A stretch of 64,000 nucleotides of DNA, taken from the NCBI GenBank assembly GCA_039189765.1, contig JBCCYL010000002.1, forward strand, positions 1 through 64,000. The letters run 5' to 3'. Both the position numbers and the translations under genes were made by a program. Positions 1 to 64,000 of the stretch are shown piece after piece (positions within the stretch are counted from its first letter, which is position 1; the number at the start of each line of letters is the position of its first letter). The DNA is from Cyanobacteria bacterium P01_F01_bin.150. GTDB lineage: Bacteria > Cyanobacteriota > Cyanobacteriia > CAKZMO01. The notes below the pieces were generated by a model. That model saw only the letters and a list, made by a program, of their open reading frames with translations, was not told where the DNA came from and ran no database searches.

Positions 1-361
1 ACCAAAAACGTGTTCCCCCAGTTGGTTCCCCCCCTACCTTTAAAAAAATAACAAAAAAAAAAACCTTCGGGGGGGGGCGGGCCCCCCCCCCCCCAACACT
101 GCCTAAAGTTGATACCCACGGAACAGTAGAATATTGATTCTCCATAAACGCTTTAACTATGACTCACTATATAAGTTAGTTCACGGCATTTGTACTTACT
201 GTGGATGCCATTTATAAAGGCTTTAATTATGGGGTTTAAGGCATTCTTTTCTTATAGACAACTCTTCAAATATCGGAAATAGAATATTCTCGTATTTTTA
301 ATGGCTTGTACTTTAACGCATGTAACTGGAGCACAGAACACTCTAGTTTCACGCTATGGGC

Positions 362-802
362 TTACTCTCCGGAAACTTGCACTGAAACTGTACGTTTACG
401 AGGACCATCTAATTCGCACAGCAGAACAGACTGATACGTTCCCAAAGCCAGCTTGCCATCCACAACAGGAATCGTCTCACTATTGTGAAGCGTCATTGCC
501 ATTAAATGAGAATGGGCATTAATCGGCTCATCATCCGGCACATCTTTTCTCAAATGCAGATCATTGTGGAGATAGGTTGCCCGCTCTGGGGCAAGTTTTT
601 TGAGGTAAGTCTCAATATCAACCAGTAACCGTTCTTCATATTCATTGATTGCCAGAGCCGTAGTCGTATGCCGCGAAAATACGAGTACCTGCCCCGATTG
701 GATTCCAGAGGAGGAGACTACTGATTGAACCTGGGCACTAAGATCGACGAGTTCTATAGAACGATGGGTCTCAATTGAGATTACTTGGTGAACAATGGCC
801 AT
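362..802 (-). CDS. yjbQ: YjbQ/UPF0047 family protein
   Basis: 146 aa; HTTTALAINE, NAHSHL and LGTYQSVLLCELDGPRKR motifs typical of UPF0047. Confidence 0.85.
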   Translation of the reverse strand: MAIVHQVISIETHRSIELVDLSAQVQSVVSSSGIQSGQVLVFSRHTTTALAINEYEERLLVDIETYLKKLAPERATYLHNDLHLRKDVPDDEPINAHSHLMAMTLHNSETIPVVDGKLALGTYQSVLLCELDGPRKRTVSVQVSGE

Positions 803-836
803 AGATTTGATTGTTTATCAAGACATTGAAACAGGC

Positions 837-1307
837 TTAAGACATTAATTCCGCCAAGTCATCCAGTACCTGCTGGGCATGGGGTTCTGGCTTAACCTTT
901 GGATAAATTTTGGCGAGGTTGCCGTCGGGATCAATGATAAATGTTCGGCGAGTAATGCCTATATATTCTTTGCCCATAAATTTTTTCGGCCCATAACTCT
1001 CGTATTTGGCTGCAATGGTTCCGTCCTGATCAGACAGCAAAGGAAACGGGAGATTGTGTTTAGAGGTAAACTTTGCGTGGGATTTGGCATCATCCGTACT
1101 TAATCCCAACACTACGACATCTTGAGATGTATAGGATTTATAGTTGTCTCGAAATCCACAAGCTTCTTTGGTACAGCCAGGGGTATTATCGCGGGGATAG
1201 AGATAAAGCACCACGTATTTGCCTCGAAAGTCAGCTAGACTAACCTGATTCCCATTACCATCTGGCAAGCTAAAATCGGGGGCTTTATCGCCAACACTCA
1301 AGTCCAT
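837..1307 (-). CDS. bcp: Peroxiredoxin Q / BCP thiol peroxidase
   Basis: YPRDNTPGCTKEACGFRD active-site motif. Confidence 0.93.
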   Translation of the reverse strand: MDLSVGDKAPDFSLPDGNGNQVSLADFRGKYVVLYLYPRDNTPGCTKEACGFRDNYKSYTSQDVVVLGLSTDDAKSHAKFTSKHNLPFPLLSDQDGTIAAKYESYGPKKFMGKEYIGITRRTFIIDPDGNLAKIYPKVKPEPHAQQVLDDLAELMS

Positions 1308-1624
1308 GATTACTCCTTAGTAAATAAATAAAATAAGGGCCTGTGCTTTTCGAATACAGGGCTCAGCATGACGGATCTAAAACAAATTGTAAATACTCTT
1401 AAGTATATTAATTATTAGCACTTGTCGGCTTAGCTTTATCGGACGGTGTTGTGGGCAACGCACGTATTTCTTAATCATTGGACGCATAGCGTATTAGTTC
1501 CAATAGATATTATTCACGTTTTCTCAAGATTATTCGTTATTTGCAAAACCCATGAACGAAACATCAGTGTTACGATTGCCACTAGAGAAAACAAGAGAAA
1601 AATAATTAGAGGAAGTGTTACTTC

Positions 1625-3775
1625 ATGTTTGAAGAAGTAGAGAAGGTGATATCCGCAGACGGACGGGATATTCGTCTTCGTCTAGGGTTATTGGCACCTC
1701 AGGCAGGCGGGTCCGTTCTTATTCAATCAGAAGACACAGTTGTTTTAGTTACTGCAACCCGAGCTGCTGGCCGAGAAGGAATTGATTTTCTCCCCCTACT
1801 AGTGGATTACGAAGAGCGACTATATGCAGCAGGGCGAATTCCAGGAGGATTTTTGCGTCGTGAAGGAAGACCTCCGGAGAAAGCGACTTTAACAAGTCGA
1901 TTAATCGACCGTCCCATGAGACCGTTGTTCCCCAACTGGTTGCGCGACGATATACAGATTGTAGCAACTACCGTTTCGATGGATGAACGAGTTCCTCCAG
2001 ATATCCTGGCTGTCACCGGCGCATCGGTTGCCACATTGTTGGCCCAAATTCCATTCTACGGGCCAATGGCCGCAGTCCGTGTGGGACTAGTTGGAGATGA
2101 TTTCATCATCAATCCCTCCTACGCGGAGATCGCCGAAGGAGACTTAGATTTGGTGGTTGCAGGGTCTCCAGATGGTGTAATTATGGTGGAAGCTGGAGCT
2201 AACCAGCTACCGGAACAAGATATTATCGAAGCGATTGACTTTGGCTATGAAGTCGTCCAAGACTTGATTCAAGGCCAAATCGAATTAATGAAGGAGTTAG
2301 GAATTGAACAGGTAACTGCTGAGCCGCCTGAACCCAACGCAGCGGTCAATGAGTTCTTGAGCGATCGCTGCACCAAAGGAATTAAGACTATTCTGACCCA
2401 GTTTGATTTGGATAAGAGCGGTCGGGATGGCAAGTTGGATGAAATCAAAGCGGAAGCAGTTGCTGAAATTGAAGCCTTACCAGAAGATGCTCCATTACAG
2501 GTGGCGATCGCAGAGGACCCGAAGATCATTGGCAAGTCGTTCAAATCCTTGACCAAAAAGTTGATGCGTAGCCAAATTGTTGATGATGGCGTGCGGGTTG
2601 ATGGTCGTAAGTTAGATCAGGTCCGTCCGATTAAATGTACGACTGGAATTTTGTCCCCTCGCATTCATGGAACGGGATTATTTCAGCGAGGTCTAACCCA
2701 GGTGATGTCCATCGTAACCTTGGGCACATCAGGTGATGCTCAGGAGATGGATGACTTACATCCTGATTCAGAAAAACGCTACATGCATCATTACAACTTC
2801 CCCCCTTATTCTGTAGGGGAAACACGGCCAATGCGATCGCCTGGGCGTCGAGAAATTGGTCATGGAGCCTTAGCTGAGCGCGCGTTAATGCCTGTTTTGC
2901 CAGAAAAGGAAGAATTTCCCTACGTTATGCGTGTCGTTTCGGAAATTATGTCCTCCAACGGATCCACATCGATGGGCTCTGTTTGTGGATCTACCCTAGC
3001 CTTGATGGATGCAGGGGTACCCATTGCTAAACCTGTGAGCGGAGCTGCCATGGGTTTGATTAAGGAAGGCGATGAGGTTCGTATCCTGACTGATATTCAA
3101 GGAATTGAAGACTTCCTGGGCGATATGGACTTCAAGGTGGCTGGAACTGATACTGGTATCACTGCCTTGCAAATGGATATGAAAATCACCGGGTTGCCTA
3201 TGGAAGTCATTGCCGAGGCAATTAACCAAGCTAAGCCTGCCCGAATTCATATCCTAGAAAAGATGCTAGCAACTATCGACAAGCCCCGAGAGGAAATGTC
3301 GGAATATGCCCCTCGTCTACTTACGTTGAAGATTGATCCAGACTTGATCGGTCTAGTGATTGGTCCCGGTGGTAAGACGATCAAAGGCATTACCGAACAA
3401 ACTGGAGCTAAAGTTGATATTGAAGACAGCGGTTTTGTTACCGTCTCGTCCTTGGATGCGGGTCAAGCGAAAAAGGCTAAGAGCATTATTGAGGGGATGA
3501 CTCGTAAGCTTACGGCAGGTGATGTGTATCTAGGGCGGGTGACTCGAATCATTCAAATTGGTGCATTTGTCGAGTTCTTGCCTGGGAAAGAAGGCATGAT
3601 TCACATTTCCCAATTAGCTGATTACCGTGTTGGAAAAGTTGAAGATGAGGTTGGAGTTGGTGATGAAGTCGTTGTTAAGATTCGAGAAATCGATAACAAA
3701 GGACGCATCAATCTAACTCGCCTTGGTATTCACCCCGACGAAGCCGAGAAGGTACGAGCGGCAGCGGAAAGCTAA
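1625..3775 (+). CDS. pnp: Polyribonucleotide nucleotidyltransferase (PNPase)
   Basis: [37 protein letters not shown]-terminal KH (VIGPGGK) and S1 domains. Confidence 0.98.
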
Positions 3776-3799
3776 CTAGTTCTTGCACAGACCCTAAGT

Positions 3800-3847
3800 A
3801 AGCAATGGGGGGTTGAGACAAGAAGTTGCCTCAACCCCCCATTGCTT
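3800..3847. terminator. Probable bidirectional intrinsic terminator
   Basis: 18-bp perfect inverted repeat AAGCAATGGGGGGTTGAG / CTCAACCCCCCATTGCTT between convergent genes, about 25 nt after the pnp stop. Confidence 0.75.
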
Positions 3848-3949
3848 GTTTGGAATTTGGCCACAAGCCTTGGAGCGTAGGGGGGCTACCTATTAATGCG
3901 GATATTGCTCCTTTAAGTTGAAACAGCTTATTCGTTCTGAGACTATGAA

Positions 3950-6900
3950 TTAAAAGCAATCACTAAAGTCATTTAATGACTCAAACAAGATGGAGTCTTC
4001 TTCAAGGTTAATGTCTTTGTCATTCGACACTCCAGAGGCAGAAGCCTTTTCCGCTATCTGGTCCGCAATATCCGCAGAGCCAACATTCTCAGATGTTGTA
4101 TCTGTAGAAGCTTCTGTATTATGCAATGCTTCAGCTAGTTGCTCCTCAGTCGGGTTAACTGTCTCATTCAAGGGGCTTGATGCTTGATGCTTGTTATTAT
4201 CCATAGAAGGGGCTGATGCATCATTTACCCTATCACCCCATGATTTTTCCTTGCTCATAATTTCGAAAAAATCACGGAGGGTTTGCGTTCCCAGACTCTC
4301 ATCTGAGATCGCTGTCATTAAATCCCGCATCGTTTCTGTGCCAACTGATAATCCATTCGTTTCAGCCTCAAAAAGATTGACGATCGTATTATCCCTTTGA
4401 GAGTCTGTATGCCACCCATTTCTATTCATGGACGATTTTTCAGACGTACTAATAGGGGTTTGAAACAATTGCTCATTGACTGGGTGAACCGAAGGGTCTT
4501 CTGTTTCAACCATATAGAATGGATTGTCATCCATGGATTCTCTAGTTGAAATAGCTTCCTCTTCCTCTTCTCCAGGCTCTTCTGTGATAAAGACATCTTG
4601 AAGGATCTCCATAAAATTCCCCAAGGTCTGAGTGCCAAGAGCCTCACTATCAATGGCTTCTATAAATTCATTGGGTTCAGGGGCAATATCGTTCAGCCCA
4701 TTTCCAGAGGCAGGAACATTATCTTGAGCCGGAACATGGCCTTGGGCTGAAACATTATCTTGAACAGCCATTTGGGAAGCAGATTGTGATGTATTGGGTG
4801 CTGGTTCCTGAACAACGAATTGAAAGTTGATAAGAGTTCCATCTCCAACCGGTTCCGATGTGGTTTCATCAAAGAAATGGTTCATTGAAAGGGGAGCCTG
4901 AGGGGCTGTTTCAAACGAAGATAAATTATCTTCAATTCCGACACCATTATCTTCACCATTGTTAGATGGCTGACCATCATTTGCATGAATATCGCTCTTT
5001 TGGTGTATGGAAGAATCATCTAATCCAGGCAATCTATCATTAGAAAAGTCAATATTTTGTTCTTCATGAATCGTTGCCATAGAATAAATGTCAGTATCAT
5101 CATCGACATCATTAGCTGAAGATAGGTCGTCCATTACTTGATGAAAATTAACGAGGGTTTCGTCACTAATCTCTTGGCTGGATACCTCTTCAAAAAAGTT
5201 GGGGGGTGGGTCACCGATATTATCTGGATTCAAGTCTTTAAAGAAATTAGTTAATGTTGAGGAAACTAAGCTTTCAATATCTTTATCTACCACATCAACG
5301 TCTTTTGAGGACTGTTGCTCGTTAGTTTCATGGAGATTACCATGGTGCGGTACTGCATTGGAGGCACCAAATGAGGCTTCTCCAAAGAGCACAAGTGATT
5401 GGTCAGGGGCATCACCGTTGAGAGTTGGGCTTTGCAGAGTATCCGCAGCATTAATTGTATGTTCTTGTTCGTTATTTTTTCCTATCACTTGAGACGATGA
5501 GGATGCACTCTCTTCCATGTTCTGAGCAGAAAATTGTTCAGGTTGATGTTGATGTAGAGACGATGTTGCATCAGGACTATCTTGAACTACAGCAAAGAAA
5601 TTATCGAGTGTCTGAGTGCCTAACCTTTCCATATCCACTGCATCAAAGAAGTTGGTCAGGGTTGATGTTACTAGCTTATCCAGATCTTCCCTGCTCCGTC
5701 GGGTACGATGCTCTCTTGGGGGAGTAACATGATTCTCTGAGGGTCGTTCAGACGGAATGCCTACTGGTTCAGGCGGAGAACCCACTGGTTCAGGCGGAGA
5801 GTCTACTAATTCAGACGGAATGTCCACCAATTCAGACGGAGCACCCACCGGTTCAGATGGAGCACCCACCGGTTCAGATGGAGCACCCACAGATTCTGAT
5901 GGTGTTATGTTTGCCACAGGTTGTTCATCAGCCTTTACATCCATATCCTGAATCATGCTGGGGCGAAAACGACTGTCATCAGGGAATAAAAAGGTTGGAA
6001 TAGCTGATTTTTCAAGGGACTCCGATGTAGGGGAGCTTTCTTGTGGTGGTGGTGTATCTATTGATGGCGAATCCACTTTGTCGCCTTCACTCTCAGCGGG
6101 TTGAGAAAAAGACTTACTGGACTCTGGCAAATTCGTAGGCTGTTGAGACTTATCGGAAGAGGAATTCCTAGGAATATATGGGTTCTTGTTTAACTGAGGA
6201 ATCGATAATGGGGGCACTTTTCTTGAGCTGGCCGTGAGCGCTTCACGAGCCTGTGTCAAATGACGACTGGCTCGACGAGTATTTGTTTGACTTCCTTTTT
6301 GCTTAAATAGGGCAACAGCCAACTCCAAATCCTCAATCGCATTGGTGTAGTAGCCAAGGGATTGATAAGTAATGCCTCGATGGTAATAAATAACAGGTGA
6401 TGCCTCAAAGCATGTTAAAGCTTCGCTGTAATCTACAATCGCCGATTCAAAATCTTCTAGCTTTTGGCAAGCCAACCCTCGGTAGAAATAGGCAATTCCC
6501 AATTTGGAATTGGACGATTTATCCGATATATGATTAAACTCAGTTTGAATAGCCAAGCTAAAATCAGCGATCGCTCGGTACTGATCGCCTTGCTCTGATC
6601 GGATAAAGCCTCGATTACAGTATGCCGCAACCTGTGCATCGTCAATTGCTAACGCTTTGTCAAAGTCTGCTAAAGCCGCGGCTTGATTACCTTCGTCCAT
6701 GCAGATAATGCCTCTCATATTATAAGCCGCAGCATATTGAGGATTAATTGCTAATGCTTGATTAATATCGGCCATTGCGCCTGCGCGATCGCCTAAATCA
6801 TAGCGAGTGATTGCTCGGTTCCAGTGAGATTCAATATCCTCTGAAGCCAAATCCGTGTTGTCAAATGTTTGGATCAGTTGCTGAATCACTGATTTATCAC

Positions 6901-8425
6901 TGGTCCATAGCTTTAGGCTAATATCTTTTGCGGCACTGATTGGCGTTAACCGATCTTCAATGCCTAAAACAGCAAAGGACTGATCCGCCACTAAGAAGTT
7001 TTCCACTGTCCCCAGGACTCGAAATTTAAAGTTTTTGGGATAGCGTCGTTTTAGAGCTAGCAGATATTGCAAGGTTCGCTGAAGCGATCGCCGATGAAGG
7101 GGATCCAAGCTCCAGCGACGATTAATCACTCCTAAAAATCGTTCTTCCTCAGGTGAGGTAATATGGCACCAACCAATGTCTAACTGTCGTCCTTTTTTAA
7201 CAAACCGTTCGAGACTTTGCATCAAAGGCTTGTCCATTCTCATATCCACTGACCAGGGCCACACCATAATTAATCGCTGTTTGGCGGACAGCAACGCATC
7301 TTGAAGGACCTGCTGGCTGTCAGATATGGGCAAGGAACTTTTATCCCTTGGTGCCAATTGGGGATGTAAATCAAACAGCAATTTATAGGGCGGAGAATCT
7401 GAACGATTTTCCAGTTGATGATTGATTCGGTCTAGCTCAGTTTTTAACGTCGTTTTAATTTTGCTCTCAAACTGATCAGTGTTGGGGAGCGATCGTAGCT
7501 GCTTTTTGATATCGCTCAGTTTCCACGACAATGTCTCTTCAATTTGAGCACGAAATTGTGGAACATCTGGCACAGCCTGAAGCCGTTGCATGACGGTTTG
7601 CAATTGTTTCCGCAACGTTTCTTCTGATTGCCCTTGGGCGTCTTGATTCTCTTGCAGTGTCCTTACATCAGCCATCACCGTATTTAGCTCCCGTTTGGGG
7701 GCTAAGTCAGCAACCGCATCCATCAGAATATCCAATTCCCGTTTCAATGAATTGGCATCAACCTGTTGCAAAATAGCGCTGTTTTGACGATTTAGATGGT
7801 TAACCTGTTCCTGCAAATAAGCCAAAATTGGCTGAGTCTGATCGGTTAAAGATTGAAATCTAGACTGGATCTGCTCAGACTCTCCCCTTACCTGTGTAGC
7901 AAGGCGTTCGATATCTTTTTTCTTATTCTCAACATCCAGGCCATCAAACGATTGCTGTAAGAACTTTAGAGACGTGTATATTTCCGTATAAAAGCCCTGT
8001 AACTGCTGAATCTCATCTCGAATACCACCAGCATTTTGATCGTCCAGGATGGATGCGTACTGCCCCATTTCTTCCTGTATGGCATGGAGCTTAGTGGTTA
8101 GCTGCTTTAGCTCATCACGACTATGCCGTAACGTAGAATTCCGTACATCTCCAACCATCTCTGGCGTTGGTAATGTTTGAATATGCTGATCCATCAGCTT
8201 AATTTGCTTAGATATCTTACGCTTTAATGTCGCAATAGAGATCCTTGTCTTTTCCTCATTAAGACGTTCTACTCGACGACGATTGGCAAAACCAACCAAC
8301 AATGCTATTGAGAGCGGTGTGGATAAATAGAGTGCCTGTTTAGCCACAAAGGATGCTACTGCCCCCGTCGCTACACCAGCAATGGAAGCATACTCAGTAA
8401 ATTCTAACCAGTGACGATTTTTCAA
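3950..8425 (-). CDS. Large TPR protein: N-terminal membrane anchor, coiled coil, degenerate PLD-like domain, TPRs, long acidic tail
   Basis: 1491-aa ORF; TPRs (AMADINQALAINPQYAAAYNMRG etc.); hydrophobic N-terminus; TTG start uncertain. Confidence 0.75.
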   Translation of the reverse strand: MKNRHWLEFTEYASIAGVATGAVASFVAKQALYLSTPLSIALLVGFANRRRVERLNEEKTRISIATLKRKISKQIKLMDQHIQTLPTPEMVGDVRNSTLRHSRDELKQLTTKLHAIQEEMGQYASILDDQNAGGIRDEIQQLQGFYTEIYTSLKFLQQSFDGLDVENKKKDIERLATQVRGESEQIQSRFQSLTDQTQPILAYLQEQVNHLNRQNSAILQQVDANSLKRELDILMDAVADLAPKRELNTVMADVRTLQENQDAQGQSEETLRKQLQTVMQRLQAVPDVPQFRAQIEETLSWKLSDIKKQLRSLPNTDQFESKIKTTLKTELDRINHQLENRSDSPPYKLLFDLHPQLAPRDKSSLPISDSQQVLQDALLSAKQRLIMVWPWSVDMRMDKPLMQSLERFVKKGRQLDIGWCHITSPEEERFLGVINRRWSLDPLHRRSLQRTLQYLLALKRRYPKNFKFRVLGTVENFLVADQSFAVLGIEDRLTPISAAKDISLKLWTSDKSVIQQLIQTFDNTDLASEDIESHWNRAITRYDLGDRAGAMADINQALAINPQYAAAYNMRGIICMDEGNQAAALADFDKALAIDDAQVAAYCNRGFIRSEQGDQYRAIADFSLAIQTEFNHISDKSSNSKLGIAYFYRGLACQKLEDFESAIVDYSEALTCFEASPVIYYHRGITYQSLGYYTNAIEDLELAVALFKQKGSQTNTRRASRHLTQAREALTASSRKVPPLSIPQLNKNPYIPRNSSSDKSQQPTNLPESSKSFSQPAESEGDKVDSPSIDTPPPQESSPTSESLEKSAIPTFLFPDDSRFRPSMIQDMDVKADEQPVANITPSESVGAPSEPVGAPSEPVGAPSELVDIPSELVDSPPEPVGSPPEPVGIPSERPSENHVTPPREHRTRRSREDLDKLVTSTLTNFFDAVDMERLGTQTLDNFFAVVQDSPDATSSLHQHQPEQFSAQNMEESASSSSQVIGKNNEQEHTINAADTLQSPTLNGDAPDQSLVLFGEASFGASNAVPHHGNLHETNEQQSSKDVDVVDKDIESLVSSTLTNFFKDLNPDNIGDPPPNFFEEVSSQEISDETLVNFHQVMDDLSSANDVDDDTDIYSMATIHEEQNIDFSNDRLPGLDDSSIHQKSDIHANDGQPSNNGEDNGVGIEDNLSSFETAPQAPLSMNHFFDETTSEPVGDGTLINFQFVVQEPAPNTSQSASQMAVQDNVSAQGHVPAQDNVPASGNGLNDIAPEPNEFIEAIDSEALGTQTLGNFMEILQDVFITEEPGEEEEEAISTRESMDDNPFYMVETEDPSVHPVNEQLFQTPISTSEKSSMNRNGWHTDSQRDNTIVNLFEAETNGLSVGTETMRDLMTAISDESLGTQTLRDFFEIMSKEKSWGDRVNDASAPSMDNNKHQASSPLNETVNPTEEQLAEALHNTEASTDTTSENVGSADIADQIAEKASASGVSNDKDINLEEDSILFESLNDFSDCF
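5745..5900. repeat. In-frame 21-bp tandem repeat (PSEPVGA-like units)
   Basis: About seven imperfect units such as TTCAGATGGAGCACCCACCGG inside the TPR gene. Confidence 0.8.
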
Positions 8426-8976
8426 GGGTCGTTCAAGAATAGTGAATGGTAGACAAAAAAATTAAAATTACAATCTGGAAAAATCTTGGCAAGAGTCACT
8501 AAGACTGCTATATTAGCGAAACCGTGAAAACTGGTGCTGAATAAAGACAACTCATCCCATTCAGCTTATTTCCAAAGAATTCAAACGAATTTATGCCTGC
8601 TTAGTGTCTGCAAGAAGACAATAGTTGGGGCGTGTGCATAGATTTACCCATGAGAATTTAATCGTTTCTACTCTTATCTACCCCTTATATCAGGAAATCC
8701 TCTGGCTGCGATTTAATTTGACAGCCAGCAAATGTTTGGTGTCTAAAGGTATTTAGGCTATTAATTTGATTGCTTAACGAATGGGCACTTAGTCTACCCT
8801 TAATATCTTTATGCTATCTTGGCCAAAGAATGGGGGGTCAACTCATAAGTGGCTTTGTGGCTTTTACGACTTGGAAAAAGTAAAAGTCGCCGTAGAATAC
8901 TAATCCACGACGACTCTATCGAGTATGCGCTAATCTCTATTGCTATTACTACTGGCTGTAAATCTGCAATTCCCAG

Positions 8977-9510
8977 CTAGTATGCATCTTGCAATTCGAA
9001 AAAGTCAGGAGAAACATAATCCTTTCGCAAAGGCCAACCTTTCCAATCCTCTGGCATAAGTAAACGCTTAAGATTGGGATGCCCCTCATAAATAATGCCA
9101 TACATGTCATAGCTTTCACGCTCCTGCCAATCAGCAGCCTTCCAAATCCAGTACACAGACGGCACTCTAGGATCATTTCGAGGAAGAAACACTTTGACTC
9201 GAACCTCCTCAGCCTCAGTCACATCATCAGCAACCTTGACTAGATGATACATGCTCACCAAATCTTGACCAGGACCCGCATCGTAAGCAGCCTGGCACTG
9301 AAGATAGTTGAACCCATTGGCTAACAGTGCAGTTGCGAAGGGGATGAGAAGCTCTCGATCAACGCTGAGGACTTCAATGCCCAGATGATCTGGCTCTAAA
9401 ATCTCATGTTCAAACCCATTTTGGGTCAGCCACTTGGAAACCTTACCTACTTCGACAACGGCTGACTCATCAGACTCGGACTGCTTGCCAGCTAACGCCT
9501 TATCTGCCAT
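8977..9510 (-). CDS. ndhJ: NDH-1 subunit J
   Basis: [14 protein letters not shown]...[22 protein letters not shown]; operon position. Confidence 0.97.
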
Positions 9511-9513
9511 ATT

Positions 9514-10245
9514 TTATGCTTCCTCCTGCTCAAGCTTAGTCTCATTAGGCGTTGCCATAGGAGTACCAGATGGAAGCATTAAGCCCTTAGGGGGAACTTG
9601 CTGAGACAGCACTTCTAAATACTTACCAGTAAGTATTTCAGGCACAGGTTTCATAGCATGGGAACGAGTGTAGTAACGATGAGTCTGCTCAGTTAGCCCA
9701 CGCTCTTGGAAAGACTCATTAGAAATCTTCTTGCGCAACTTGATGACAGCATCAATGATGGCTTCAGGACGGGGGGGACAGCCTGGAATGTAAACATCCA
9801 CAGGAATCAACTTATCGACTCCGCGAACAGCGGAAGGAGAATCGCTACTGAACATGCCGCCTGTAATAGTGCAAGCTCCCATTGCAATCACATACTTGGG
9901 GTCAGGCATTTGCTCATACAGACGAACCAAGGCCGGAGCCATCTTCATCGTCACTGTGCCTGCCGCGATCAGGAGATCCGCCTGGCGGGGACTGGCCCGA
10001 GGAACAAGACCAAATCTATCAAAGTCAAATCGAGAACCGATCAACGCCGCAAACTCAATAAAGCAGCAGGCTGTCCCATATAGCAACGGCCATAAGCTTG
10101 AAAGACGTGCCCAGTTATGAAGGTCATCGACCGTTGTTAAGATGACATTCTCAGACAAGTCTTGCGTAACCTGAGGAGAACCAATTGGATTGATTAACTG
10201 CTCTAAAGTCAAGTTAGATTGAGTTGATTGAAGATTCATGACCAT
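9514..10245 (-). CDS. ndhK: NDH-1 subunit K
   Basis: [18 protein letters not shown] and GCPPRPEA Fe-S motifs. Confidence 0.97.
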
Positions 10246-10598
10246 TCCAGCGCTCCTTTTCTCCAGGCATAGACCAAACCGACGACAAGAATACCGATGA
10301 AAATTAGAACTTCAATAAAGGCAAGTAGACCCAACTGATTGAAAGCTACAGCCCAAGGATAGAGAAAAACTACCTCAACATCAAAGATGACAAAGACAAG
10401 GGCAAACATGTAGTAACGAATGTTGAATTGAATCCATGCTCCACCTATCGGCTCCATGCCAGATTCATAGGTGGTTTTTCGCTCAACACCTGGTCGTTTT
10501 GGACGAACGATGTAAGAGGTAACAAGGGCTAAAACTGGCACTGCTCCGCAAAGCAGCATAAAGCCCAGAAGATACTCGTATCCGTTGAGGACAAACAC
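10236..10598 (-). CDS. ndhC: NDH-1 subunit 3 (C)
   Basis: [34 protein letters not shown]-terminal KGALEWS; GTG start. Confidence 0.97.
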
Positions 10599-10772
10599 AA
10601 TAGCAATACTTTTTCAACTCAATATCTTTTATTCTATTGCAAATCCTTCAATTAGCGCAACAAAAAATGAGTAAAGATACTTATTGACTTTGATTCCCAC
10701 GAGTATGTACTTTCACATCTGAGCTGGAATGCATTGTGGACAACCATAAAATCATCAATTATCTCAACAGGT

Positions 10773-11153
10773 CTAAACCGCTCTCTGAAGCAATTTTTTA
10801 ATAGTTTGAAGTAATTCTGGGGGTTGAAAAGGCTTGGTAATGTATGCATCCGCTCCTTGTTTCATGCCCCAATAGCGATCAAACTCTTCACTTTTGGTAC
10901 TGCAAATCAAAATTGGCACCTTCTTTTTAAGACCGGTTTCGTTTTTCAGCCATCGACACAATTCATAGCCATTCATCTCAGGCATAATCAGATCTGTAAT
11001 GACTAAATCCAAGTCCGCTGATGCTGATGTAATTTGCTTTTTTGCCTCTTTCCCATTGGTGGCTTCTAGCACACGCATGCCGTGACTCATCAGAAGTTCT
11101 GCGAGCATTTTGCGGAGCGTTTGGCTATCATCCACGATCAAGATTGTCGTCAT
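10773..11153 (-). CDS. Single-domain CheY-like response regulator (PilH/PixH-like)
   Basis: LIVDDS, TDLIMPEMNG, WGMKQGADAYITKPF. Confidence 0.9.
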   Translation of the reverse strand: MTTILIVDDSQTLRKMLAELLMSHGMRVLEATNGKEAKKQITSASADLDLVITDLIMPEMNGYELCRWLKNETGLKKKVPILICSTKSEEFDRYWGMKQGADAYITKPFQPPELLQTIKKLLQRAV

Positions 11154-11384
11154 GACTCCCTACCTAACCCTGGATATGTTGCAGAAGGTGGCGTTGTCGA
11201 TAGTATTGGCAATGCTCTTTCATAAAAATAGCTCATCAGACATTTAATATGAAGGAGATAGATGCAACATTTACAACTTGCTAACCTCATGTACTAGGGC
11301 TTTTTCTAATAAAACTAATGTGATCTCTTACATTCAGTATTCCCAGATTTTCCATACAACTGTCATAGACGGGGATTTTTAAGC

Positions 11385-12995
11385 TTATGGTACCCAGTGG
11401 GGATGTAGCCCTTCTACTGGAATAGAATCAGGCTCAGCTAAAACTAGTTGTTCCTGTTTATCAAAAGTTAGAGGAAAAAACCAAAGTTGACTTGCTGTTA
11501 TGGCGCTACCATCATTTCCTCGCAAAATAGCATCAGACAAGTTAGGGTCGGCTGTGGACTTTACTTGATCAAACAGAATCCCTAACCCATCTGGGGCAAT
11601 GCTCATTTTGATATTTTGCTGTTGAGGTAAGAGGAGAAGCCGAGTTTGTTCGGCTGTTTCTAAATCAATAGCCATCAAGAATGGCTGCTCCAGAAAAGTA
11701 TCCGCAGACTGCAACTTGGTTACTAGACAGTAAAGGTATTTGCCTCTGGGATCAAATTGAGCATCAAGAATGTTGCCATTTGTCTCTAGAAGCTCTTTTT
11801 CAGCACCTTGGTTCGTCACCAGGAAAAGCGATCGCGTTGGTACATTGCCCTCGCTGCGAAACTGCACCATGGCCGCTTTAGAGCCGTCATTGGAGAAATT
11901 AAGGACCATCCCATATTGAGGCAAAAAATCAAGAGGTTCAATAGACTCATTCATGTTGGCATCTGGTTCCAGAGGCAGAATAGCCAGGCCCTCTCCCTGT
12001 AGATAGGCTAACGATTGACTATCTGGTGTAATCAGAAAATCACCCCCTGGTTCTGTTTCTAGAGGTATGGCATCTTGATTGGACCGCAAAATCCACAACC
12101 CAAAATCAGAGGGATCGTCACGACGCACTCGATAAATCACCAAAGATTGACCATCTGGAGCTAAATCAAATTTAAGATTTTGATAGCGATCGCTATCCAG
12201 AAGTAATATCGGCGTCTCTGGTTGATTAGTTTCGCTTGGTGGCCCAGTGGCGATCGCATTTAAGCTCCCCTTGAGTCCTCTATTGGCTAAAATCGGCTCT
12301 GATGCGTCTTGGACCTCAAGGCCAGTGGCTATGGTGTATAGCTTTTGATCAAGGATACCTTCTTGATGGGATTCGCGTTCTGTCGCAGAAAAAACGACGC
12401 GATCGCCTTTGGGATAGCTTTCATAGTCAAACACTACGAGGTTGCTTGGCGTCAAAATCTGCTTATGGTTCTGAGTAAGGTTGTACATTACCAGCCGACC
12501 TTCTTCTTCCCCTTCGACCCCAAGATAAAAGAAGGCGCGATCGCGCGTGCGGAAGGTAGACGTAAAGGGTTCAATCGTGGCCTGTCGCTTTCCCGTTTGA
12601 CTAAAGCGATCTTGAGCGTTCTTAAGTGCTAACTCAAACTCATAACCATATGGCGCTGGATCCTCTAGGGTATAGGCCATCTTTTGGCCTGCCCAACTAA
12701 TTTTGCCTGGAACAGGCCGAGGTTCAGAATCCGGAATTAAGACATTCACCTGTAAATTATCCACTACGCTCTGTTTGTTCATCGGACGGCTAAATGTCAA
12801 AGTGAAGGCGATGTCTTCAGCACCAATTTGTTTATCTTGCCAACTGAAATTCCGAATGCGAGGAGCAGTACGATTACCCAACACAAGCAAGGCCAAGATG
12901 GCAATACTCAACATTGCCATCACTAGCAGTGACGCTTGGTCGAGGGGTTGCCCCCACCGAACCTTCGAATCCACAGAAGAAGAACTACGAAACAT
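11385..12995 (-). CDS. Membrane-anchored protein with Ig-like domain and probable beta-propeller
   Basis: N-terminal TM helix, FTLTFSRPMN Ig-like motif, repeated PDG/PKG blade-like motifs. Confidence 0.6.
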   Translation of the reverse strand: MFRSSSSVDSKVRWGQPLDQASLLVMAMLSIAILALLVLGNRTAPRIRNFSWQDKQIGAEDIAFTLTFSRPMNKQSVVDNLQVNVLIPDSEPRPVPGKISWAGQKMAYTLEDPAPYGYEFELALKNAQDRFSQTGKRQATIEPFTSTFRTRDRAFFYLGVEGEEEGRLVMYNLTQNHKQILTPSNLVVFDYESYPKGDRVVFSATERESHQEGILDQKLYTIATGLEVQDASEPILANRGLKGSLNAIATGPPSETNQPETPILLLDSDRYQNLKFDLAPDGQSLVIYRVRRDDPSDFGLWILRSNQDAIPLETEPGGDFLITPDSQSLAYLQGEGLAILPLEPDANMNESIEPLDFLPQYGMVLNFSNDGSKAAMVQFRSEGNVPTRSLFLVTNQGAEKELLETNGNILDAQFDPRGKYLYCLVTKLQSADTFLEQPFLMAIDLETAEQTRLLLLPQQQNIKMSIAPDGLGILFDQVKSTADPNLSDAILRGNDGSAITASQLWFFPLTFDKQEQLVLAEPDSIPVEGLHPHWVP

Positions 12996-13190
12996 ATAAA
13001 TGAACTACAGCGAAGTGAGGATGAAACAGTCTTACTATGGTGACTATTCCAGAGAACGCCCATCTAATGTAGCAATTAAAGAGTACATATCGGAGCAATT
13101 TTGCTTTTTCCGATGTGTAAGCCAGCAAAGAAGTGCCCAGGATACTGGGACGCGAAGCGTTCAGTATCCTGGCTTAAATACAAGCTTTAG

Positions 13191-14303
13191 TTATTGACTA
13201 ACAAAAGCAGAAAAACTTACTTCATTGACCTTGTTCCAACCATAGACATCTGACCGAAATGCCTTCCACTCTTCATAGACCTCTTTGAATGTGGAGTCTT
13301 CACTAGCATTTTCTTCATAAAGTTCAAACGCTGCTGTTTGAGCCGCCGAGAGAATCTCATCACTGTAAGGCTTAAGCTGAACTCCTTTGTCCACTAGCCG
13401 TTTAAGGGCAGGCCCGTTTAAGGCATCATACTTAGCCAGCATATTAAGATTGGACTCCCGTGCCGCGCTGATAAGAATTTCTTGATATTCACCGGGAAGC
13501 TTATTCCACGCATCAAGGTTAATGGTCATATCTAGGGTTGCACCGGGTTCCCACCAACCTGGGTAGTAGTAAAAATTAGCGGCATCAGCTAGACCCAACT
13601 TTTCATCATCGTAGGGACCGACGAATTCTGCTGCATCAATGGCTCCCCGATCCAAGGCTAGAAAAATTTCACCGCCGGGGTATACCTGAACGTTAACCCC
13701 CAGTTTGGCCATGACTTTCCCCCCCAAACCCGGAATCCGCATTTTTAGACCCTGCAGATCTCCAACGGAATTTACTTCTTTTTTGAACCATCCCCCCATC
13801 TGAGCACCCGTATTGCCTGCGGGAAATGCAATCACGTTGAAATCAGAATAGAGCTTATGCATGGTTTCTAGGCCACCACCATGGTAATACCATGCATTTT
13901 GCTGTTGGGCATTAAGGCCAAAAGGTACGCTTGTGCCAAACGCAAGGGCTGGATTTTTGCCCACGTAATAATAGCTAGCACTATGGCCACATTCCACAGT
14001 GCCTGCCTGTACCGCATCCAGGACTTCTAATCCAGGGACAATTTCACCGGCGGCAAAGGGTTCAATCGTGAAGCGACCTCCTGTCAGAGCTTTGACTCGC
14101 TCACTAACGGTTGTAGCTCCACCATAAATGGTATCTAGAGACTTGGGCCAGCTAGTCGCCATTCGCCATTCCACACTGGGTAGATCTGAAGAGGCTTCCC
14201 CATCTTGAGCGTTAGTGGAGGGGGCGGGACCACCGCAGGCTGCCATGCCAAGAGCCGTTCCACTACCAACGGCAACATAGCTAAGAATATCTCGACGTTT
14301 CAT
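13191..14303 (-). CDS. dctP: TRAP transporter substrate-binding protein (DctP/TakP type)
   Basis: Tat-like MKRRDIL signal, [37 protein letters not shown]. Confidence 0.9.
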
Positions 14304-14567
14304 TGATTTTAAAGATGCTATTTGATTAGTAACGTTAGTCCGATCAGTAATTGTTTTTTAATATCGTATTCTGAGCTACATTGAACCATGTCATTTTGAT
14401 TTCAATGCGCAAACTGCAATAAATTGACTCATAATTGGGTTTTGTTTTGAGTCGAGACCAAATTAATGCTAGTGGGGGCACGAAGCCCCCCCCAACCCAC
14501 CTAAAGTTGCTACCCCAGCTCACACATGGCTTTGCTGATGCGCCTCCATCAATAGGACCCCGCTGCT

Positions 14568-15398
14568 ATGGCTCCACTTGTTACGCTTCTTACTGACTTT
14601 GGTTTGACTGATGCCTATGTTGGCATTATGAAAGGGGGCATAATGGCGATCGCCCCTAACGTATCTATCATCGATCTCACCCACGATATTCCGCCTCAAG
14701 ATTTATGGGCAGCTCGATTTAATTTGCTCAATGCTATTCCCTATTTCCCTGATGGAACCATCCATGTGGCAGTGGTAGATCCAGGGGTTGGAGGCGATCG
14801 CCGTGCTGTCGCCATTCAACTGCCCGATTGCATGCTAGTGGGACCAGACAACGGTATCTTTAGCGCTGTAGTTGCGCCTTATTTGGCTGAAGGGCGCAGC
14901 TTGGATAAGCAAGAAACAGGAGCAGGGAAAAAACTTAAGGCGGTCGCCCTAACCAATACTGCATATTGGCGAACCGACAGACCCAGCACTACGTTCCACG
15001 GTCGTGACATTTTTGCCCCGGTTGCAGCCCATTTGGCCCAGGGTGTTCCGGTGGAAACGATGGGGAATACCATTAATCCCAACTCGTTAAAAATGCTGAC
15101 TTTACCTAAGATATGGACTCAAGGCAATGAAGTGATTGGATGTGTGCAGTATGGCGATCGCTTTGGCAATCTGATCACAAATATCAAAGGTCAGGCTGTA
15201 AAGGCCCAAAAGTGGCAGGTGGATATTTCAGGACAGCGATTGATCGGCCAGCAAACTTACGGGAGTGTGAAACAGGGAGATCCTGTGGCCCTGATTGGTA
15301 GTCATGGTTGGGTTGAAATTGCGGTCAATGGAGGCAGTGCGAAAAATATGTTTGGGGTTGATATTGGTTCTCGCATCAAAATTGTTATGGAAAAATAA
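14568..15398 (+). CDS. DUF62 SAM hydroxide adenosyltransferase / SAM-dependent halogenase family
   Basis: LLTDFG, VVDPGVG, GPDNG, TFHGRDIFAP, DRFGN. Confidence 0.92.
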   Translation: MAPLVTLLTDFGLTDAYVGIMKGGIMAIAPNVSIIDLTHDIPPQDLWAARFNLLNAIPYFPDGTIHVAVVDPGVGGDRRAVAIQLPDCMLVGPDNGIFSAVVAPYLAEGRSLDKQETGAGKKLKAVALTNTAYWRTDRPSTTFHGRDIFAPVAAHLAQGVPVETMGNTINPNSLKMLTLPKIWTQGNEVIGCVQYGDRFGNLITNIKGQAVKAQKWQVDISGQRLIGQQTYGSVKQGDPVALIGSHGWVEIAVNGGSAKNMFGVDIGSRIKIVMEK

Positions 15399-15467
15399 AT
15401 CAAGGATTCTCAAAGAGCTTCAAAAGCGCCTAAATCTGTGAACCCTCTATCCATATAATAGACGAGT

Positions 15468-17177
15468 CTAGATGCCGTGACTCTTTCCAATTACCCAATG
15501 GCGGCGGAAAAATCGCGATAGCCGGGTTTCTTCTAGGACTAGATAGATCGGACGACCGTGGGGACAGGTATGGGGGTGGCGAGTGCGCTGCCAATCGTCC
15601 AACAACTGCTGCATTTCTGGCTGAGTCATGGGAGTACCGTTGCGAATGGCCGTACGACAAGCCGTCGCAACAATCGCCTCATCAATATTGCCTCCCTGAC
15701 TAAGTTCAGTTAGCGCATCGCTGCAATCCTCTCGTCCCACTAACGCTTTGGGCAGGCTACGAATCGCCCAAATATCGTCACCAAAGGGATCAACGGTAAG
15801 CGTAAGACGCTGGAGTTGTTCAACCTGAGCAGGGGTAAGCTGACTCATAATAATCGGCGTATCCAGAGGGACCACCTGCCACTCATCACATAGCTGTTCA
15901 TATAGCACCCGCTCATGGGCAATATGCTGCTCGATTAGCCACATGCCGCTGGGATGCTCAGCCATAATATACATGGAGTGGACTTGGGCGATCGCCTTCA
16001 GCTTCAGTAAGGAAACACTGGAACTTTGGATTTTGGATTTTGGATTTTGGATTTTGGATTGGGGTTCCTCTGTTCCCCCGCTCCCCTGCTCTCCTGAATC
16101 CTCAAAGCCATAATCGCCCAAAGATTCTGCTGTTTTAAGCAGTTTACCGACTCGTTCAGAGTAAAAACTGTCGCTGGTAGTAAGGTGTTGCGCCAAGGTA
16201 CTGGCGATCGCCTCAGCTACCTGTTTACGCCAGTCTTCCATCTGGTCTAAGTAAATATCTAGTTTGGCCGGGTGGCGATTCCAATCGATCGTGTGGGGAG
16301 GAACGTGGAGATGGACAAAACAGATGGGATGACGATTGCGGGGTAGAGTACGGCGAAAGGCTCCCATAATCGTTTGTTCTAGCTCGGGCGATCGCACGAC
16401 TCGACCATTAATCGCCACTTTTATCCAGTCAGGACGATAGCGATGACATCGATCCGGCAAGCCAAAAACAAGGTCTATTTTGGATTTTGGATTTTGGATT
16501 TTGGCCTCACACAGATCGCTGGGTTGAACGGTGTGAACGAGTTGGGGAAGGATCGACTTTGCCGTCTTGCCGGGGTAAATAGAGAACCAATCCCGATCAT
16601 GTTGGTCTACTTGCCAAGTGATATGGGGATGACATAGGGCGAGATGATAAAGCGTTAGCTGAATCTGGCGCAACTGCTGGGAACGATGGGGTAAGACGTT
16701 GCGGCGGGCAGGCCAAGTGTCAAATATATCTTTGACGGTAATGATCGTTCCAGGTGCGATCGCCACTGTTGTCGTCGAGAGCGCTTCTCCTTGATGACTA
16801 TAGGTTAGTTGCCAGCCTGCATCTGTGTTTGGTGTGCGGCTACAAATACAAAGATTTCCTAGCTGGGCTAAACTATGAAGCGCTTCTCCACGAAATCCTA
16901 AGCTATTGATGCATAGTAAATCCTGGCTGTTTTGAATTTTACTGGTGCTGTGGGCGGCAGCAGCTTGCTGTAAATTGTCCAAGGTCATGCCTGCGCCATT
17001 GTCCACCACGCGCAGGGTCCACTGTTGCGGATAGACTGACACGTTAACCCGAGTTGCCCCTGCATCAATAGCATTCTCCACCAATTCCCGAACTCCAGCA
17101 GCCAAAGAATCAATTACTTCCCCAGCAGCAATTAAATTAATGACATCGGAGGGTAAGGGTTGGATGGGTGTGGACAT
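15468..17177 (-). CDS. mutL: DNA mismatch repair protein MutL
   Basis: IAAGEVI, ELVENAIDAG, GFRGEAL, EQHIAHER, ACR, CPHGRP. Confidence 0.96.
   Translation of the reverse strand: MSTPIQPLPSDVINLIAAGEVIDSLAAGVRELVENAIDAGATRVNVSVYPQQWTLRVVDNGAGMTLDNLQQAAAAHSTSKIQNSQDLLCINSLGFRGEALHSLAQLGNLCICSRTPNTDAGWQLTYSHQGEALSTTTVAIAPGTIITVKDIFDTWPARRNVLPHRSQQLRQIQLTLYHLALCHPHITWQVDQHDRDWFSIYPGKTAKSILPQLVHTVQPSDLCEAKIQNPKSKIDLVFGLPDRCHRYRPDWIKVAINGRVVRSPELEQTIMGAFRRTLPRNRHPICFVHLHVPPHTIDWNRHPAKLDIYLDQMEDWRKQVAEAIASTLAQHLTTSDSFYSERVGKLLKTAESLGDYGFEDSGEQGSGGTEEPQSKIQNPKSKIQSSSVSLLKLKAIAQVHSMYIMAEHPSGMWLIEQHIAHERVLYEQLCDEWQVVPLDTPIIMSQLTPAQVEQLQRLTLTVDPFGDDIWAIRSLPKALVGREDCSDALTELSQGGNIDEAIVATACRTAIRNGTPMTQPEMQQLLDDWQRTRHPHTCPHGRPIYLVLEETRLSRFFRRHWVIGKSHGI
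16025..16059. repeat. Perfect heptamer tract (TTTGGAT)x5 inside mutL
   Basis: Read directly; encodes QSKIQNPKSKIQ. Confidence 0.9.
16477..16504. repeat. Perfect heptamer tract (ATTTTGG)x4 inside mutL
   Basis: Read directly; encodes KIQNPKSKI. Confidence 0.9.
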
Positions 17178-17187
17178 AAATTATTGC

Positions 17188-17727
17188 TTAGGAGCGATCG
17201 CCCAGATACCTCATCTGCATTTGAATATTGGTATTTTGTTGGGAGAGCAAGAAAACCGCATCTTGGAAGGAGGCGGGGCCAGTGCGAACTGGGGCATCAT
17301 TTGAAAACGCAAATCCTTCCGTAGGAATGCCCAACATTCCTTGGTTTAGCTGGGCATCCTCGTTGCTGTCATGGTACGCGGCGACTGCATAACTGCCGTA
17401 AGCTAAATCATCAAAAGTAATCTGAAAGGGCAACTCAGAAATTGCCATACATTCAGCTTTCACAGCTCGCTGGGCGTCGGAGGGAAACCCTCGGCTACCG
17501 TCAAATACGGTTAAACACACATTGCCAGATTGATTTTCCAAACCATCAATTTCAACCGTTAAATTTCCTCGATAGTTTGCCAAAGCAGAGCTAGTGAAGG
17601 TAAGACTGCTGCCTACACTGAAGGCAATCGCTGCAACAATAGTTCGAAGGGAGGAGCGCTTTAGCATAGGAAATAGAAACTCAAAAGTTAGTATAGGTGA
17701 GAGATAATGGAGACAGGGACTAAGCAA
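17188..17727 (-). CDS. DUF2141 family exported protein (true start probably ATG at 17667)
   Basis: YAVAAYHDSNED...GIPTEGFAFSN motif, signal-peptide-like segment. Confidence 0.85.
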   Translation of the reverse strand: MLSPCLHYLSPILTFEFLFPMLKRSSLRTIVAAIAFSVGSSLTFTSSALANYRGNLTVEIDGLENQSGNVCLTVFDGSRGFPSDAQRAVKAECMAISELPFQITFDDLAYGSYAVAAYHDSNEDAQLNQGMLGIPTEGFAFSNDAPVRTGPASFQDAVFLLSQQNTNIQMQMRYLGDRS

Positions 17728-17783
17728 GAACTCAATTTGTCTGCCAAATTATACCCTACCCAGCCATTATCGTTTTGTTGCTT

Positions 17784-18116
17784 TTAGCGACGCGGGCGAA
17801 CTCCACCAAATAATCCGATCCGAGGCTGTTTTCGTTTTCGCTTTTGATCTTCCTTGTTTTGCAGTCCAAAGCGCTTTACCTGTTTGCTAAGCCGCTCTAG
17901 TGCTTTGGGAACCGCTACGCCATTATCTTTGAGTTCAGGCGCTTCCAGCTCTTTCTCTAGCTTCCACCATTTTGATAGCACCCCACCCGCTAATCCTCCC
18001 AATATTCCCAGAAAAATGGCAATTTGCAGTGGATATCGAGCAATGGCGAAACATAGCATAAAGAAAATCCAGCATTTAATAAGGGCATTGCTATTAACGT
18101 GTTGCTTAAAAGACAT
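17784..18116 (-). CDS. Hypothetical membrane protein
   Basis: 110 aa, two hydrophobic helices and basic tail, co-oriented with neighbours. Confidence 0.6.
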   Translation of the reverse strand: MSFKQHVNSNALIKCWIFFMLCFAIARYPLQIAIFLGILGGLAGGVLSKWWKLEKELEAPELKDNGVAVPKALERLSKQVKRFGLQNKEDQKRKRKQPRIGLFGGVRPRR

Positions 18117-18130
18117 AGGCTATGAGGGAG

Positions 18131-18181
18131 TTGGGGAGTTAAAGGGTTGAGGAGTTAAAGGGTTGGTGAGTTAAAGGGTTG
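18131..18181. repeat. Intergenic tandem repeat, GAGTTAAAGGGTTG core x3 (16-bp period)
   Basis: Read directly. Confidence 0.8.
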
Positions 18182-18221
18182 GGGGGGTAGAGCGTTATTC
18201 CATATTTACAGTTTTATAAGC

Positions 18222-19916
18222 TTAAAATTTAAAAGTGGTGCGCAGAGTTGCGATGACGCGATCGCGATTATCCTGATTCTGGTTGGGGGCCGTTAGCCAC
18301 AGCAAACCAGGGGAAACCGATACTTGATCCGATAGCCGCAAGGTATAAAAGGCTTCAACATGCAGGGGGGTATCGTTGTCAATGTTCAAACTAGAGTGGT
18401 TAAATCCAGCCAAATAGGGCTCTGATCCAACAATTAAACCACCAGATGTTTGAGGAATTAACCAGTTTTCAATCCCTAAACCCATTCCATAAAACCATAG
18501 GTCTCCATCACCTTTATCTATAAACCGTACATCAGTGTAGCCACCAAACCCATACAAAGAGAAACGATTATTTAATTCCACCGTCGTTTGGACACCATAG
18601 GAATGGGTGATGGCAGGAGTATCCAAAAACGAATGGGTTCCATTTGCAATTCCAGTACCTGCGATCGCCTTCTCTAAACCTGAATCAAAAATTGCACTTT
18701 CTGGAGAATGATAACCATGTACATAGGTTAACCCCAACTGCACATTTGAGGTTGGACGTAGGGTGAGTTGTCCCAAGGCTGCATAATCCCTATTGAATAG
18801 TCCAGCATCATCCGCAGCAGCCTGATCGGCTAAATATCCGACCGCTAAACTAAGAGTCTCATCTTTATTCAACACCCATTCGCCTCCAATGCCAGCCCCA
18901 CCTCCAATGGTGTAGATTGGGCTGGTTTGGCCAAATACGGAAATGGCTCCATCTCCCTGGAAGCCATTTCCAAAGGGACTGAGGGTATCTACATAATGAC
19001 TGTGGGTTCCTCCTTTCGCACTGATGTAGAGATTAATAGGTAGGGTAGAGCGATCGCCAAAAGAGCGAGAATAGGCCAACCAGTCCAGCTCCACTCTATC
19101 CTGGCTATTGCCTCGACTATTTTGAATCAACGTGCCTTCGGCTGTTTCGGCAAGGCGAATGTGGGCAGTCGTGCCAGCGGTTGATACCGCACTATCGTTT
19201 TGGCCCAGGGCATTACTGTTACTCATGATCAATCGGGTATTTAAGGCATCTCTTGCCGAAAAATGGGTGGAAAAATCAAGCCACACCCTATACTGCCCCG
19301 TTGTTTGAGTGGCCTTTCCATCCCCGCCCTGCTCCGTCAGCGCCAGAAGCCCCTCACCATTCAACAGCGTTGTGGTGGAGAAAGTCTGTTCTTCCAGGGT
19401 ATCGGTGCGCAATTCCAAGTCAACCAAGCGTTCTTTTGATTCCGCTAAGATCTTCTGAAAATCATTCTGAAGCTGTTCGATAATCTCGATGTCGCTTTCC
19501 TGCTGAATAAGTTGTCGCTGCTCTTCAAGAATAGATGCCTGTAATTGATCCAACACCGGAATCATAACAGCAGCCAGTTCATAGCGGGTGAGTGGCCGAT
19601 CTCCTCTATACGTCCCATCGGGAAAGCCTAGGGGGATATTGTAGCGATGGATTAACGATTCCAGTGCCTCATAGGCCCAATCGCTGGGGTAAACGTCTCT
19701 AAGGTCGTGCCTAAGGACCCCCTCCAAATCTGGAGACGCTGGATCTGGCTGGGACTCAGAAAGCTCAAATACTGGAGTGACTTGAACCATTGCATCAAGA
19801 CCAATGGCGATCGCTCCATCGACTCGAAACCATGTAAGCGATGCGATCACCAATCCCATTGGCACAGTCCTGCGAGACCATAGGACTTCTTTACTTATTC
19901 TCCAGACTAGGGACAT
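18222..19916 (-). CDS. Cyanobacterial SLH + OprB-family outer-membrane porin
   Basis: DVYPSDWAYEAL SLH motif, FSTTT junction, HVEAFY, C-terminal LRTTFKF. Confidence 0.9.
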   Translation of the reverse strand: MSLVWRISKEVLWSRRTVPMGLVIASLTWFRVDGAIAIGLDAMVQVTPVFELSESQPDPASPDLEGVLRHDLRDVYPSDWAYEALESLIHRYNIPLGFPDGTYRGDRPLTRYELAAVMIPVLDQLQASILEEQRQLIQQESDIEIIEQLQNDFQKILAESKERLVDLELRTDTLEEQTFSTTTLLNGEGLLALTEQGGDGKATQTTGQYRVWLDFSTHFSARDALNTRLIMSNSNALGQNDSAVSTAGTTAHIRLAETAEGTLIQNSRGNSQDRVELDWLAYSRSFGDRSTLPINLYISAKGGTHSHYVDTLSPFGNGFQGDGAISVFGQTSPIYTIGGGAGIGGEWVLNKDETLSLAVGYLADQAAADDAGLFNRDYAALGQLTLRPTSNVQLGLTYVHGYHSPESAIFDSGLEKAIAGTGIANGTHSFLDTPAITHSYGVQTTVELNNRFSLYGFGGYTDVRFIDKGDGDLWFYGMGLGIENWLIPQTSGGLIVGSEPYLAGFNHSSLNIDNDTPLHVEAFYTLRLSDQVSVSPGLLWLTAPNQNQDNRDRVIATLRTTFKF

Positions 19917-20361
19917 AGATTACTACAAATGCTTTTTGCTACATGAGGGACTCTATTGGTAAGCATAAATATCTTATCCGGCTAATCTAATAGTAATGAT
20001 TTAGGAATGAAAATTTAAAGACTCTGTTCATTGAACTCACTTATCGCCAAGGATCTCTACAGACAAATGGTTCCGACAAAATACTGAGTAAAAAATATCC
20101 TCTGTATCTAAAAAACAAAATACAGGCTTTTATACGGATGAAGCGTAAAAACCCAAAAATATTTAATGAAAATGGCATGTAGCAATACCATCTTTGTTGT
20201 TATGACGGTGTTCTGACTAAAGTTGATATCCCTATTTTTAGAGTTTAAAACTTAAACTGGGAAGAATTTAACGGGATACTGAGGCGCTCTACCCCCGAGT
20301 ATTCCGCCTTAAAATACAAGCCATTTTTACCAAAATAAAGACTATCTATCCGCATTATTGA

Positions 20362-20874
20362 ATGTTTTATTATTTACACATCCTAATATTGAGCATAGGA
20401 TTTGGTGCTGTGGGTTGGTACTTAGCCGCCATTCACGCCCAATTTTTGATATGGCTCAGCCTTGCCAGCTTAATTATCTATTTAATTAATACTCAGCAGG
20501 GAGGGCTTGTGTTGGCCCACGGATGGGTAGCTGTAGTGATGTCCATTAGTGCGGTCACCCGAATTTGGCCCTCAGTCTGGCCCTCTCACATCCCCTATCA
20601 TTATCCTCAACTATGGGCGTTAATCCTGCTCATTATTTGGGCGATCGCCGCCACTTTAATCCATCTACTGGCCTCATTTCCCCACATGACCCAGCAGGAA
20701 TTCGCTCAACATCCGGTCGCGTTGCGCTTGGCATTACGCCATCGGTCTCCAGCGCTTAGGCTATCGATAACATCGGCAAGGACCTCCAACCTTTTCTTTG
20801 TGATTCTTATGGCTTGGGTCAGTAGTGCGATCGCCTTGGGTGCTATGGCCTACATCATAGGAGTCAGAACATGA
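20362..20874 (+). CDS. Hypothetical membrane protein
   Basis: 170 aa, several TM segments, ATGA overlap with next ORF. Confidence 0.6.
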   Translation: MFYYLHILILSIGFGAVGWYLAAIHAQFLIWLSLASLIIYLINTQQGGLVLAHGWVAVVMSISAVTRIWPSVWPSHIPYHYPQLWALILLIIWAIAATLIHLLASFPHMTQQEFAQHPVALRLALRHRSPALRLSITSARTSNLFFVILMAWVSSAIALGAMAYIIGVRT

Positions 20875-21425
20875 CGACATCATCCAGATCCGATTTACCT
20901 TGTTCCTCTCCTCATCAATCGTTGGCCTCCCAACCTCAAGTGGCAAGGTCCACAGATGAAAATCTATGTGAGGTCCTGAACAGTGCCCAAAATAAGAGTC
21001 GTATTATGAACAGTCGAGCAACTTATAGGCAACGTACGCCGGATGATTATCTGGCCTTGCTGGACACAAAAATCCGGGCCAGCTTTTCCGATGACCAGTT
21101 AGACAGCATTCGCATGTTGCTGGCGTCCACTATCCCAAAACCCTCTCCCAAACTGGTGGATTTGCGATTTGAGATAGACTTGCTTCTCTCTCGCTTTTAC
21201 GTTGTCTTATTTGTGGGCAAAGATCGACGCAAGAAACGGCGATCGCCCCTTCACCCAATATTGACACGAATCGGCAATGTTGCCATTGCTATTGCTATTT
21301 TGGTCGGGATCAATCTATTGATTAGCCTCGGACTATTTATGTTTTTCTATCTGGTCAAGTCAGCTCTCAATATTGATTTATTCCATGAGACACATTTGGC
21401 AGATCAGCTTGAACGCTTTCGCTAA
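20871..21425 (+). CDS. Hypothetical membrane protein
   Basis: VDLRF...RFYVVLFVGKDRR segment and C-terminal TM helix. Confidence 0.65.
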   Translation: MTTSSRSDLPCSSPHQSLASQPQVARSTDENLCEVLNSAQNKSRIMNSRATYRQRTPDDYLALLDTKIRASFSDDQLDSIRMLLASTIPKPSPKLVDLRFEIDLLLSRFYVVLFVGKDRRKKRRSPLHPILTRIGNVAIAIAILVGINLLISLGLFMFFYLVKSALNIDLFHETHLADQLERFR

Positions 21426-21464
21426 TCTGCCAATTGCTTATATGGGATATCAACTTTCGGCGGG

Positions 21465-21491
21465 TAGTGGGGGCGCGGAGTGCCCCCACTA
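21465..21491. terminator. GC-rich hairpin between convergent genes
   Basis: TAGTGGGGGC...GCCCCCACTA inverted repeat. Confidence 0.55.
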
Positions 21492-21516
21492 TCGTTGATT
21501 TTGAAAATTTGATGCC

Positions 21517-22134
21517 TTATTTTACCGGCCTTATATTTAATAGTCCCTGTGCTTTCAATTTCGGGTCAAACTGAAAAGATTCTTTGACGCCACGGTCCTT
21601 TAAGGTGGCCTTGATATCGGATTCTACTCGCAGAGCAACCTTTTTTAAAATTTTAGTCTGGCCTACATCACTCGTTGCTGCTGTGTATAGCGCTTGCTCA
21701 TCAGGCGTCATTTGTCGTTTAATATTAATGGGCTGAGTCCATCGCTCAGTATCCGTATCATTTCCGGGTGGGCGATTGCCATTTTCCTCTATCCATGCCG
21801 TCTCAATCGCTTCCAATATGGCTCGTTTGGGCCGTTCAATAGTTTGCACTTTGATCCAACCGCACAGTTCCGGACAACGAACCAAATGCTGCTTTAGACT
21901 CATCGTCACATCACGGGAATAGCCAACAAACTGAAGACACTTCGTCTGGTCAAAAATGGCGTAAATTCCTACTACTTTGGAGTAGTGCTTGGGTAAGCAT
22001 CCATCTTCGTCCACGTAGGGACTAAAATCTAGGTCTGCAAGGCTGGGAGCATGAGGTTCTGTTGAGAGGGTAGTCATGGGTCTAAGAGTATAGATACGGA
22101 TATATGAGATTGCACGAGCTTTACTGTGAGCCAA
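21517..22134 (-). CDS. GIY-YIG domain protein (cyanobacterial/plastid type); start probably ATG at 22077
   Basis: GIYAIFD...QFVGYSRD...LKQHL motif. Confidence 0.8.
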   Translation of the reverse strand: MAHSKARAISYIRIYTLRPMTTLSTEPHAPSLADLDFSPYVDEDGCLPKHYSKVVGIYAIFDQTKCLQFVGYSRDVTMSLKQHLVRCPELCGWIKVQTIERPKRAILEAIETAWIEENGNRPPGNDTDTERWTQPINIKRQMTPDEQALYTAATSDVGQTKILKKVALRVESDIKATLKDRGVKESFQFDPKLKAQGLLNIRPVK

Positions 22135-22148
22135 GTATCAGCGAAGGC

Positions 22149-22487
22149 TCACGAGGATTCTTGCTTCACAATTTGGTATATGGCACACAAACGATTTGGC
22201 TTAAAGATCTTGGCCTCAAACATGAAGTGAGGCGGCACATTGATAATGACGTAATCAGGGGACTCATAGTATTGCTCATACTCACAGGGCATCCCCTTGG
22301 TCTCATTGACGGTGTAAGGGGCCGGTTGAAATAAGAGGGTCGTAAACTCAACGCGATCGCATCCTTTTTGCTGACAGATGTATTGACAAAAGGATGCCTC
22401 CATTAACAAGCCATACAATATGTCCTTAGATTCAGGCTCTAAGACAAAGGCACGATCAAAGGATTCAACAATTTTGAGTCCTGCCAT
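22149..22487 (-). CDS. Hypothetical protein
   Basis: 112-aa ORF with ATG start and protein-like composition. Confidence 0.65.
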   Translation of the reverse strand: MAGLKIVESFDRAFVLEPESKDILYGLLMEASFCQYICQQKGCDRVEFTTLLFQPAPYTVNETKGMPCEYEQYYESPDYVIINVPPHFMFEAKIFKPNRLCAIYQIVKQESS

Positions 22488-22897
22488 AAAGAATTACCCG
22501 ACTGTGAGATTGCTGACACTAGCCTAGAGGCTTCTGGAAGGTGTTCCAATGCTTATACAGAGTCTTTTAAGAAGCGCGAATAATTTGATGTCCCCTGTAA
22601 GAAACAATGAGAAACATGGTGCTTTGAAACGGTATTGCCAGATGTAGCGTGTTCTGGTGATTACAGCGTTTTCCAGTTCATACTGGACTGTATCAAAACT
22701 CCTGAGACTACAGAAAAAGCAAGGTATCAACGTTAGGTCGCAGATGTGGGCGCGACGTGCCCACATCTGCGGAAATTTTGTTTAGCCTTAAAGCGAAACA
22801 CAGAAAAAGCGAGGTAAATGTACAGGAAGTTGAAAGGTATGGGTATGATACGTGAGAACACTCAATTATTCACGATAAGTTTGCTAGCCATAGCCTA

Positions 22898-23038
22898 GTA
22901 CTCTGGCAGGAAATAAATGAGGGGAAAATCCCTACGGGATTTTCCCCTCAAAATAAAGCTGACGCGGTACTGGTACTCTGGCAAAAAGTGATACAGAGGA
23001 AAAATGCTCACGGAGTTTTCCCACTAAAATAAAGTTGA
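22898..23038. repeat. Imperfect tandem pair of about 65-bp hairpin-containing units
   Basis: GTACTCTGGCA...AAAATAAAGYTGA at 22898-22962 and 22973-23038; unit 1 has a perfect 15-bp stem at 22918-22950. Confidence 0.7.
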
Positions 23039-23481
23039 TTCAGGACCAGAAGCTTTTAGAACATAAGGGGTAGGGAACTAATTCTTGCTTTTAGCGACTT
23101 AAAGATTGATAGCGGTCTCATCTATTTAAGGGAGGTTTAGCAACTCTTCAATCAGGGACAACTGAACAAGATGCATTTGCCACGCTAGAATTGCACCAGG
23201 GTTGCAGTGAGTCTTTAAATCCATTGTTCTATCATTACTCAACGAACTTGTTTACTCAGGCTTAACGCCCAAGCCAGGAAGAATTTAACATGATACTGGG
23301 GCGCTCCGCGCCCCAGTATCACACCTGAAATACAAGTCGTTTACTCATAAGTTTTCATAATGAAGGCGAGAAAGAGAATGAGTAGGATAACGAGGGGAGA
23401 TTTATATAAAATGCTAGTAACTAGGCCAGATATTTAAGGCTATATAAGGAAAGGTTATCCAGAGAGGAGCACAGCAGCAGA

Positions 23482-25050
23482 ATGGCGCGACACGAACATC
23501 CGATTGAAAAGCGGTTTACTTTATTGCCCGAGACCGCATCTAAGACCGCATTGTCAGTTCTCCTGTTGGGGGGGCTATCGTGCGTTGGTGGATTTATTAG
23601 CGCGGATGGCGCGATCGCTCAGACCCTTTCAGATGATGCAGCCGCTGTCCCCAGTGCCCAAGATTTACTCGCGCCTGTTATTCAAGCTCAACCGCTGCCA
23701 CCCGCACCCACCACCGTTGCGGCTCCAGCCCCAGCAGCCCCAGTGGCTCCAGCCCCGGTCGTACCGACAACTTCTGCCATCCCCTCGGCTCCAGTGGTTG
23801 CCCCTGAAAGTTCCACGATTGAATTTTCAGCACCAAAATCCGCGACTCCTGACATCGCTGTTCCATTAGCACCTTCTTCTGCCCCCCATCCCATCAATTT
23901 GTCTGATTTAAAAGCAGATATTCCGTCAGCCAACGTAGATTATGGCAGCAGCTACATCGACACAACGGACTACAGTCTAGGCGCAACGTCTAGTCCTGAT
24001 ATCGTCATAACGGAGAGATCGACAGGTTGTAAAGCAGTTTTGCAACGAGGAGAGCTTCCTGCAAATGTTTGTGGAAGTGGTAATTCTCCTGTGGTTGCAG
24101 GTGGCCTTAGCCCAAATTTACCCCACGGTCCTAGGGTGGCTCTTACTCCCCAATCAGGGCAATCGGCAGCTTTCCCTAACGTTAATGCCATTAAGATTGG
24201 GCCGTTGAGTATTGGCACTAACGGGATTCAAGTGACTCGCCGCCTTTCTGTCCAAGACTATTACAACAGAACCGAACGTCCCAAGTCCCTTGGAGGCAAT
24301 AACAACACTAGCTTAAGGTTTCCCCTATCCATTCCCGCAATGGTGAGTTCCCCCTTTGGCTGGCGAATTCATCCCATTTTTGGTACGGCACGGATGCACA
24401 CTGGAACTGATTTAGCTGCCCCTCAAGGCACTCCTATTGTTGCAGCTTACTCTGGGCGTGTGGCAATTTCTGATTTTATGGGTGGATACGGCCTAACAGT
24501 GGTGATTGGTCACAGCGAAAAGTCCGCTGAAACGCTCTACGGTCACATGTCCGAAGTCTTTGTTAAGGCTGGTGAGTGGGTTGAACAGGGCGATATTATT
24601 GGTCGCGTTGGCAGCACTGGTAATTCCACTGGTCCCCACCTGCATTTTGAATTAAGAAAGCAAACTGAGAATGGCTGGGCCGTCGTAAATGCGGGGGCTT
24701 TTCTGCAAAATGGGTTAGCCAAGATTCATGAAGGGTTTCAGCTAACTGAGGACTTTTCCATCGCGGATGCTCGACTGGTTGATCCAGAAAATGGAGAGGT
24801 CGTAAAACTATCGGTGCCGAAAGTCTTGCAGCAGGGCAAGTACGCCACTAAAGACGATTTATCACAAACGGCATTGAACTCCCTCGATGCCAGCGATGAG
24901 AAAAATCCGGTGTCTTCATCGATGTCCGTCTCAACATCTGATAACGCTCAAAATGTACCCAGTAATACCCCTGAAGAAGGGCCGGGGGATTGGGTCTCTC
25001 CAAGAGAGTTAACGGCCAAGGATGAAGACTTGGCAGCTAACGGCAAGTAG
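23482..25050 (+). CDS. M23 family peptidoglycan metalloendopeptidase
   Basis: HTGTD (HxxxD), YGH, STGPHLHFE; Pro/Ala-rich linker. Confidence 0.92.
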   Translation: MARHEHPIEKRFTLLPETASKTALSVLLLGGLSCVGGFISADGAIAQTLSDDAAAVPSAQDLLAPVIQAQPLPPAPTTVAAPAPAAPVAPAPVVPTTSAIPSAPVVAPESSTIEFSAPKSATPDIAVPLAPSSAPHPINLSDLKADIPSANVDYGSSYIDTTDYSLGATSSPDIVITERSTGCKAVLQRGELPANVCGSGNSPVVAGGLSPNLPHGPRVALTPQSGQSAAFPNVNAIKIGPLSIGTNGIQVTRRLSVQDYYNRTERPKSLGGNNNTSLRFPLSIPAMVSSPFGWRIHPIFGTARMHTGTDLAAPQGTPIVAAYSGRVAISDFMGGYGLTVVIGHSEKSAETLYGHMSEVFVKAGEWVEQGDIIGRVGSTGNSTGPHLHFELRKQTENGWAVVNAGAFLQNGLAKIHEGFQLTEDFSIADARLVDPENGEVVKLSVPKVLQQGKYATKDDLSQTALNSLDASDEKNPVSSSMSVSTSDNAQNVPSNTPEEGPGDWVSPRELTAKDEDLAANGK

Positions 25051-25179
25051 TATATATGATGCTAGACCATTAGAATCGCTTAGATCGGGATACTGGAGCG
25101 TAGAGCATTCCAGTATCCCGTTAAATTTTTTCTGGCTTAAGATTTTAAGCCGATAACCTATCGTTGAGGCTACCTTATT

Positions 25180-26010
25180 ATGGTTGTTTTCCCTGGATTA
25201 CTGCTTCTAACCGTTTTTGTATTGGGAGCATCCATTGGTAGCTTTTTGAATGTGGTGATATATCGAATTCCAGCCAATATCTCGTTACTGAATCCACCGT
25301 CCAGATGTCCCAAATGTTTGCATCGGCTCAAGGTCTATGACAATGTTCCTGTTTTTGGCTGGCTATGGTTACGGGGCAAATGCAGATATTGCAAAGCGGC
25401 GATCGCTCCTCGATATCCAATTGTAGAGGCTGTAACAGGGCTTCTATTTGTTTTTACGTTGCTACATGTCGGTGATCCCCATTGGTTTACCGCTAATCCA
25501 ATTCAGTTAGTTGGTTACTGGGTCCTTATTAGCTGGCTCTTGGCCCTTGCTCTAATCGATATTGATACGATGACTCTGCCAAACTCTCTAACCCAATCGG
25601 GCTTAGTCCTGGGTATTCTTTATCAAGGAGCATTGGGTTGGTCTTTAGGAAGTACAAGCGGTGCTGCCGCCTATGCCATGGGCGGAGTTGTGGGAGCAGT
25701 TCTTGGCATTTGGCTTTTGGACGGTATCTTTATTGTTGGCTCCATGCTGCTTGGCCAGCCTGCAATGGGGGGAGGAGACGCAAAACTTGCTGCCTTAATG
25801 GGAGCGTGGCTTGGATGGAAGCTATTGCTACTGGCTGGATTTTTAGCTTGTGCAATGGGGGCAGTAGTGGGCAGTAGTGCAATGGCATTAGGCTTACTGA
25901 AGCGGCGTCAGCCCATGCCGTTTGGTCCGTTTTTGGCCCTAGGCACCATTGTCGCTCTATTTTTCGGGGAAGGCTTACTTAACGCTTATCTCAGTTTGTT
26001 TTTTTCATAG
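25180..26010 (+). CDS. pilD: Prepilin peptidase / N-methyltransferase
   Basis: GSFLNVVIYRIP, two CxxC pairs, MGGGDAKL, PFGPFL. Confidence 0.95.
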   Translation: MVVFPGLLLLTVFVLGASIGSFLNVVIYRIPANISLLNPPSRCPKCLHRLKVYDNVPVFGWLWLRGKCRYCKAAIAPRYPIVEAVTGLLFVFTLLHVGDPHWFTANPIQLVGYWVLISWLLALALIDIDTMTLPNSLTQSGLVLGILYQGALGWSLGSTSGAAAYAMGGVVGAVLGIWLLDGIFIVGSMLLGQPAMGGGDAKLAALMGAWLGWKLLLLAGFLACAMGAVVGSSAMALGLLKRRQPMPFGPFLALGTIVALFFGEGLLNAYLSLFFS

Positions 26011-26052
26011 AGCCGATTATTTGCTCATCAAATAAGTGGGTATACCTTATTA

Positions 26053-26265
26053 TTATTCCACCACTCGAATCCGTCCGTCATGGAGTCCCCTATAGACACG
26101 ATTTACTAAATCCATGTCAGTATCCGACAATATGCTTTTGGATAGAAGGCTCATCAATAACCGCTGGTCGGTACGGGAAATAGTGCGGGTTCTAACAATG
26201 CGGTTAACAACCGATGAAATGATAGATGTGCTGACGGAACCGATTGCGGGGATAGTGCCTTCCAT
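26053..26265 (-). CDS. Small hypothetical protein
   Basis: 70 aa, ISRTDQRLLMS...GRIRVVE; AGGA upstream. Confidence 0.6.
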   Translation of the reverse strand: MEGTIPAIGSVSTSIISSVVNRIVRTRTISRTDQRLLMSLLSKSILSDTDMDLVNRVYRGLHDGRIRVVE

Positions 26266-26399
26266 GACGAAATTCCTGAATGCTTTATAAGTGTAGTATC
26301 CGGGATTATACGTATAATCTCAGTGACGAGAGAATTTGTCCCATGGTGATATTACTGGCAGTTTAAAGTGATTAATATGATTTTCACCTGTGATTTCCC

Positions 26400-28832
26400 T
26401 CACAGTGTGCTTAAATCACTCCAATGGCGCAGGAGTTCTGCTACAGACCATGCTTGAGAAATTGCCCCTTGGGAGAGATGGGGGGCATCACCATCAAAAA
26501 TTTCAGAGACTAAGCCTAATCCATCCTGCTCAACAATATGGGACATTAATGGTGCAGGATTAAAGGGAATGGAGCGATCGCCATAAAATCGTTTCCAGGA
26601 GCGAATAAAAGGACCGAGCAGCCAGCTCCATACGGTACCTTGATGGTAAGCGCGATCGCGACGAGGCATATTGCCAGCATAGCTACCTACGTAGGCTGGA
26701 TTGGCCGGGTCAAGAGACCGCAGACCATAGGGAGTCAAAAGACGACTATGAGCTAGCTCTAAGGCTCGTTGTCCATGCTCTTGGGAGAAGCCACAGTGGG
26801 ATAGGGATAGGGCAATAATTGCATTGGGGCGAATGCTTGGGTCGGGGGAATCATCCGGACCAATGGTGTCATAAAAATAGCCGCGTTGCGGATTCCAAAA
26901 AATATTAAGGGACGTTCTAACCTGGGTAATTTGGGTTTTGTAGCGCTGAACTTGGCGACCAAAGGCATTGGCCTTAGGGCCATCGCCCACGGCGTCGGCT
27001 TTTGATTGCAAATAGCTTGCCCATTTCTGCATCCAACAGAGGCTAGAGTACCAAAGGGCATTGATTTCAATTGCTTTGCCCATGCGAGGCGTTACTGGGA
27101 TATCCTCTACTGTTGCATCCATCCAGGTCAGCGCTACATTGGGGCTGCTCCAGGTTAATAGACTATCCACCGCATCGACTCGGATATTGTGGAGGGTCCC
27201 AGTCATAAATGATTTGTAAATATGTTGAACAACTGGATACTGTTCCTCGATAAAATCCCAATCCTGGGTCGCGTCTAGATACAGCCCTAATGTCTCAATC
27301 CACCATAGTGATGCATCTAGGCTGTTGTAATAAGGGCGAGCCCCTTTATCCGGGAAGGCGTTAGGAATAAGGCCCTGTTCACAATGCTGGCCAAACGTAC
27401 GTAATAGGCCCCTGGCGAGACTATACCGTCGAGTCGTTAACGTAAGACCGGGCATCGAGATTAATGTATCGCGTCCCCAATCGCCAAACCAAGGATATCC
27501 AGCCATAATGGTGGTTCCCACGACCGACGAACGATAGGCAATAAACTGATCGCCAGCATACTGCAACAATTGATGGATATGTTGAAGGGAATGCGTGCCA
27601 GAAATCTTGGATTCAGGATTCTGACCCATTGAAGCATTAGTCTTAGCATTAGCGTTAGCAGGAGGAGAGGCAATTTTAATCTGGCAGCCTAAGACTTCGG
27701 CAGGATTGGCGTGAGATGGAACAAGGGATAAGGCATCTTGATGGTTGCCGCTAAGCCAATGGGGATCTAAAACATGATGGTGGAGGCGATTGCATTCCGC
27801 CTGAACCAGTTCATCAAACGTCGTGTCGGTTAACGCTTGCCGATCGGCCTCAGCCCTAGATGGGGGCAATCCAACCGTCGCTTCCAGAGTAATAGAGTCT
27901 CCAGGTTGGAGGACAAGCCGAAGATAGCCAGGACTATATAAATCCTCTGCATCTCCTAAGCCTCGTCGCGTTTCTTCTGGGTAACAATAGTCCCAGTACC
28001 ATACGCTATCAGGATGATAAATTCCATTGGTCCAACGTAAATACCAGGGAGTCCCGCTCCAATCTGGGCGAATGGCTTGCAACAGTAGCTGTCGATGCGC
28101 CACAACTTGCGAGAATTGTAGTTGGCTGGAGGCCCGCTGTTGATGGTGGAAATGGCGATCGCTAATTAATGGCCGTAGCGTCAATGTGGCAGCCTGTTCA
28201 CCGTCATAGCGATAGCGCACCAGCACTCGATGACAACATTTAAGCTGTTCCTCCGGCACAATATGGGTAAGATTATTTCTTGCCTGTTTTTTGTACTTAA
28301 TGCTGGGTCTCCAGCTCCCATCATCCCCTTGTTCTAAATTAGCGTCATCGCCAATCGATTGGGAATAGTTTGCCTGGGAATAGTTTGACGCCCAATTTAA
28401 TGCATCCTCTGAAACCAAGGTCGAAGTCCAGTGAGGCAACAGTAATTCACGAGATACTGTCCAGTGGTCTCGTGCCCAAATCCAAGTGGGAAGGGGAGCT
28501 GAGTAAAATGATTGGAGCCACCGAAAGCCATCAGGACAAACATCTCCACTCCCCCAGAAATTAGTTCCTAGATCTGTATGAATACCGTTGATCTCTAATG
28601 AGGCTTCAAGGTGAGATAGGAGTACTGTTCGCTGACTGGGTGAATCCAGCGCAGCAATTAACCAACCGTGATAAGTCCTGGTATGGGCATCGCCGACTGT
28701 GCCACTGGCAAAACTCCCCAATCCATTGGTCAGTAACCATTCTCGCGTATCTAACTTTTCCATTTTTGCCTTTATCCTGCTTGCCCCTGATGTATGAGTT
28801 AACTTAGACGATGCTGTGCAATGGGCTATCAT
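26400..28832 (-). CDS. Amylo-alpha-1,6-glucosidase (glycogen debranching enzyme); start probably ATG at 28763
   Basis: EWLLTNGLGSFA, AGYPWFGDWGRDT, TWMD, PYGLRSL, YHQGTVWSWL, QAWSVAE. Confidence 0.93.
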   Translation of the reverse strand: MIAHCTASSKLTHTSGASRIKAKMEKLDTREWLLTNGLGSFASGTVGDAHTRTYHGWLIAALDSPSQRTVLLSHLEASLEINGIHTDLGTNFWGSGDVCPDGFRWLQSFYSAPLPTWIWARDHWTVSRELLLPHWTSTLVSEDALNWASNYSQANYSQSIGDDANLEQGDDGSWRPSIKYKKQARNNLTHIVPEEQLKCCHRVLVRYRYDGEQAATLTLRPLISDRHFHHQQRASSQLQFSQVVAHRQLLLQAIRPDWSGTPWYLRWTNGIYHPDSVWYWDYCYPEETRRGLGDAEDLYSPGYLRLVLQPGDSITLEATVGLPPSRAEADRQALTDTTFDELVQAECNRLHHHVLDPHWLSGNHQDALSLVPSHANPAEVLGCQIKIASPPANANAKTNASMGQNPESKISGTHSLQHIHQLLQYAGDQFIAYRSSVVGTTIMAGYPWFGDWGRDTLISMPGLTLTTRRYSLARGLLRTFGQHCEQGLIPNAFPDKGARPYYNSLDASLWWIETLGLYLDATQDWDFIEEQYPVVQHIYKSFMTGTLHNIRVDAVDSLLTWSSPNVALTWMDATVEDIPVTPRMGKAIEINALWYSSLCWMQKWASYLQSKADAVGDGPKANAFGRQVQRYKTQITQVRTSLNIFWNPQRGYFYDTIGPDDSPDPSIRPNAIIALSLSHCGFSQEHGQRALELAHSRLLTPYGLRSLDPANPAYVGSYAGNMPRRDRAYHQGTVWSWLLGPFIRSWKRFYGDRSIPFNPAPLMSHIVEQDGLGLVSEIFDGDAPHLSQGAISQAWSVAELLRHWSDLSTL

Positions 28833-29055
28833 CTAAGAACGGGAACTCTTATAATGACCACCTCGATTTATGTAGGATAGCTTGTCTGACCTGCTAAATC
28901 CCCTTCATTACCTGTCAGTTGATACTGTCTTCACAGTTGACGCATCTTTTAATCTTAGTGCGATGTTTGGGATACTCGGTGGCTAACAATATTGGTTGAA
29001 TAATCGCTCTACAAGTTAAGCTTATATCCAATTTTCTGAACTATTATTTAACGCC

Positions 29056-30036
29056 ATGCGACGAGGATTTACGTTAGCACGTCTGATGCCCCCATCTCCC
29101 ACTGCTAGGCTCTTTACTGCAATCGCTACCAGTATTTTGACCCTTGGTTTTACGCATACTGCCAGCGAGGCGCTGGTGTCTCGTTCTCCTGAGGGGATTA
29201 ATTTTGAGCAAAAGATCCACAGAGATATTGACCGTTTTAACTACATTGCCCAATTTAGGATCGCTCAAACTTCCGTTGAAACATATATTAATCTTGGGTT
29301 GCAGCATGTCCAGCAGGGACAGATAGAAGATGCGATCGCCGCCTTTCAACAGGCAACCCTTGCCGATCCCCAGTCAGCTCCCGCTCACTACAATTTGGGG
29401 CTTGCCCTAAGACAAAGCGGCAATCTTCAAGCTGCCGCCAATGCATTTTTTCAAGCCATTGATGCCGACCCCCTATTTGCGACCGCCTATGCTAACTTGG
29501 GTGCTGCATTGCTGGAAGGCAACAATATTGACCAAGCCCAAGACTATCTTCAATATGCCCTTAATTTGGAGCCAGAGATGGGATTAGCCCACTACAACAT
29601 GGGTTTGGTGCATAAGCAACGGGGGAATTTAAATCAGGCGATTGATGCGTTTGAACAGGCCCAGGAATTTAGCCCCAATGCCCCTGAACCCCATTACCAC
29701 TTGGGCCAAATTTATTTACAGCAGGGGGATAAAGAGGAGGCCATGGATGCCTTTGAAGAGGCGATCGCCCTTAATTCCAATTATGCTGAAGCCCATTACA
29801 GCATTGGTCGCTTACTCTATGATCAGCAAGACTTTTCAGCCGCCTTGGCCGCTTTTCGCCAGGCAACAGCGGCAGATCCCTATTACCCAAATGCTTACTA
29901 CGGGGCGGGTCTGCTACTGTTACGTCAGGGGCAGGAGGCGGATGGGCGATCGCTCCTTGAATATGCCCGTACCTTATTTGAGCGCCAAGGCAACACTCGC
30001 TGGGTGGAGCAAATTGATCAGCTATTGGCACAGTAG
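29056..30036 (+). CDS. TPR repeat protein with signal peptide
   Basis: About seven consecutive TPRs (AHYNLG, AYANLG...). Confidence 0.9.
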   Translation: MRRGFTLARLMPPSPTARLFTAIATSILTLGFTHTASEALVSRSPEGINFEQKIHRDIDRFNYIAQFRIAQTSVETYINLGLQHVQQGQIEDAIAAFQQATLADPQSAPAHYNLGLALRQSGNLQAAANAFFQAIDADPLFATAYANLGAALLEGNNIDQAQDYLQYALNLEPEMGLAHYNMGLVHKQRGNLNQAIDAFEQAQEFSPNAPEPHYHLGQIYLQQGDKEEAMDAFEEAIALNSNYAEAHYSIGRLLYDQQDFSAALAAFRQATAADPYYPNAYYGAGLLLLRQGQEADGRSLLEYARTLFERQGNTRWVEQIDQLLAQ

Positions 30037-30046
30037 TCCTTTTCTT

Positions 30047-30149
30047 GTTCCCAGCGTCTCGCTGGGAATGCTATTAAGAGACTCTGGCTCTTGATGGCTT
30101 TGGAGCCGGAGTCTCCAGGTTGGGTGCCCAGCCGGAGTCTGGGAACCAG
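30047..30149. repeat. Multi-hairpin palindromic repeat, family B copy 1
   Basis: GTTCCCAG..CTGGGAA / GAGACTCTGGCTC..GAGCCGGAGTCTC / CCCAGCCGGAGTCTGGGAACC; related copies near 37.62 kb and 41.69 kb. Confidence 0.8.
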
Positions 30150-30167
30150 ATGGCCAGGTGGGGAGAC

Positions 30168-30863
30168 TTAGGCAGGCACTTTGGCTTCTATGACACTCTT
30201 AAATAGGCGAATGCCGTCAGTGTAGCCCAGCATTGGGTCGGAAGCTCGCTCGGGGTGAGGCATCATTCCCATTACGTTTCCGGCTTGATTACAAATTCCG
30301 GCGATATTGTTGAGGGACCCGTTAGGATTTACTACAGGGGTAACGTCACCGTTGGTTGTGCAGTAGCGAAATACCACCTGCTTATTTTGCTCCAATTCCG
30401 CCAGCGTCGCTTCATCCGCAAAGTAACAGCCTTCCCCATGGGCAATGGGAATGGTAATCACTTCATTCGCCTGATACTGGTTGGTATAGGGCAAATCGGT
30501 CCGTTCAACCCGGAGTGGGAGGCGATCGCAAATAAAATGCAGGTCCCGATTCCGCACCAAGGCTCCAGGCAGTAGCCCAACTTCGGTAAGCACCTGGAAT
30601 CCATTACAAATGCCCAACACTAATTTGCCCTGATTGGCGTGTTCCACCGTCGCTTTCATCGCAGGGGAAAAACGGGCGATCGCCCCACACCGCAAGTAAT
30701 CACCATAGCTAAACCCGCCAGGGATGATAATCAAATCCACATCTGACACATCTTTTTCTTCGTGCCAAATCATTCGAGTCGGCTGATGGAGGAGGTCTCG
30801 GGTCACCATTGCGGCGTCGCGATCGCAATTGGACCCAGGAAACACAATAACGCCAATCTGCAT
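30168..30863 (-). CDS. purQ: FGAM synthase glutaminase subunit
   Basis: FPGSNCD, GGFSYGDYLR, GICNGFQ, GMMPHPER. Confidence 0.97.
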   Translation of the reverse strand: MQIGVIVFPGSNCDRDAAMVTRDLLHQPTRMIWHEEKDVSDVDLIIIPGGFSYGDYLRCGAIARFSPAMKATVEHANQGKLVLGICNGFQVLTEVGLLPGALVRNRDLHFICDRLPLRVERTDLPYTNQYQANEVITIPIAHGEGCYFADEATLAELEQNKQVVFRYCTTNGDVTPVVNPNGSLNNIAGICNQAGNVMGMMPHPERASDPMLGYTDGIRLFKSVIEAKVPA

Positions 30864-30945
30864 GGTTTTGTTCCTACTTATTTTTGTCCTTAGTTAATAT
30901 TGTCCCGACTTAGGAGCTTGCGGAAAAATAACATACCAATCTGGC

Positions 30946-31024
30946 GTAGGATGGGCAAAACGAACGTGTGCCCATCATCTAAATGTTTCGATGGGCACGT
31001 CCTATCGTCCTTTGCCCATCCTAC
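30946..31024. repeat. REP doublet (GTAG-type REPIN-like)
   Basis: GTAGGATGGGCA...TGCCCATC, then inverted GATGGGCA...TGCCCATCCTAC. Confidence 0.7.
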
Positions 31025-31053
31025 TTGCGGTATCTTATTCCTTTGCAAATCCC

Positions 31054-31359
31054 TTAATCAGCAGCCAACTCAAAACGATAGTTTTCAATCACGGGATTGG
31101 CCAGTAGCTGGTCACAAATCTGATCTAGTTTTTGACGCGCTTCAGTTTCGTCCCCCGCTGCCACATCCAGTTCTACATATTTACCAATGCGCACCTGGTC
31201 AATGCCTTCAATCCCCAGGTGTTCGACGCCTGTTTTTACGGCTGTTCCTGCGGGATCGAGAACGGAGGGACGTAAGGTAACGTAAATCTGTGCGTGATAC
31301 GTTTGCGCTTGAGAAGTTTGAGACACAGCAACCCCTATATACTTTTTGATTGCAATCAC
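31054..31359 (-). CDS. purS: FGAM synthase subunit PurS (true start probably a downstream GTG)
   Basis: LRPSVLDPAG, VRIGKYVEL, LLANPVIE. Confidence 0.95.
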   Translation of the reverse strand: MIAIKKYIGVAVSQTSQAQTYHAQIYVTLRPSVLDPAGTAVKTGVEHLGIEGIDQVRIGKYVELDVAAGDETEARQKLDQICDQLLANPVIENYRFELAAD

Positions 31360-31598
31360 GATTGCTATTCTACAGCTTCCTTTCAGTTCTATAGATCTTC
31401 AGATAAAGATTCGTGATTTGCGGTTGAGGGGGTGCGCTTCGCGCGCCCCCTCAACCACGAAACATTTTCTGAATGTCTATATGACAACGTATTGGGAATA
31501 TGGCGGGTCTTCAAAATGGCAAGAGAAGAGTCATGGCAGTCTCTGAAGATAAACGGGTAGTAAAATTGATGAGATGAGCTGCTGCTGAGACTTTAATT

Positions 31599-32015
31599 AT
31601 GCCAGCCAAAGAGCTATTTCACGACACGGTTAAGCGTGCTCTGATTAAAGACGGATGGACGATTACGGATGATCCGCTGTTCCTACGCTTTGGCAGCGTG
31701 GACATGTACGTTGATTTGGGAGCTGAACGGATTTTGGCGGCTGAGCGCAATCAAGAAAAAATTGCAGTGGAGGTCAAAAGCTTTGTGGGGCCATCTGCAA
31801 CAACTGAGTTTGATGCAGCGTTGGGGCAATTCCTGAAGTATCAGCTTGCTCTGGAAGATACGGAAAAAGATCGCCAGCTTTATCTTGCCGTCCCGATGGA
31901 CACCTATCGTGATTTTTTCTCCCTGGACCTTCCTCGGCTTTTAGTTCAACGCTATCAGGTTCGCCTTATTGTCTACGATCCAGAAGATGAGGTAATTACA
32001 AAATGGCAGAATTAA
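31599..32015 (+). CDS. xisH: XisH family protein
   Basis: MPAKELFHDTVKRALIKDGWTITDDP, VDLGAE, IAVEVKSF, ALGQF. Confidence 0.92.
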   Translation: MPAKELFHDTVKRALIKDGWTITDDPLFLRFGSVDMYVDLGAERILAAERNQEKIAVEVKSFVGPSATTEFDAALGQFLKYQLALEDTEKDRQLYLAVPMDTYRDFFSLDLPRLLVQRYQVRLIVYDPEDEVITKWQN

Positions 32016-32335
32016 GCTATCGGCAGATTGTCCAAAAACTGTTAGAGGAATATAGCAGCATTCGCTCTTTTAATGAAGAGGTTGAGGCGGAAGCTATCTT
32101 TGATGAAAAACGCGATCGCTACCAAGTTGTCCATGTCGGTTGGTCCAATAAGCACCGCGTCTATGGCTGTATTCTGCATCTCGATATCAAAGACGGCAAG
32201 ATATGGATTCAACACGATGGCACTGAAGGTGGCATCGCTAACGAGCTAGTAGAACAGGGCGTGCCCAAAACCGATATTGTGCTTGGGTTCCATTCTCCCT
32301 TTAAGCGACAATTTACCGATTTTGCGGCGGGTTGA
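32003..32335 (+). CDS. xisI: XisI family protein
   Basis: HLDIKDGKIWIQHDGTE...ELVEQGVPKTDIVLGF; overlaps xisH end. Confidence 0.92.
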   Translation: MAELSYRQIVQKLLEEYSSIRSFNEEVEAEAIFDEKRDRYQVVHVGWSNKHRVYGCILHLDIKDGKIWIQHDGTEGGIANELVEQGVPKTDIVLGFHSPFKRQFTDFAAG

Positions 32336-32369
32336 TGTTGGCGATCGCAGAAGGCATTGCTAGGGGGCC

Positions 32370-32434
32370 AGATCCCGGGGTTCTGCAAAAACGTATCGCC
32401 AAACAACAAGGATGATATTAGAACCCCGGGATCT
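32370..32434. repeat. 65-bp palindromic element A1 (15-bp arms, 35-bp spacer)
   Basis: AGATCCCGGGGTTCT-N35-AGAACCCCGGGATCT. Confidence 0.9.
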
Positions 32435-32452
32435 CTGCGTAGCTGACCATTG

Positions 32453-32770
32453 CTAGCCGATACGAACCTTCTTGGTTAACACGACCACTACTTCACCGGG
32501 CTGTCCTGAGGGAACAGGATGGCTCCAGTCATTGGGTTCTGCATAGTTGAGGACGTACAGCAGCTTAATCGTGTTTTGGACTGCGGCGATGCTGCCAAAG
32601 AGCATATGGCGCACGGGTTCGTAGTGGGGCGGCGACGATGACGACATCGTTGTACTAACGGCTACGGTATTTGCTGCATAATTCGCAATATAGCTTGAGG
32701 TATAGTTTTCAGCGTAATATCCATCACAAACTGTGGGCGTAAATACGCCCGGTTCAAAGGGTTGAAACAT
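32453..32770 (-). CDS. Conserved small cyanobacterial hypothetical protein
   Basis: EPVRHMLFGS..AVQNTIKLLYVLNYAEPNDWS pattern, recognised from a recurrent uncharacterised family. Confidence 0.7.
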   Translation of the reverse strand: MFQPFEPGVFTPTVCDGYYAENYTSSYIANYAANTVAVSTTMSSSSPPHYEPVRHMLFGSIAAVQNTIKLLYVLNYAEPNDWSHPVPSGQPGEVVVVLTKKVRIG

Positions 32771-33195
32771 GATTTCTGGTCTCCAGATATAACCATCAAT
32801 GGATAGAGACCAGAACCCAAAATCACTCAGCCACTCCGCAACTTGTGGGACAAATCAGGGTAGCTGGGCGATAATCAACCCATACCTCCGAACTGCCTAC
32901 GTCAGTTTTTGGGGTGTAGTCATCGGTGTGGTGTTCGTAGCACCCGCCGATGGCGCTAAGTCTCCTGAGTTCTGAGCCAGAGCGACGGCAAGGGGCTGAT
33001 GCGGTAAGTCACTTGGGTGTAAATTACCGATGCAGCGTTGTGCGATCGCCATAAAGACGAAAATAGGCTGATTCCTGTTCAGAGTCAAGCCTCAGAGGTG
33101 CCCGATAATCAACGCTATTTGGCAGAAATAGGCTGCTGAAGGCTGAAAAATCAGACAAAGGTAAGAGTTTTGTGGATTTTTGGGACAGTACGCCC

Positions 33196-33260
33196 AGATC
33201 CCAGGGTTCTACCCAACCTTCATTAAGATCGCCAAATTATTACCAAGAACCCTGGGATCT
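33196..33260. repeat. 65-bp palindromic element A2
   Basis: AGATCCCAGGGTTCT-N35-AGAACCCTGGGATCT, with a compensatory change in both arms. Confidence 0.9.
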
Positions 33261-33520
33261 CCCCAACGCCCTAACGCCCTAACGCCCCAACGCCCCAACC
33301 GTCCCTCTCCAAAATCTAAAATCTAAAATCCAAAATTCCAAGGGGTTCAAGAAACTCTTCGGCGCACCTACCAAGCTCCCTGAACCGTTTGTATTTTTGG
33401 ATTACGTGCGTTTCCAAACTGCCGAGGCAAGCGGAACGCATTGCAATCACTGGAACAGGTCTGGACTCTTCAGGGCACTCCCAATGAATTCCCATCCATC
33501 AGCTCTGGCATAGAAGAGTA

Positions 33521-33642
33521 CTGGGGGAGGAACAAACGAGGCGAAAGCCGATGTTGTTGTTCCTGTTGTCTGCGTCGTTCCTGTTACGGTTCGCCGAGCG
33601 GCAGTTCCTGGGATTGTTGATCCACGAACCACCCCGCAGCAG
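33521..33642 (-). ncRNA. DGR template repeat (TR), part of the DGR RNA
   Basis: 122-bp ungapped match to 35579-35700; AAC-rich; all 11 differences at TR adenines; about 180 bp downstream of the RT stop. Confidence 0.95.
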
Positions 33643-33717
33643 CAGAGGTGCCTGCCCCAGATTTAGTCTAAAGGATCTGGTTGACTGACCAAACATTGCC
33701 CCCATGCAGTTGAAACT

Positions 33718-33799
33718 GCGGCTACACAAACAAAACCCGCCTACGCAGGTTAGGAGTAGTCCATTAGTCCCTGAAGAGGGACTTTGTCTGTATAGCCGC
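33718..33799. repeat. Palindromic element between RT and TR
   Basis: GCGGCTACACAAACAAA ... TTTGTCTGTATAGCCGC outer arms with two inner hairpins. Confidence 0.65.
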
Positions 33800-33820
33800 A
33801 AATTTATTTGCCAGGGCGAA

Positions 33821-34897
33821 TTAAGCCACCCCAGACCGACGGCTACGACGAAAGACCAGGGTGGCAAAAATATCTTGGCGTAGGTGCCAGCTATCGGCAT
33901 GTTTAAGGTGGGCACCCCAGCTCTGGATCGATTGAGTTAGGGATTTGACGCTAATCCGGCGTTTTTGATAGCGGCGCTGCAATCGCTTTAGGCGTCGTCG
34001 GGCGCGACGTAGGTTTTCGTTGCGAACGCGGATTCGGTCGGGCAGAATGCGAAAGCCGACAAAGTTTGCGCCGATTGCGGTGGCAAAAAGCTGACTTTTA
34101 ATTGGGTGAATAGTAAGACGAAGCGTAGCCAAATAGTCTTCAATGGCCTGTCGGGCTTGGACAAGTTCGGCTTTGTCGTGGCTAAAAAGGGCAAAATCAT
34201 CGACATAGCGAAGATAGGCGGAAATCTTAAGCTGCTCTTGGACAAAGTGATCGAAGCCGCTGAGGTAGATATTGGCAAAGCACTGGCTGGTAAGGTTGCC
34301 GATAGGAAGACCGCGTCGCCGTTCCAAGGGCGTAAGCAGGGTATCACCTGGGAAATGGCGAATAACGGGGATTTGCTCGTTGCTGCCGTCAATAATTAGG
34401 TCAATCAGCCAGAGAGTGTCGGGGCACTTAATTTTGCGCCGCAGAAGGGTCTTGAGAATTTCGTGGTCGATGCTGGGGAAATATTTGGTGATATCGCACT
34501 GGAGTACGTAGGGATAGGAGCGGGCACAGTGGGTAAAGCGCTGGAGGGCACGATGGGTCCCAAAGCCCCAGCGGTTTGCGTAGGAGTGGTGGATAAAGCT
34601 GCGTTCAAAGATGGGCATAATCACGTTGCACAGGGCATGGTGAACCACTCGATCGCGATAGGGTGCAGCGGAAATTATGCGGGGTTTGGGTTCTTTGATT
34701 TCAAAGGTATGATACTTTCCAGGGCGGTAGGTTTTAGTTTTAAGCTGATGCTGAAGGGTGATTAAATTTTGCTCTAAATTATAGTTAAAATCTAGAACAT
34801 TATCCCTAAATCGTTTGCCTTTTTGAGCATTACGGGCAGATACAAGTAGGTTTTCAAAATCAATAACTTTAGGCCAAAGATTACCGTAACGTTTCAT
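33821..34897 (-). CDS. DGR-type reverse transcriptase
   Basis: 358 aa; MKRYGNL start, [28 protein letters not shown] (DGR-type SQ), YLRYVDDF; no intron endonuclease domain. Confidence 0.96.
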
Positions 34898-34960
34898 CTA
34901 ATTAATTTATTTTCAGTTCCAAATTTTTAATTTTTAATTCTAAATTTTTAATTTTTAATT

Positions 34961-35329
34961 CTACACTAAGCTTCCTTGATTTACCCGAGGACTCCGCTTA
35001 CGCTGTTGCTTAATCCAGCCACCAAGATCCTTGCCGATAGTGTTGATTAATTCTCCAGCATGCTGATAACGATCTATTTTGATTAACTCAAAATCTAAAA
35101 GCAGGCGGGTTTGATGCCGAATCACGTCTAGCTTTGAGTTTAGAGCTTCAAGCCGTTCCAGTTTTTGGGTCGCATATCGGGCATAAATCAGCTCTTCTAA
35201 AAGATCGTAGAGATTAGAGGCCATCCGCTCTCCTAACATAAATTTATGCTGTTTGGGAAGACGATTAAGAATGGGAACGTACCATTTAATCAGGTCGTAG
35301 GTTTTCTGGATAATGGGCAAGTCTTGCAT
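34961..35329 (-). CDS. avd: DGR accessory variability determinant Avd (four-helix bundle)
   Basis: 122 aa; LPIIQKTYDLIKWY..LPKQHKFMLG...IGKDLGGWIK; directly upstream of the RT. Confidence 0.93.
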   Translation of the reverse strand: MQDLPIIQKTYDLIKWYVPILNRLPKQHKFMLGERMASNLYDLLEELIYARYATQKLERLEALNSKLDVIRHQTRLLLDFELIKIDRYQHAGELINTIGKDLGGWIKQQRKRSPRVNQGSLV

Positions 35330-35471
35330 TTATATGTGTACCGCCAAAAAAGATCACGTTTTATAAAGATTCAGTATTTCACAAAATAGAATACGGTACT
35401 ATTAAGTGGGAGACAGATATTTTTTAAGGAGTGTGCTGCACAATAGAGCTAATTTTAAAAAAGTAATTTGA

Positions 35472-35573
35472 TTTCACTTTGTGAAAGCTTCGCTAACGCG
35501 CGTAGCGCGAAAAAAAGAGTAAAAATTAGCCCAAGAGCAAAGGGCAAAAAGGCAAAAGAATAGAGGGCTAATT
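35472..35573 (-). promoter_or_regulatory. Hairpin cluster 3' of VR1 (candidate DGR target-recognition elements)
   Basis: AATTAGCCC/GGGCTAATT inverted repeat (35524-35573), CGCGC-GTA-GCGCG (35497-35509), TTTCAC-TTT-GTGAAA (35472-35486). Confidence 0.55.
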
Positions 35574-37545
35574 AAGTCCTGGGGGAGGAACAAACGAGGC
35601 GAAAGCCGATGACGTCGTCCCAGTCGACTGCGTCGTTCCTGTTACGGTTCGCCGAGCGGCAGTACCAGGGATAGTTGACCCACGAACCACCCCGCAGCAG
35701 GCGACGGGTGGACTCTCCTGTTGTCCAAGCACTACCGTCTTTTGGAGCATTGTCGTAATTGTCATGCCAACGGTCTTCGCACCATTCCCAGACGTTGCCA
35801 TGCATATCGTAAAGGCCAAAGGCATTGGGCGGAAAGCTGCCGACTGGCATTGTTTTTTTCCGATATTCGCCTTCCGGGCCGTTGCCGTAGGTGTAGTTGG
35901 CGTCGTAATTGGCGATCGCCGTCGTCAACGTTGGCCCAAAATGAAATGGAGTCGTTGTTCCAGCCCGACAGGCATATTCCCATTCCGCTTCACTGGGTAG
36001 TCGATAGTTTTGGCCGAGGGGCGATAGTTTATTTAATCCTTCGAGGAAGGCGATCGCATCATCCCATGACACTTGTTCAACGGGGCGATCGCTCCCCTTG
36101 AATCCTGAAGGATTTTCACCCATTACGGCTTCATATACTGCCTGGGTCACCACAACCTTGCCCATATAAAAACTGGGCACCGTCACCCGATGAATCGGTT
36201 TTTCTGAATCATACTCATTAGACCCCATATCAAACGAACCACCCTTAATGTGCACCATATCAAAGGTGATGCCATTTCCTAAATCTTCGGTGAAATACTG
36301 AGCCTCCTTAGAAATTTTCTCAATAATTTTTCCCTTATCGTTTACCCGCACCGTTTCAAATGGAACCGTTAAGAGTGGTGATTGTGCGGTTGGTTGGGGC
36401 TTTGGTGAAGAAATCGGTGGTGGTGGCGTTGGAGCCTTTGCAACGGGAGAGAGTTGTGTCGGTGGTTGAGGCTTTGGGGAAGAAATGGTTGGTGCAGGCG
36501 TTGGAGCCTTTGCAACGGGAGAGAAAGGGGCGATCGCCTGTCCCTGGGGGAATCGGATTGGCTGAGGCGGCGTTGGTGCAGACGTGGCAGCAGGAGGATC
36601 AGAAGGCTTTTGCTGCGTCTCAATTGCCAAGCGCTGCTTTAGCGCCAGCGCTTTATCCTCTGCTGAACTTTCCGAACTCAATATGATTTGTTCCCACAGA
36701 TTTTTAGCCGACCCTAGATCTTGTAAAACATACTGGGCATGCAATGCATCCGCCTTAAGCTTATCAACATTGACCGTTGAAGGTGGAAGGGCAGGCTTTG
36801 GGGCTTTTTGGTCCTGAGATACAGGTAACAATAATTGCGTTGCCTTTTCCACTGGTTCTGCAATCACATAGGGGCGCTGGTTGCCAAACTTTTGGGTTAA
36901 GGTCGGTACAGTTTTCTGTAAATAGGCACTGAGTTTCCGTGCACTGCATTGGCTCGGTACACAATCTCCTCGCAGTGCATCCAATAAAGCATAGGTAAAC
37001 GCTCCGTGCTGATGCTCCTCTAGCTCATAGGACTTTTGCCCAGGACTACAGGAAAACAGCGTAATAATTCCGGCTTGTCGCACTAATTCAACGGTTTGGC
37101 TACCAATATCCTTGCCGTAGTCTGATACAACATTTCGACAAGCATCCAATACCAATACCAGGTTGCCTGCCTTACACTCCCGTAATGCTCGGACCACCTC
37201 GTCAACGGCAATGGCCGAATGAATCAAATCTTCTGGATCAGCATTGGTGGGCAACAAAAAATCTCGCCCTTGCTGTCGTCCGCCATGACCGCTAAAAAAG
37301 AGCCAAAAGCTATCGTTTCGTCCCAAACGAACTTTAGAGGAAATTGAGCGAAGGCCTCGTCTTAAATTAACTAGCTCAGGGTGTTGATGCTGGGATTGAT
37401 CGGAGTAGCGCAAGACTTCTTCAAAACCAATGTCCTGAAGGTAATTTTGCATGGCGATCGCATCATTCTCAGCAAATTGTAGATCCCTCAGATCGTCAAG
37501 CTGATAATGATTAACGCCGATAGTAAGGGCAACGTTTCTAGCCAT
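35572..37545 (-). CDS. DGR target: caspase-like (C14) peptidase + Pro-rich linker + FGE-sulfatase/CLec domain
   Basis: FSGHG and LDACR catalytic dyad; RLPSEAEWEYACRAG, NAFGLYDMHGNVWEWC, RGGSW...GFRLV; last 40 codons form the VR. Confidence 0.93.
   Translation of the reverse strand: MARNVALTIGVNHYQLDDLRDLQFAENDAIAMQNYLQDIGFEEVLRYSDQSQHQHPELVNLRRGLRSISSKVRLGRNDSFWLFFSGHGGRQQGRDFLLPTNADPEDLIHSAIAVDEVVRALRECKAGNLVLVLDACRNVVSDYGKDIGSQTVELVRQAGIITLFSCSPGQKSYELEEHQHGAFTYALLDALRGDCVPSQCSARKLSAYLQKTVPTLTQKFGNQRPYVIAEPVEKATQLLLPVSQDQKAPKPALPPSTVNVDKLKADALHAQYVLQDLGSAKNLWEQIILSSESSAEDKALALKQRLAIETQQKPSDPPAATSAPTPPQPIRFPQGQAIAPFSPVAKAPTPAPTISSPKPQPPTQLSPVAKAPTPPPPISSPKPQPTAQSPLLTVPFETVRVNDKGKIIEKISKEAQYFTEDLGNGITFDMVHIKGGSFDMGSNEYDSEKPIHRVTVPSFYMGKVVVTQAVYEAVMGENPSGFKGSDRPVEQVSWDDAIAFLEGLNKLSPLGQNYRLPSEAEWEYACRAGTTTPFHFGPTLTTAIANYDANYTYGNGPEGEYRKKTMPVGSFPPNAFGLYDMHGNVWEWCEDRWHDNYDNAPKDGSAWTTGESTRRLLRGGSWVNYPWYCRSANRNRNDAVDWDDVIGFRLVCSSPRT
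35579..35700 (-). repeat. DGR variable repeat VR1 including IMH end
   Basis: Adenine-specific differences from TR; ends a few bases before the target stop codon. Confidence 0.95.
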
Positions 37546-37581
37546 ATCGATTTAATTCAACAGTCTCTCAATTTCCCTCTT

Positions 37582-37722
37582 CCCTAGTGCCCAGACTCCC
37601 TAGTGCCCAGACTCCCTGGTGCCCAGACTCTGGCTGGGTGCATCAAAGGGAGACTCTGGCTCCCCAGCCTCACCTGAGCCAGAGTCTCAGGTGAGGGTTC
37701 CCAGCCGGAGTCTGGGAACCAG
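37582..37722. repeat. Family B palindromic repeat copy 2, preceded by 16-bp tandem CCTRGTGCCCAGACTC x3
   Basis: CCCAGACTCTGGCTGGG / GAGACTCTGGCTC..GAGCCAGAGTCTC / CCCAGCCGGAGTCTGGGAACC. Confidence 0.8.
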
Positions 37723-37731
37723 GAGAGGGGC

Positions 37732-38136
37732 TTAGGGTTGACGTTCTGGCTTGCTTTCTGGCTTGCCAAACTTAAGGGTAATCGCGCCAGTGGCCCCCGC
37801 TTGGGTCCCGCCAATTCCCATTAGGCTTACCTTTCCCTCCGCACTAATCTGTACAGATAATTCAACCTCCTTCAGTTCCATTCCGGCTAAATCTCCCGCA
37901 TCCTTTTTGGCCTGCCCCAAGGCATTGCCCATGCTTTTCATCAGCCGGGTCAGCTCCCGCTGAATCGTCTGAGCCGACACCTGCACCGGACCAATGCCCT
38001 TACTAGCATCTGTCCCACCGGAACGAGGCGTATTGGATATTGCATCACTCAGAATCCCCTTACTTGGAGCCTCTGCACCCTCTCCACTTGGAGTATAAGT
38101 AATTAACGAAATCGTCTCATCTGACAGGTCTGCCAT
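37732..38136 (-). CDS. Pepco/Trypco-like peptidase-co-occurring small protein
   Basis: Helix followed by LKEVELSVQISAEGKVSLMG..G..GAITLKF pattern; AGGAG RBS; directly upstream of the caspase gene. Confidence 0.7.
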   Translation of the reverse strand: MADLSDETISLITYTPSGEGAEAPSKGILSDAISNTPRSGGTDASKGIGPVQVSAQTIQRELTRLMKSMGNALGQAKKDAGDLAGMELKEVELSVQISAEGKVSLMGIGGTQAGATGAITLKFGKPESKPERQP

Positions 38137-38156
38137 GGGGGGTCTCCTTATTACTA

Positions 38157-38296
38157 CAAAAACGTGTGTCTATTTTGTCACAGGAGTTTAGCACAGCCTA
38201 AATTATTCACAAAAGTCTTCCACCCATGCAAAGATCCCGGGGTTCTAATATCATCGTCGGGATAACCCAACACGTTTCGACAGAACCCCGGGATCT
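38157..38296. repeat. Direct repeat copy 1, including 65-bp element A3 at 38232-38296
   Basis: 81/90 identity of 38157-38246 to 40117-40206; A3 = AGATCCCGGGGTTCT-N35-AGAACCCCGGGATCT. Confidence 0.9.
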
Positions 38297-38373
38297 GGCA
38301 CTGACCTTACTCCTAGAATCTAGAGGGATTCTAAAAATTCCTCAATCCAAAATCTAAAATCTAGAATCTAAAA

Positions 38374-40086
38374 TCAAATAGTTCTGGGGGAAGAACAGAC
38401 AAGGCGAAAGCCGAGGGCATAGTACCTGAGACCTGCATCGAGCCTGTGGCGGTTCGCTGAGCGGCAGAATCTGGGAATTTCCAACCACGCTCCCCCTCGC
38501 ATCCCGCGCAGGGTTGTATCTCCTGTTGTCCAGCTACTACCGTCACTTGGCGCATTGTCATAATTGTCATGCCAACGGTCTTCGCACCATTCCCAGACGT
38601 TGCCGTGCATATCGTAAAGGCCAAAGGCATTGGGCGGAAAACTGCCGACTGGTGTAGTTTTGTTTTGGTCTTTTCCTTTTGGCGCGTTGCCATAGGTGCC
38701 GCTACCGTCGTGGTTGGCGATCGCAGACGTTAATGTCGCCCCAAAATGAAACGGAGTCGTCGTTCCAGCTCGACAAGCATATTCCCATTCGGCTTCGCTG
38801 GGCAGTCGATAGTTTTGGCCAATAAGAGAATAGTCCTTGTTAAGGGCTTTGCAGAAGGCGATCGCATCATTCCATGCCACTTGTTTGACGGGGCGATTCT
38901 CATCTTGAGAGGCTTCGCCAACGCTTCCTTGAAAATTTGAGGGATTTTTACCCATTACGGCCTCATATACCGCCTGCGTCACCGTCACCATTCCCATAAA
39001 AAACGACGGCACACTTACCAAATGCTGTGGACCTTCATCGTTTCCGCGTTGCGCTTCATCAGGCGGTGAACCCATCGTAAAATCGCCACCTGGAATTTGC
39101 ACCATTGTAAACGTCACTCCATTGCTCAGGTTCTCCGTAAACCCATCCACTGTGACTGGATAGCGATTAGTAATATCGCCCCGGTCATTCGTTGGTCCGG
39201 CACTGGGCGATCGCTCCAGCAGTTGTAGCCACTCCGCCATTGACTGGGGACGATACTCCGGCTGAATCGCCATTCCCTTCATAATTGCCGCATTAACCCG
39301 GTCACTAATCGCCACATTCTTTTCCTGGGGCGGTACTAAATCATCGGGACGGGACTCCGCTAAGCTCACCCGTCGAGACAAGGATAGGGGCGGCACCTCG
39401 CCTGTTACCAAGGAATACAGCGTTGCGGCTAGGGCATAGACATCCGTAAATGCCCCTCGCTTGGCATGGGGCTGATACTGTTCCACCGGAGCATAACCAT
39501 CGGTCAAAAAGGGCGTATGTCTGCGGGTTAGGCTGGGGGTAAACTCACGGGCAATGCCAAAATCAATCAGCACCGCCTTGTCCGTCTCCTGCCGTACCAT
39601 AATATTGTTGGGCTTGATATCCCGATGCAGCAGCCCCTGACCATGCACGACCGATAGCGCTTGGCCCACTTGCTGGATATATCGTAGGGCATTAGCTTCA
39701 GTCAGCCTGCCCTTTGTACTAACCATCTCCGCTAAATCGACGCCATCGATGCACTCCATCACCATACAGGTCAGCCGCAGATATTTAGACAGAGTATTAC
39801 CTGGGTTGGGGTGGCACACCTTTTCTGTAAAAAAGCAGTGGACCTTAACAATATGAGGATGCTGACAGCCCCGAATCCTCAGGGCCTCGTTCATAAAATC
39901 ATCCTGAAAACTATCAAAGTCCGAGCGGATTTGGACCTCATCATTCAGGGTTTTAATCACCACCTCACCATAGTCCTGACTGGTGGCCAAATAGGTAATA
40001 CCAAAGCCCCCAACGCCCAGGACTTTTTTAATTCGATAGTTGCCCTCTTGTAGCCGTTGTCCTGGGGTCCATGCCATTCTAATCAA
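38374..40086 (-). CDS. Ser/Thr protein kinase + FGE-sulfatase/CLec domain with VR-like C-terminus (start probably ATG at 40077)
   Basis: LGVGGFG, VVIK, HRDIKPNN, DFG, TDVYAL; CLec motifs as in the caspase target; ends GFRLVCSSPRTI. Confidence 0.92.
   Translation of the reverse strand: MIRMAWTPGQRLQEGNYRIKKVLGVGGFGITYLATSQDYGEVVIKTLNDEVQIRSDFDSFQDDFMNEALRIRGCQHPHIVKVHCFFTEKVCHPNPGNTLSKYLRLTCMVMECIDGVDLAEMVSTKGRLTEANALRYIQQVGQALSVVHGQGLLHRDIKPNNIMVRQETDKAVLIDFGIAREFTPSLTRRHTPFLTDGYAPVEQYQPHAKRGAFTDVYALAATLYSLVTGEVPPLSLSRRVSLAESRPDDLVPPQEKNVAISDRVNAAIMKGMAIQPEYRPQSMAEWLQLLERSPSAGPTNDRGDITNRYPVTVDGFTENLSNGVTFTMVQIPGGDFTMGSPPDEAQRGNDEGPQHLVSVPSFFMGMVTVTQAVYEAVMGKNPSNFQGSVGEASQDENRPVKQVAWNDAIAFCKALNKDYSLIGQNYRLPSEAEWEYACRAGTTTPFHFGATLTSAIANHDGSGTYGNAPKGKDQNKTTPVGSFPPNAFGLYDMHGNVWEWCEDRWHDNYDNAPSDGSSWTTGDTTLRGMRGGAWLEIPRFCRSANRHRLDAGLRYYALGFRLVCSSPRTI
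38384..38505 (-). repeat. Diverged VR-like region (VR2)
   Basis: Ungapped alignment to TR with about 34 mismatches, about 16 at TR adenines. Confidence 0.7.
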
Positions 40087-40116
40087 CTATCCAGCAATGA
40101 TGAGTTAGAAACGTAT

Positions 40117-40286
40117 CAAAAACGTGTGTCTATTTTGCCACAGGGTTTTAACACCGCCTAAATTATTCACAAAAATCTTCCACCCAAGCAAAGATTCCAG
40201 GGTTCTCTCGAAATGTCTCAAAGATCCCGGGGTTCTAATATTATCGTTGGGATGTCCCACAACGTTTCTACAGAACCCTGGGATCT
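40117..40286. repeat. Direct repeat copy 2, including element A4 at 40222-40286 and an extra arm at 40192-40206
   Basis: Homologous to 38157-38296 with a 30-bp insertion that duplicates the left arm. Confidence 0.9.
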
Positions 40287-40540
40287 CGCACCGACCAGCC
40301 ACTTTTGCAAAACCCCGGAACAAGCATCATCAAAAGTTAGATTACAGAGAGAAAGCATGGCAGTCAGAACAAGAAGTTATCTCAGCAATTGCTCTTGCGT
40401 TGGTTATCAAGGCTGTAATATGGGTCTCTGCGATAAATTCGCATAGATCAGCGCGTTAGACATCAGCTTGTCAAACAACAGGCATTATTGGCTCAAATCA
40501 ACTTTCAATCAACAGGCAAACATAAGGAGAGAGACGTTCA

Positions 40541-41665
40541 ATGGCTGCGGTAAAGAAGTCAGAAAATGTACCAAAAACGATGCAAGAGAAATACGACGCC
40601 ATTGTGGCGATTACCAATGAGTTCTCGAAAAAGCATCTAAACGAGGAATACGCTCAGCTTATTCGATTTGCCACCGCAGCCCTATGTCGAAAACGCCCAT
40701 CTCCCCTCGAAAAAGGCCGAGATAAAACCTGGGCCTGTGGCATCACCCATGCTGTAGGAATGACCAACTTTTTGTTTGATTCCTCCCAAACTCCCCATAT
40801 CAGGGCCAAAGAGCTGTACAAAGCCTTTGGCGTCGGAGAGAGCACGGGCCAGTCTAAATCAAAACAGGTGCGCGATACGTTAAAGATGCGCCAGATGGAT
40901 CACAACTGGTGCTTACCCAGCAGGATGGGAGATAGTCCATCAATCTGGATGATTTCGGTCAACGGCTATATTATGGATGCTCGCTCTGCCCCCAGGGAAA
41001 TCCAAGAAGTCGCCCTAGCACAAGGGCTGATTCCTTATCTCCCAGGCAAAGACGGTAAACCATTGGAGGAAGAATCAAAACTAGAACCAGAAGCATCTAC
41101 TACAGAAAAGTCAGGTGCAAAGTCATCTAAGCAATCTTCCAAGCAGTCATCTAAGCAATCTTCTAAGAAATCCTCCAAGCAATCTTCTAAATCAACCTCT
41201 AAACAGTCTGCCGATACTCTTTACGTTTTAGAAGTTGGCATTATTTCTGGGCCTGTCACTGAAGCGTTTATTAAAAAGAACCCGGAAATCAGCCGCGTTA
41301 TCGAAATTAAGGGCAGCAACACATTAAAAGATTTGCATCGAGCTATCTTCAGCGCCTTCGACCGAGAAGAGGAGCATATGTATGAATTTCAAATCGGTGG
41401 ACGAGGGCCAAATGATCCCAATGCACGACGGTATGGCATCAAGCCCCCATTTGATGATGAGGTGCCCGCAGGGTACGTCTCTAAAACCACAATGGACTCA
41501 TTGCAATTATCAGAAGATGAGGCTTTTGGGTATTGGTTTGATTTTGGCGATGATTGGTGGCATCAGATTAATGTTTTAACGATTCAGGATCAAGTACCCA
41601 AAGGAAAATATCCCAAAGTAACTAAGCGGGTAGGGGACAGTCCTCCCCAATATCCAGACCTTTAG
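40541..41665 (+). CDS. Two-domain protein: DUF6398-like N-terminus + pRiA4b ORF-3-like C-terminus
   Basis: LCRKRPSPL..G...WACG..HA; TLKDLHRAIF..FD...HMYEF and YWFDFGDDWWHQI; SSKQ repeat linker; AAGGAG RBS. Confidence 0.75.
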   Translation: MAAVKKSENVPKTMQEKYDAIVAITNEFSKKHLNEEYAQLIRFATAALCRKRPSPLEKGRDKTWACGITHAVGMTNFLFDSSQTPHIRAKELYKAFGVGESTGQSKSKQVRDTLKMRQMDHNWCLPSRMGDSPSIWMISVNGYIMDARSAPREIQEVALAQGLIPYLPGKDGKPLEEESKLEPEASTTEKSGAKSSKQSSKQSSKQSSKKSSKQSSKSTSKQSADTLYVLEVGIISGPVTEAFIKKNPEISRVIEIKGSNTLKDLHRAIFSAFDREEEHMYEFQIGGRGPNDPNARRYGIKPPFDDEVPAGYVSKTTMDSLQLSEDEAFGYWFDFGDDWWHQINVLTIQDQVPKGKYPKVTKRVGDSPPQYPDL

Positions 41666-41693
41666 GGCGGACGTATACAGAGACTGTCCTCTC

Positions 41694-41737
41694 GTTCCCA
41701 GACTCTGGCTGGGAATGCCCTCCTGAGACTCTGGCTC
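41694..41737. repeat. Truncated family B repeat copy 3
   Basis: GTTCCCAGACTCTGGCTGGGAATG...GAGACTCTGGCTC, followed by GTAG-type REP-like hairpins. Confidence 0.7.
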
Positions 41738-41874
41738 AGTTACGTAGGGTGCGTGACAACGCACCTTCGCGTGCTGATATATACTCTCGTTCCTCTCTTT
41801 CCCAGGACGGAGGGTTGATGATGTCGGAAAGTAGCCTCGCGTAGGGTGCATTGCCTATACGACTTCGCGACTTT

Positions 41875-44268
41875 TCAGACATCTGCGCTATCGTCCAAAT
41901 CGGATTCGTCATTATCTTCTAAACGAGTTTCTTCGTTATCGTTCAAATCGGGTTCTTCATTATCTTCTAAACGAGTTTCTTCATTATCTTCTAAACGAGT
42001 TTCTTCGCTATCGTCTAAATCGGGTTCTTCGCTGTTTTCCAAATTAGGCTCCTGGCTGTTGTCCTGATCTGGTTCTTCGTCGTCTTCTAGGTCTAGGTCA
42101 ATTTTGCCCATTTCAATCAAAAGTTCCTTAACCCGCTCTCGAATCCGAAGATGGCGTTCCACATCTTCAAACGCGTAGCGATTGTAGCCATTGCGCTCAA
42201 TCAGTCGCTCCAAATTTCTGATTCGTTCAGGGGTATCAGGGTGGGTGGATAACCAGTCGAAACGACTGCTATTTCCCGACTCATCCAATAGAGTTTGCAT
42301 CAAATTGCGCAGTCCATCGGCAGCATAGGGTGAAGACGCCAAAAGACGAGTGCCCAATCGGTCCGCTTGCCTCTCCATATCTCGGCTATAGCGAAGTACG
42401 GTGAGATTGGTCACCAATCCGCCATAGGGAACCGCCTGGAGCACATTTGCAGTCAGATTTCCCCGCGTCACCTGCTGAAAGCCGTGGGACAAAATCGCAT
42501 GGGCCAACTCATGGGCAATCAGTCCCGCCAGCTCCGCCCCCGTGTCCGTGCGGGTAATTGCACCCGCATTGATAAAGATTTTGCCACCAGGCAGGGCAAA
42601 AGCATTAAGTTCATCCTCCGCCACGACGTAGAATTCGTACTCAAACTCGGTTCGTCCCCCTAGTTCAGCCAGATCTTGGCCAATGTCGTTGACGTAGTCC
42701 AGCACCACTTCATCTTCAATCATATCCAGCTCATCGCGGGCATTACTGGCGATTCGTTCCCCGACTGCGGACTCGCCCCGAATCATCAAGACGGTTGTTT
42801 CCAACGCAGATAAGGGACCAAACCAGCTGCCTGTAAAGGCAAATCCCGCAGCTCCAGCGATCGCGTTCCCAATCGCAGTACGGGTTAACCGCCGCCGCAT
42901 CTTTCTACGGAATCGATCCTGATATTCATCTGCCTGGACTTGAAAAGCCTCAGCGTCAGGATGGTCCGGCTCCAGCAATGCAAACTGACGGGAGGCGATC
43001 GCCGCCTGTAGCCATTGCTCATCTGCCACCAGTGCGTCCACCCGTGTCGTTGCCAATTCAGGATTATCCGGATATAGAGCAGTAGCTTGTTCCAACACTT
43101 CCAGTGCTTCGTCAATTTCGTCGGCATTCACCAACACCTGAGCATAGGCCATATGCCCAGGAATAAACTCCGGCTGCTGTTCTCGCAGTAACGCCAAAGG
43201 AATGCGAGTTCGGGTATCGAGACCGGCTTCTAGTCCAGCTTGATATTCCCGCCAATAAACTGCTCCGGCGGGGGAAAGCTGCTCTGGGTCAGAAAACCCT
43301 TCCTGTCGCTCAAACGTCCCCTCTTCATGGAATGGGTCTTTGGCCTGGCGGTAGAGTTCTTCTGCCTCTGCAAATTTTCCTTCGAGGAACAGGCGATCGC
43401 CCTCAATCAATAGTCGCTGTCGCTCCAATTCTTCAGCAGTGAGTTCTTCAGCTTCTTCGTCATCCTCTGTAGTCGTCGTATCTTCTGTGGTCGTATCTTC
43501 TGTAGCCGCATCATTAGACTGGCCCTCGAGCCCAGTAGTCTCTGCGCGTTCACCTTCGAGTTCCTCTTCAGAACCTTGATTGGTTTCAAGCTCTGAATCG
43601 TTAGTCTGCTCTCCGCTAATCTGCTCTTCACCACTATTTTGGGGGGCAGTTGTTTCTTCTAATGTTTGGGTTTTAGCATCTATATCATCAGCGCTGCTCG
43701 CTTCATCTTCTTCAGTAAGGAGGTCTATATTTATATCTGCATCTGCATCTGCATCTGTTTCGGCGTTATCCGTACGGTCTGCTGCCGTAGTGTCAGTACC
43801 TGAAGGGGCAAGATCTGTGGATTCATTTTCAGGTGAATTACTACCCACTGCATCAGACTCTGGTAGGTCAGAGTCTGCTAGGTCAGGATCTGCCTGATGA
43901 TTGTCTATTGGTGATGTGGGGTCTGCCGATTCGGTTGTTTCTTGACTGTCTGCATCTGGCGACCTTTCTGGAAATACCCCTCCATCGGGGATTGTTTGAG
44001 GCGTGACATCTTGAGGCGTGACAGGTGTTACCGTAGGCACAACCTGCCCCATAAGCTCTTCTACAGTTGTCTGTAAGGATAGGTCCTCAGCAGGAAAAGA
44101 GGTAATAGGAAAGGTCTCGACAGTATTTTGAGGCGTGACAGGCTCTTTGGCCAACTTCAAAGATTCAGACGGAAGAGCAAGCGTTTCCGCTGCCATAAAC
44201 AGGGCAAGTCCCCCATAAAAAACACCGCTGCCGACTACTGTCATCAAGTGAAGTACGATTCTGTTCAT
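41875..44268 (-). CDS. M48 family metallopeptidase with TPR region and acidic terminal extensions
   Basis: NAFALPGG, AHELAH (HExxH), YSRDMERQAD, STHP; C-terminal 8-aa repeats such as LEDNEETR. Confidence 0.9.
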   Translation of the reverse strand: MNRIVLHLMTVVGSGVFYGGLALFMAAETLALPSESLKLAKEPVTPQNTVETFPITSFPAEDLSLQTTVEELMGQVVPTVTPVTPQDVTPQTIPDGGVFPERSPDADSQETTESADPTSPIDNHQADPDLADSDLPESDAVGSNSPENESTDLAPSGTDTTAADRTDNAETDADADADINIDLLTEEDEASSADDIDAKTQTLEETTAPQNSGEEQISGEQTNDSELETNQGSEEELEGERAETTGLEGQSNDAATEDTTTEDTTTTEDDEEAEELTAEELERQRLLIEGDRLFLEGKFAEAEELYRQAKDPFHEEGTFERQEGFSDPEQLSPAGAVYWREYQAGLEAGLDTRTRIPLALLREQQPEFIPGHMAYAQVLVNADEIDEALEVLEQATALYPDNPELATTRVDALVADEQWLQAAIASRQFALLEPDHPDAEAFQVQADEYQDRFRRKMRRRLTRTAIGNAIAGAAGFAFTGSWFGPLSALETTVLMIRGESAVGERIASNARDELDMIEDEVVLDYVNDIGQDLAELGGRTEFEYEFYVVAEDELNAFALPGGKIFINAGAITRTDTGAELAGLIAHELAHAILSHGFQQVTRGNLTANVLQAVPYGGLVTNLTVLRYSRDMERQADRLGTRLLASSPYAADGLRNLMQTLLDESGNSSRFDWLSTHPDTPERIRNLERLIERNGYNRYAFEDVERHLRIRERVKELLIEMGKIDLDLEDDEEPDQDNSQEPNLENSEEPDLDDSEETRLEDNEETRLEDNEEPDLNDNEETRLEDNDESDLDDSADV

Positions 44269-44408
44269 GTTCCTTTCTCCAATTCTTGAAGATAAACGTT
44301 GGGCAGGTGGCAGGTGAATTATTTATTCTGTCTGTTTGATAATGCTAAACCTTCATGCATTATAGGTGTAAGCAGTTTATCCCCTGCACTGATTCATGAT
44401 GTGCACCC

Positions 44409-47222
44409 ATGACTTCATTTTCTGTTAGCCGTCTCTACTCTCGCCTTTTGCCCTTTTGCCTGTGGGCATTTCTCGGATTATGGCTTGCGCTTGGCGGTTC
44501 CTTTATTGCCGTTTATGCTACTGAATCAGCGGCTATCTCATCCGTCACTGTAGACTCAAATCAATCCCTGCTGCAAACTGGCATTACCGCTTTTCAATCG
44601 CAACGATACCGTGAGGCGATCGCCACCTGGGAAACCGCCCTGGCCCAATCCCCAGAAACTCCCTACAACCTTAACCGGGCACTCTTGCTAAGTAACCTTT
44701 CTCTGGCTCATCAACATTTAGGGGAACTGGCTAAAGCCGATCTTTATGTCACGGAAGCGTTGCGTTTATTTGCCCATACCTTTGAAGAAGAGGGGAGCGA
44801 TCGCCATAGTCTATTGGACTGGGAATACTATGCCAAAGCGCTTAACGCCCAGGGCTGGCTACAGTGGCGACAGGGGAATCTTGACCAAGCGCTTGAAGCA
44901 TGGCAGCAAAGTACTGTCGCCTACGATAACGCCGCTTATCAGCCCGGAGTCATCGGCAGCTTGCTCAACCAGGCCAAGGTGCTGCAAACCCTGGGGTTAA
45001 GCCGAGAGACCGAAGAGACGCTGCTTAAAACCCAGACCCTATTAGATGCACAATCGGACCCACAGCTAAAATCCCTGGGGCTGCGGTCCCTTGGCATCGC
45101 CTATCGCCAACTCGGAAAATTGGAGCAATCGATTACTGCCTTAACGGACGGACTACAGCATTTGGAAGTTCAGCTCCAACCGACAAATCTTACCGCGACC
45201 CAAGCGTCTCTCTTCCTTGAACTGGGCAATACTGAACGCGCCCGCTGGACCCTAACTTCAGCTATTAATCCCACCGTTGCCCCTCAACACCGAGATGATG
45301 CCTTGAACTGCTATCACCAAGCTGCATCCATAGCACCGTCCACCCTAGCTCAGCTCCAGGCGGATGCTAACGAATTAAGTTTGTACATCGATGTACTGCG
45401 CCAAGAGGATAGGGGGATAGAACTCAATATCGGCAGTGAGGCTGTGGGCACTTGTCCTCTGTCTTCAGATATCAAAGGAGCGGCATCCTTAGGTTGGATA
45501 AGTGGGCAATGGCAACATATTCAGGCGAGCCTGGCTCAACTTCCGCCGAGCCGAGCGGCAATCGAGCTTCAGCTTAATGTTGTAAATAGCCTTACAAAAT
45601 TGAGGGGTACCCTTTCTGAGTCAGAATTACTGGAACCCACATGGGCAGAAATGGGGCAGGCGTTGGCGATCGCCGTTGACCAAGCGACCCAACTCGATGA
45701 CGGTCGAACGGCATCATACGCCATGGGGCAGCTTGCCCATATTTACGAACGCAATGGCCAATGGGCAAATGCTCAATCGTTAACAAAAGAAGCGATTCGC
45801 CTAATTGAAGCGAAAGATATTCAAGCAGAGGATATTTTATATCGTTGGGAATGGCAATTGGGTCGGATTTTAGCCAAGCAGGGTAAACGGGAAAGGGCGA
45901 TCGCGGCCTATGACTCCGCCTACAAAACCTTAAAAACTATTCGAGGCAACCTGATTAGCATTAATGCTGATATTCAGTTTTCTTTCCGAGATAACGTTGA
46001 GCCGATTTATCGAGAATTTGCCGACTTATTGCTGCAAGCTGACTCAGGTTATCCTGACATCTATCAAGCCAATCTAAAACGGGCGACAGAGGTTATTGAT
46101 GATCTACAGCTTGCCGAGCTAGAAAACTTTCTGGGCTGTAACCTATCGTCGCGGCTACAGCTGAGTGAGAGAACCGTTGACCCAACTGCAGCCATTATCT
46201 ACCCAATTATCTTGTCTGATCGGATTGAGGTTATTCTCAAGTTACCCAATACGAGCAAGCTGTATCAATATACTCAGTTTGTCCCCGCATCGGAGGTGGA
46301 TGACACCCTAAAACAGCTACTTTTTGAACTGGGGCGGCCCTATCGTTCGCCGGAGGGCAAGGCACTGGGGCAACAGGTCTATGATTGGGTGATAAAACCC
46401 CTAAAACGTGATTTAAAAACTGCCCATATTAAAACGTTAGTGTTTGCGTTAGATGGGTCACTGCGTTCGATTCCCATGGCTGCGCTCTACAACGAAGAAA
46501 CAGTCGGAAATGAAACGACACGGACCTATCTGATTGAAGAATACGCCCTGGCAATAACCCCTGGCCTTAACCTTATTGAACCCCAACCCCTAAAGCAAAT
46601 TAGTCTGGATACCCTTGCATTTGGGCTGTCACAATTAAGAAAAGACTTTCCAATTCACGAGGGATTTTTATCGCTTCCGTATGTTGAAAATGAACTAGAT
46701 GAGATTCAAAACTATGTTTCTATAGAATCATTTCTAAATCAAGCCTTTACCGTTTCAACTCTGGAGGAACAAACCCAGGCGTCATCCTTTCCGATTCTCC
46801 ATTTGGCAACCCACGGCCAGTTTAGCTCAGACCCATCGGAAACCTTTATTCTTACTTGGGATAAACGGGTTGGAGTAAACCAGCTCAGCAATATTCTGCG
46901 GCAGCGCGATCAACGAACGCTAAAGCCAATCGAATTATTGATATTAAGCGCCTGTCAGACTGCCACAGGTGACAATCGGGCAGCCTTGGGTTTAGCAGGG
47001 GTAGCCGTTCAATCAGGGGCACGCAGCACTATTGCAACCCTTTGGACGGTGGATGATATTTCAACGGCAGATGTCATGAGTGCTCTCTATAAAGAGCTAT
47101 CTAAAACCGACGTTAATCTGACAAAGGCAGAAGCGCTGCAAAGAGCGCAAGTACAGCTTTTACAACAAAATGTTCCGCCCCAATATTGGGCACCTTATAT
47201 ATTAATTGGCAACTGGCTCTAA
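44409..47222 (+). CDS. TPR-CHAT domain protein (caspase/HetF-like)
   Basis: LHLATHGQF and LSACQTA His/Cys motifs, ATLWTVDD, YWAPYILIGNWL. Confidence 0.93.
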   Translation: MTSFSVSRLYSRLLPFCLWAFLGLWLALGGSFIAVYATESAAISSVTVDSNQSLLQTGITAFQSQRYREAIATWETALAQSPETPYNLNRALLLSNLSLAHQHLGELAKADLYVTEALRLFAHTFEEEGSDRHSLLDWEYYAKALNAQGWLQWRQGNLDQALEAWQQSTVAYDNAAYQPGVIGSLLNQAKVLQTLGLSRETEETLLKTQTLLDAQSDPQLKSLGLRSLGIAYRQLGKLEQSITALTDGLQHLEVQLQPTNLTATQASLFLELGNTERARWTLTSAINPTVAPQHRDDALNCYHQAASIAPSTLAQLQADANELSLYIDVLRQEDRGIELNIGSEAVGTCPLSSDIKGAASLGWISGQWQHIQASLAQLPPSRAAIELQLNVVNSLTKLRGTLSESELLEPTWAEMGQALAIAVDQATQLDDGRTASYAMGQLAHIYERNGQWANAQSLTKEAIRLIEAKDIQAEDILYRWEWQLGRILAKQGKRERAIAAYDSAYKTLKTIRGNLISINADIQFSFRDNVEPIYREFADLLLQADSGYPDIYQANLKRATEVIDDLQLAELENFLGCNLSSRLQLSERTVDPTAAIIYPIILSDRIEVILKLPNTSKLYQYTQFVPASEVDDTLKQLLFELGRPYRSPEGKALGQQVYDWVIKPLKRDLKTAHIKTLVFALDGSLRSIPMAALYNEETVGNETTRTYLIEEYALAITPGLNLIEPQPLKQISLDTLAFGLSQLRKDFPIHEGFLSLPYVENELDEIQNYVSIESFLNQAFTVSTLEEQTQASSFPILHLATHGQFSSDPSETFILTWDKRVGVNQLSNILRQRDQRTLKPIELLILSACQTATGDNRAALGLAGVAVQSGARSTIATLWTVDDISTADVMSALYKELSKTDVNLTKAEALQRAQVQLLQQNVPPQYWAPYILIGNWL

Positions 47223-47396
47223 CAGGCTCGATTGTATGGCCAATTTTATGGCCAATTTTAGGTGTCCAGAGGATTTTTGTAACATAACCCTAATTTTGGG
47301 AGTAGAGCCTAAATGGGAGTGATATGGTTCCTTTAAAGCCATCACAAGCTTGTGCATGGCTCGGTGCTGAAACCCAAGAAATAAGGCTGTTTTACA

Positions 47397-50300
47397 ATGA
47401 AATGTTCCCGATGTAATCGCTGGATGCAGATTGGCCTAACCCTATTAGCGACAACGTTTACAACTGCAGTTCATGCGGCAACATCAGAACAGCATTCGCT
47501 GGGCACGGATTACAATAGTCCACCTCCTTTAGTTTTGCCTGAATCATCCAATGAGGCAAATAAACCAAGTGAGGATGCGCAGCCAAAGGCTTCAGGGTGG
47601 ATACAAAAAACGGAAACCGCGCCACCGGGGGCCTTACCAACGGTTCGAGTCTTTTTGCCAGGGGAGTATAGTCCTGATAATGGAGTTACGGAGCCTGCGA
47701 TCGCAGAGCCTGCGATTACGGAGCTTGCGATTACGGAACCTGCGATCGCAGAGCCTGCGATTACAGCACCTGTCATTACAGAACCTGCGATTACAGCACC
47801 TGTCATTACAGAGCCTGCTATTGCAAAGCCTACGATTACAGAACTTGCAATTACAGAACCTGCGATTACAGAGCCAGCTCCTTCTCTGCCAGAGCCTTTA
47901 ATTAGCAATGGTGAGGAGTTATCCAATAAAGGAACCGACGCAGTTAACAGATTATCGAGTATTGAGCCAGTTGAATCTCAGGAGCAGGAACCGCTCCCCG
48001 CAGGAGCAGTCCCGACTAGCGTTACGTTTTCTCCTGCTGATTCTGTGGTGGAGCAAAATAGCAAAGTGTCCCAGACGCCTGAAGACCCTCGGCAGGAGAC
48101 GCTTTTATTCCTAGACGAAAAAGAGGAGCCAAATGCCCATAGTCCCGATACCGTAAATATCGCAGAAGATACGAGAGACTTGAATCAGGTGGGCAATACT
48201 CCTCCTAAAAAGAACCCAGCAAATAAGATAGGCCCATCTAAAGAGAGTGAAGTGATTCTAGATGGAGCATCGGATGACCCGTTGATAGCCCAGGTTATTC
48301 CAGATGCAACCTTGGGGAATGAGTCATCCGTGGTGGTTCCCGATCACCCAGCAAATAAGATAGCCCCATCTAAAGAGAGTGAAATGATTCTGGACGGGGC
48401 ATCGGATGACCTGTTAATAGCCCAAGTTATTCCAGATGCAACCTTGGGGAATGAGTCATCCGTGGTGGTCCCCGATCAGACCGTCAGGGGAGATGCCGCA
48501 GATTTAATTGACGGTGGAGCAGTGCGGGGAGCCAATATATTCCACAGTTTTGAAGAGTTTAATGTCAATACAGGGCAGCGGGTATATTTTTCTAGCCCTG
48601 AGGGGATCGATCGCATCCTCAGTCGGGTGACCGGAAACAATGTTTCGGGCATTGACGGAGTATTGGGCGTCGATGGGTTTGCCAATCTGTTTTTGTTAAA
48701 TCCCAATGGTATTCTCTTTGGCCCAAATGCATCGCTGGATGTGGCGGGATCGTTCTTGGCGACAACGGCGAATGGCTTTACGTTTGATGATGGGGTGACC
48801 TTTAGCGCAGTAAATCCAGATGCTCCGCCGATATTGACAATGGATATGCCCCCAGGATTGCAGTACGGCACTGGACAATCTGGGCCGGTGATCAATGGGG
48901 GCAATCTAGCGGTTGGGGCGAATGAGAGCCTGACGCTGACAGGAAGTGCGGTGATCAATACGGGGACGTTGACGGCTGAAGGAGGGGAGGTGGCGATCGC
49001 CTCCTTCACTGAGCCAAGCGCGGTCCAGCTAGGAGAGAAGGGGCAAATTCATGAAATTACATCGCTAGCAGATTTACAGACACCCGAGCAGCCTAATGCG
49101 GTTCCTATTGCACCTTCTGTGGCAGAAATTGTGGCGGGAACGGATATCGCTTTGGGGCTGACGTTGGCCGATACGGGTGAGGTGCGAGTGATGGAGTCTG
49201 GCTCGGTGATTCCTGTCGAGAGCGGCAATACGATTGTTGCTGGAACCATTGATGCCGCGAACCGGAACAGTAATGGTCTGGGCGGTTCTGTGAATCTTAT
49301 TGGCGATCGCGTTGCATTGGTGGATAGCGCCTACATTGATGTATCAGGTGATGGTGGCGGCGGGGTTGCCTTAGTAGGAGGTAATTATCAGGGGCAAGGT
49401 GATTTTCCTCCAGCGTTACGGACCTACGTGGGGTCGAATGCTGAAATTAGGGCAGATGCGGTGACTACTGGAGATGGGGGCCGCGTGATTGTCTGGGCGG
49501 ATCAGGCAACGCATTTTACAGGAGACATTTCAGCCCAAGGGGGAAGCCAAGAGGGGGATGGTGGTTTTGTGGAGGTGTCAGGAGCGGAGTCGTTGGCATT
49601 TGGGGGAGAAGTCAATACCCAAGCGGTGAATGGCCAAATGGGGAGTTTGCTGCTCGACCCTGCGAATATTACGATTTCGGACACGGCCCCAGAGGGCTTT
49701 ACAACGTTGGGTGCAGGGGATCTGAGCTTGGCTGATTTTTTCTACGGAGCGACAGAAGATCAGGGGCAAAACAGCCATTTGACTCCCATAACTGTTGTCG
49801 ATTTGCTGGCATCAAATGATCTGACACTGGAGGCAACAGACACCATTGCGGTCAATAACAATGTCGATGCAAATAGCGATAATAATTTGACCCTAAAGGC
49901 TTCAACCATTGAAGTGAATAATGCTCTGTTAACACAAACAGGGAGAGGAGATATTGTTTTAGAAACTCCACAATCTGTAGGCCATTCAGTAATGTTAGAT
50001 GGTGGAATAGTCAACACAGCGGTAGTGTCAGGAACCATGGGGGATGGAGGAGATGTACGCATTACAACCCATGATTTAACGGTTCAAAATGGTGGAGCTA
50101 TTATTACCAGCACTTTTGGAGCAGGCGATTCAGGGCTATTACAAATTGATGCAACAGGTAATCTTATTGTTGTTGGAAACGGGTCCGTTATTGCGAGTGC
50201 TGCTGGACCAGGCGCTGAGGGCAATGGTGGCGGCGTTACCATTGCTACAGATAACCTTGCTGTAGGCAGTAATGCAGAAATTTTGTCCAATACACTGGGC

Positions 50301-53300
50301 CAAGGAGATTCAGGATTACTACAAATAGATGCGACGGGAGATATTGTAGTTGATGGGGCTGGGGCATCTATTGGCAGTCTAGTTATTGCAGGTGCGGTGG
50401 GAGATAGTGGTGGAATTACTATCACTGCTAATAATCTCTTAGTCAGCAACAGTGCAGGCGTTACGTCCGCTACATTTGGTCAGGGTAGTGCAGGATTGTT
50501 GCAAATTGATGCCACAGGAGACATTGTGGTCGATGGGAATGGGGCATTTATTAGTGGCAATGTTTTGCCAGGCGCTGTAGGGAATAGCGGAGGCATTTTT
50601 ATCACCACCAATGACCTTTCTGTAAGAAATGGTGCACTTGTGGTGGCTAGCACACTTGGAGATGGAAATGCAGGGCGAATAGAGATACAGGCTACAGGAA
50701 ATATTGTGGTCGATGGGGAAGAAACATTTATTGAGAGTGCTGTGGGGCCAACAACAGTAGGAAATAGCGGAGGCATAACTATCAACACCCAGAATCTCTC
50801 GGTGTTAAATAATGCCATTATTTTAACGGATACCTTTGGCCAAGGAGATTCAGGATTACTACAAATCGATGCTACGGGAAATATTGTAATCGATGGGGAA
50901 GGGACATCTATCGAGAGTGCCGTTCTTTCAGGAGCAGTGGGGAATAGCGGAGGCATGACTATCAATACTCAGAATCTCTCGGTGTTGAATAATGCTATTA
51001 TTTCGACAAATACCTTTGGCCAGGGAAATGCAGGATTGCTACAGATCGATGCTATTGGAGACATATCACTAGGTGATGGGGCCATTATTCAGAGTGTGGT
51101 TGGTCCAGGAGCAATAGGGAATAGTAGAGGTATTGCCATTGACACCCAGAATCTCTCAGCACTTAATGGCTCATCGATTTCATCTAACACTTTAGGCCAG
51201 GGAAATTCAGGGGTATTGCAAATCAATGCCAGGGGAGAAGTCCGAGTCGAAGGGAGTGGGACAGCGGTTAGTGCTATTGAGAGTGCTGTTGGCCCTAACG
51301 CCGTAGGAAATAGTAGTGGCATTGCCATTGTGACCAATAATTTATCTGTTCTTAATGATGCAGGCATCTTATCTAGTACCTTCGGCCAGGGAGATGCAGG
51401 ATTATTGCAAATCGATGCCACAGGGGACATTGTTGTCGATGGAAGTGGTGGAGTATCAATTACAGCTATTGAGAGTGCTGTTGGACCTAATGCGGTAGGA
51501 CGTAGTGGTGGCCTTGTTATTAAGGCTAGTAGTTTATTTGTTCTTAATAGTGCAGGTGTCTCATCTAATACATTTAGCCGAGGAAATGCAGGATTATTGC
51601 AAATCGATGCCGCAAGGGACATTGTCGTCGATGGAGAGGCAGGGATTGTTAGCGAAGTTAGACCAGATGCAGTAGGGAATAGTGAAGGCATTACCATAAC
51701 AACCAATAATCTTTTCGTCCGTAATGGCGCAGGCGTATTAGCTAATACCTCTGGTCAGGGAGACGCAGGATTCTTGCAAATTGATGCCAGAGGGGACATT
51801 GTCGTCGATGGGAGCGGTGAGGCATCGTTTACTTCTATTGAGAGTACCGTTGAACCTGATGCTGTAGGAAATAGTGGTGGCATTGTTATTATGACCAATA
51901 ATTTATCTATTAACGGTGCAGGGTTTAATGCAGGCATCTCATCTGGTACCTTCGGCCAGGGAGATGCAGGATTATTGCAAATCGATGCAACGGGGGACAT
52001 TGTCGTCAATGGTGAGGCATTGATTAACAGTCGAGTTCAGCGAGATGCACTAGGGAATAGCGAAGGCATTACCATAACAACCAATAATCTTTTTGTCCGT
52101 AATGGTGCAGGCATTACGGCAAGTACATTAAGCCAGGGAAATTCAGGTCTATTACAGATCCATGCCACTGGGAGCATTGTGGTGGATGGGGACGTGGCCT
52201 TTCTCGCTAGTGGTGTTGGTGTAGAGGCCACAGGTAATAGCTCTGGTCTTAAAATTACCACTAATGACTTATCTGTCCTAAATAGTGCAGTAGTTTCTGC
52301 GAGCACTCGTGGAGAGGGTGACTCAGGCTTATTACAGATCGATGCCACTGGGGATATTCTGGTTGATGGGGAAGAATCAATGATCTCTAGTGCCGTTGAC
52401 CCAAGTGCAGTGGGGAATAGTGAGGGCCTTATCCTTACAACCAATCATCTCGCTGTACTCAATAGCGGCCAAGTGAGTGCTAAAACGGATGGCCAGGGAA
52501 ATGCTGGATCGGTTCAGATTCAATCCAGAGACAACTCGGATTTGCTGATTACGTTAGATGATGAGAGCTTAATCGAAGCAACCACGTCTAATACATTTGA
52601 TGGAGGCAATCTTCAGCTCAATACCCCTGGAGTCCTGACCATCCAAGGCCCAGGCACCTTAACCACTGAAACTAGTGGCGTTGGTAATGCAGGGGATATT
52701 GATATTGAGGCCAATACCTTGGTGCTAGAAGAGGGGGCGACCGCCACTGCTCAAACTGTTGGGGAAGGTGCGGCGGGAGACGTAACTGTCGATGCGGCAA
52801 ATTCGGTTTTGCTCACGGGAGAAGGGACTCGCTTAGCGGCTGAGGCTGTGAACAACTCAGCGGCTGGCAACTTGATCATTACCACAGGCAAATTGGACGT
52901 GACGGACAATGCCAACGTCAGCATCTCCACCCAAGATGGACCTGGTGGTGATATCACTCTTACTCTTAACGACCTTGCCGTAGTGGATAGTCTGATTGAA
53001 GCGGAAACTGAAAATGGCGTCGCAGGTAACCTCACCGTCAATACCCGTGAAAATCCGTCCAACTCCATTGTCTTGAGTGGTGTTCTCCCTAACAATAACC
53101 CTGCTGGACTGTCTGTGGAATCCACTGGAGACCAAGGCCAAGCGGGTATTCTGCGTCTCCACACCCATGATTTAATGGTCCAAGATGGAGCCGATCTATC
53201 TGCCGAGCGGGTACGGGGCAACGTCAACAATGAAGGGGACACCATCCGAATCACCGAGCTTGACAGCCTCACTATCGACAATGCTCGCATTTCAGCGTCC

Positions 53301-56300
53301 ACGCAACGTTCAGGCTTTGCTGGAGGAGTCACCATTGAGGCCACCGACTCTGTCCGCTTTAGTGGTTTTTGGGTGGATGAAGACGGTAATCCCGTCACCG
53401 ATGCCAATGGCAGTCCCCTGGTGGATGAGCTGGGCCAACCCCTTCCGGCCGGGGTCTTTGTTGAAGGCCGGGGAGACGGCATTGCCCTGCCGCTCAATAT
53501 CACCACGGGCGAACTAATTATTGAAAATGGTGCCCAAGCCTCTGTCTCTACGGAAAATGGCCAGGGGGGCGCTTTAAACGTTACTGCCACTGAACGGGTG
53601 CAATTAAAGGATGGAGGACTGTTTGCCCGTGCAACCAACAGCGGCAGGGCAGGGCAAGTCAACATTGCCACCCCAAATCTCAGTCTCAGCAATGGTTCAA
53701 TCATCTCCGCGACCAATATTTCTACCTCAAGCGAAGGTGTCTTCCTAAGTGGCTTGGATACATTGGAAATTTTGGATAGCGAAATTTCCACATCCACTCA
53801 AATAGGGTCAGCGGGTAGTGTGCAAGTCAGTGGAAGAGAAGACGCCCCTGTCAATAGCATTCTCCTACATGGATCAGAGGCTCGCATTGCCGCAAGGGCC
53901 ACTGGGGATGGTGGCAATGCGGATCGGGTAGATCTCAATGTCTTGAATTTGATGGTGGAAGATGGTGCAGAAATTACTGCGTCTAACCGTTCAAGCCGCA
54001 GTGAAGGCGTATTCCTGAGCAACCTTGAGCAGCTTAGCGTGATTAATGGAGGCCAAATTACTGCATCGACAGGAACGGGATTAGCTGGAAGTGTACAGGT
54101 TAATTTAGAAGACGGTGAGCGTCCAGCCAATGCGATCCTTGTCAGTGGCGATAATTCACGGATTGCGGCTGAAGCCACAGAAAATATCGGTAATGCTGGT
54201 AACGTACGCTTTAATGTCCAAGAGCTAACGGTTCAGGATGGTGGAGAAATCAGTACCTCCACCCGGTTTGGAGAGGCTGGAAGTGTAGTGATTAGTGCCG
54301 ATACGGTGTTGCTGAATCAGGAAGGACGCATTAATGCCGAAACCGATGGCGGTCAGGGGGGGAACGTTGAACTTCGAGTAAATGAAACATTACACATTCA
54401 AAATGGGAGCGAGATTTCTGCGACTACCCAATCGGGGACAGGTGGTAGCATTACAGTGAGCGAGCCTGCCATCGTTAACGTGCGGAATAGCCAAATCGCA
54501 GCTACTGCTGAAACTGCTATCGGTGAAGCCGGGGCGGTAAATGTGAATGCGTCAGAATCAATACTTCTTAGTGGCCAAATCAATGATAATCAGCGGAGCG
54601 GAATTTTCGTTTCCGCCCAAGGGGGAGAGGCTGGGGCCTTAACGTTAACCACTCCAACACTCAGCATCCGTAATGGGGCTGAACTTTCTGTAAGCAACGA
54701 AGAATCTGGCGATTCAGGGAATCTTTCGATTACTGCCAATACGGTATCACTGCGCAAAGATGGACAAATCAACGCAGAAACTGATGCTGGTTCGGGAGGC
54801 AGCATCGACCTTGCCATTGGGGAGACTTTAACGCTCAATAACAGCCGAATTTCGGCTACTACCAACGATGGAATTGGGGGCAGTATTATCCTCAATAGTG
54901 ATGAGGGTAATGAATCCTTTACCAATGCTGTGCAGTTGAGGAATGGTAGCGCGATCGCCACCACCGCCACGGGTTCGGGAGATGCGGGTCGTCTGCGCCT
55001 AAATGCCAATAGCCTGACCTTAAATCAATCGGAGATCAATGCGGCAACCAATACGGGGGCAAACGGCAACATTCGCCTCAATGTGGATGAAACACTGAGT
55101 CTGCAAAACGGCAGCGAGATTTCGGCCACCACCCAATCTGGAACAGGCGGCGATATTGTAATTCGCGAAGTGGATACAGTTCGCCTCAGAAACAGCAGTA
55201 TTTCATCTTCAGCCCAGAGAGGAGAAGCCGGTGATCTAAGCATTACCGCATCTGAACGCATTACCTTATCGGGAACCGCTGAAGGCCGGGGTGGACTGCT
55301 GGTGGAATCCCGCCAAGATAAGGGCGGAGAGTTGAGAGTCCAAGCGAACGAACTTTTAGTGGAAGAGGATGCCGATATCTCCGCTTCCACCAATACCGGA
55401 ACGGCAGGGGATATTATCATCACGATCGCCGAGTCAATTCGCCTGAGCGGGGATGGAACGGAACTAGCAGCCCAGGCTAGACGATCTGGAGGCACCGCTG
55501 GCGATGTTGAGATTACAGCCGAGCAGGTAACCGTTGATAATGGAGCGGCAATTCTAGCGTCTAATCAGGATGCGCCCAGTGGCGGCTCGATTACCTTAAA
55601 CGGGCTAGAGACCCTAGACGTTAAACGGGGTAGAATCTCAGCGGAAACAGAAACCGGGGTTGCAGGGAACTTATCCATTAATGCAGTGGATTCAATACAG
55701 TTAACCGATGGAGCGGTGCTGTCCGTTGAAACTGGAGCGTCTCAAAGTTCCGTTAGCGGAGATGGGCGAACTAGTCAGGGTGGGAACCAGGGTAGGAGCC
55801 AGGAGCGCGCGCAGGATAGAGGTCAGAGTAGGGGCGATGGGCGATCGCCCTCAAGAACAGCAGCCTCATCCATCCCCGAAGCCGGTAATCTTTCCATTGC
55901 CACCAATCGTCTAACCCTTGAGGATGGCTCTAGGATTTTGGTAAGCAGCCCCAATGGCCAGGCCGGAAATATTTTGATTCTTGGCTCGGAGGTAGAGCTA
56001 GACAACGGCAGTATTCGCGCAACAACCAGCGCCAATGCGAGTGATGGCAATGAGTCTGCCAATATTACCATTGGCGATTTAGACCTACTGTTCATTGAAA
56101 ACAACAGCTTAATCTCCGCCGAAGCCCTAGCTGGGGCCAATGGCGGCAATATTACTCTGGATGCAGGAAACGGATTTATTATTGCTCCCCCATCAGCCAA
56201 TAGTGACCTAATTGCCAATGCAATTGGTGGAGACGGTGGACGAATTACCATCAGAGCCCTACAGCTTTTTGGGTTTCAAGTAAATTCCGGTGAGTTTGAT

Positions 56301-56726
56301 GACTTACGAGCCAATCAGACCAGCGATATCAGCGTCAGCTCCACCCTTGGAACAGATGGTGTGATTGCCGTTGATGATTTAGGCATTGACCCGGTGCAAG
56401 CAGCAGGAGAATTACCGACAGATACCGCTACGCCCCCCCTCAGCCAGGGATGTCAAGCGGGCAGTGGATCAGGAGAATTTACCAATGCAGGACGGGGCGG
56501 AATTCACGCCAGCCCCTTAGACCCTTTAAGCCACGATGTGAGTTGGGAAGATATTCAGCCATCCAATCAGCGAACAGGGTCTTCATTATTCGATGAAATA
56601 TCCCAGCAAACCGAATCAAGTGCGCATATTGAAGCTGAAGCCTGGTTTATCGATGACAAAGGTAATGTTGTTCTAAGCAATGAACCTGAAGCATATACTA
56701 CTGCTCTCAGATGTCAGATACAGTAG
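47397..56726 (+). CDS. Filamentous-haemagglutinin-family (TpsA-like) large exoprotein
   Basis: AQVIPD, NIFHSFEEFNV, LFLLNPNGILFG secretion-domain motifs; dozens of GNAG/GDSG beta-helix repeats. Confidence 0.92.
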   Translation: MKCSRCNRWMQIGLTLLATTFTTAVHAATSEQHSLGTDYNSPPPLVLPESSNEANKPSEDAQPKASGWIQKTETAPPGALPTVRVFLPGEYSPDNGVTEPAIAEPAITELAITEPAIAEPAITAPVITEPAITAPVITEPAIAKPTITELAITEPAITEPAPSLPEPLISNGEELSNKGTDAVNRLSSIEPVESQEQEPLPAGAVPTSVTFSPADSVVEQNSKVSQTPEDPRQETLLFLDEKEEPNAHSPDTVNIAEDTRDLNQVGNTPPKKNPANKIGPSKESEVILDGASDDPLIAQVIPDATLGNESSVVVPDHPANKIAPSKESEMILDGASDDLLIAQVIPDATLGNESSVVVPDQTVRGDAADLIDGGAVRGANIFHSFEEFNVNTGQRVYFSSPEGIDRILSRVTGNNVSGIDGVLGVDGFANLFLLNPNGILFGPNASLDVAGSFLATTANGFTFDDGVTFSAVNPDAPPILTMDMPPGLQYGTGQSGPVINGGNLAVGANESLTLTGSAVINTGTLTAEGGEVAIASFTEPSAVQLGEKGQIHEITSLADLQTPEQPNAVPIAPSVAEIVAGTDIALGLTLADTGEVRVMESGSVIPVESGNTIVAGTIDAANRNSNGLGGSVNLIGDRVALVDSAYIDVSGDGGGGVALVGGNYQGQGDFPPALRTYVGSNAEIRADAVTTGDGGRVIVWADQATHFTGDISAQGGSQEGDGGFVEVSGAESLAFGGEVNTQAVNGQMGSLLLDPANITISDTAPEGFTTLGAGDLSLADFFYGATEDQGQNSHLTPITVVDLLASNDLTLEATDTIAVNNNVDANSDNNLTLKASTIEVNNALLTQTGRGDIVLETPQSVGHSVMLDGGIVNTAVVSGTMGDGGDVRITTHDLTVQNGGAIITSTFGAGDSGLLQIDATGNLIVVGNGSVIASAAGPGAEGNGGGVTIATDNLAVGSNAEILSNTLGQGDSGLLQIDATGDIVVDGAGASIGSLVIAGAVGDSGGITITANNLLVSNSAGVTSATFGQGSAGLLQIDATGDIVVDGNGAFISGNVLPGAVGNSGGIFITTNDLSVRNGALVVASTLGDGNAGRIEIQATGNIVVDGEETFIESAVGPTTVGNSGGITINTQNLSVLNNAIILTDTFGQGDSGLLQIDATGNIVIDGEGTSIESAVLSGAVGNSGGMTINTQNLSVLNNAIISTNTFGQGNAGLLQIDAIGDISLGDGAIIQSVVGPGAIGNSRGIAIDTQNLSALNGSSISSNTLGQGNSGVLQINARGEVRVEGSGTAVSAIESAVGPNAVGNSSGIAIVTNNLSVLNDAGILSSTFGQGDAGLLQIDATGDIVVDGSGGVSITAIESAVGPNAVGRSGGLVIKASSLFVLNSAGVSSNTFSRGNAGLLQIDAARDIVVDGEAGIVSEVRPDAVGNSEGITITTNNLFVRNGAGVLANTSGQGDAGFLQIDARGDIVVDGSGEASFTSIESTVEPDAVGNSGGIVIMTNNLSINGAGFNAGISSGTFGQGDAGLLQIDATGDIVVNGEALINSRVQRDALGNSEGITITTNNLFVRNGAGITASTLSQGNSGLLQIHATGSIVVDGDVAFLASGVGVEATGNSSGLKITTNDLSVLNSAVVSASTRGEGDSGLLQIDATGDILVDGEESMISSAVDPSAVGNSEGLILTTNHLAVLNSGQVSAKTDGQGNAGSVQIQSRDNSDLLITLDDESLIEATTSNTFDGGNLQLNTPGVLTIQGPGTLTTETSGVGNAGDIDIEANTLVLEEGATATAQTVGEGAAGDVTVDAANSVLLTGEGTRLAAEAVNNSAAGNLIITTGKLDVTDNANVSISTQDGPGGDITLTLNDLAVVDSLIEAETENGVAGNLTVNTRENPSNSIVLSGVLPNNNPAGLSVESTGDQGQAGILRLHTHDLMVQDGADLSAERVRGNVNNEGDTIRITELDSLTIDNARISASTQRSGFAGGVTIEATDSVRFSGFWVDEDGNPVTDANGSPLVDELGQPLPAGVFVEGRGDGIALPLNITTGELIIENGAQASVSTENGQGGALNVTATERVQLKDGGLFARATNSGRAGQVNIATPNLSLSNGSIISATNISTSSEGVFLSGLDTLEILDSEISTSTQIGSAGSVQVSGREDAPVNSILLHGSEARIAARATGDGGNADRVDLNVLNLMVEDGAEITASNRSSRSEGVFLSNLEQLSVINGGQITASTGTGLAGSVQVNLEDGERPANAILVSGDNSRIAAEATENIGNAGNVRFNVQELTVQDGGEISTSTRFGEAGSVVISADTVLLNQEGRINAETDGGQGGNVELRVNETLHIQNGSEISATTQSGTGGSITVSEPAIVNVRNSQIAATAETAIGEAGAVNVNASESILLSGQINDNQRSGIFVSAQGGEAGALTLTTPTLSIRNGAELSVSNEESGDSGNLSITANTVSLRKDGQINAETDAGSGGSIDLAIGETLTLNNSRISATTNDGIGGSIILNSDEGNESFTNAVQLRNGSAIATTATGSGDAGRLRLNANSLTLNQSEINAATNTGANGNIRLNVDETLSLQNGSEISATTQSGTGGDIVIREVDTVRLRNSSISSSAQRGEAGDLSITASERITLSGTAEGRGGLLVESRQDKGGELRVQANELLVEEDADISASTNTGTAGDIIITIAESIRLSGDGTELAAQARRSGGTAGDVEITAEQVTVDNGAAILASNQDAPSGGSITLNGLETLDVKRGRISAETETGVAGNLSINAVDSIQLTDGAVLSVETGASQSSVSGDGRTSQGGNQGRSQERAQDRGQSRGDGRSPSRTAASSIPEAGNLSIATNRLTLEDGSRILVSSPNGQAGNILILGSEVELDNGSIRATTSANASDGNESANITIGDLDLLFIENNSLISAEALAGANGGNITLDAGNGFIIAPPSANSDLIANAIGGDGGRITIRALQLFGFQVNSGEFDDLRANQTSDISVSSTLGTDGVIAVDDLGIDPVQAAGELPTDTATPPLSQGCQAGSGSGEFTNAGRGGIHASPLDPLSHDVSWEDIQPSNQRTGSSLFDEISQQTESSAHIEAEAWFIDDKGNVVLSNEPEAYTTALRCQIQ
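47687..47876. repeat. In-frame 15-bp tandem repeat (EPAIT-like, about 12 units)
   Basis: GAGCCTGCGATTACA-like units. Confidence 0.85.
48215..48478. repeat. 132-bp in-frame tandem duplication
   Basis: 48215-48346 and 48347-48478 both encode PANKI..SKESE.ILDGASDD.LIAQVIPDATLGNESSVVVPD. Confidence 0.9.
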
Positions 56727-56746
56727 CGTTTCAGGATGGTTCAATC

Positions 56747-57415
56747 TTAGGGTAGAAAACGCGATCGCTCAGCTTCCGAGGGCATCCGACAGGTCTCACG
56801 CCGACCAAAGAGACGATAGCGATTGCGAGCAACCATTCGATAAACGGCATCCCGAATAAACGGGGGAATGCCACCTCCCAACGCAGCAACGGACCACAGT
56901 CCGCCCAGTCGTCGCCAAATTTGAATCACCGCATCGGATTGGGCATATAGCTGATAGGGAGAAGAATCCGAAGATCGGGCAGATGATGGAGCGGGAGATG
57001 ATGAAGCCGGGTCCAAATAGTAGATAGACCATTCTTCTCGATTATGGGGAAGGGGCGGCAAATATTGACGCGCGGTTTCCCCTTGTAAGGGAGAAATATA
57101 GAACAATTCCTTGGTATCAATTTGCAACAGCAGATCGACAAATCCGTTGCACATCACGCAGTCGCCATCAAAAAATATAATGGGCCGATCCTCTTGCCAG
57201 GGTAACGCTGTGCCATCGCTATTGTCTCCAGAGCGTTTGGTCTGGCGATCGCCAGGATAATTATTCCCTACAGAAATTACGCTTTTATTTTGCTGTTGCC
57301 CAACCATGCTTACACAAACCTCCGACTGTATTGAGAATCCCAGTGCTGTATAGGATTTATTCTGACATTTTTCGCTCGGTCTTGCCTCAGCCCCATAGGT
57401 AAAATGAAATTCCAT
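56747..57415 (-). CDS. DCC1-like thiol-disulfide oxidoreductase (DUF393); start probably ATG at 57307
   Basis: FDGDCVMC, RDAVYRMVARNRYRLFG. Confidence 0.88.
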   Translation of the reverse strand: MEFHFTYGAEARPSEKCQNKSYTALGFSIQSEVCVSMVGQQQNKSVISVGNNYPGDRQTKRSGDNSDGTALPWQEDRPIIFFDGDCVMCNGFVDLLLQIDTKELFYISPLQGETARQYLPPLPHNREEWSIYYLDPASSSPAPSSARSSDSSPYQLYAQSDAVIQIWRRLGGLWSVAALGGGIPPFIRDAVYRMVARNRYRLFGRRETCRMPSEAERSRFLP

Positions 57416-57448
57416 GGCCTACGCTATACGAGCCAATTAAAGGCAGAG

Positions 57449-57482
57449 ACGGCAGTATGGGCACTCTAGCCCTTACTGCCGT
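57449..57482. terminator. Hairpin downstream of the RTX gene
   Basis: ACGGCAGTA.GGGC...GCCC.TACTGCCGT. Confidence 0.5.
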
Positions 57483-57524
57483 GTTTAATTTAAGCGCACA
57501 GCGCCGTAGGTTAGCGGTATCAGA

Positions 57525-59165
57525 CTAAAGCTCAAAGCTTGATGCATCAATAAGATTTGCATTTACGCCTTTGAGAATAGCAATCGTTTTAAAGGAATTT
57601 CCCTGACCATTTCCGTCACGGTCAATTTGAACACGCGCCCGTTGTCCTGTTCCTTTAATCCGCACAAAGTTCTCAAAGGGAGTGTCTGATGTAAACGCTT
57701 TGCCCTTGAAAACAGAGGCAATATCAACCAAGTCAGAGCCTACTTCAAAATCTAAAATCGTATCTGGCTTATCCCGTAAATCCTTTCGAGAAAAGCGGAA
57801 GATATCGCTGCCAGTACCGCCTTTATGGCGATCGCGTCCCCGTCCCCCAATTAAGATGTCATCACCAGCTCTTCCAACCAAAACGTCATTTCCTTTACGT
57901 CCCCGCAGCAGATCGTCTTCCTGGGTTCCCTTTAATCGATCATTCTTATTCGTTCCATTAATCTTGTTGCGACGTTTAGTCGGTGCGGTAGGGTCGGTAG
58001 GAGTGGGAGAATCAGGAGTAGGAGGGGCAGGAGGCTCAGGGGGTGTGGGAGGTTCCGATTCTAATGTGCTTAAAAAAAGCTGAATCTCGCCGTCGCCATT
58101 GCCAACCAGTAAATCTTCCCTGCCATCACCGTTCCAATCCACCGCATGTAAGTTTACTTCATCACCCAACTCAAGGGCCGTTAATTTATTGTCAGGCACC
58201 GTTACGCCGAATAATTCAGTTTCCACATCAGGCATATACGTCCACTGACGATTCGCAAAATCAAAGCGATAGGCTGTGAGATCGGCCAGCACATCAATTC
58301 GGTCATGGCCCAAAAGGAGAATGCGATCGCCCTCATAATTGAGAATAGTCGCCCCAGAAATATCCGTCTCTGTGCTAGTAGAAATGATAATGTTATTGTT
58401 GATGTCGATATACTCAGAGAAGCCCGATACTCTGTTGCCAGTTTTAGGATTGTTATCGGGAAAGTCTCGTTTTTCGCCTGATGGACGAGTGTTGAACTGA
58501 CGGAAAGAATTTAATGAATCCTGCTCATCAACCATGGTGTAAATGTAGTTGCCGTTACCATCCCGAGTGCCAAAGAACAGCTCAAAAATGCCTAACTCGC
58601 TGCTGGCAAAAGCGACCTCAGGCACGCCATTCTCATCAAGGTCCCCAACAACCATCGGCGTATTGCCATTGACAAAAAAATTGCCAGGTAAAAGTTTAAA
58701 TGGGTTGTCATCCCCCGTCAGTTCCCGATAGCCATTGCCATCAGGGCTGAAAACACGGTGACTTGCTCCTGAGTCACTCATAACCAAGTAGTGGCTGTTT
58801 GACTGATTGGGAACAAAAGTGACTCGTAGATTAGCCCCAAAACCTCGACTTGCGGCAGCAAAAGGGTTGTTATCTCCAGTCCGCTCCACCAGGATTCCAT
58901 CGCGGTTCTCATAGTACTTTAATCGTGTTGGATTCAAAACATTGGGATGATGCGCCACTATCACATCTAAATCGCCATCGTTATCCACATCAAACGTGGT
59001 CGGAGCAGCATTCGAACCCACATCAATTCCCTCGAAAGGGTTTTGCGCACCCATTTGTTTTACGAACTTAGCTTGAGCAATGTTTGCTGTAGTTGGAGGC
59101 ATCGTCATATCCTTTGTGTGTGATGATTGGCATATGTAGCGGTGATTGCCAAAATGTAAGTACAC
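57525..59165 (-). CDS. FG-GAP/VCBS repeat protein with RTX Ca-binding repeats and type I secretion-like C-terminus (start probably about 59108)
   Basis: DVDNDGDLD, DWNGDGREDLLVG; GRKGNDVLVGRAGDDILIGGRGRD; DTILDFEVGSD. Confidence 0.85.
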   Translation of the reverse strand: MYLHFGNHRYICQSSHTKDMTMPPTTANIAQAKFVKQMGAQNPFEGIDVGSNAAPTTFDVDNDGDLDVIVAHHPNVLNPTRLKYYENRDGILVERTGDNNPFAAASRGFGANLRVTFVPNQSNSHYLVMSDSGASHRVFSPDGNGYRELTGDDNPFKLLPGNFFVNGNTPMVVGDLDENGVPEVAFASSELGIFELFFGTRDGNGNYIYTMVDEQDSLNSFRQFNTRPSGEKRDFPDNNPKTGNRVSGFSEYIDINNNIIISTSTETDISGATILNYEGDRILLLGHDRIDVLADLTAYRFDFANRQWTYMPDVETELFGVTVPDNKLTALELGDEVNLHAVDWNGDGREDLLVGNGDGEIQLFLSTLESEPPTPPEPPAPPTPDSPTPTDPTAPTKRRNKINGTNKNDRLKGTQEDDLLRGRKGNDVLVGRAGDDILIGGRGRDRHKGGTGSDIFRFSRKDLRDKPDTILDFEVGSDLVDIASVFKGKAFTSDTPFENFVRIKGTGQRARVQIDRDGNGQGNSFKTIAILKGVNANLIDASSFEL

Positions 59166-59583
59166 TCAACAAAACTATCCTAAAGATGATATTTACTCCG
59201 AATGGCTAAGTGCTGAACTTTTTATTTTGGAAATCCCCTGCGTGGCGGGGGATTTCCAAAAAGCTTTTAGCCGTTGGCATCATAGATCTGTTTGAATGTA
59301 CAAATTACTTATGTACCAATCGCGTGTAGATGATCTTCACACCGCTAGAGAAGATTCATGCAGAGAATGACCTTTTCCAGAACGTTTATAGTCTTAGGCA
59401 CTCTCATTACAAAAGAGACGTTTTCGTTGGGGCGCTGTACATCCCCACGAAAACGTCCTAACCAATATGACCATGGTTGTGTAGTTGTCAGCAAAGCTCT
59501 GGGGTTTCATTTTGAGACGAATCAAAATAGACGATGGTGTGGACGCAACGCACCCACACCATCGTTCAAAACCCATAGCTCCC

Positions 59584-61104
59584 CTAGATTAACTGCTGGG
59601 ATGACTGCAACGTTTCTGGCGTAGCAATAGCCGTGCTTAGTTCAGTCGTGGAGGGTGCCGTATCAGCATTCCCTAAATCTGCAGACTTCCTCGTTTTGCC
59701 CATTCCAGCTTGGGTAAAGTCTTTAACGGTAACAGTACTCATCCATCGTTGGCGGAATACCTCATACAGAACCATCCCAGCCGCAACAGACGCATTTAAG
59801 CTAGGCGTCTTACCCGCAAGAGGGATAGAAACGAGAGCATCACAAGCCTTTTGAGTAGTCAAGCTCAAACCATTGCCTTCCGCACCGATAACAACGGCGA
59901 TCGCCGTATTAAATTCCACAGTATGAACAGCAGGGGAAGCGTCTGACGTCGTACCGTAAATCCAATATCCCGCTGCTTTCAAAGACTCCAGCGCTCGGTT
60001 CAAATTGACGACTCGTGCAACAGGCAATGTCTCTAACGCACCCGCAGCCACCTTTGCTACGGTTGAAGTAATACCTACTGCCCGTCGCTGAGGAATAACC
60101 ACCCCCTGCGCACCCAATGCTTCAGCCGTACGGATAATAGCCCCTAAATTATGAGGATCGGTAATGCTATCGGCAACTACCAGCACAGGCGGTTGGGGCG
60201 TATGCTGAACACGCTCTAACAGTTCTTCTAAGTCTAAGTAGTGGTAAGGCGCAGCCTGAGCCACCACGCCCTGATGGGTTGCCCCCTTGGTTATTTGATC
60301 AAGTCTTTGATATCCAACTTCATCAATAACGGTGCCAACTGCTTTGGCATCATTCAATAGATTATTAAACCGTGGGTCGTAGCGTAGCTTTGATACAATC
60401 CACACTTTGTTAAGCGATCGCCCCTGTTCCAACGCAGACAAAACAGCATGGCGACCGTAAAGCAAATCAGGATTTAAGTCTTCATGCTGGGCTGCTTGCT
60501 TTGGGGCATTATGGGTCTCAACGCTGAAAGACTTATCGGATGAATCATTATGAGCTGGTGTTCTATTAGATACTTTATGGAATCGGCGGTCCTGTTTTCG
60601 TTCGCGAAAAGAATGCCGATTGGAAAACTCTTGGTCAGATTCATCCCGACTGCCATGAGACCTACCAGATATTTTCCTCGGTTTGTTCCGTGATTCTTTT
60701 TTGGGCTTGCCTCTGAAGCCACCGTTTGAATCATCAGAGCGATCGTGGCGTTTCAGAGCATATGACCCCACACGCCCAGGCGCAGAGTCCCCATCTCTAG
60801 AGCGACGAACAGGCCGAACCTCATTGGATGGCGAAGATGAAACATGCTCCCGAGAAGACGAGCGCCCTCTATCATCAAATCGTCCACGGGATCGCCTTGG
60901 TTGAGCATCGTCGTATGAGCGCTCTGAGGTAGATTTTCCCTTTGACCATTTTCGCGATTTAGATGACCTACGAGATGATGGCTTACTTTGGTCATCAGCT
61001 CGGCCATTTCTGGCCTTAAAAGACTTCCCTCCAGAGCGATACTTGGAACGTTTCCCTGATTTTGAAAAATCACCCGATCGCTTTTGGTTGTGCCGTTCTG
61101 CCAT
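59584..61104 (-). CDS. rlmB: 23S rRNA Gm2251 methyltransferase with long basic N-terminal extension
   Basis: [44 protein letters not shown] motifs. Confidence 0.94.
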
Positions 61105-61151
61105 CTTACTTATATATCCCTGACTAATTTAACTGGAGATGAGAAGGGGGC

Positions 61152-61577
61152 CTATGAACCAATCGGCAGGAGGGCCAACAATGACCACAACCGATCAGGA
61201 TTTGTTAGATAAAGATATCCCAACAGCGCTTCAAAGCTAGTTGATTGCTGATAGATTTTGGCCGACATCTTTCGTGATGGGCGCGAGGATGCGTTGCGGC
61301 CCCGACGCACAACATCCAACTCATCATCCGTCAGGTGAGATAAAAGACAATGTTCCAAGTAGTGAGCCTGACGCTCAGCTCTAACAGCATTTACAACTTG
61401 GCTATGATAATCATGAATGCGCCTAGCTGGAAAAAGGTAATGGCCTCGAACATACAACTCGTAGACTGAGTCACCAAGATACGCTAGCGCCACAGGAGAT
61501 AATTGGTAGACCTCCTGTGGCGTCAGTGTTCGGTGCCTTAAAGAGATAGGTAGGAAGTTTGACAAGAGTTTAAGCAA
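61152..61577 (-). CDS. mrnC: Mini-ribonuclease III
   Basis: LAYLGDSVYEL, RRGRNA, FEALLGYLYL; upstream of rlmB; start uncertain. Confidence 0.9.
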   Translation of the reverse strand: MLKLLSNFLPISLRHRTLTPQEVYQLSPVALAYLGDSVYELYVRGHYLFPARRIHDYHSQVVNAVRAERQAHYLEHCLLSHLTDDELDVVRRGRNASSRPSRKMSAKIYQQSTSFEALLGYLYLTNPDRLWSLLALLPIGS

Positions 61578-61621
61578 TCAAAAAAGAACTCAGATACCAG
61601 CATCTCAAAAAAATGGAGCAA

Positions 61622-61996
61622 CTAACTGATATCTGACTTAAGATTCTCCAATGCTGCCTCCACGGACTCTTGCAGATTAAAAAACTTCTCAAGCCGAACA
61701 ATTTTAACAGTTTGAGTTACGCGAGGATTTGCAACCACCTGAATCTTTCCATTCTTCTCCTGCACCTTCTTAGCGATTTGCACCAAGGCACCCAATCCAG
61801 AACTATCAAGAAAGTCTATCTGCGCAAGGCTCAAAATAAGGTTAGCAGGACCATCATCAACCCATTTTCCAATTACTTTTCGGAAAGTAGGTTCAGAAAA
61901 GGCATCTAATAATCCAGCAAGGACAAATATTTGGCAATTTTCCCTGACTTCGTGTGTGCCCCGTAAACTGACGGTCAGGGTGATCGGTTCAGGAAT
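61622..61996 (-). CDS. STAS-domain anti-sigma-factor antagonist, probable ATT start
   Basis: FLDSSGLGAL motif; frame open 54 codons upstream of the TTG in the ORF track; AAGGAGG 5 nt before ATT. Confidence 0.85.
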   Translation of the reverse strand: MPEPITLTVSLRGTHEVRENCQIFVLAGLLDAFSEPTFRKVIGKWVDDGPANLILSLAQIDFLDSSGLGALVQIAKKVQEKNGKIQVVANPRVTQTVKIVRLEKFFNLQESVEAALENLKSDIS

Positions 61997-62102
61997 AGCT
62001 CCCTCCTTTTGGCATCGTTTACCTAACTAGGACGACTCAGTATAAGCGAAGTTTTATAAGGACGCAACAGTTTTTCATCTTTTGTTGTTGTCCTCACGGT
62101 TA

Positions 62103-63968
62103 TTATTGTGTTTCCAACATCTGCAATTTATATAAACTTGCATACAAGCCATTTTGCTCAAGCAGTTCGTCATGGGTGCCAGTTTCAACTAATTCTCCCT
62201 GCTTCAAAACTAGAATGCGATCCACATTACGAATAGTGGATAAGCGATGGGCGATCACGATGGCAGTCCGATCAACCAAGAGACGATCGAGAGCATCCTG
62301 AATCATCGCTTCTGTTCCCACATCCAGATTGGCTGTTGCTTCATCCAAAACTAGCAAAGAGGGATTTCGCACAGCAGCTCTGGCAAAGGCCAAAAGTTGT
62401 TTCTGGCCACCTGATAAATTCGTTCCTCTTTGTCTTAGGAGAGTATTATATCCATTGGGTAGCTGTTCAATAAATTGAGCAACATTTGTGTCAATAGCGG
62501 CCTGTTTGATTTCTTCGAGAGAATAGGCTTCACCGAGAGAAATATTTCGCTTTACATCACCAGCAAATAAGAATCCGTCTTGCAGGATAATCGCCATACG
62601 TTGACGTAATTCTGCTTGGGGCATGTCCCGAATATCAGTGCCATCTAGCAAAACTTTGCCTCGATTGATATCGTATAGCCGACTAAGCAAACGAATAATC
62701 GAACTTTTGCCTGCCCCTGTTGGTCCCACCAGTGCCACCTTTTCCCCAGGTTCGATGGTGAAACTTAAGTCTTTTAGCACAAAATCATCTTCCTTATACC
62801 CAAACCAGACACGATCGAATTGAATCCGGCCATTTCCAACTGGCTGATCAGAAAGGTTAGCGTTGATATGGGAAGACGGTAAACCTACAGAACTGGAACG
62901 AGCAGTTATGTCTGGATCTTTAACGTCAATAGGTTCTTCTAGCAAATTATTGACTCGTTCAAGAGAGGTCAGGCCCGCTTGAATTGCCGTAAATTTTTCT
63001 GCAAACTGCCGTAATGGATTAAACAGGCGTTGGGCAAACAGGACAAACGTTGTTAATTGGCCTAGCTCAATTCCATTGTTCTGAACAAACCACCCTCCTT
63101 GCCACAACACACCAGCGATTGCTATCAGGGCAATCCACTCTAAAGTTGCAGAAACAGCTGAATCAAAAAAGATAGTGCGATCAACTTCCTGTATGTAGCG
63201 TTTGTTGATAGTCCGATAAAATTCGCTGTTGAATCGTTCTCTACGAAACAATTGCACAATACCTACTCCAACAATATTTTCCTGAAGATTGGAGTTGAGG
63301 GCAGACAGCTCTTCTCGTGCTGCATAATTTGCCTGACGGTACTGTTGCTGAAAAAAGATAATTAAAGCGGTAACGGGCAGCAAGATCAAGACTAATAAAG
63401 ATGCCAATCGCCAATCGCGTAAAAACATTGTCAGAGTGATCACCAGCATACTGAATAAATCACCCACAACGCCAATAGCTCCAGTGGAAAAAACATCACC
63501 TAAAGCCTCTACATCACTAGTTAATCGAGTAATTAATCGACCAACAGGAGTTTTATCAAAAAAGCGCGACGATAGCGAAGTGACATGCCTAAATAAATCA
63601 TTGCGGATGTCTTGTGTAATTTGCTGTCCAACTTTTTGGACCTGGTAGCCTTGGATTCCTTTCAAAGCTAATTGCACCGCAATAGTAGTGGCCAGCAGTA
63701 GGATAACGGATTGAAGACCATATTCTATTGAGCGATCGCGTAAAAACCATAGAACCTCACTTTCTTCCTCTCTTAGAATCGAGACAACTTGCCCCACTAA
63801 AATTGGCTGAGTAGCATCTGCAATAGCAAGTGGGATGAGCAATGACATTGCCCAAATTAATAATGCCCTATGCTTTAATGCGTAAGGAACTAGTAAATAA
63901 GCTAGTCGCCAGTCCGCCTGGCGCTCCCATGTTTTTGAGATTATTTTGAGGTTTGATAAAATTGCCAC
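62103..63968 (-). CDS. ABC transporter, fused permease/ATPase (MsbA-like exporter)
   Basis: GPTGAGKS Walker A, LSGGQ, LVLDEAT, IAHRLST; TM domain. Confidence 0.95.
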   Translation of the reverse strand: MAILSNLKIISKTWERQADWRLAYLLVPYALKHRALLIWAMSLLIPLAIADATQPILVGQVVSILREEESEVLWFLRDRSIEYGLQSVILLLATTIAVQLALKGIQGYQVQKVGQQITQDIRNDLFRHVTSLSSRFFDKTPVGRLITRLTSDVEALGDVFSTGAIGVVGDLFSMLVITLTMFLRDWRLASLLVLILLPVTALIIFFQQQYRQANYAAREELSALNSNLQENIVGVGIVQLFRRERFNSEFYRTINKRYIQEVDRTIFFDSAVSATLEWIALIAIAGVLWQGGWFVQNNGIELGQLTTFVLFAQRLFNPLRQFAEKFTAIQAGLTSLERVNNLLEEPIDVKDPDITARSSSVGLPSSHINANLSDQPVGNGRIQFDRVWFGYKEDDFVLKDLSFTIEPGEKVALVGPTGAGKSSIIRLLSRLYDINRGKVLLDGTDIRDMPQAELRQRMAIILQDGFLFAGDVKRNISLGEAYSLEEIKQAAIDTNVAQFIEQLPNGYNTLLRQRGTNLSGGQKQLLAFARAAVRNPSLLVLDEATANLDVGTEAMIQDALDRLLVDRTAIVIAHRLSTIRNVDRILVLKQGELVETGTHDELLEQNGLYASLYKLQMLETQ

Positions 63969-64000
63969 GTTGACCAGACTTTCATGGATTGTTAACGCTC

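Follow-up and report, generated by a model that had tools for sequence, protein, structure and literature searches.

Gene content of the locus

In the 64-kb window (the whole stretch of DNA that was analysed), we found the components of a diversity-generating retroelement (DGR1), all on the minus strand in the order Pepco gene, caspase-FGE target gene carrying the variable region VR1, avd, reverse transcriptase (RT), template repeat (TR) and spacer RNA (Table 1). The window also contains 69 HIP1 sites and XisH/XisI neighbours, which mark the host as a cyanobacterium. The Pepco partner gene, the spacer RNA, a 146-nt repeat and a second DGR in the same genome go beyond a first-pass annotation of this DNA.

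Table 1. Coordinates of DGR1 features and neighbouring elements in the window
Feature	Position	Strand	Basis or remark
DGR reverse transcriptase, 358 aa, IGNLTSQ and YVDD	33821..34897	-	RVT_1 E 2e-21; best PDB match 8ub7_A
avd, accessory variability determinant, 122 aa	34961..35329	-	Pfam bAvd; NCBIfam NF033474 DivGenRetAVD
TR, template repeat	33521..33642	-	29 adenines; ungapped match to VR1
VR1, variable region, last 42 codons of target	35579..35700	-	Ungapped TR match, mismatches all at TR adenines
TR/VR1 mismatch sites (TR coordinates)	33621, 33615, 33609, 33606, 33569, 33567, 33564, 33561, 33558, 33555, 33554	-	
VR1-variant differences listed (5 of 14)	35615, 35619, 35622, 35627, 35636		X1 contig
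DGR target gene, 657 aa: caspase (Peptidase_C14), Pro/Ala-rich repeat linker, FGE-sulfatase/C-type-lectin	35572..37545	-	Pfam
Pepco gene, 134 aa, predicted protease-activated pore-forming effector	37732..38136	-	Pfam PF24393
GC-rich hairpin CGCGC-TAC-GCGCG	35497..35509	-	DNA folds
Ser/Thr-kinase + FGE/CLec paralogue, 570 aa	38374..40086	-	Pfam Pkinase + FGE-sulfatase
VR2, 3' end of kinase-FGE gene	38380..38505	-	Gap-free alignment to TR
Structured spacer RNA, 173 nt, 3' of TR	33348..33520	-	Covariation, 12 loci
Spacer P1	33513-33519 (+G33521) with 33465-33471 (+C33463)	-	
Spacer P2, 9-bp hairpin, GGGA loop	33481-33502	-	
Spacer, 3' arm of stop duplex	33452-33459	-	
Spacer P3	33443-33450 with 33399-33405	-	
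Spacer A-rich single strand	33386-33397	-	
Spacer P4	33348-33382	-	
Stop duplex 5' arm (GGGGCAGG), long-range, brackets TR	33651..33658	-	Pairs with 33452-33459
Dispersed repeat, 146 nt, MITE-like	33674..33819	-	Alignment with DGR2; genome blastn

The RT and avd are both uninterrupted open reading frames, as the first-pass annotation had claimed. In a PDB search the best match of the RT was Brt of the Bordetella phage BPP-1 DGR (8ub7_A, E 5e-50), which led the best group II intron RT (E 3e-19) and retron-type RT (E 4e-14) by about 30 orders of magnitude in E. The RT and Brt are 33% identical over their full length (340 aligned positions, E 2e-58), and the motifs IGNLTSQ and YVDD align with IGSLTSQ and YMDD of Brt. 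The NCBIfam group II intron, retron and Drt models all scored far under their cutoffs on the RT. These search scores assign the RT to the DGR lineage, with Brt a closer match than any group II intron or retron RT, and together with the NCBIfam scores they argue against its classification as either of these. Avd scored above the cutoffs of the NCBIfam equivalog NF033474 (136 bits, cutoff 80) and of Pfam bAvd (79 bits, cutoff 40) and is 23% identical to BPP-1 Avd (E 6e-7).

The target protein has a caspase domain at its N terminus (PF00656, E 6e-27, residues 3-229) and an FGE-sulfatase domain at its C terminus (PF03781, E 1.7e-55, residues 429-651 of 657), and VR1 occupies the 3' end of the open reading frame, within the FGE/C-type-lectin fold. 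The translation contains SGHG and DACR motifs, the putative catalytic dyad of the caspase. The Pepco gene adjoins the target on its upstream side, with the caspase-FGE start 187 nt downstream on the same strand; its product scored 78.6 bits against PF24393 (cutoff 27) and ends in a K/P/E-rich tail. A GC-rich hairpin, preceded by a pyrimidine-rich tract, lies 63 nt beyond the stop codon of the target gene, possibly as a terminator or a target-site element. Short GC hairpins followed the VR in 7 of the 10 VR flanks that were folded (counted by eye).

The TR/VR1 pair, related loci and activity

TR and VR1 align without gaps over 122 nt at a constant offset of 2058 nt. All 11 mismatches fall at TR adenines and none at the 93 non-A sites, an outcome with a chance probability of 2.5e-8 (hypergeometric; 29 A in 122 nt). 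TR translates as WINNPRNC..DADNRNNNIGF and VR1 as WVNYPWYC..DAVDWDDVIGF. The codon census of TR gave 17 amino-acid-changing codons (10 AAY, 3 AGG, 2 GAC and 2 ATC), whose adenines occupy codon positions 1-2; adenine changes in the GCA codon are silent, and none of the adenine codons can be converted to a stop. At the 3' boundary, TR has a T (33520) and VR1 a G (35578), followed by a common ACT, after which similarity ends. This T/G difference lies inside the predicted template-primer duplex and is consistent with an IMH (VR)/IMH* (TR) boundary element. Realignment and retranslation reproduced what the first-pass annotation had reported for the pair, namely the gap-free 122-bp alignment with 11 mismatches at TR adenines, both peptide strings, the 17 changeable codons with zero possible stops and the 3' divergence at a non-adenine base; no non-adenine mismatch was found in the 122 nt. 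Its count of 28 TR adenines is correct if A33522 is excluded, but the whole 122 nt hold 29.

A paralogous second DGR (DGR2) lies on another contig of the same genome. Its RT is 78% identical to that of DGR1, its TR and VR differ by 12 mismatches, all at adenines, and it has the same T/G boundary. More distant relatives, with RTs 57-74% identical, were found in Synechococcales, Leptolyngbyaceae, Elainellaceae, Microcoleus and Cuspidothrix; these are cyanobacterial DGRs of the same layout, in keeping with the earlier statement that cyanobacterial DGRs of this type are known. A-biased TR/VR pairs were present in 6 of 11 related loci, one of which (L021) has one TR and two A-biased VRs. The full cassette of Pepco, caspase-FGE, avd, RT and TR recurred in two of the six related loci examined (L012 and L014). 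The RT, Avd, the adenine-only mismatches, the position of VR1 at the FGE/CLec 3' end and the layout of the relatives agree with the mutagenic-retrohoming signature that had been proposed for this locus.

The kinase-FGE gene next to Pepco carries a second gap-free TR alignment, VR2, and the existence of L021 raises the question of whether DGR1 is a two-target element with VR2 as a second live target. Differences between TR and VR2 are indeed enriched at TR adenines (16 of 29 A sites versus 18 of 93 non-A sites, Fisher p 6e-4). However, we regard a live VR2 as very improbable: the 18 non-adenine mismatches amount to 19% divergence, which equals that of the flanking paralogous DNA (80% identical, 300 nt), the conserved 3' segment contains three more mismatches, the boundary base is A where VR1 has G, and the DNA fold downstream of VR2 had no GC hairpin. 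No better TR match for VR2 was present anywhere in the genome. As judged from these alignments, VR2 is a decayed orphan VR and the kinase-FGE gene is context, not a current target of DGR1.

Evidence on activity came from Logan contigs, not raw reads, of one metagenome run (X1), possibly the genome's own source sample. Contigs of the organism, at depth 35-45, run up to 35607 and begin again at 35679; the break (35608-35678) is at the variable core of VR1. The sole piece across this core was a 130-nt contig (35579-35708, depth 3.96) with 14 differences; among the 5 of 14 that are listed, all fall at sites equivalent to TR adenines, and at 3 of them the base differs both from that of TR and from that of the reference VR. 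At TR position 33573 the depth was 53.6 and no variants were recorded. The X1 contigs also break inside TR (33549/33576) because TR and VR share words, so that a contig break alone is weak evidence of VR1 diversity. The adenine-only TR/VR1 pattern and the X1 contigs suggest that recent activity of DGR1 is likely, though not proven. The earlier claim of recent activity is accordingly retained in that form: the zero non-A drift and the listed variant differences speak for it, but the X1 data are contigs only.

RNA elements around the template repeat

The spacer 3' of TR is predicted to fold into a structured RNA, and this fold of the TR flanks is supported by covariation. RNAalifold of a 12-locus alignment gave 39 pairs, 25 of them with compensatory changes, and 94.6% of cells pair, compared with 81% in shuffles (0 of 500 reach 94.6%) and 29-45% in slid controls. 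The stop duplex, which brackets TR, keeps its 8 core pairs in 12 loci, 4 with compensatory changes; a test of 12 pairs gave 83.8% paired cells, versus 28-55% in slid controls. An Rfam search of the spacer RNA returned zero matches. In the available text of Handa et al. (10.1101/2023.10.23.563531, section 10), cis RNA elements are described for 207 of the 278 DGRs that contain Avd, among them 9-bp stem-loops with a GNRA cap in Cyanobacteriota, and the spacer stem-loop, TR-spacer duplex and stop duplex found here match the element types described there.

By analogy with BPP-1, we propose the following homing steps. A transcript comprising a short 5' arm, TR and the 173-nt spacer would fold, and the GAAGAGTCC strand of the spacer would pair with the 3' end of TR (ACTCTTC, plus G33521). 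This pairing would position RT-Avd, and self-primed cDNA would start at about G33521 or A33522, so that T33520 would never be copied and VR1 would keep its G. The RT would copy TR with misincorporation opposite adenines, and synthesis would halt at the duplex 33651-33658/33452-33459. Replacement of VR1 by the cDNA would then rewrite up to 17 codons of the ligand-binding tip of the lectin fold, giving about 4e15 possible proteins without stop codons.

The 146-nt repeat, which starts 2 nt past the RT stop codon and separates the RT from the TR RNA elements, has 45 blastn matches in the genome, 23 of at least 80% of full length. Alignment with DGR2, which lacks the repeat, identified it as an insertion in DGR1; in the relatives, too, it is absent, with a distance of about 17-40 nt from the RT stop to the TR elements. 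The separation of RT and TR by the repeat could lower TR transcription, if TR needs read-through from avd-RT. DGR1 might then be a genuine DGR that is now silent, its adenine-only pattern a relic predating an insertion that cut the TR-spacer RNA off from its promoter or that terminates transcription, and the repeat does hold a terminator-like hairpin (33751-33734). Yet such matches are not above chance in the region (8 found versus 6.8 in shuffles), and the insertion does not part the 5' arm of the stop duplex from TR. Every open reading frame and RNA element is intact, zero non-A differences separate TR from VR1 over 122 nt, the X1 contigs break at the VR1 variable core, and the X1 variant, among the 5 of 14 differences listed, has bases at TR-A sites that are found in neither TR nor the reference. 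These observations make a silent DGR1 unlikely.

Proposed function and comparison with known systems

Taken jointly, the data make it highly probable that the locus is a complete DGR of the cyanobacterial RT clade that acted recently and is probably still acting, most likely through the proposed homing steps and in a sensor-executioner role. Within this reading, the priming site, the stop function, the caspase-Pepco cleavage and the defence role are proposed by analogy with BPP-1 and the Streptomyces Pepco system. The diversified FGE/CLec domain is most likely a variable ligand or antigen sensor that controls the fused caspase, and the caspase substrate is likely to be the adjoining Pepco pore-forming toxin, which would make the locus a hypervariable sensor-executioner defence module. 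More tentatively, the five-part cassette could be a self-contained immune receptor that diversifies itself: the DGR would keep rewriting the lectin-fold tip of the caspase sensor, and binding of a foreign ligand, from a phage or otherwise, to this tip would make the caspase cut the tail of a pre-assembled Pepco barrel, so that the cell dies.

The immune proposal competes with one in which the diversified caspase-FGE protein works in regulation or signal transduction, adjusting proteolytic signalling, differentiation or homeostasis, rather than sensing phage and triggering Pepco-mediated death. For cyanobacterial targets that join a kinase or an orthocaspase to a CLec domain, the available text of Vallota-Eastman et al. 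2020 (PMC7517822) favours a part in signalling or regulation; a kinase-FGE paralogue adjoins the locus, and no phage ligand is known. In contrast, the gene directly upstream of the caspase target encodes Pepco here, in L012 and in L014, and Pepco is described, in the part of PMC12642450 available, as a protease-activated pore toxin of antiviral systems whose partner proteases can carry FGE sensors. Likewise, the accessible portion of Dore et al. 2024 (PMC10907252) argues that targets of the cyanobacterial-clade DGRs are antigen sensors of conflict systems. On balance we consider a purely regulatory role somewhat doubtful.

The locus reveals no new mechanism: cyanobacterial orthocaspase-CLec DGRs, their RNA elements and Pepco/Trypco-protease links are already published. 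It is a clean cyanobacterial example in which protein parts, TR/VR and all RNA control elements have been located at base resolution, in a minimal Pepco and caspase-sensor context. As a small experimental system, it could be used to ask whether intracellular sensors diversified by a DGR take part in phage defence, and to find which protease activates Pepco in caspase-linked modules. If the immune-receptor proposal is true, the cassette, present in at least three genomes (here, L012 and L014), would offer a compact and portable system in which to study anticipatory immunity in bacteria, and the natural 146-nt insertion would show the TR-spacer RNA working without tight coupling to the RT gene.

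Compared with the prototype BPP-1 DGR (mtd-avd-TR-brt), the locus has an RT homologous over its full length, an Avd homologue, a target of the C-type-lectin fold with the VR at its 3' end, and adenine-only differences between TR and VR. Both also have a structured spacer, paired with the 3' end of TR, and a duplex that brackets TR, the BPP-1 side as given in the available text of 10.1101/2023.10.23.563531. The gene order differs (target-avd-RT-TR-spacer here, target-avd-TR-spacer-RT in the BPP-1 record), as does the presence here of the 146-nt repeat between RT and TR. BPP-1 is a phage element with a tail-fibre target, whereas DGR1 is a chromosomal cellular element with an intracellular-type caspase fusion as target.

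Trypco/Pepco adaptors were treated by Kaur et al. 2020. The locus resembles the Pepco-protease modules exemplified by Streptomyces SsPepco-SsAvs4, as far as these are covered in the available text of PMC12642450, in having a small Pepco directly upstream of a sensor-bearing protease, and FGE-type sensors, as in the target here, are listed there among Pepco-associated proteases. The protease is a caspase here but a trypsin-like Avs4 in the Streptomyces system, and cleavage after a conserved Ile is stated in that text for the serine-protease partners of Pepco, unlike the caspase here. The sensor of DGR1 is rewritten by the DGR, whereas the same text links DGRs with EACC1 modules but not with Pepco.

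The closest known counterparts are the cyanobacterial DGRs of Vallota-Eastman et al. 2020 and Dore et al. 2024; as judged from its relatives, the RT probably belongs to clade 5E of the latter study. As represented in the available parts of both papers, these DGRs show no difference in kind from the present locus, whose host is a 10.6-Mb metagenome-assembled genome, and they share with it a cyanobacterial host, a target with an N-terminal orthocaspase and a C-terminal CLec domain, CLec paralogues with graded TR similarity, and duplicate close RTs in the genome.

The TR/VR1 pair and the proteins of the element

The template repeat (TR) and the variable region VR1 aligned without gaps, every position lying 2058 nt from its counterpart, and all 11 mismatches lay at TR adenines, which number 29 in 122 nt (28 if the A at 33522 is left out); the chance of such a placement is 2.5e-8 (hypergeometric). 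Homology ended at 33642/35700 on the 5' side and, on the 3' side, at a T/G difference at 33520/35578 that precedes three common bases. In-frame translation read ..WINNPRNCRSANRNRNDADNRNNNIGF.. for TR and ..WVNYPWYCRSANRNRNDAVDWDDVIGF.. for VR1. The TR codons holding adenines comprised 10 AAY, 3 AGG, 2 GAC, 2 ATC and one silent GCA; therefore, 17 codons are changeable, giving about 4e15 proteins, and none can become a stop. The gapless alignment, the confinement of mismatches to adenines and the codon count had been reported in the first-pass annotation, whose description of the element proved right in all checkable details.

Coordinates of the element, its paralogue, the neighbouring kinase-FGE gene and the aligned metagenome contigs
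Feature	Location	Strand	Description
TR	33521-33642	minus	template repeat
VR1	35579-35700	minus	variable region ending the target
Target ORF	35572-37545	minus	657 aa
avd ORF	34961-35329	minus	122 aa
RT ORF	33821-34897	minus	358 aa
P1	33513-33519 (+G33521) with 33465-33471 (+C33463)	minus	predicted pairing, TR 3' end ACTCTTC with GAAGAGT..C
P2	33481-33502	minus	predicted 9-bp hairpin, GGGA cap
P3	33443-33450 with 33399-33405	minus	predicted pairing
A-rich single strand	33386-33397	minus	predicted structure
P4	33348-33382	minus	predicted structure
Long-range duplex	33651-33658 with 33452-33459	minus	predicted; GGGGCAGG (just 5' of TR) with CCTGTTCC
DGR2	contig C48 28681-32434 (locus L023 4681-8434)		paralogous cassette
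DGR2 TR2	C48 28681-28803		85% identical to TR
DGR2 RT	C48 28841-29899		78% aa identity
DGR2 avd	C48 29932-30276		74% identical
DGR2 target	C48 30461-32434		657 aa, caspase+FGE
Ser/Thr kinase-FGE gene	38374-40086		next gene upstream of Pepco
VR2	38380-38505		3' end of kinase-FGE gene
X1 1875-nt contig	33733-35607		exact match, depth 35
X1 contig	35679-35785		match, depth 34
X1 2620-nt contig	35971-37700		match, depth 44.5
X1 130-nt contig	35579-35708		depth 3.96, 14 differences

The RT contained an RVT_1 domain with the motifs IGNLTSQ and YVDD. A sequence search of the PDB returned 8ub7_A as the closest solved structure (E 5e-50), followed by group II intron RTs (3e-19 and 5e-15) and retron-type RTs (4e-14). 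A search with brt as annotated in NC_005357 established that 8ub7_A is Brt, the RT of Bordetella phage BPP-1; when the two RTs were compared directly, 340 positions aligned at 33% identity (E 2e-58), and both motifs fell in register. NCBIfam models for group II introns, retrons and Drt all gave scores far under cutoff. On this similarity evidence of PDB E-values and NCBIfam scores, the RT shows no sign of grouping with the RTs of group II introns or retrons, and the earlier call of a diversity-generating retroelement (DGR) survives that challenge. A PDB sequence search with Avd (E up to 0.01) gave no matches; Avd was identified by Pfam bAvd (above cutoff) and by the NCBIfam equivalog 'DGR protein Avd', against which it scored 136 bits (cutoff 80). 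Its identity to the Avd of BPP-1 is 23%. The target protein combines an N-terminal caspase domain with a C-terminal FGE-sulfatase domain of C-type-lectin fold, at the end of which VR1 is located.

Predicted spacer RNA and the insertion between RT and TR

The DNA 3' of TR was conserved across this element, the paralogous DGR2 and ten related loci. RNAalifold analysis of the 12 loci, with the coordinates of locus L021 placed by hand, predicted 39 pairs, 25 of them with compensatory changes; 94.6% of cells could pair, compared with 81% in shuffles (0 of 500 as high) and 29-45% in slid controls. The predicted P3 loop carries a 32-nt insert unique to this copy. The 8 core pairs of the predicted long-range duplex were kept in the 12 loci, with compensatory changes in 4. 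An Rfam scan of 30000-42000 (E up to 1) returned no matches, so the spacer RNA lies outside all curated Rfam families. Handa and colleagues describe such RNA elements in BPP-1 and in 207 of 278 Avd-containing DGRs, and for Cyanobacteriota DGRs they describe 9-bp GNRA-capped Avd-binding stem-loops and conserved 'stop' duplexes (10.1101/2023.10.23.563531). By analogy, cDNA synthesis in the element studied here would be self-primed beside P1, with its first base at about G33521 or A33522, and would terminate 8 nt past TR, at the stop duplex. Such a start would account for the T at 33520 not passing into VR1.

The RT stop codon is 178 nt from TR here and 38 nt from it in DGR2, because a 146-nt dispersed repeat (33674-33819) sits between RT and TR in this element. 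The repeat, which has 45 blastn matches in the genome, including 23 near-full copies, is the chief structural ground for doubting that the element is active at present, and it holds a terminator-like hairpin. However, such matches are no more frequent in the region than in shuffles. The repeat begins 2 nt past the RT stop codon and ends short of the 5' arm of the stop duplex, a position that disrupts neither the RT ORF nor the RNA core.

Metagenomic variation, paralogues and distribution

In X1, a marine DNA metagenome that is perhaps the source sample of the genome, 0.86 of sampled words were present, and its Logan contigs were aligned to 33300-37700. The sole piece across the variable core of VR1 (35608-35678) was the 130-nt contig. 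The proposal that VR1 variants fall only at TR-adenine positions held for the five differences listed of its 14 (35615, 35619, 35622, 35627 and 35636). At three of these five sites the base matched neither TR nor the reference VR1, indicating that the contig is neither TR nor the reference allele. TR position 33573 was covered at a depth of 53.6 with no variant. This is the pattern that a multi-allelic VR would produce, read from contigs in which rare variants are lost and from a sample that is perhaps not independent; the X1 contigs also break inside TR (33549/33576), because TR and VR have words in common. We consider it probable that DGR activity is recent or ongoing. Two further runs, X2 and X3, contained almost none of the sampled words; the X2 pieces were all of low depth, came from this or a near organism and did not cross VR1. 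No RNA run was among those listed for this stretch.

The DGR2 TR/VR pair differed at 12 positions, all adenines, with the same T/G boundary. Two small genes upstream of its target (137 and 214 aa) gave no Pfam matches, even at E up to 1. VR2 aligned to TR but differed from it at 16 of the 29 A sites and at 18 of the 93 non-A sites (Fisher p 6e-4). The conserved 3' segment of VR2 was altered as well, and no better TR for it occurred anywhere in the genome. Given its 18 non-A mismatches, VR2 was rejected as a second live target, and the best interpretation is a former or ancestral VR that drifted. Graded VR paralogues of this kind are noted by Vallota-Eastman et al. (PMC7517822).

A third RT in the genome (contig C68, 20770-21525) was 25% identical to the DGR RT and had no Avd or TR match. 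In an Elainellaceae MAG (L016, 2267-5061), a related DGR showed another gene order: an A-rich TR-like copy (2267-2393) precedes an FGE-only target (VR 3249-3375), which is followed by avd and RT. On the opposite strand there is a second FGE gene with a partial TR match at 5237-5292.

The window contained 69 HIP1 octamers, a marker of cyanobacteria, against about 1 expected. RT relatives (57-74% identical) occurred in Synechococcales, Leptolyngbyaceae, Elainellaceae, Microcoleus, Cuspidothrix, Alkalinema and a Thiomargarita MAG. Of 30 further genomes sampled around this one, 7 had an RT of the same type (5 of 16 within the family), and its distribution is thus patchy. The best of these RTs was 77% identical, the distance of the in-genome paralogue; therefore, the 30 genomes offer no orthologous locus for comparison of VR alleles.

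XisH and XisI genes (PF08814, PF08869; 31599-32335) lie about 1.2 kb past the spacer RNA end. A palindromic MITE-like element of 78 nt (ends GATCCCGGGGTTCT / AGAACCCCGGGATC; 38229-38306, 40219-40296 and 32367-32437) has 23 copies in the genome, and copies lie upstream of the Pepco and kinase-FGE genes within a duplicated upstream region of about 150 nt (38157-38306 and 40117-40296, 87-90% match). In the intergenic DNA flanking the DGR genes, runs of short heptamer-like tandem repeats (TTTTAGA / AATTTTT types; 33300-33345, 34900-34960 and 38330-38375) resemble the short tandem repeats typical of cyanobacterial DNA. A plus-strand DUF6398 and PRiA4_ORF3 (plasmid pRiA4b ORF-3-like) protein (40541-41665) adjoins the kinase-FGE gene, and at 41875-44268 lies the gene of an M48 peptidase-TPR protein, which carries tandem repeats of 24 nt.

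Pepco context and relation to known systems

A 134-aa Pepco protein (PF24393, 78.6 bits) is encoded directly upstream of the target. Pepco is described as a pre-assembled beta-barrel pore toxin that is activated when a neighbouring protease cuts off its C-terminal tail, and FGE domains are named among the sensors fused to Pepco-linked proteases (2025 preprint, PMC12642450). Among six related loci with sufficient upstream DNA, the order Pepco, caspase-FGE with VR, avd, RT, TR recurred in two (L012 and L014); L019 and L021 had an AAA ATPase and a large FGE target, and the targets of L016 and L018 were FGE-only. DGR-diversified FGE/CLec domains have been tied to conflict systems in which caspases or trypsins serve as effectors and Trypco proteins as adaptors (Kaur et al. 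2020; Dore et al. 2024, PMC10907252), and for cyanobacterial orthocaspase- and kinase-CLec targets a regulatory role has been favoured (Vallota-Eastman et al. 2020, PMC7517822). Our best reading is that a DGR-diversified sensor would gate the caspase, which in turn would license Pepco.

The element is a genuine and complete DGR: every known protein, DNA and RNA part is present, and it was very probably active in the recent past. Its spacer RNA elements are those that Handa and colleagues gave for BPP-1 and confirm published features rather than constituting a discovery. It belongs to the published cyanobacterial DGR class, in which it is unusual only in its tidy Pepco-caspase context and its natural RT-TR insertion.
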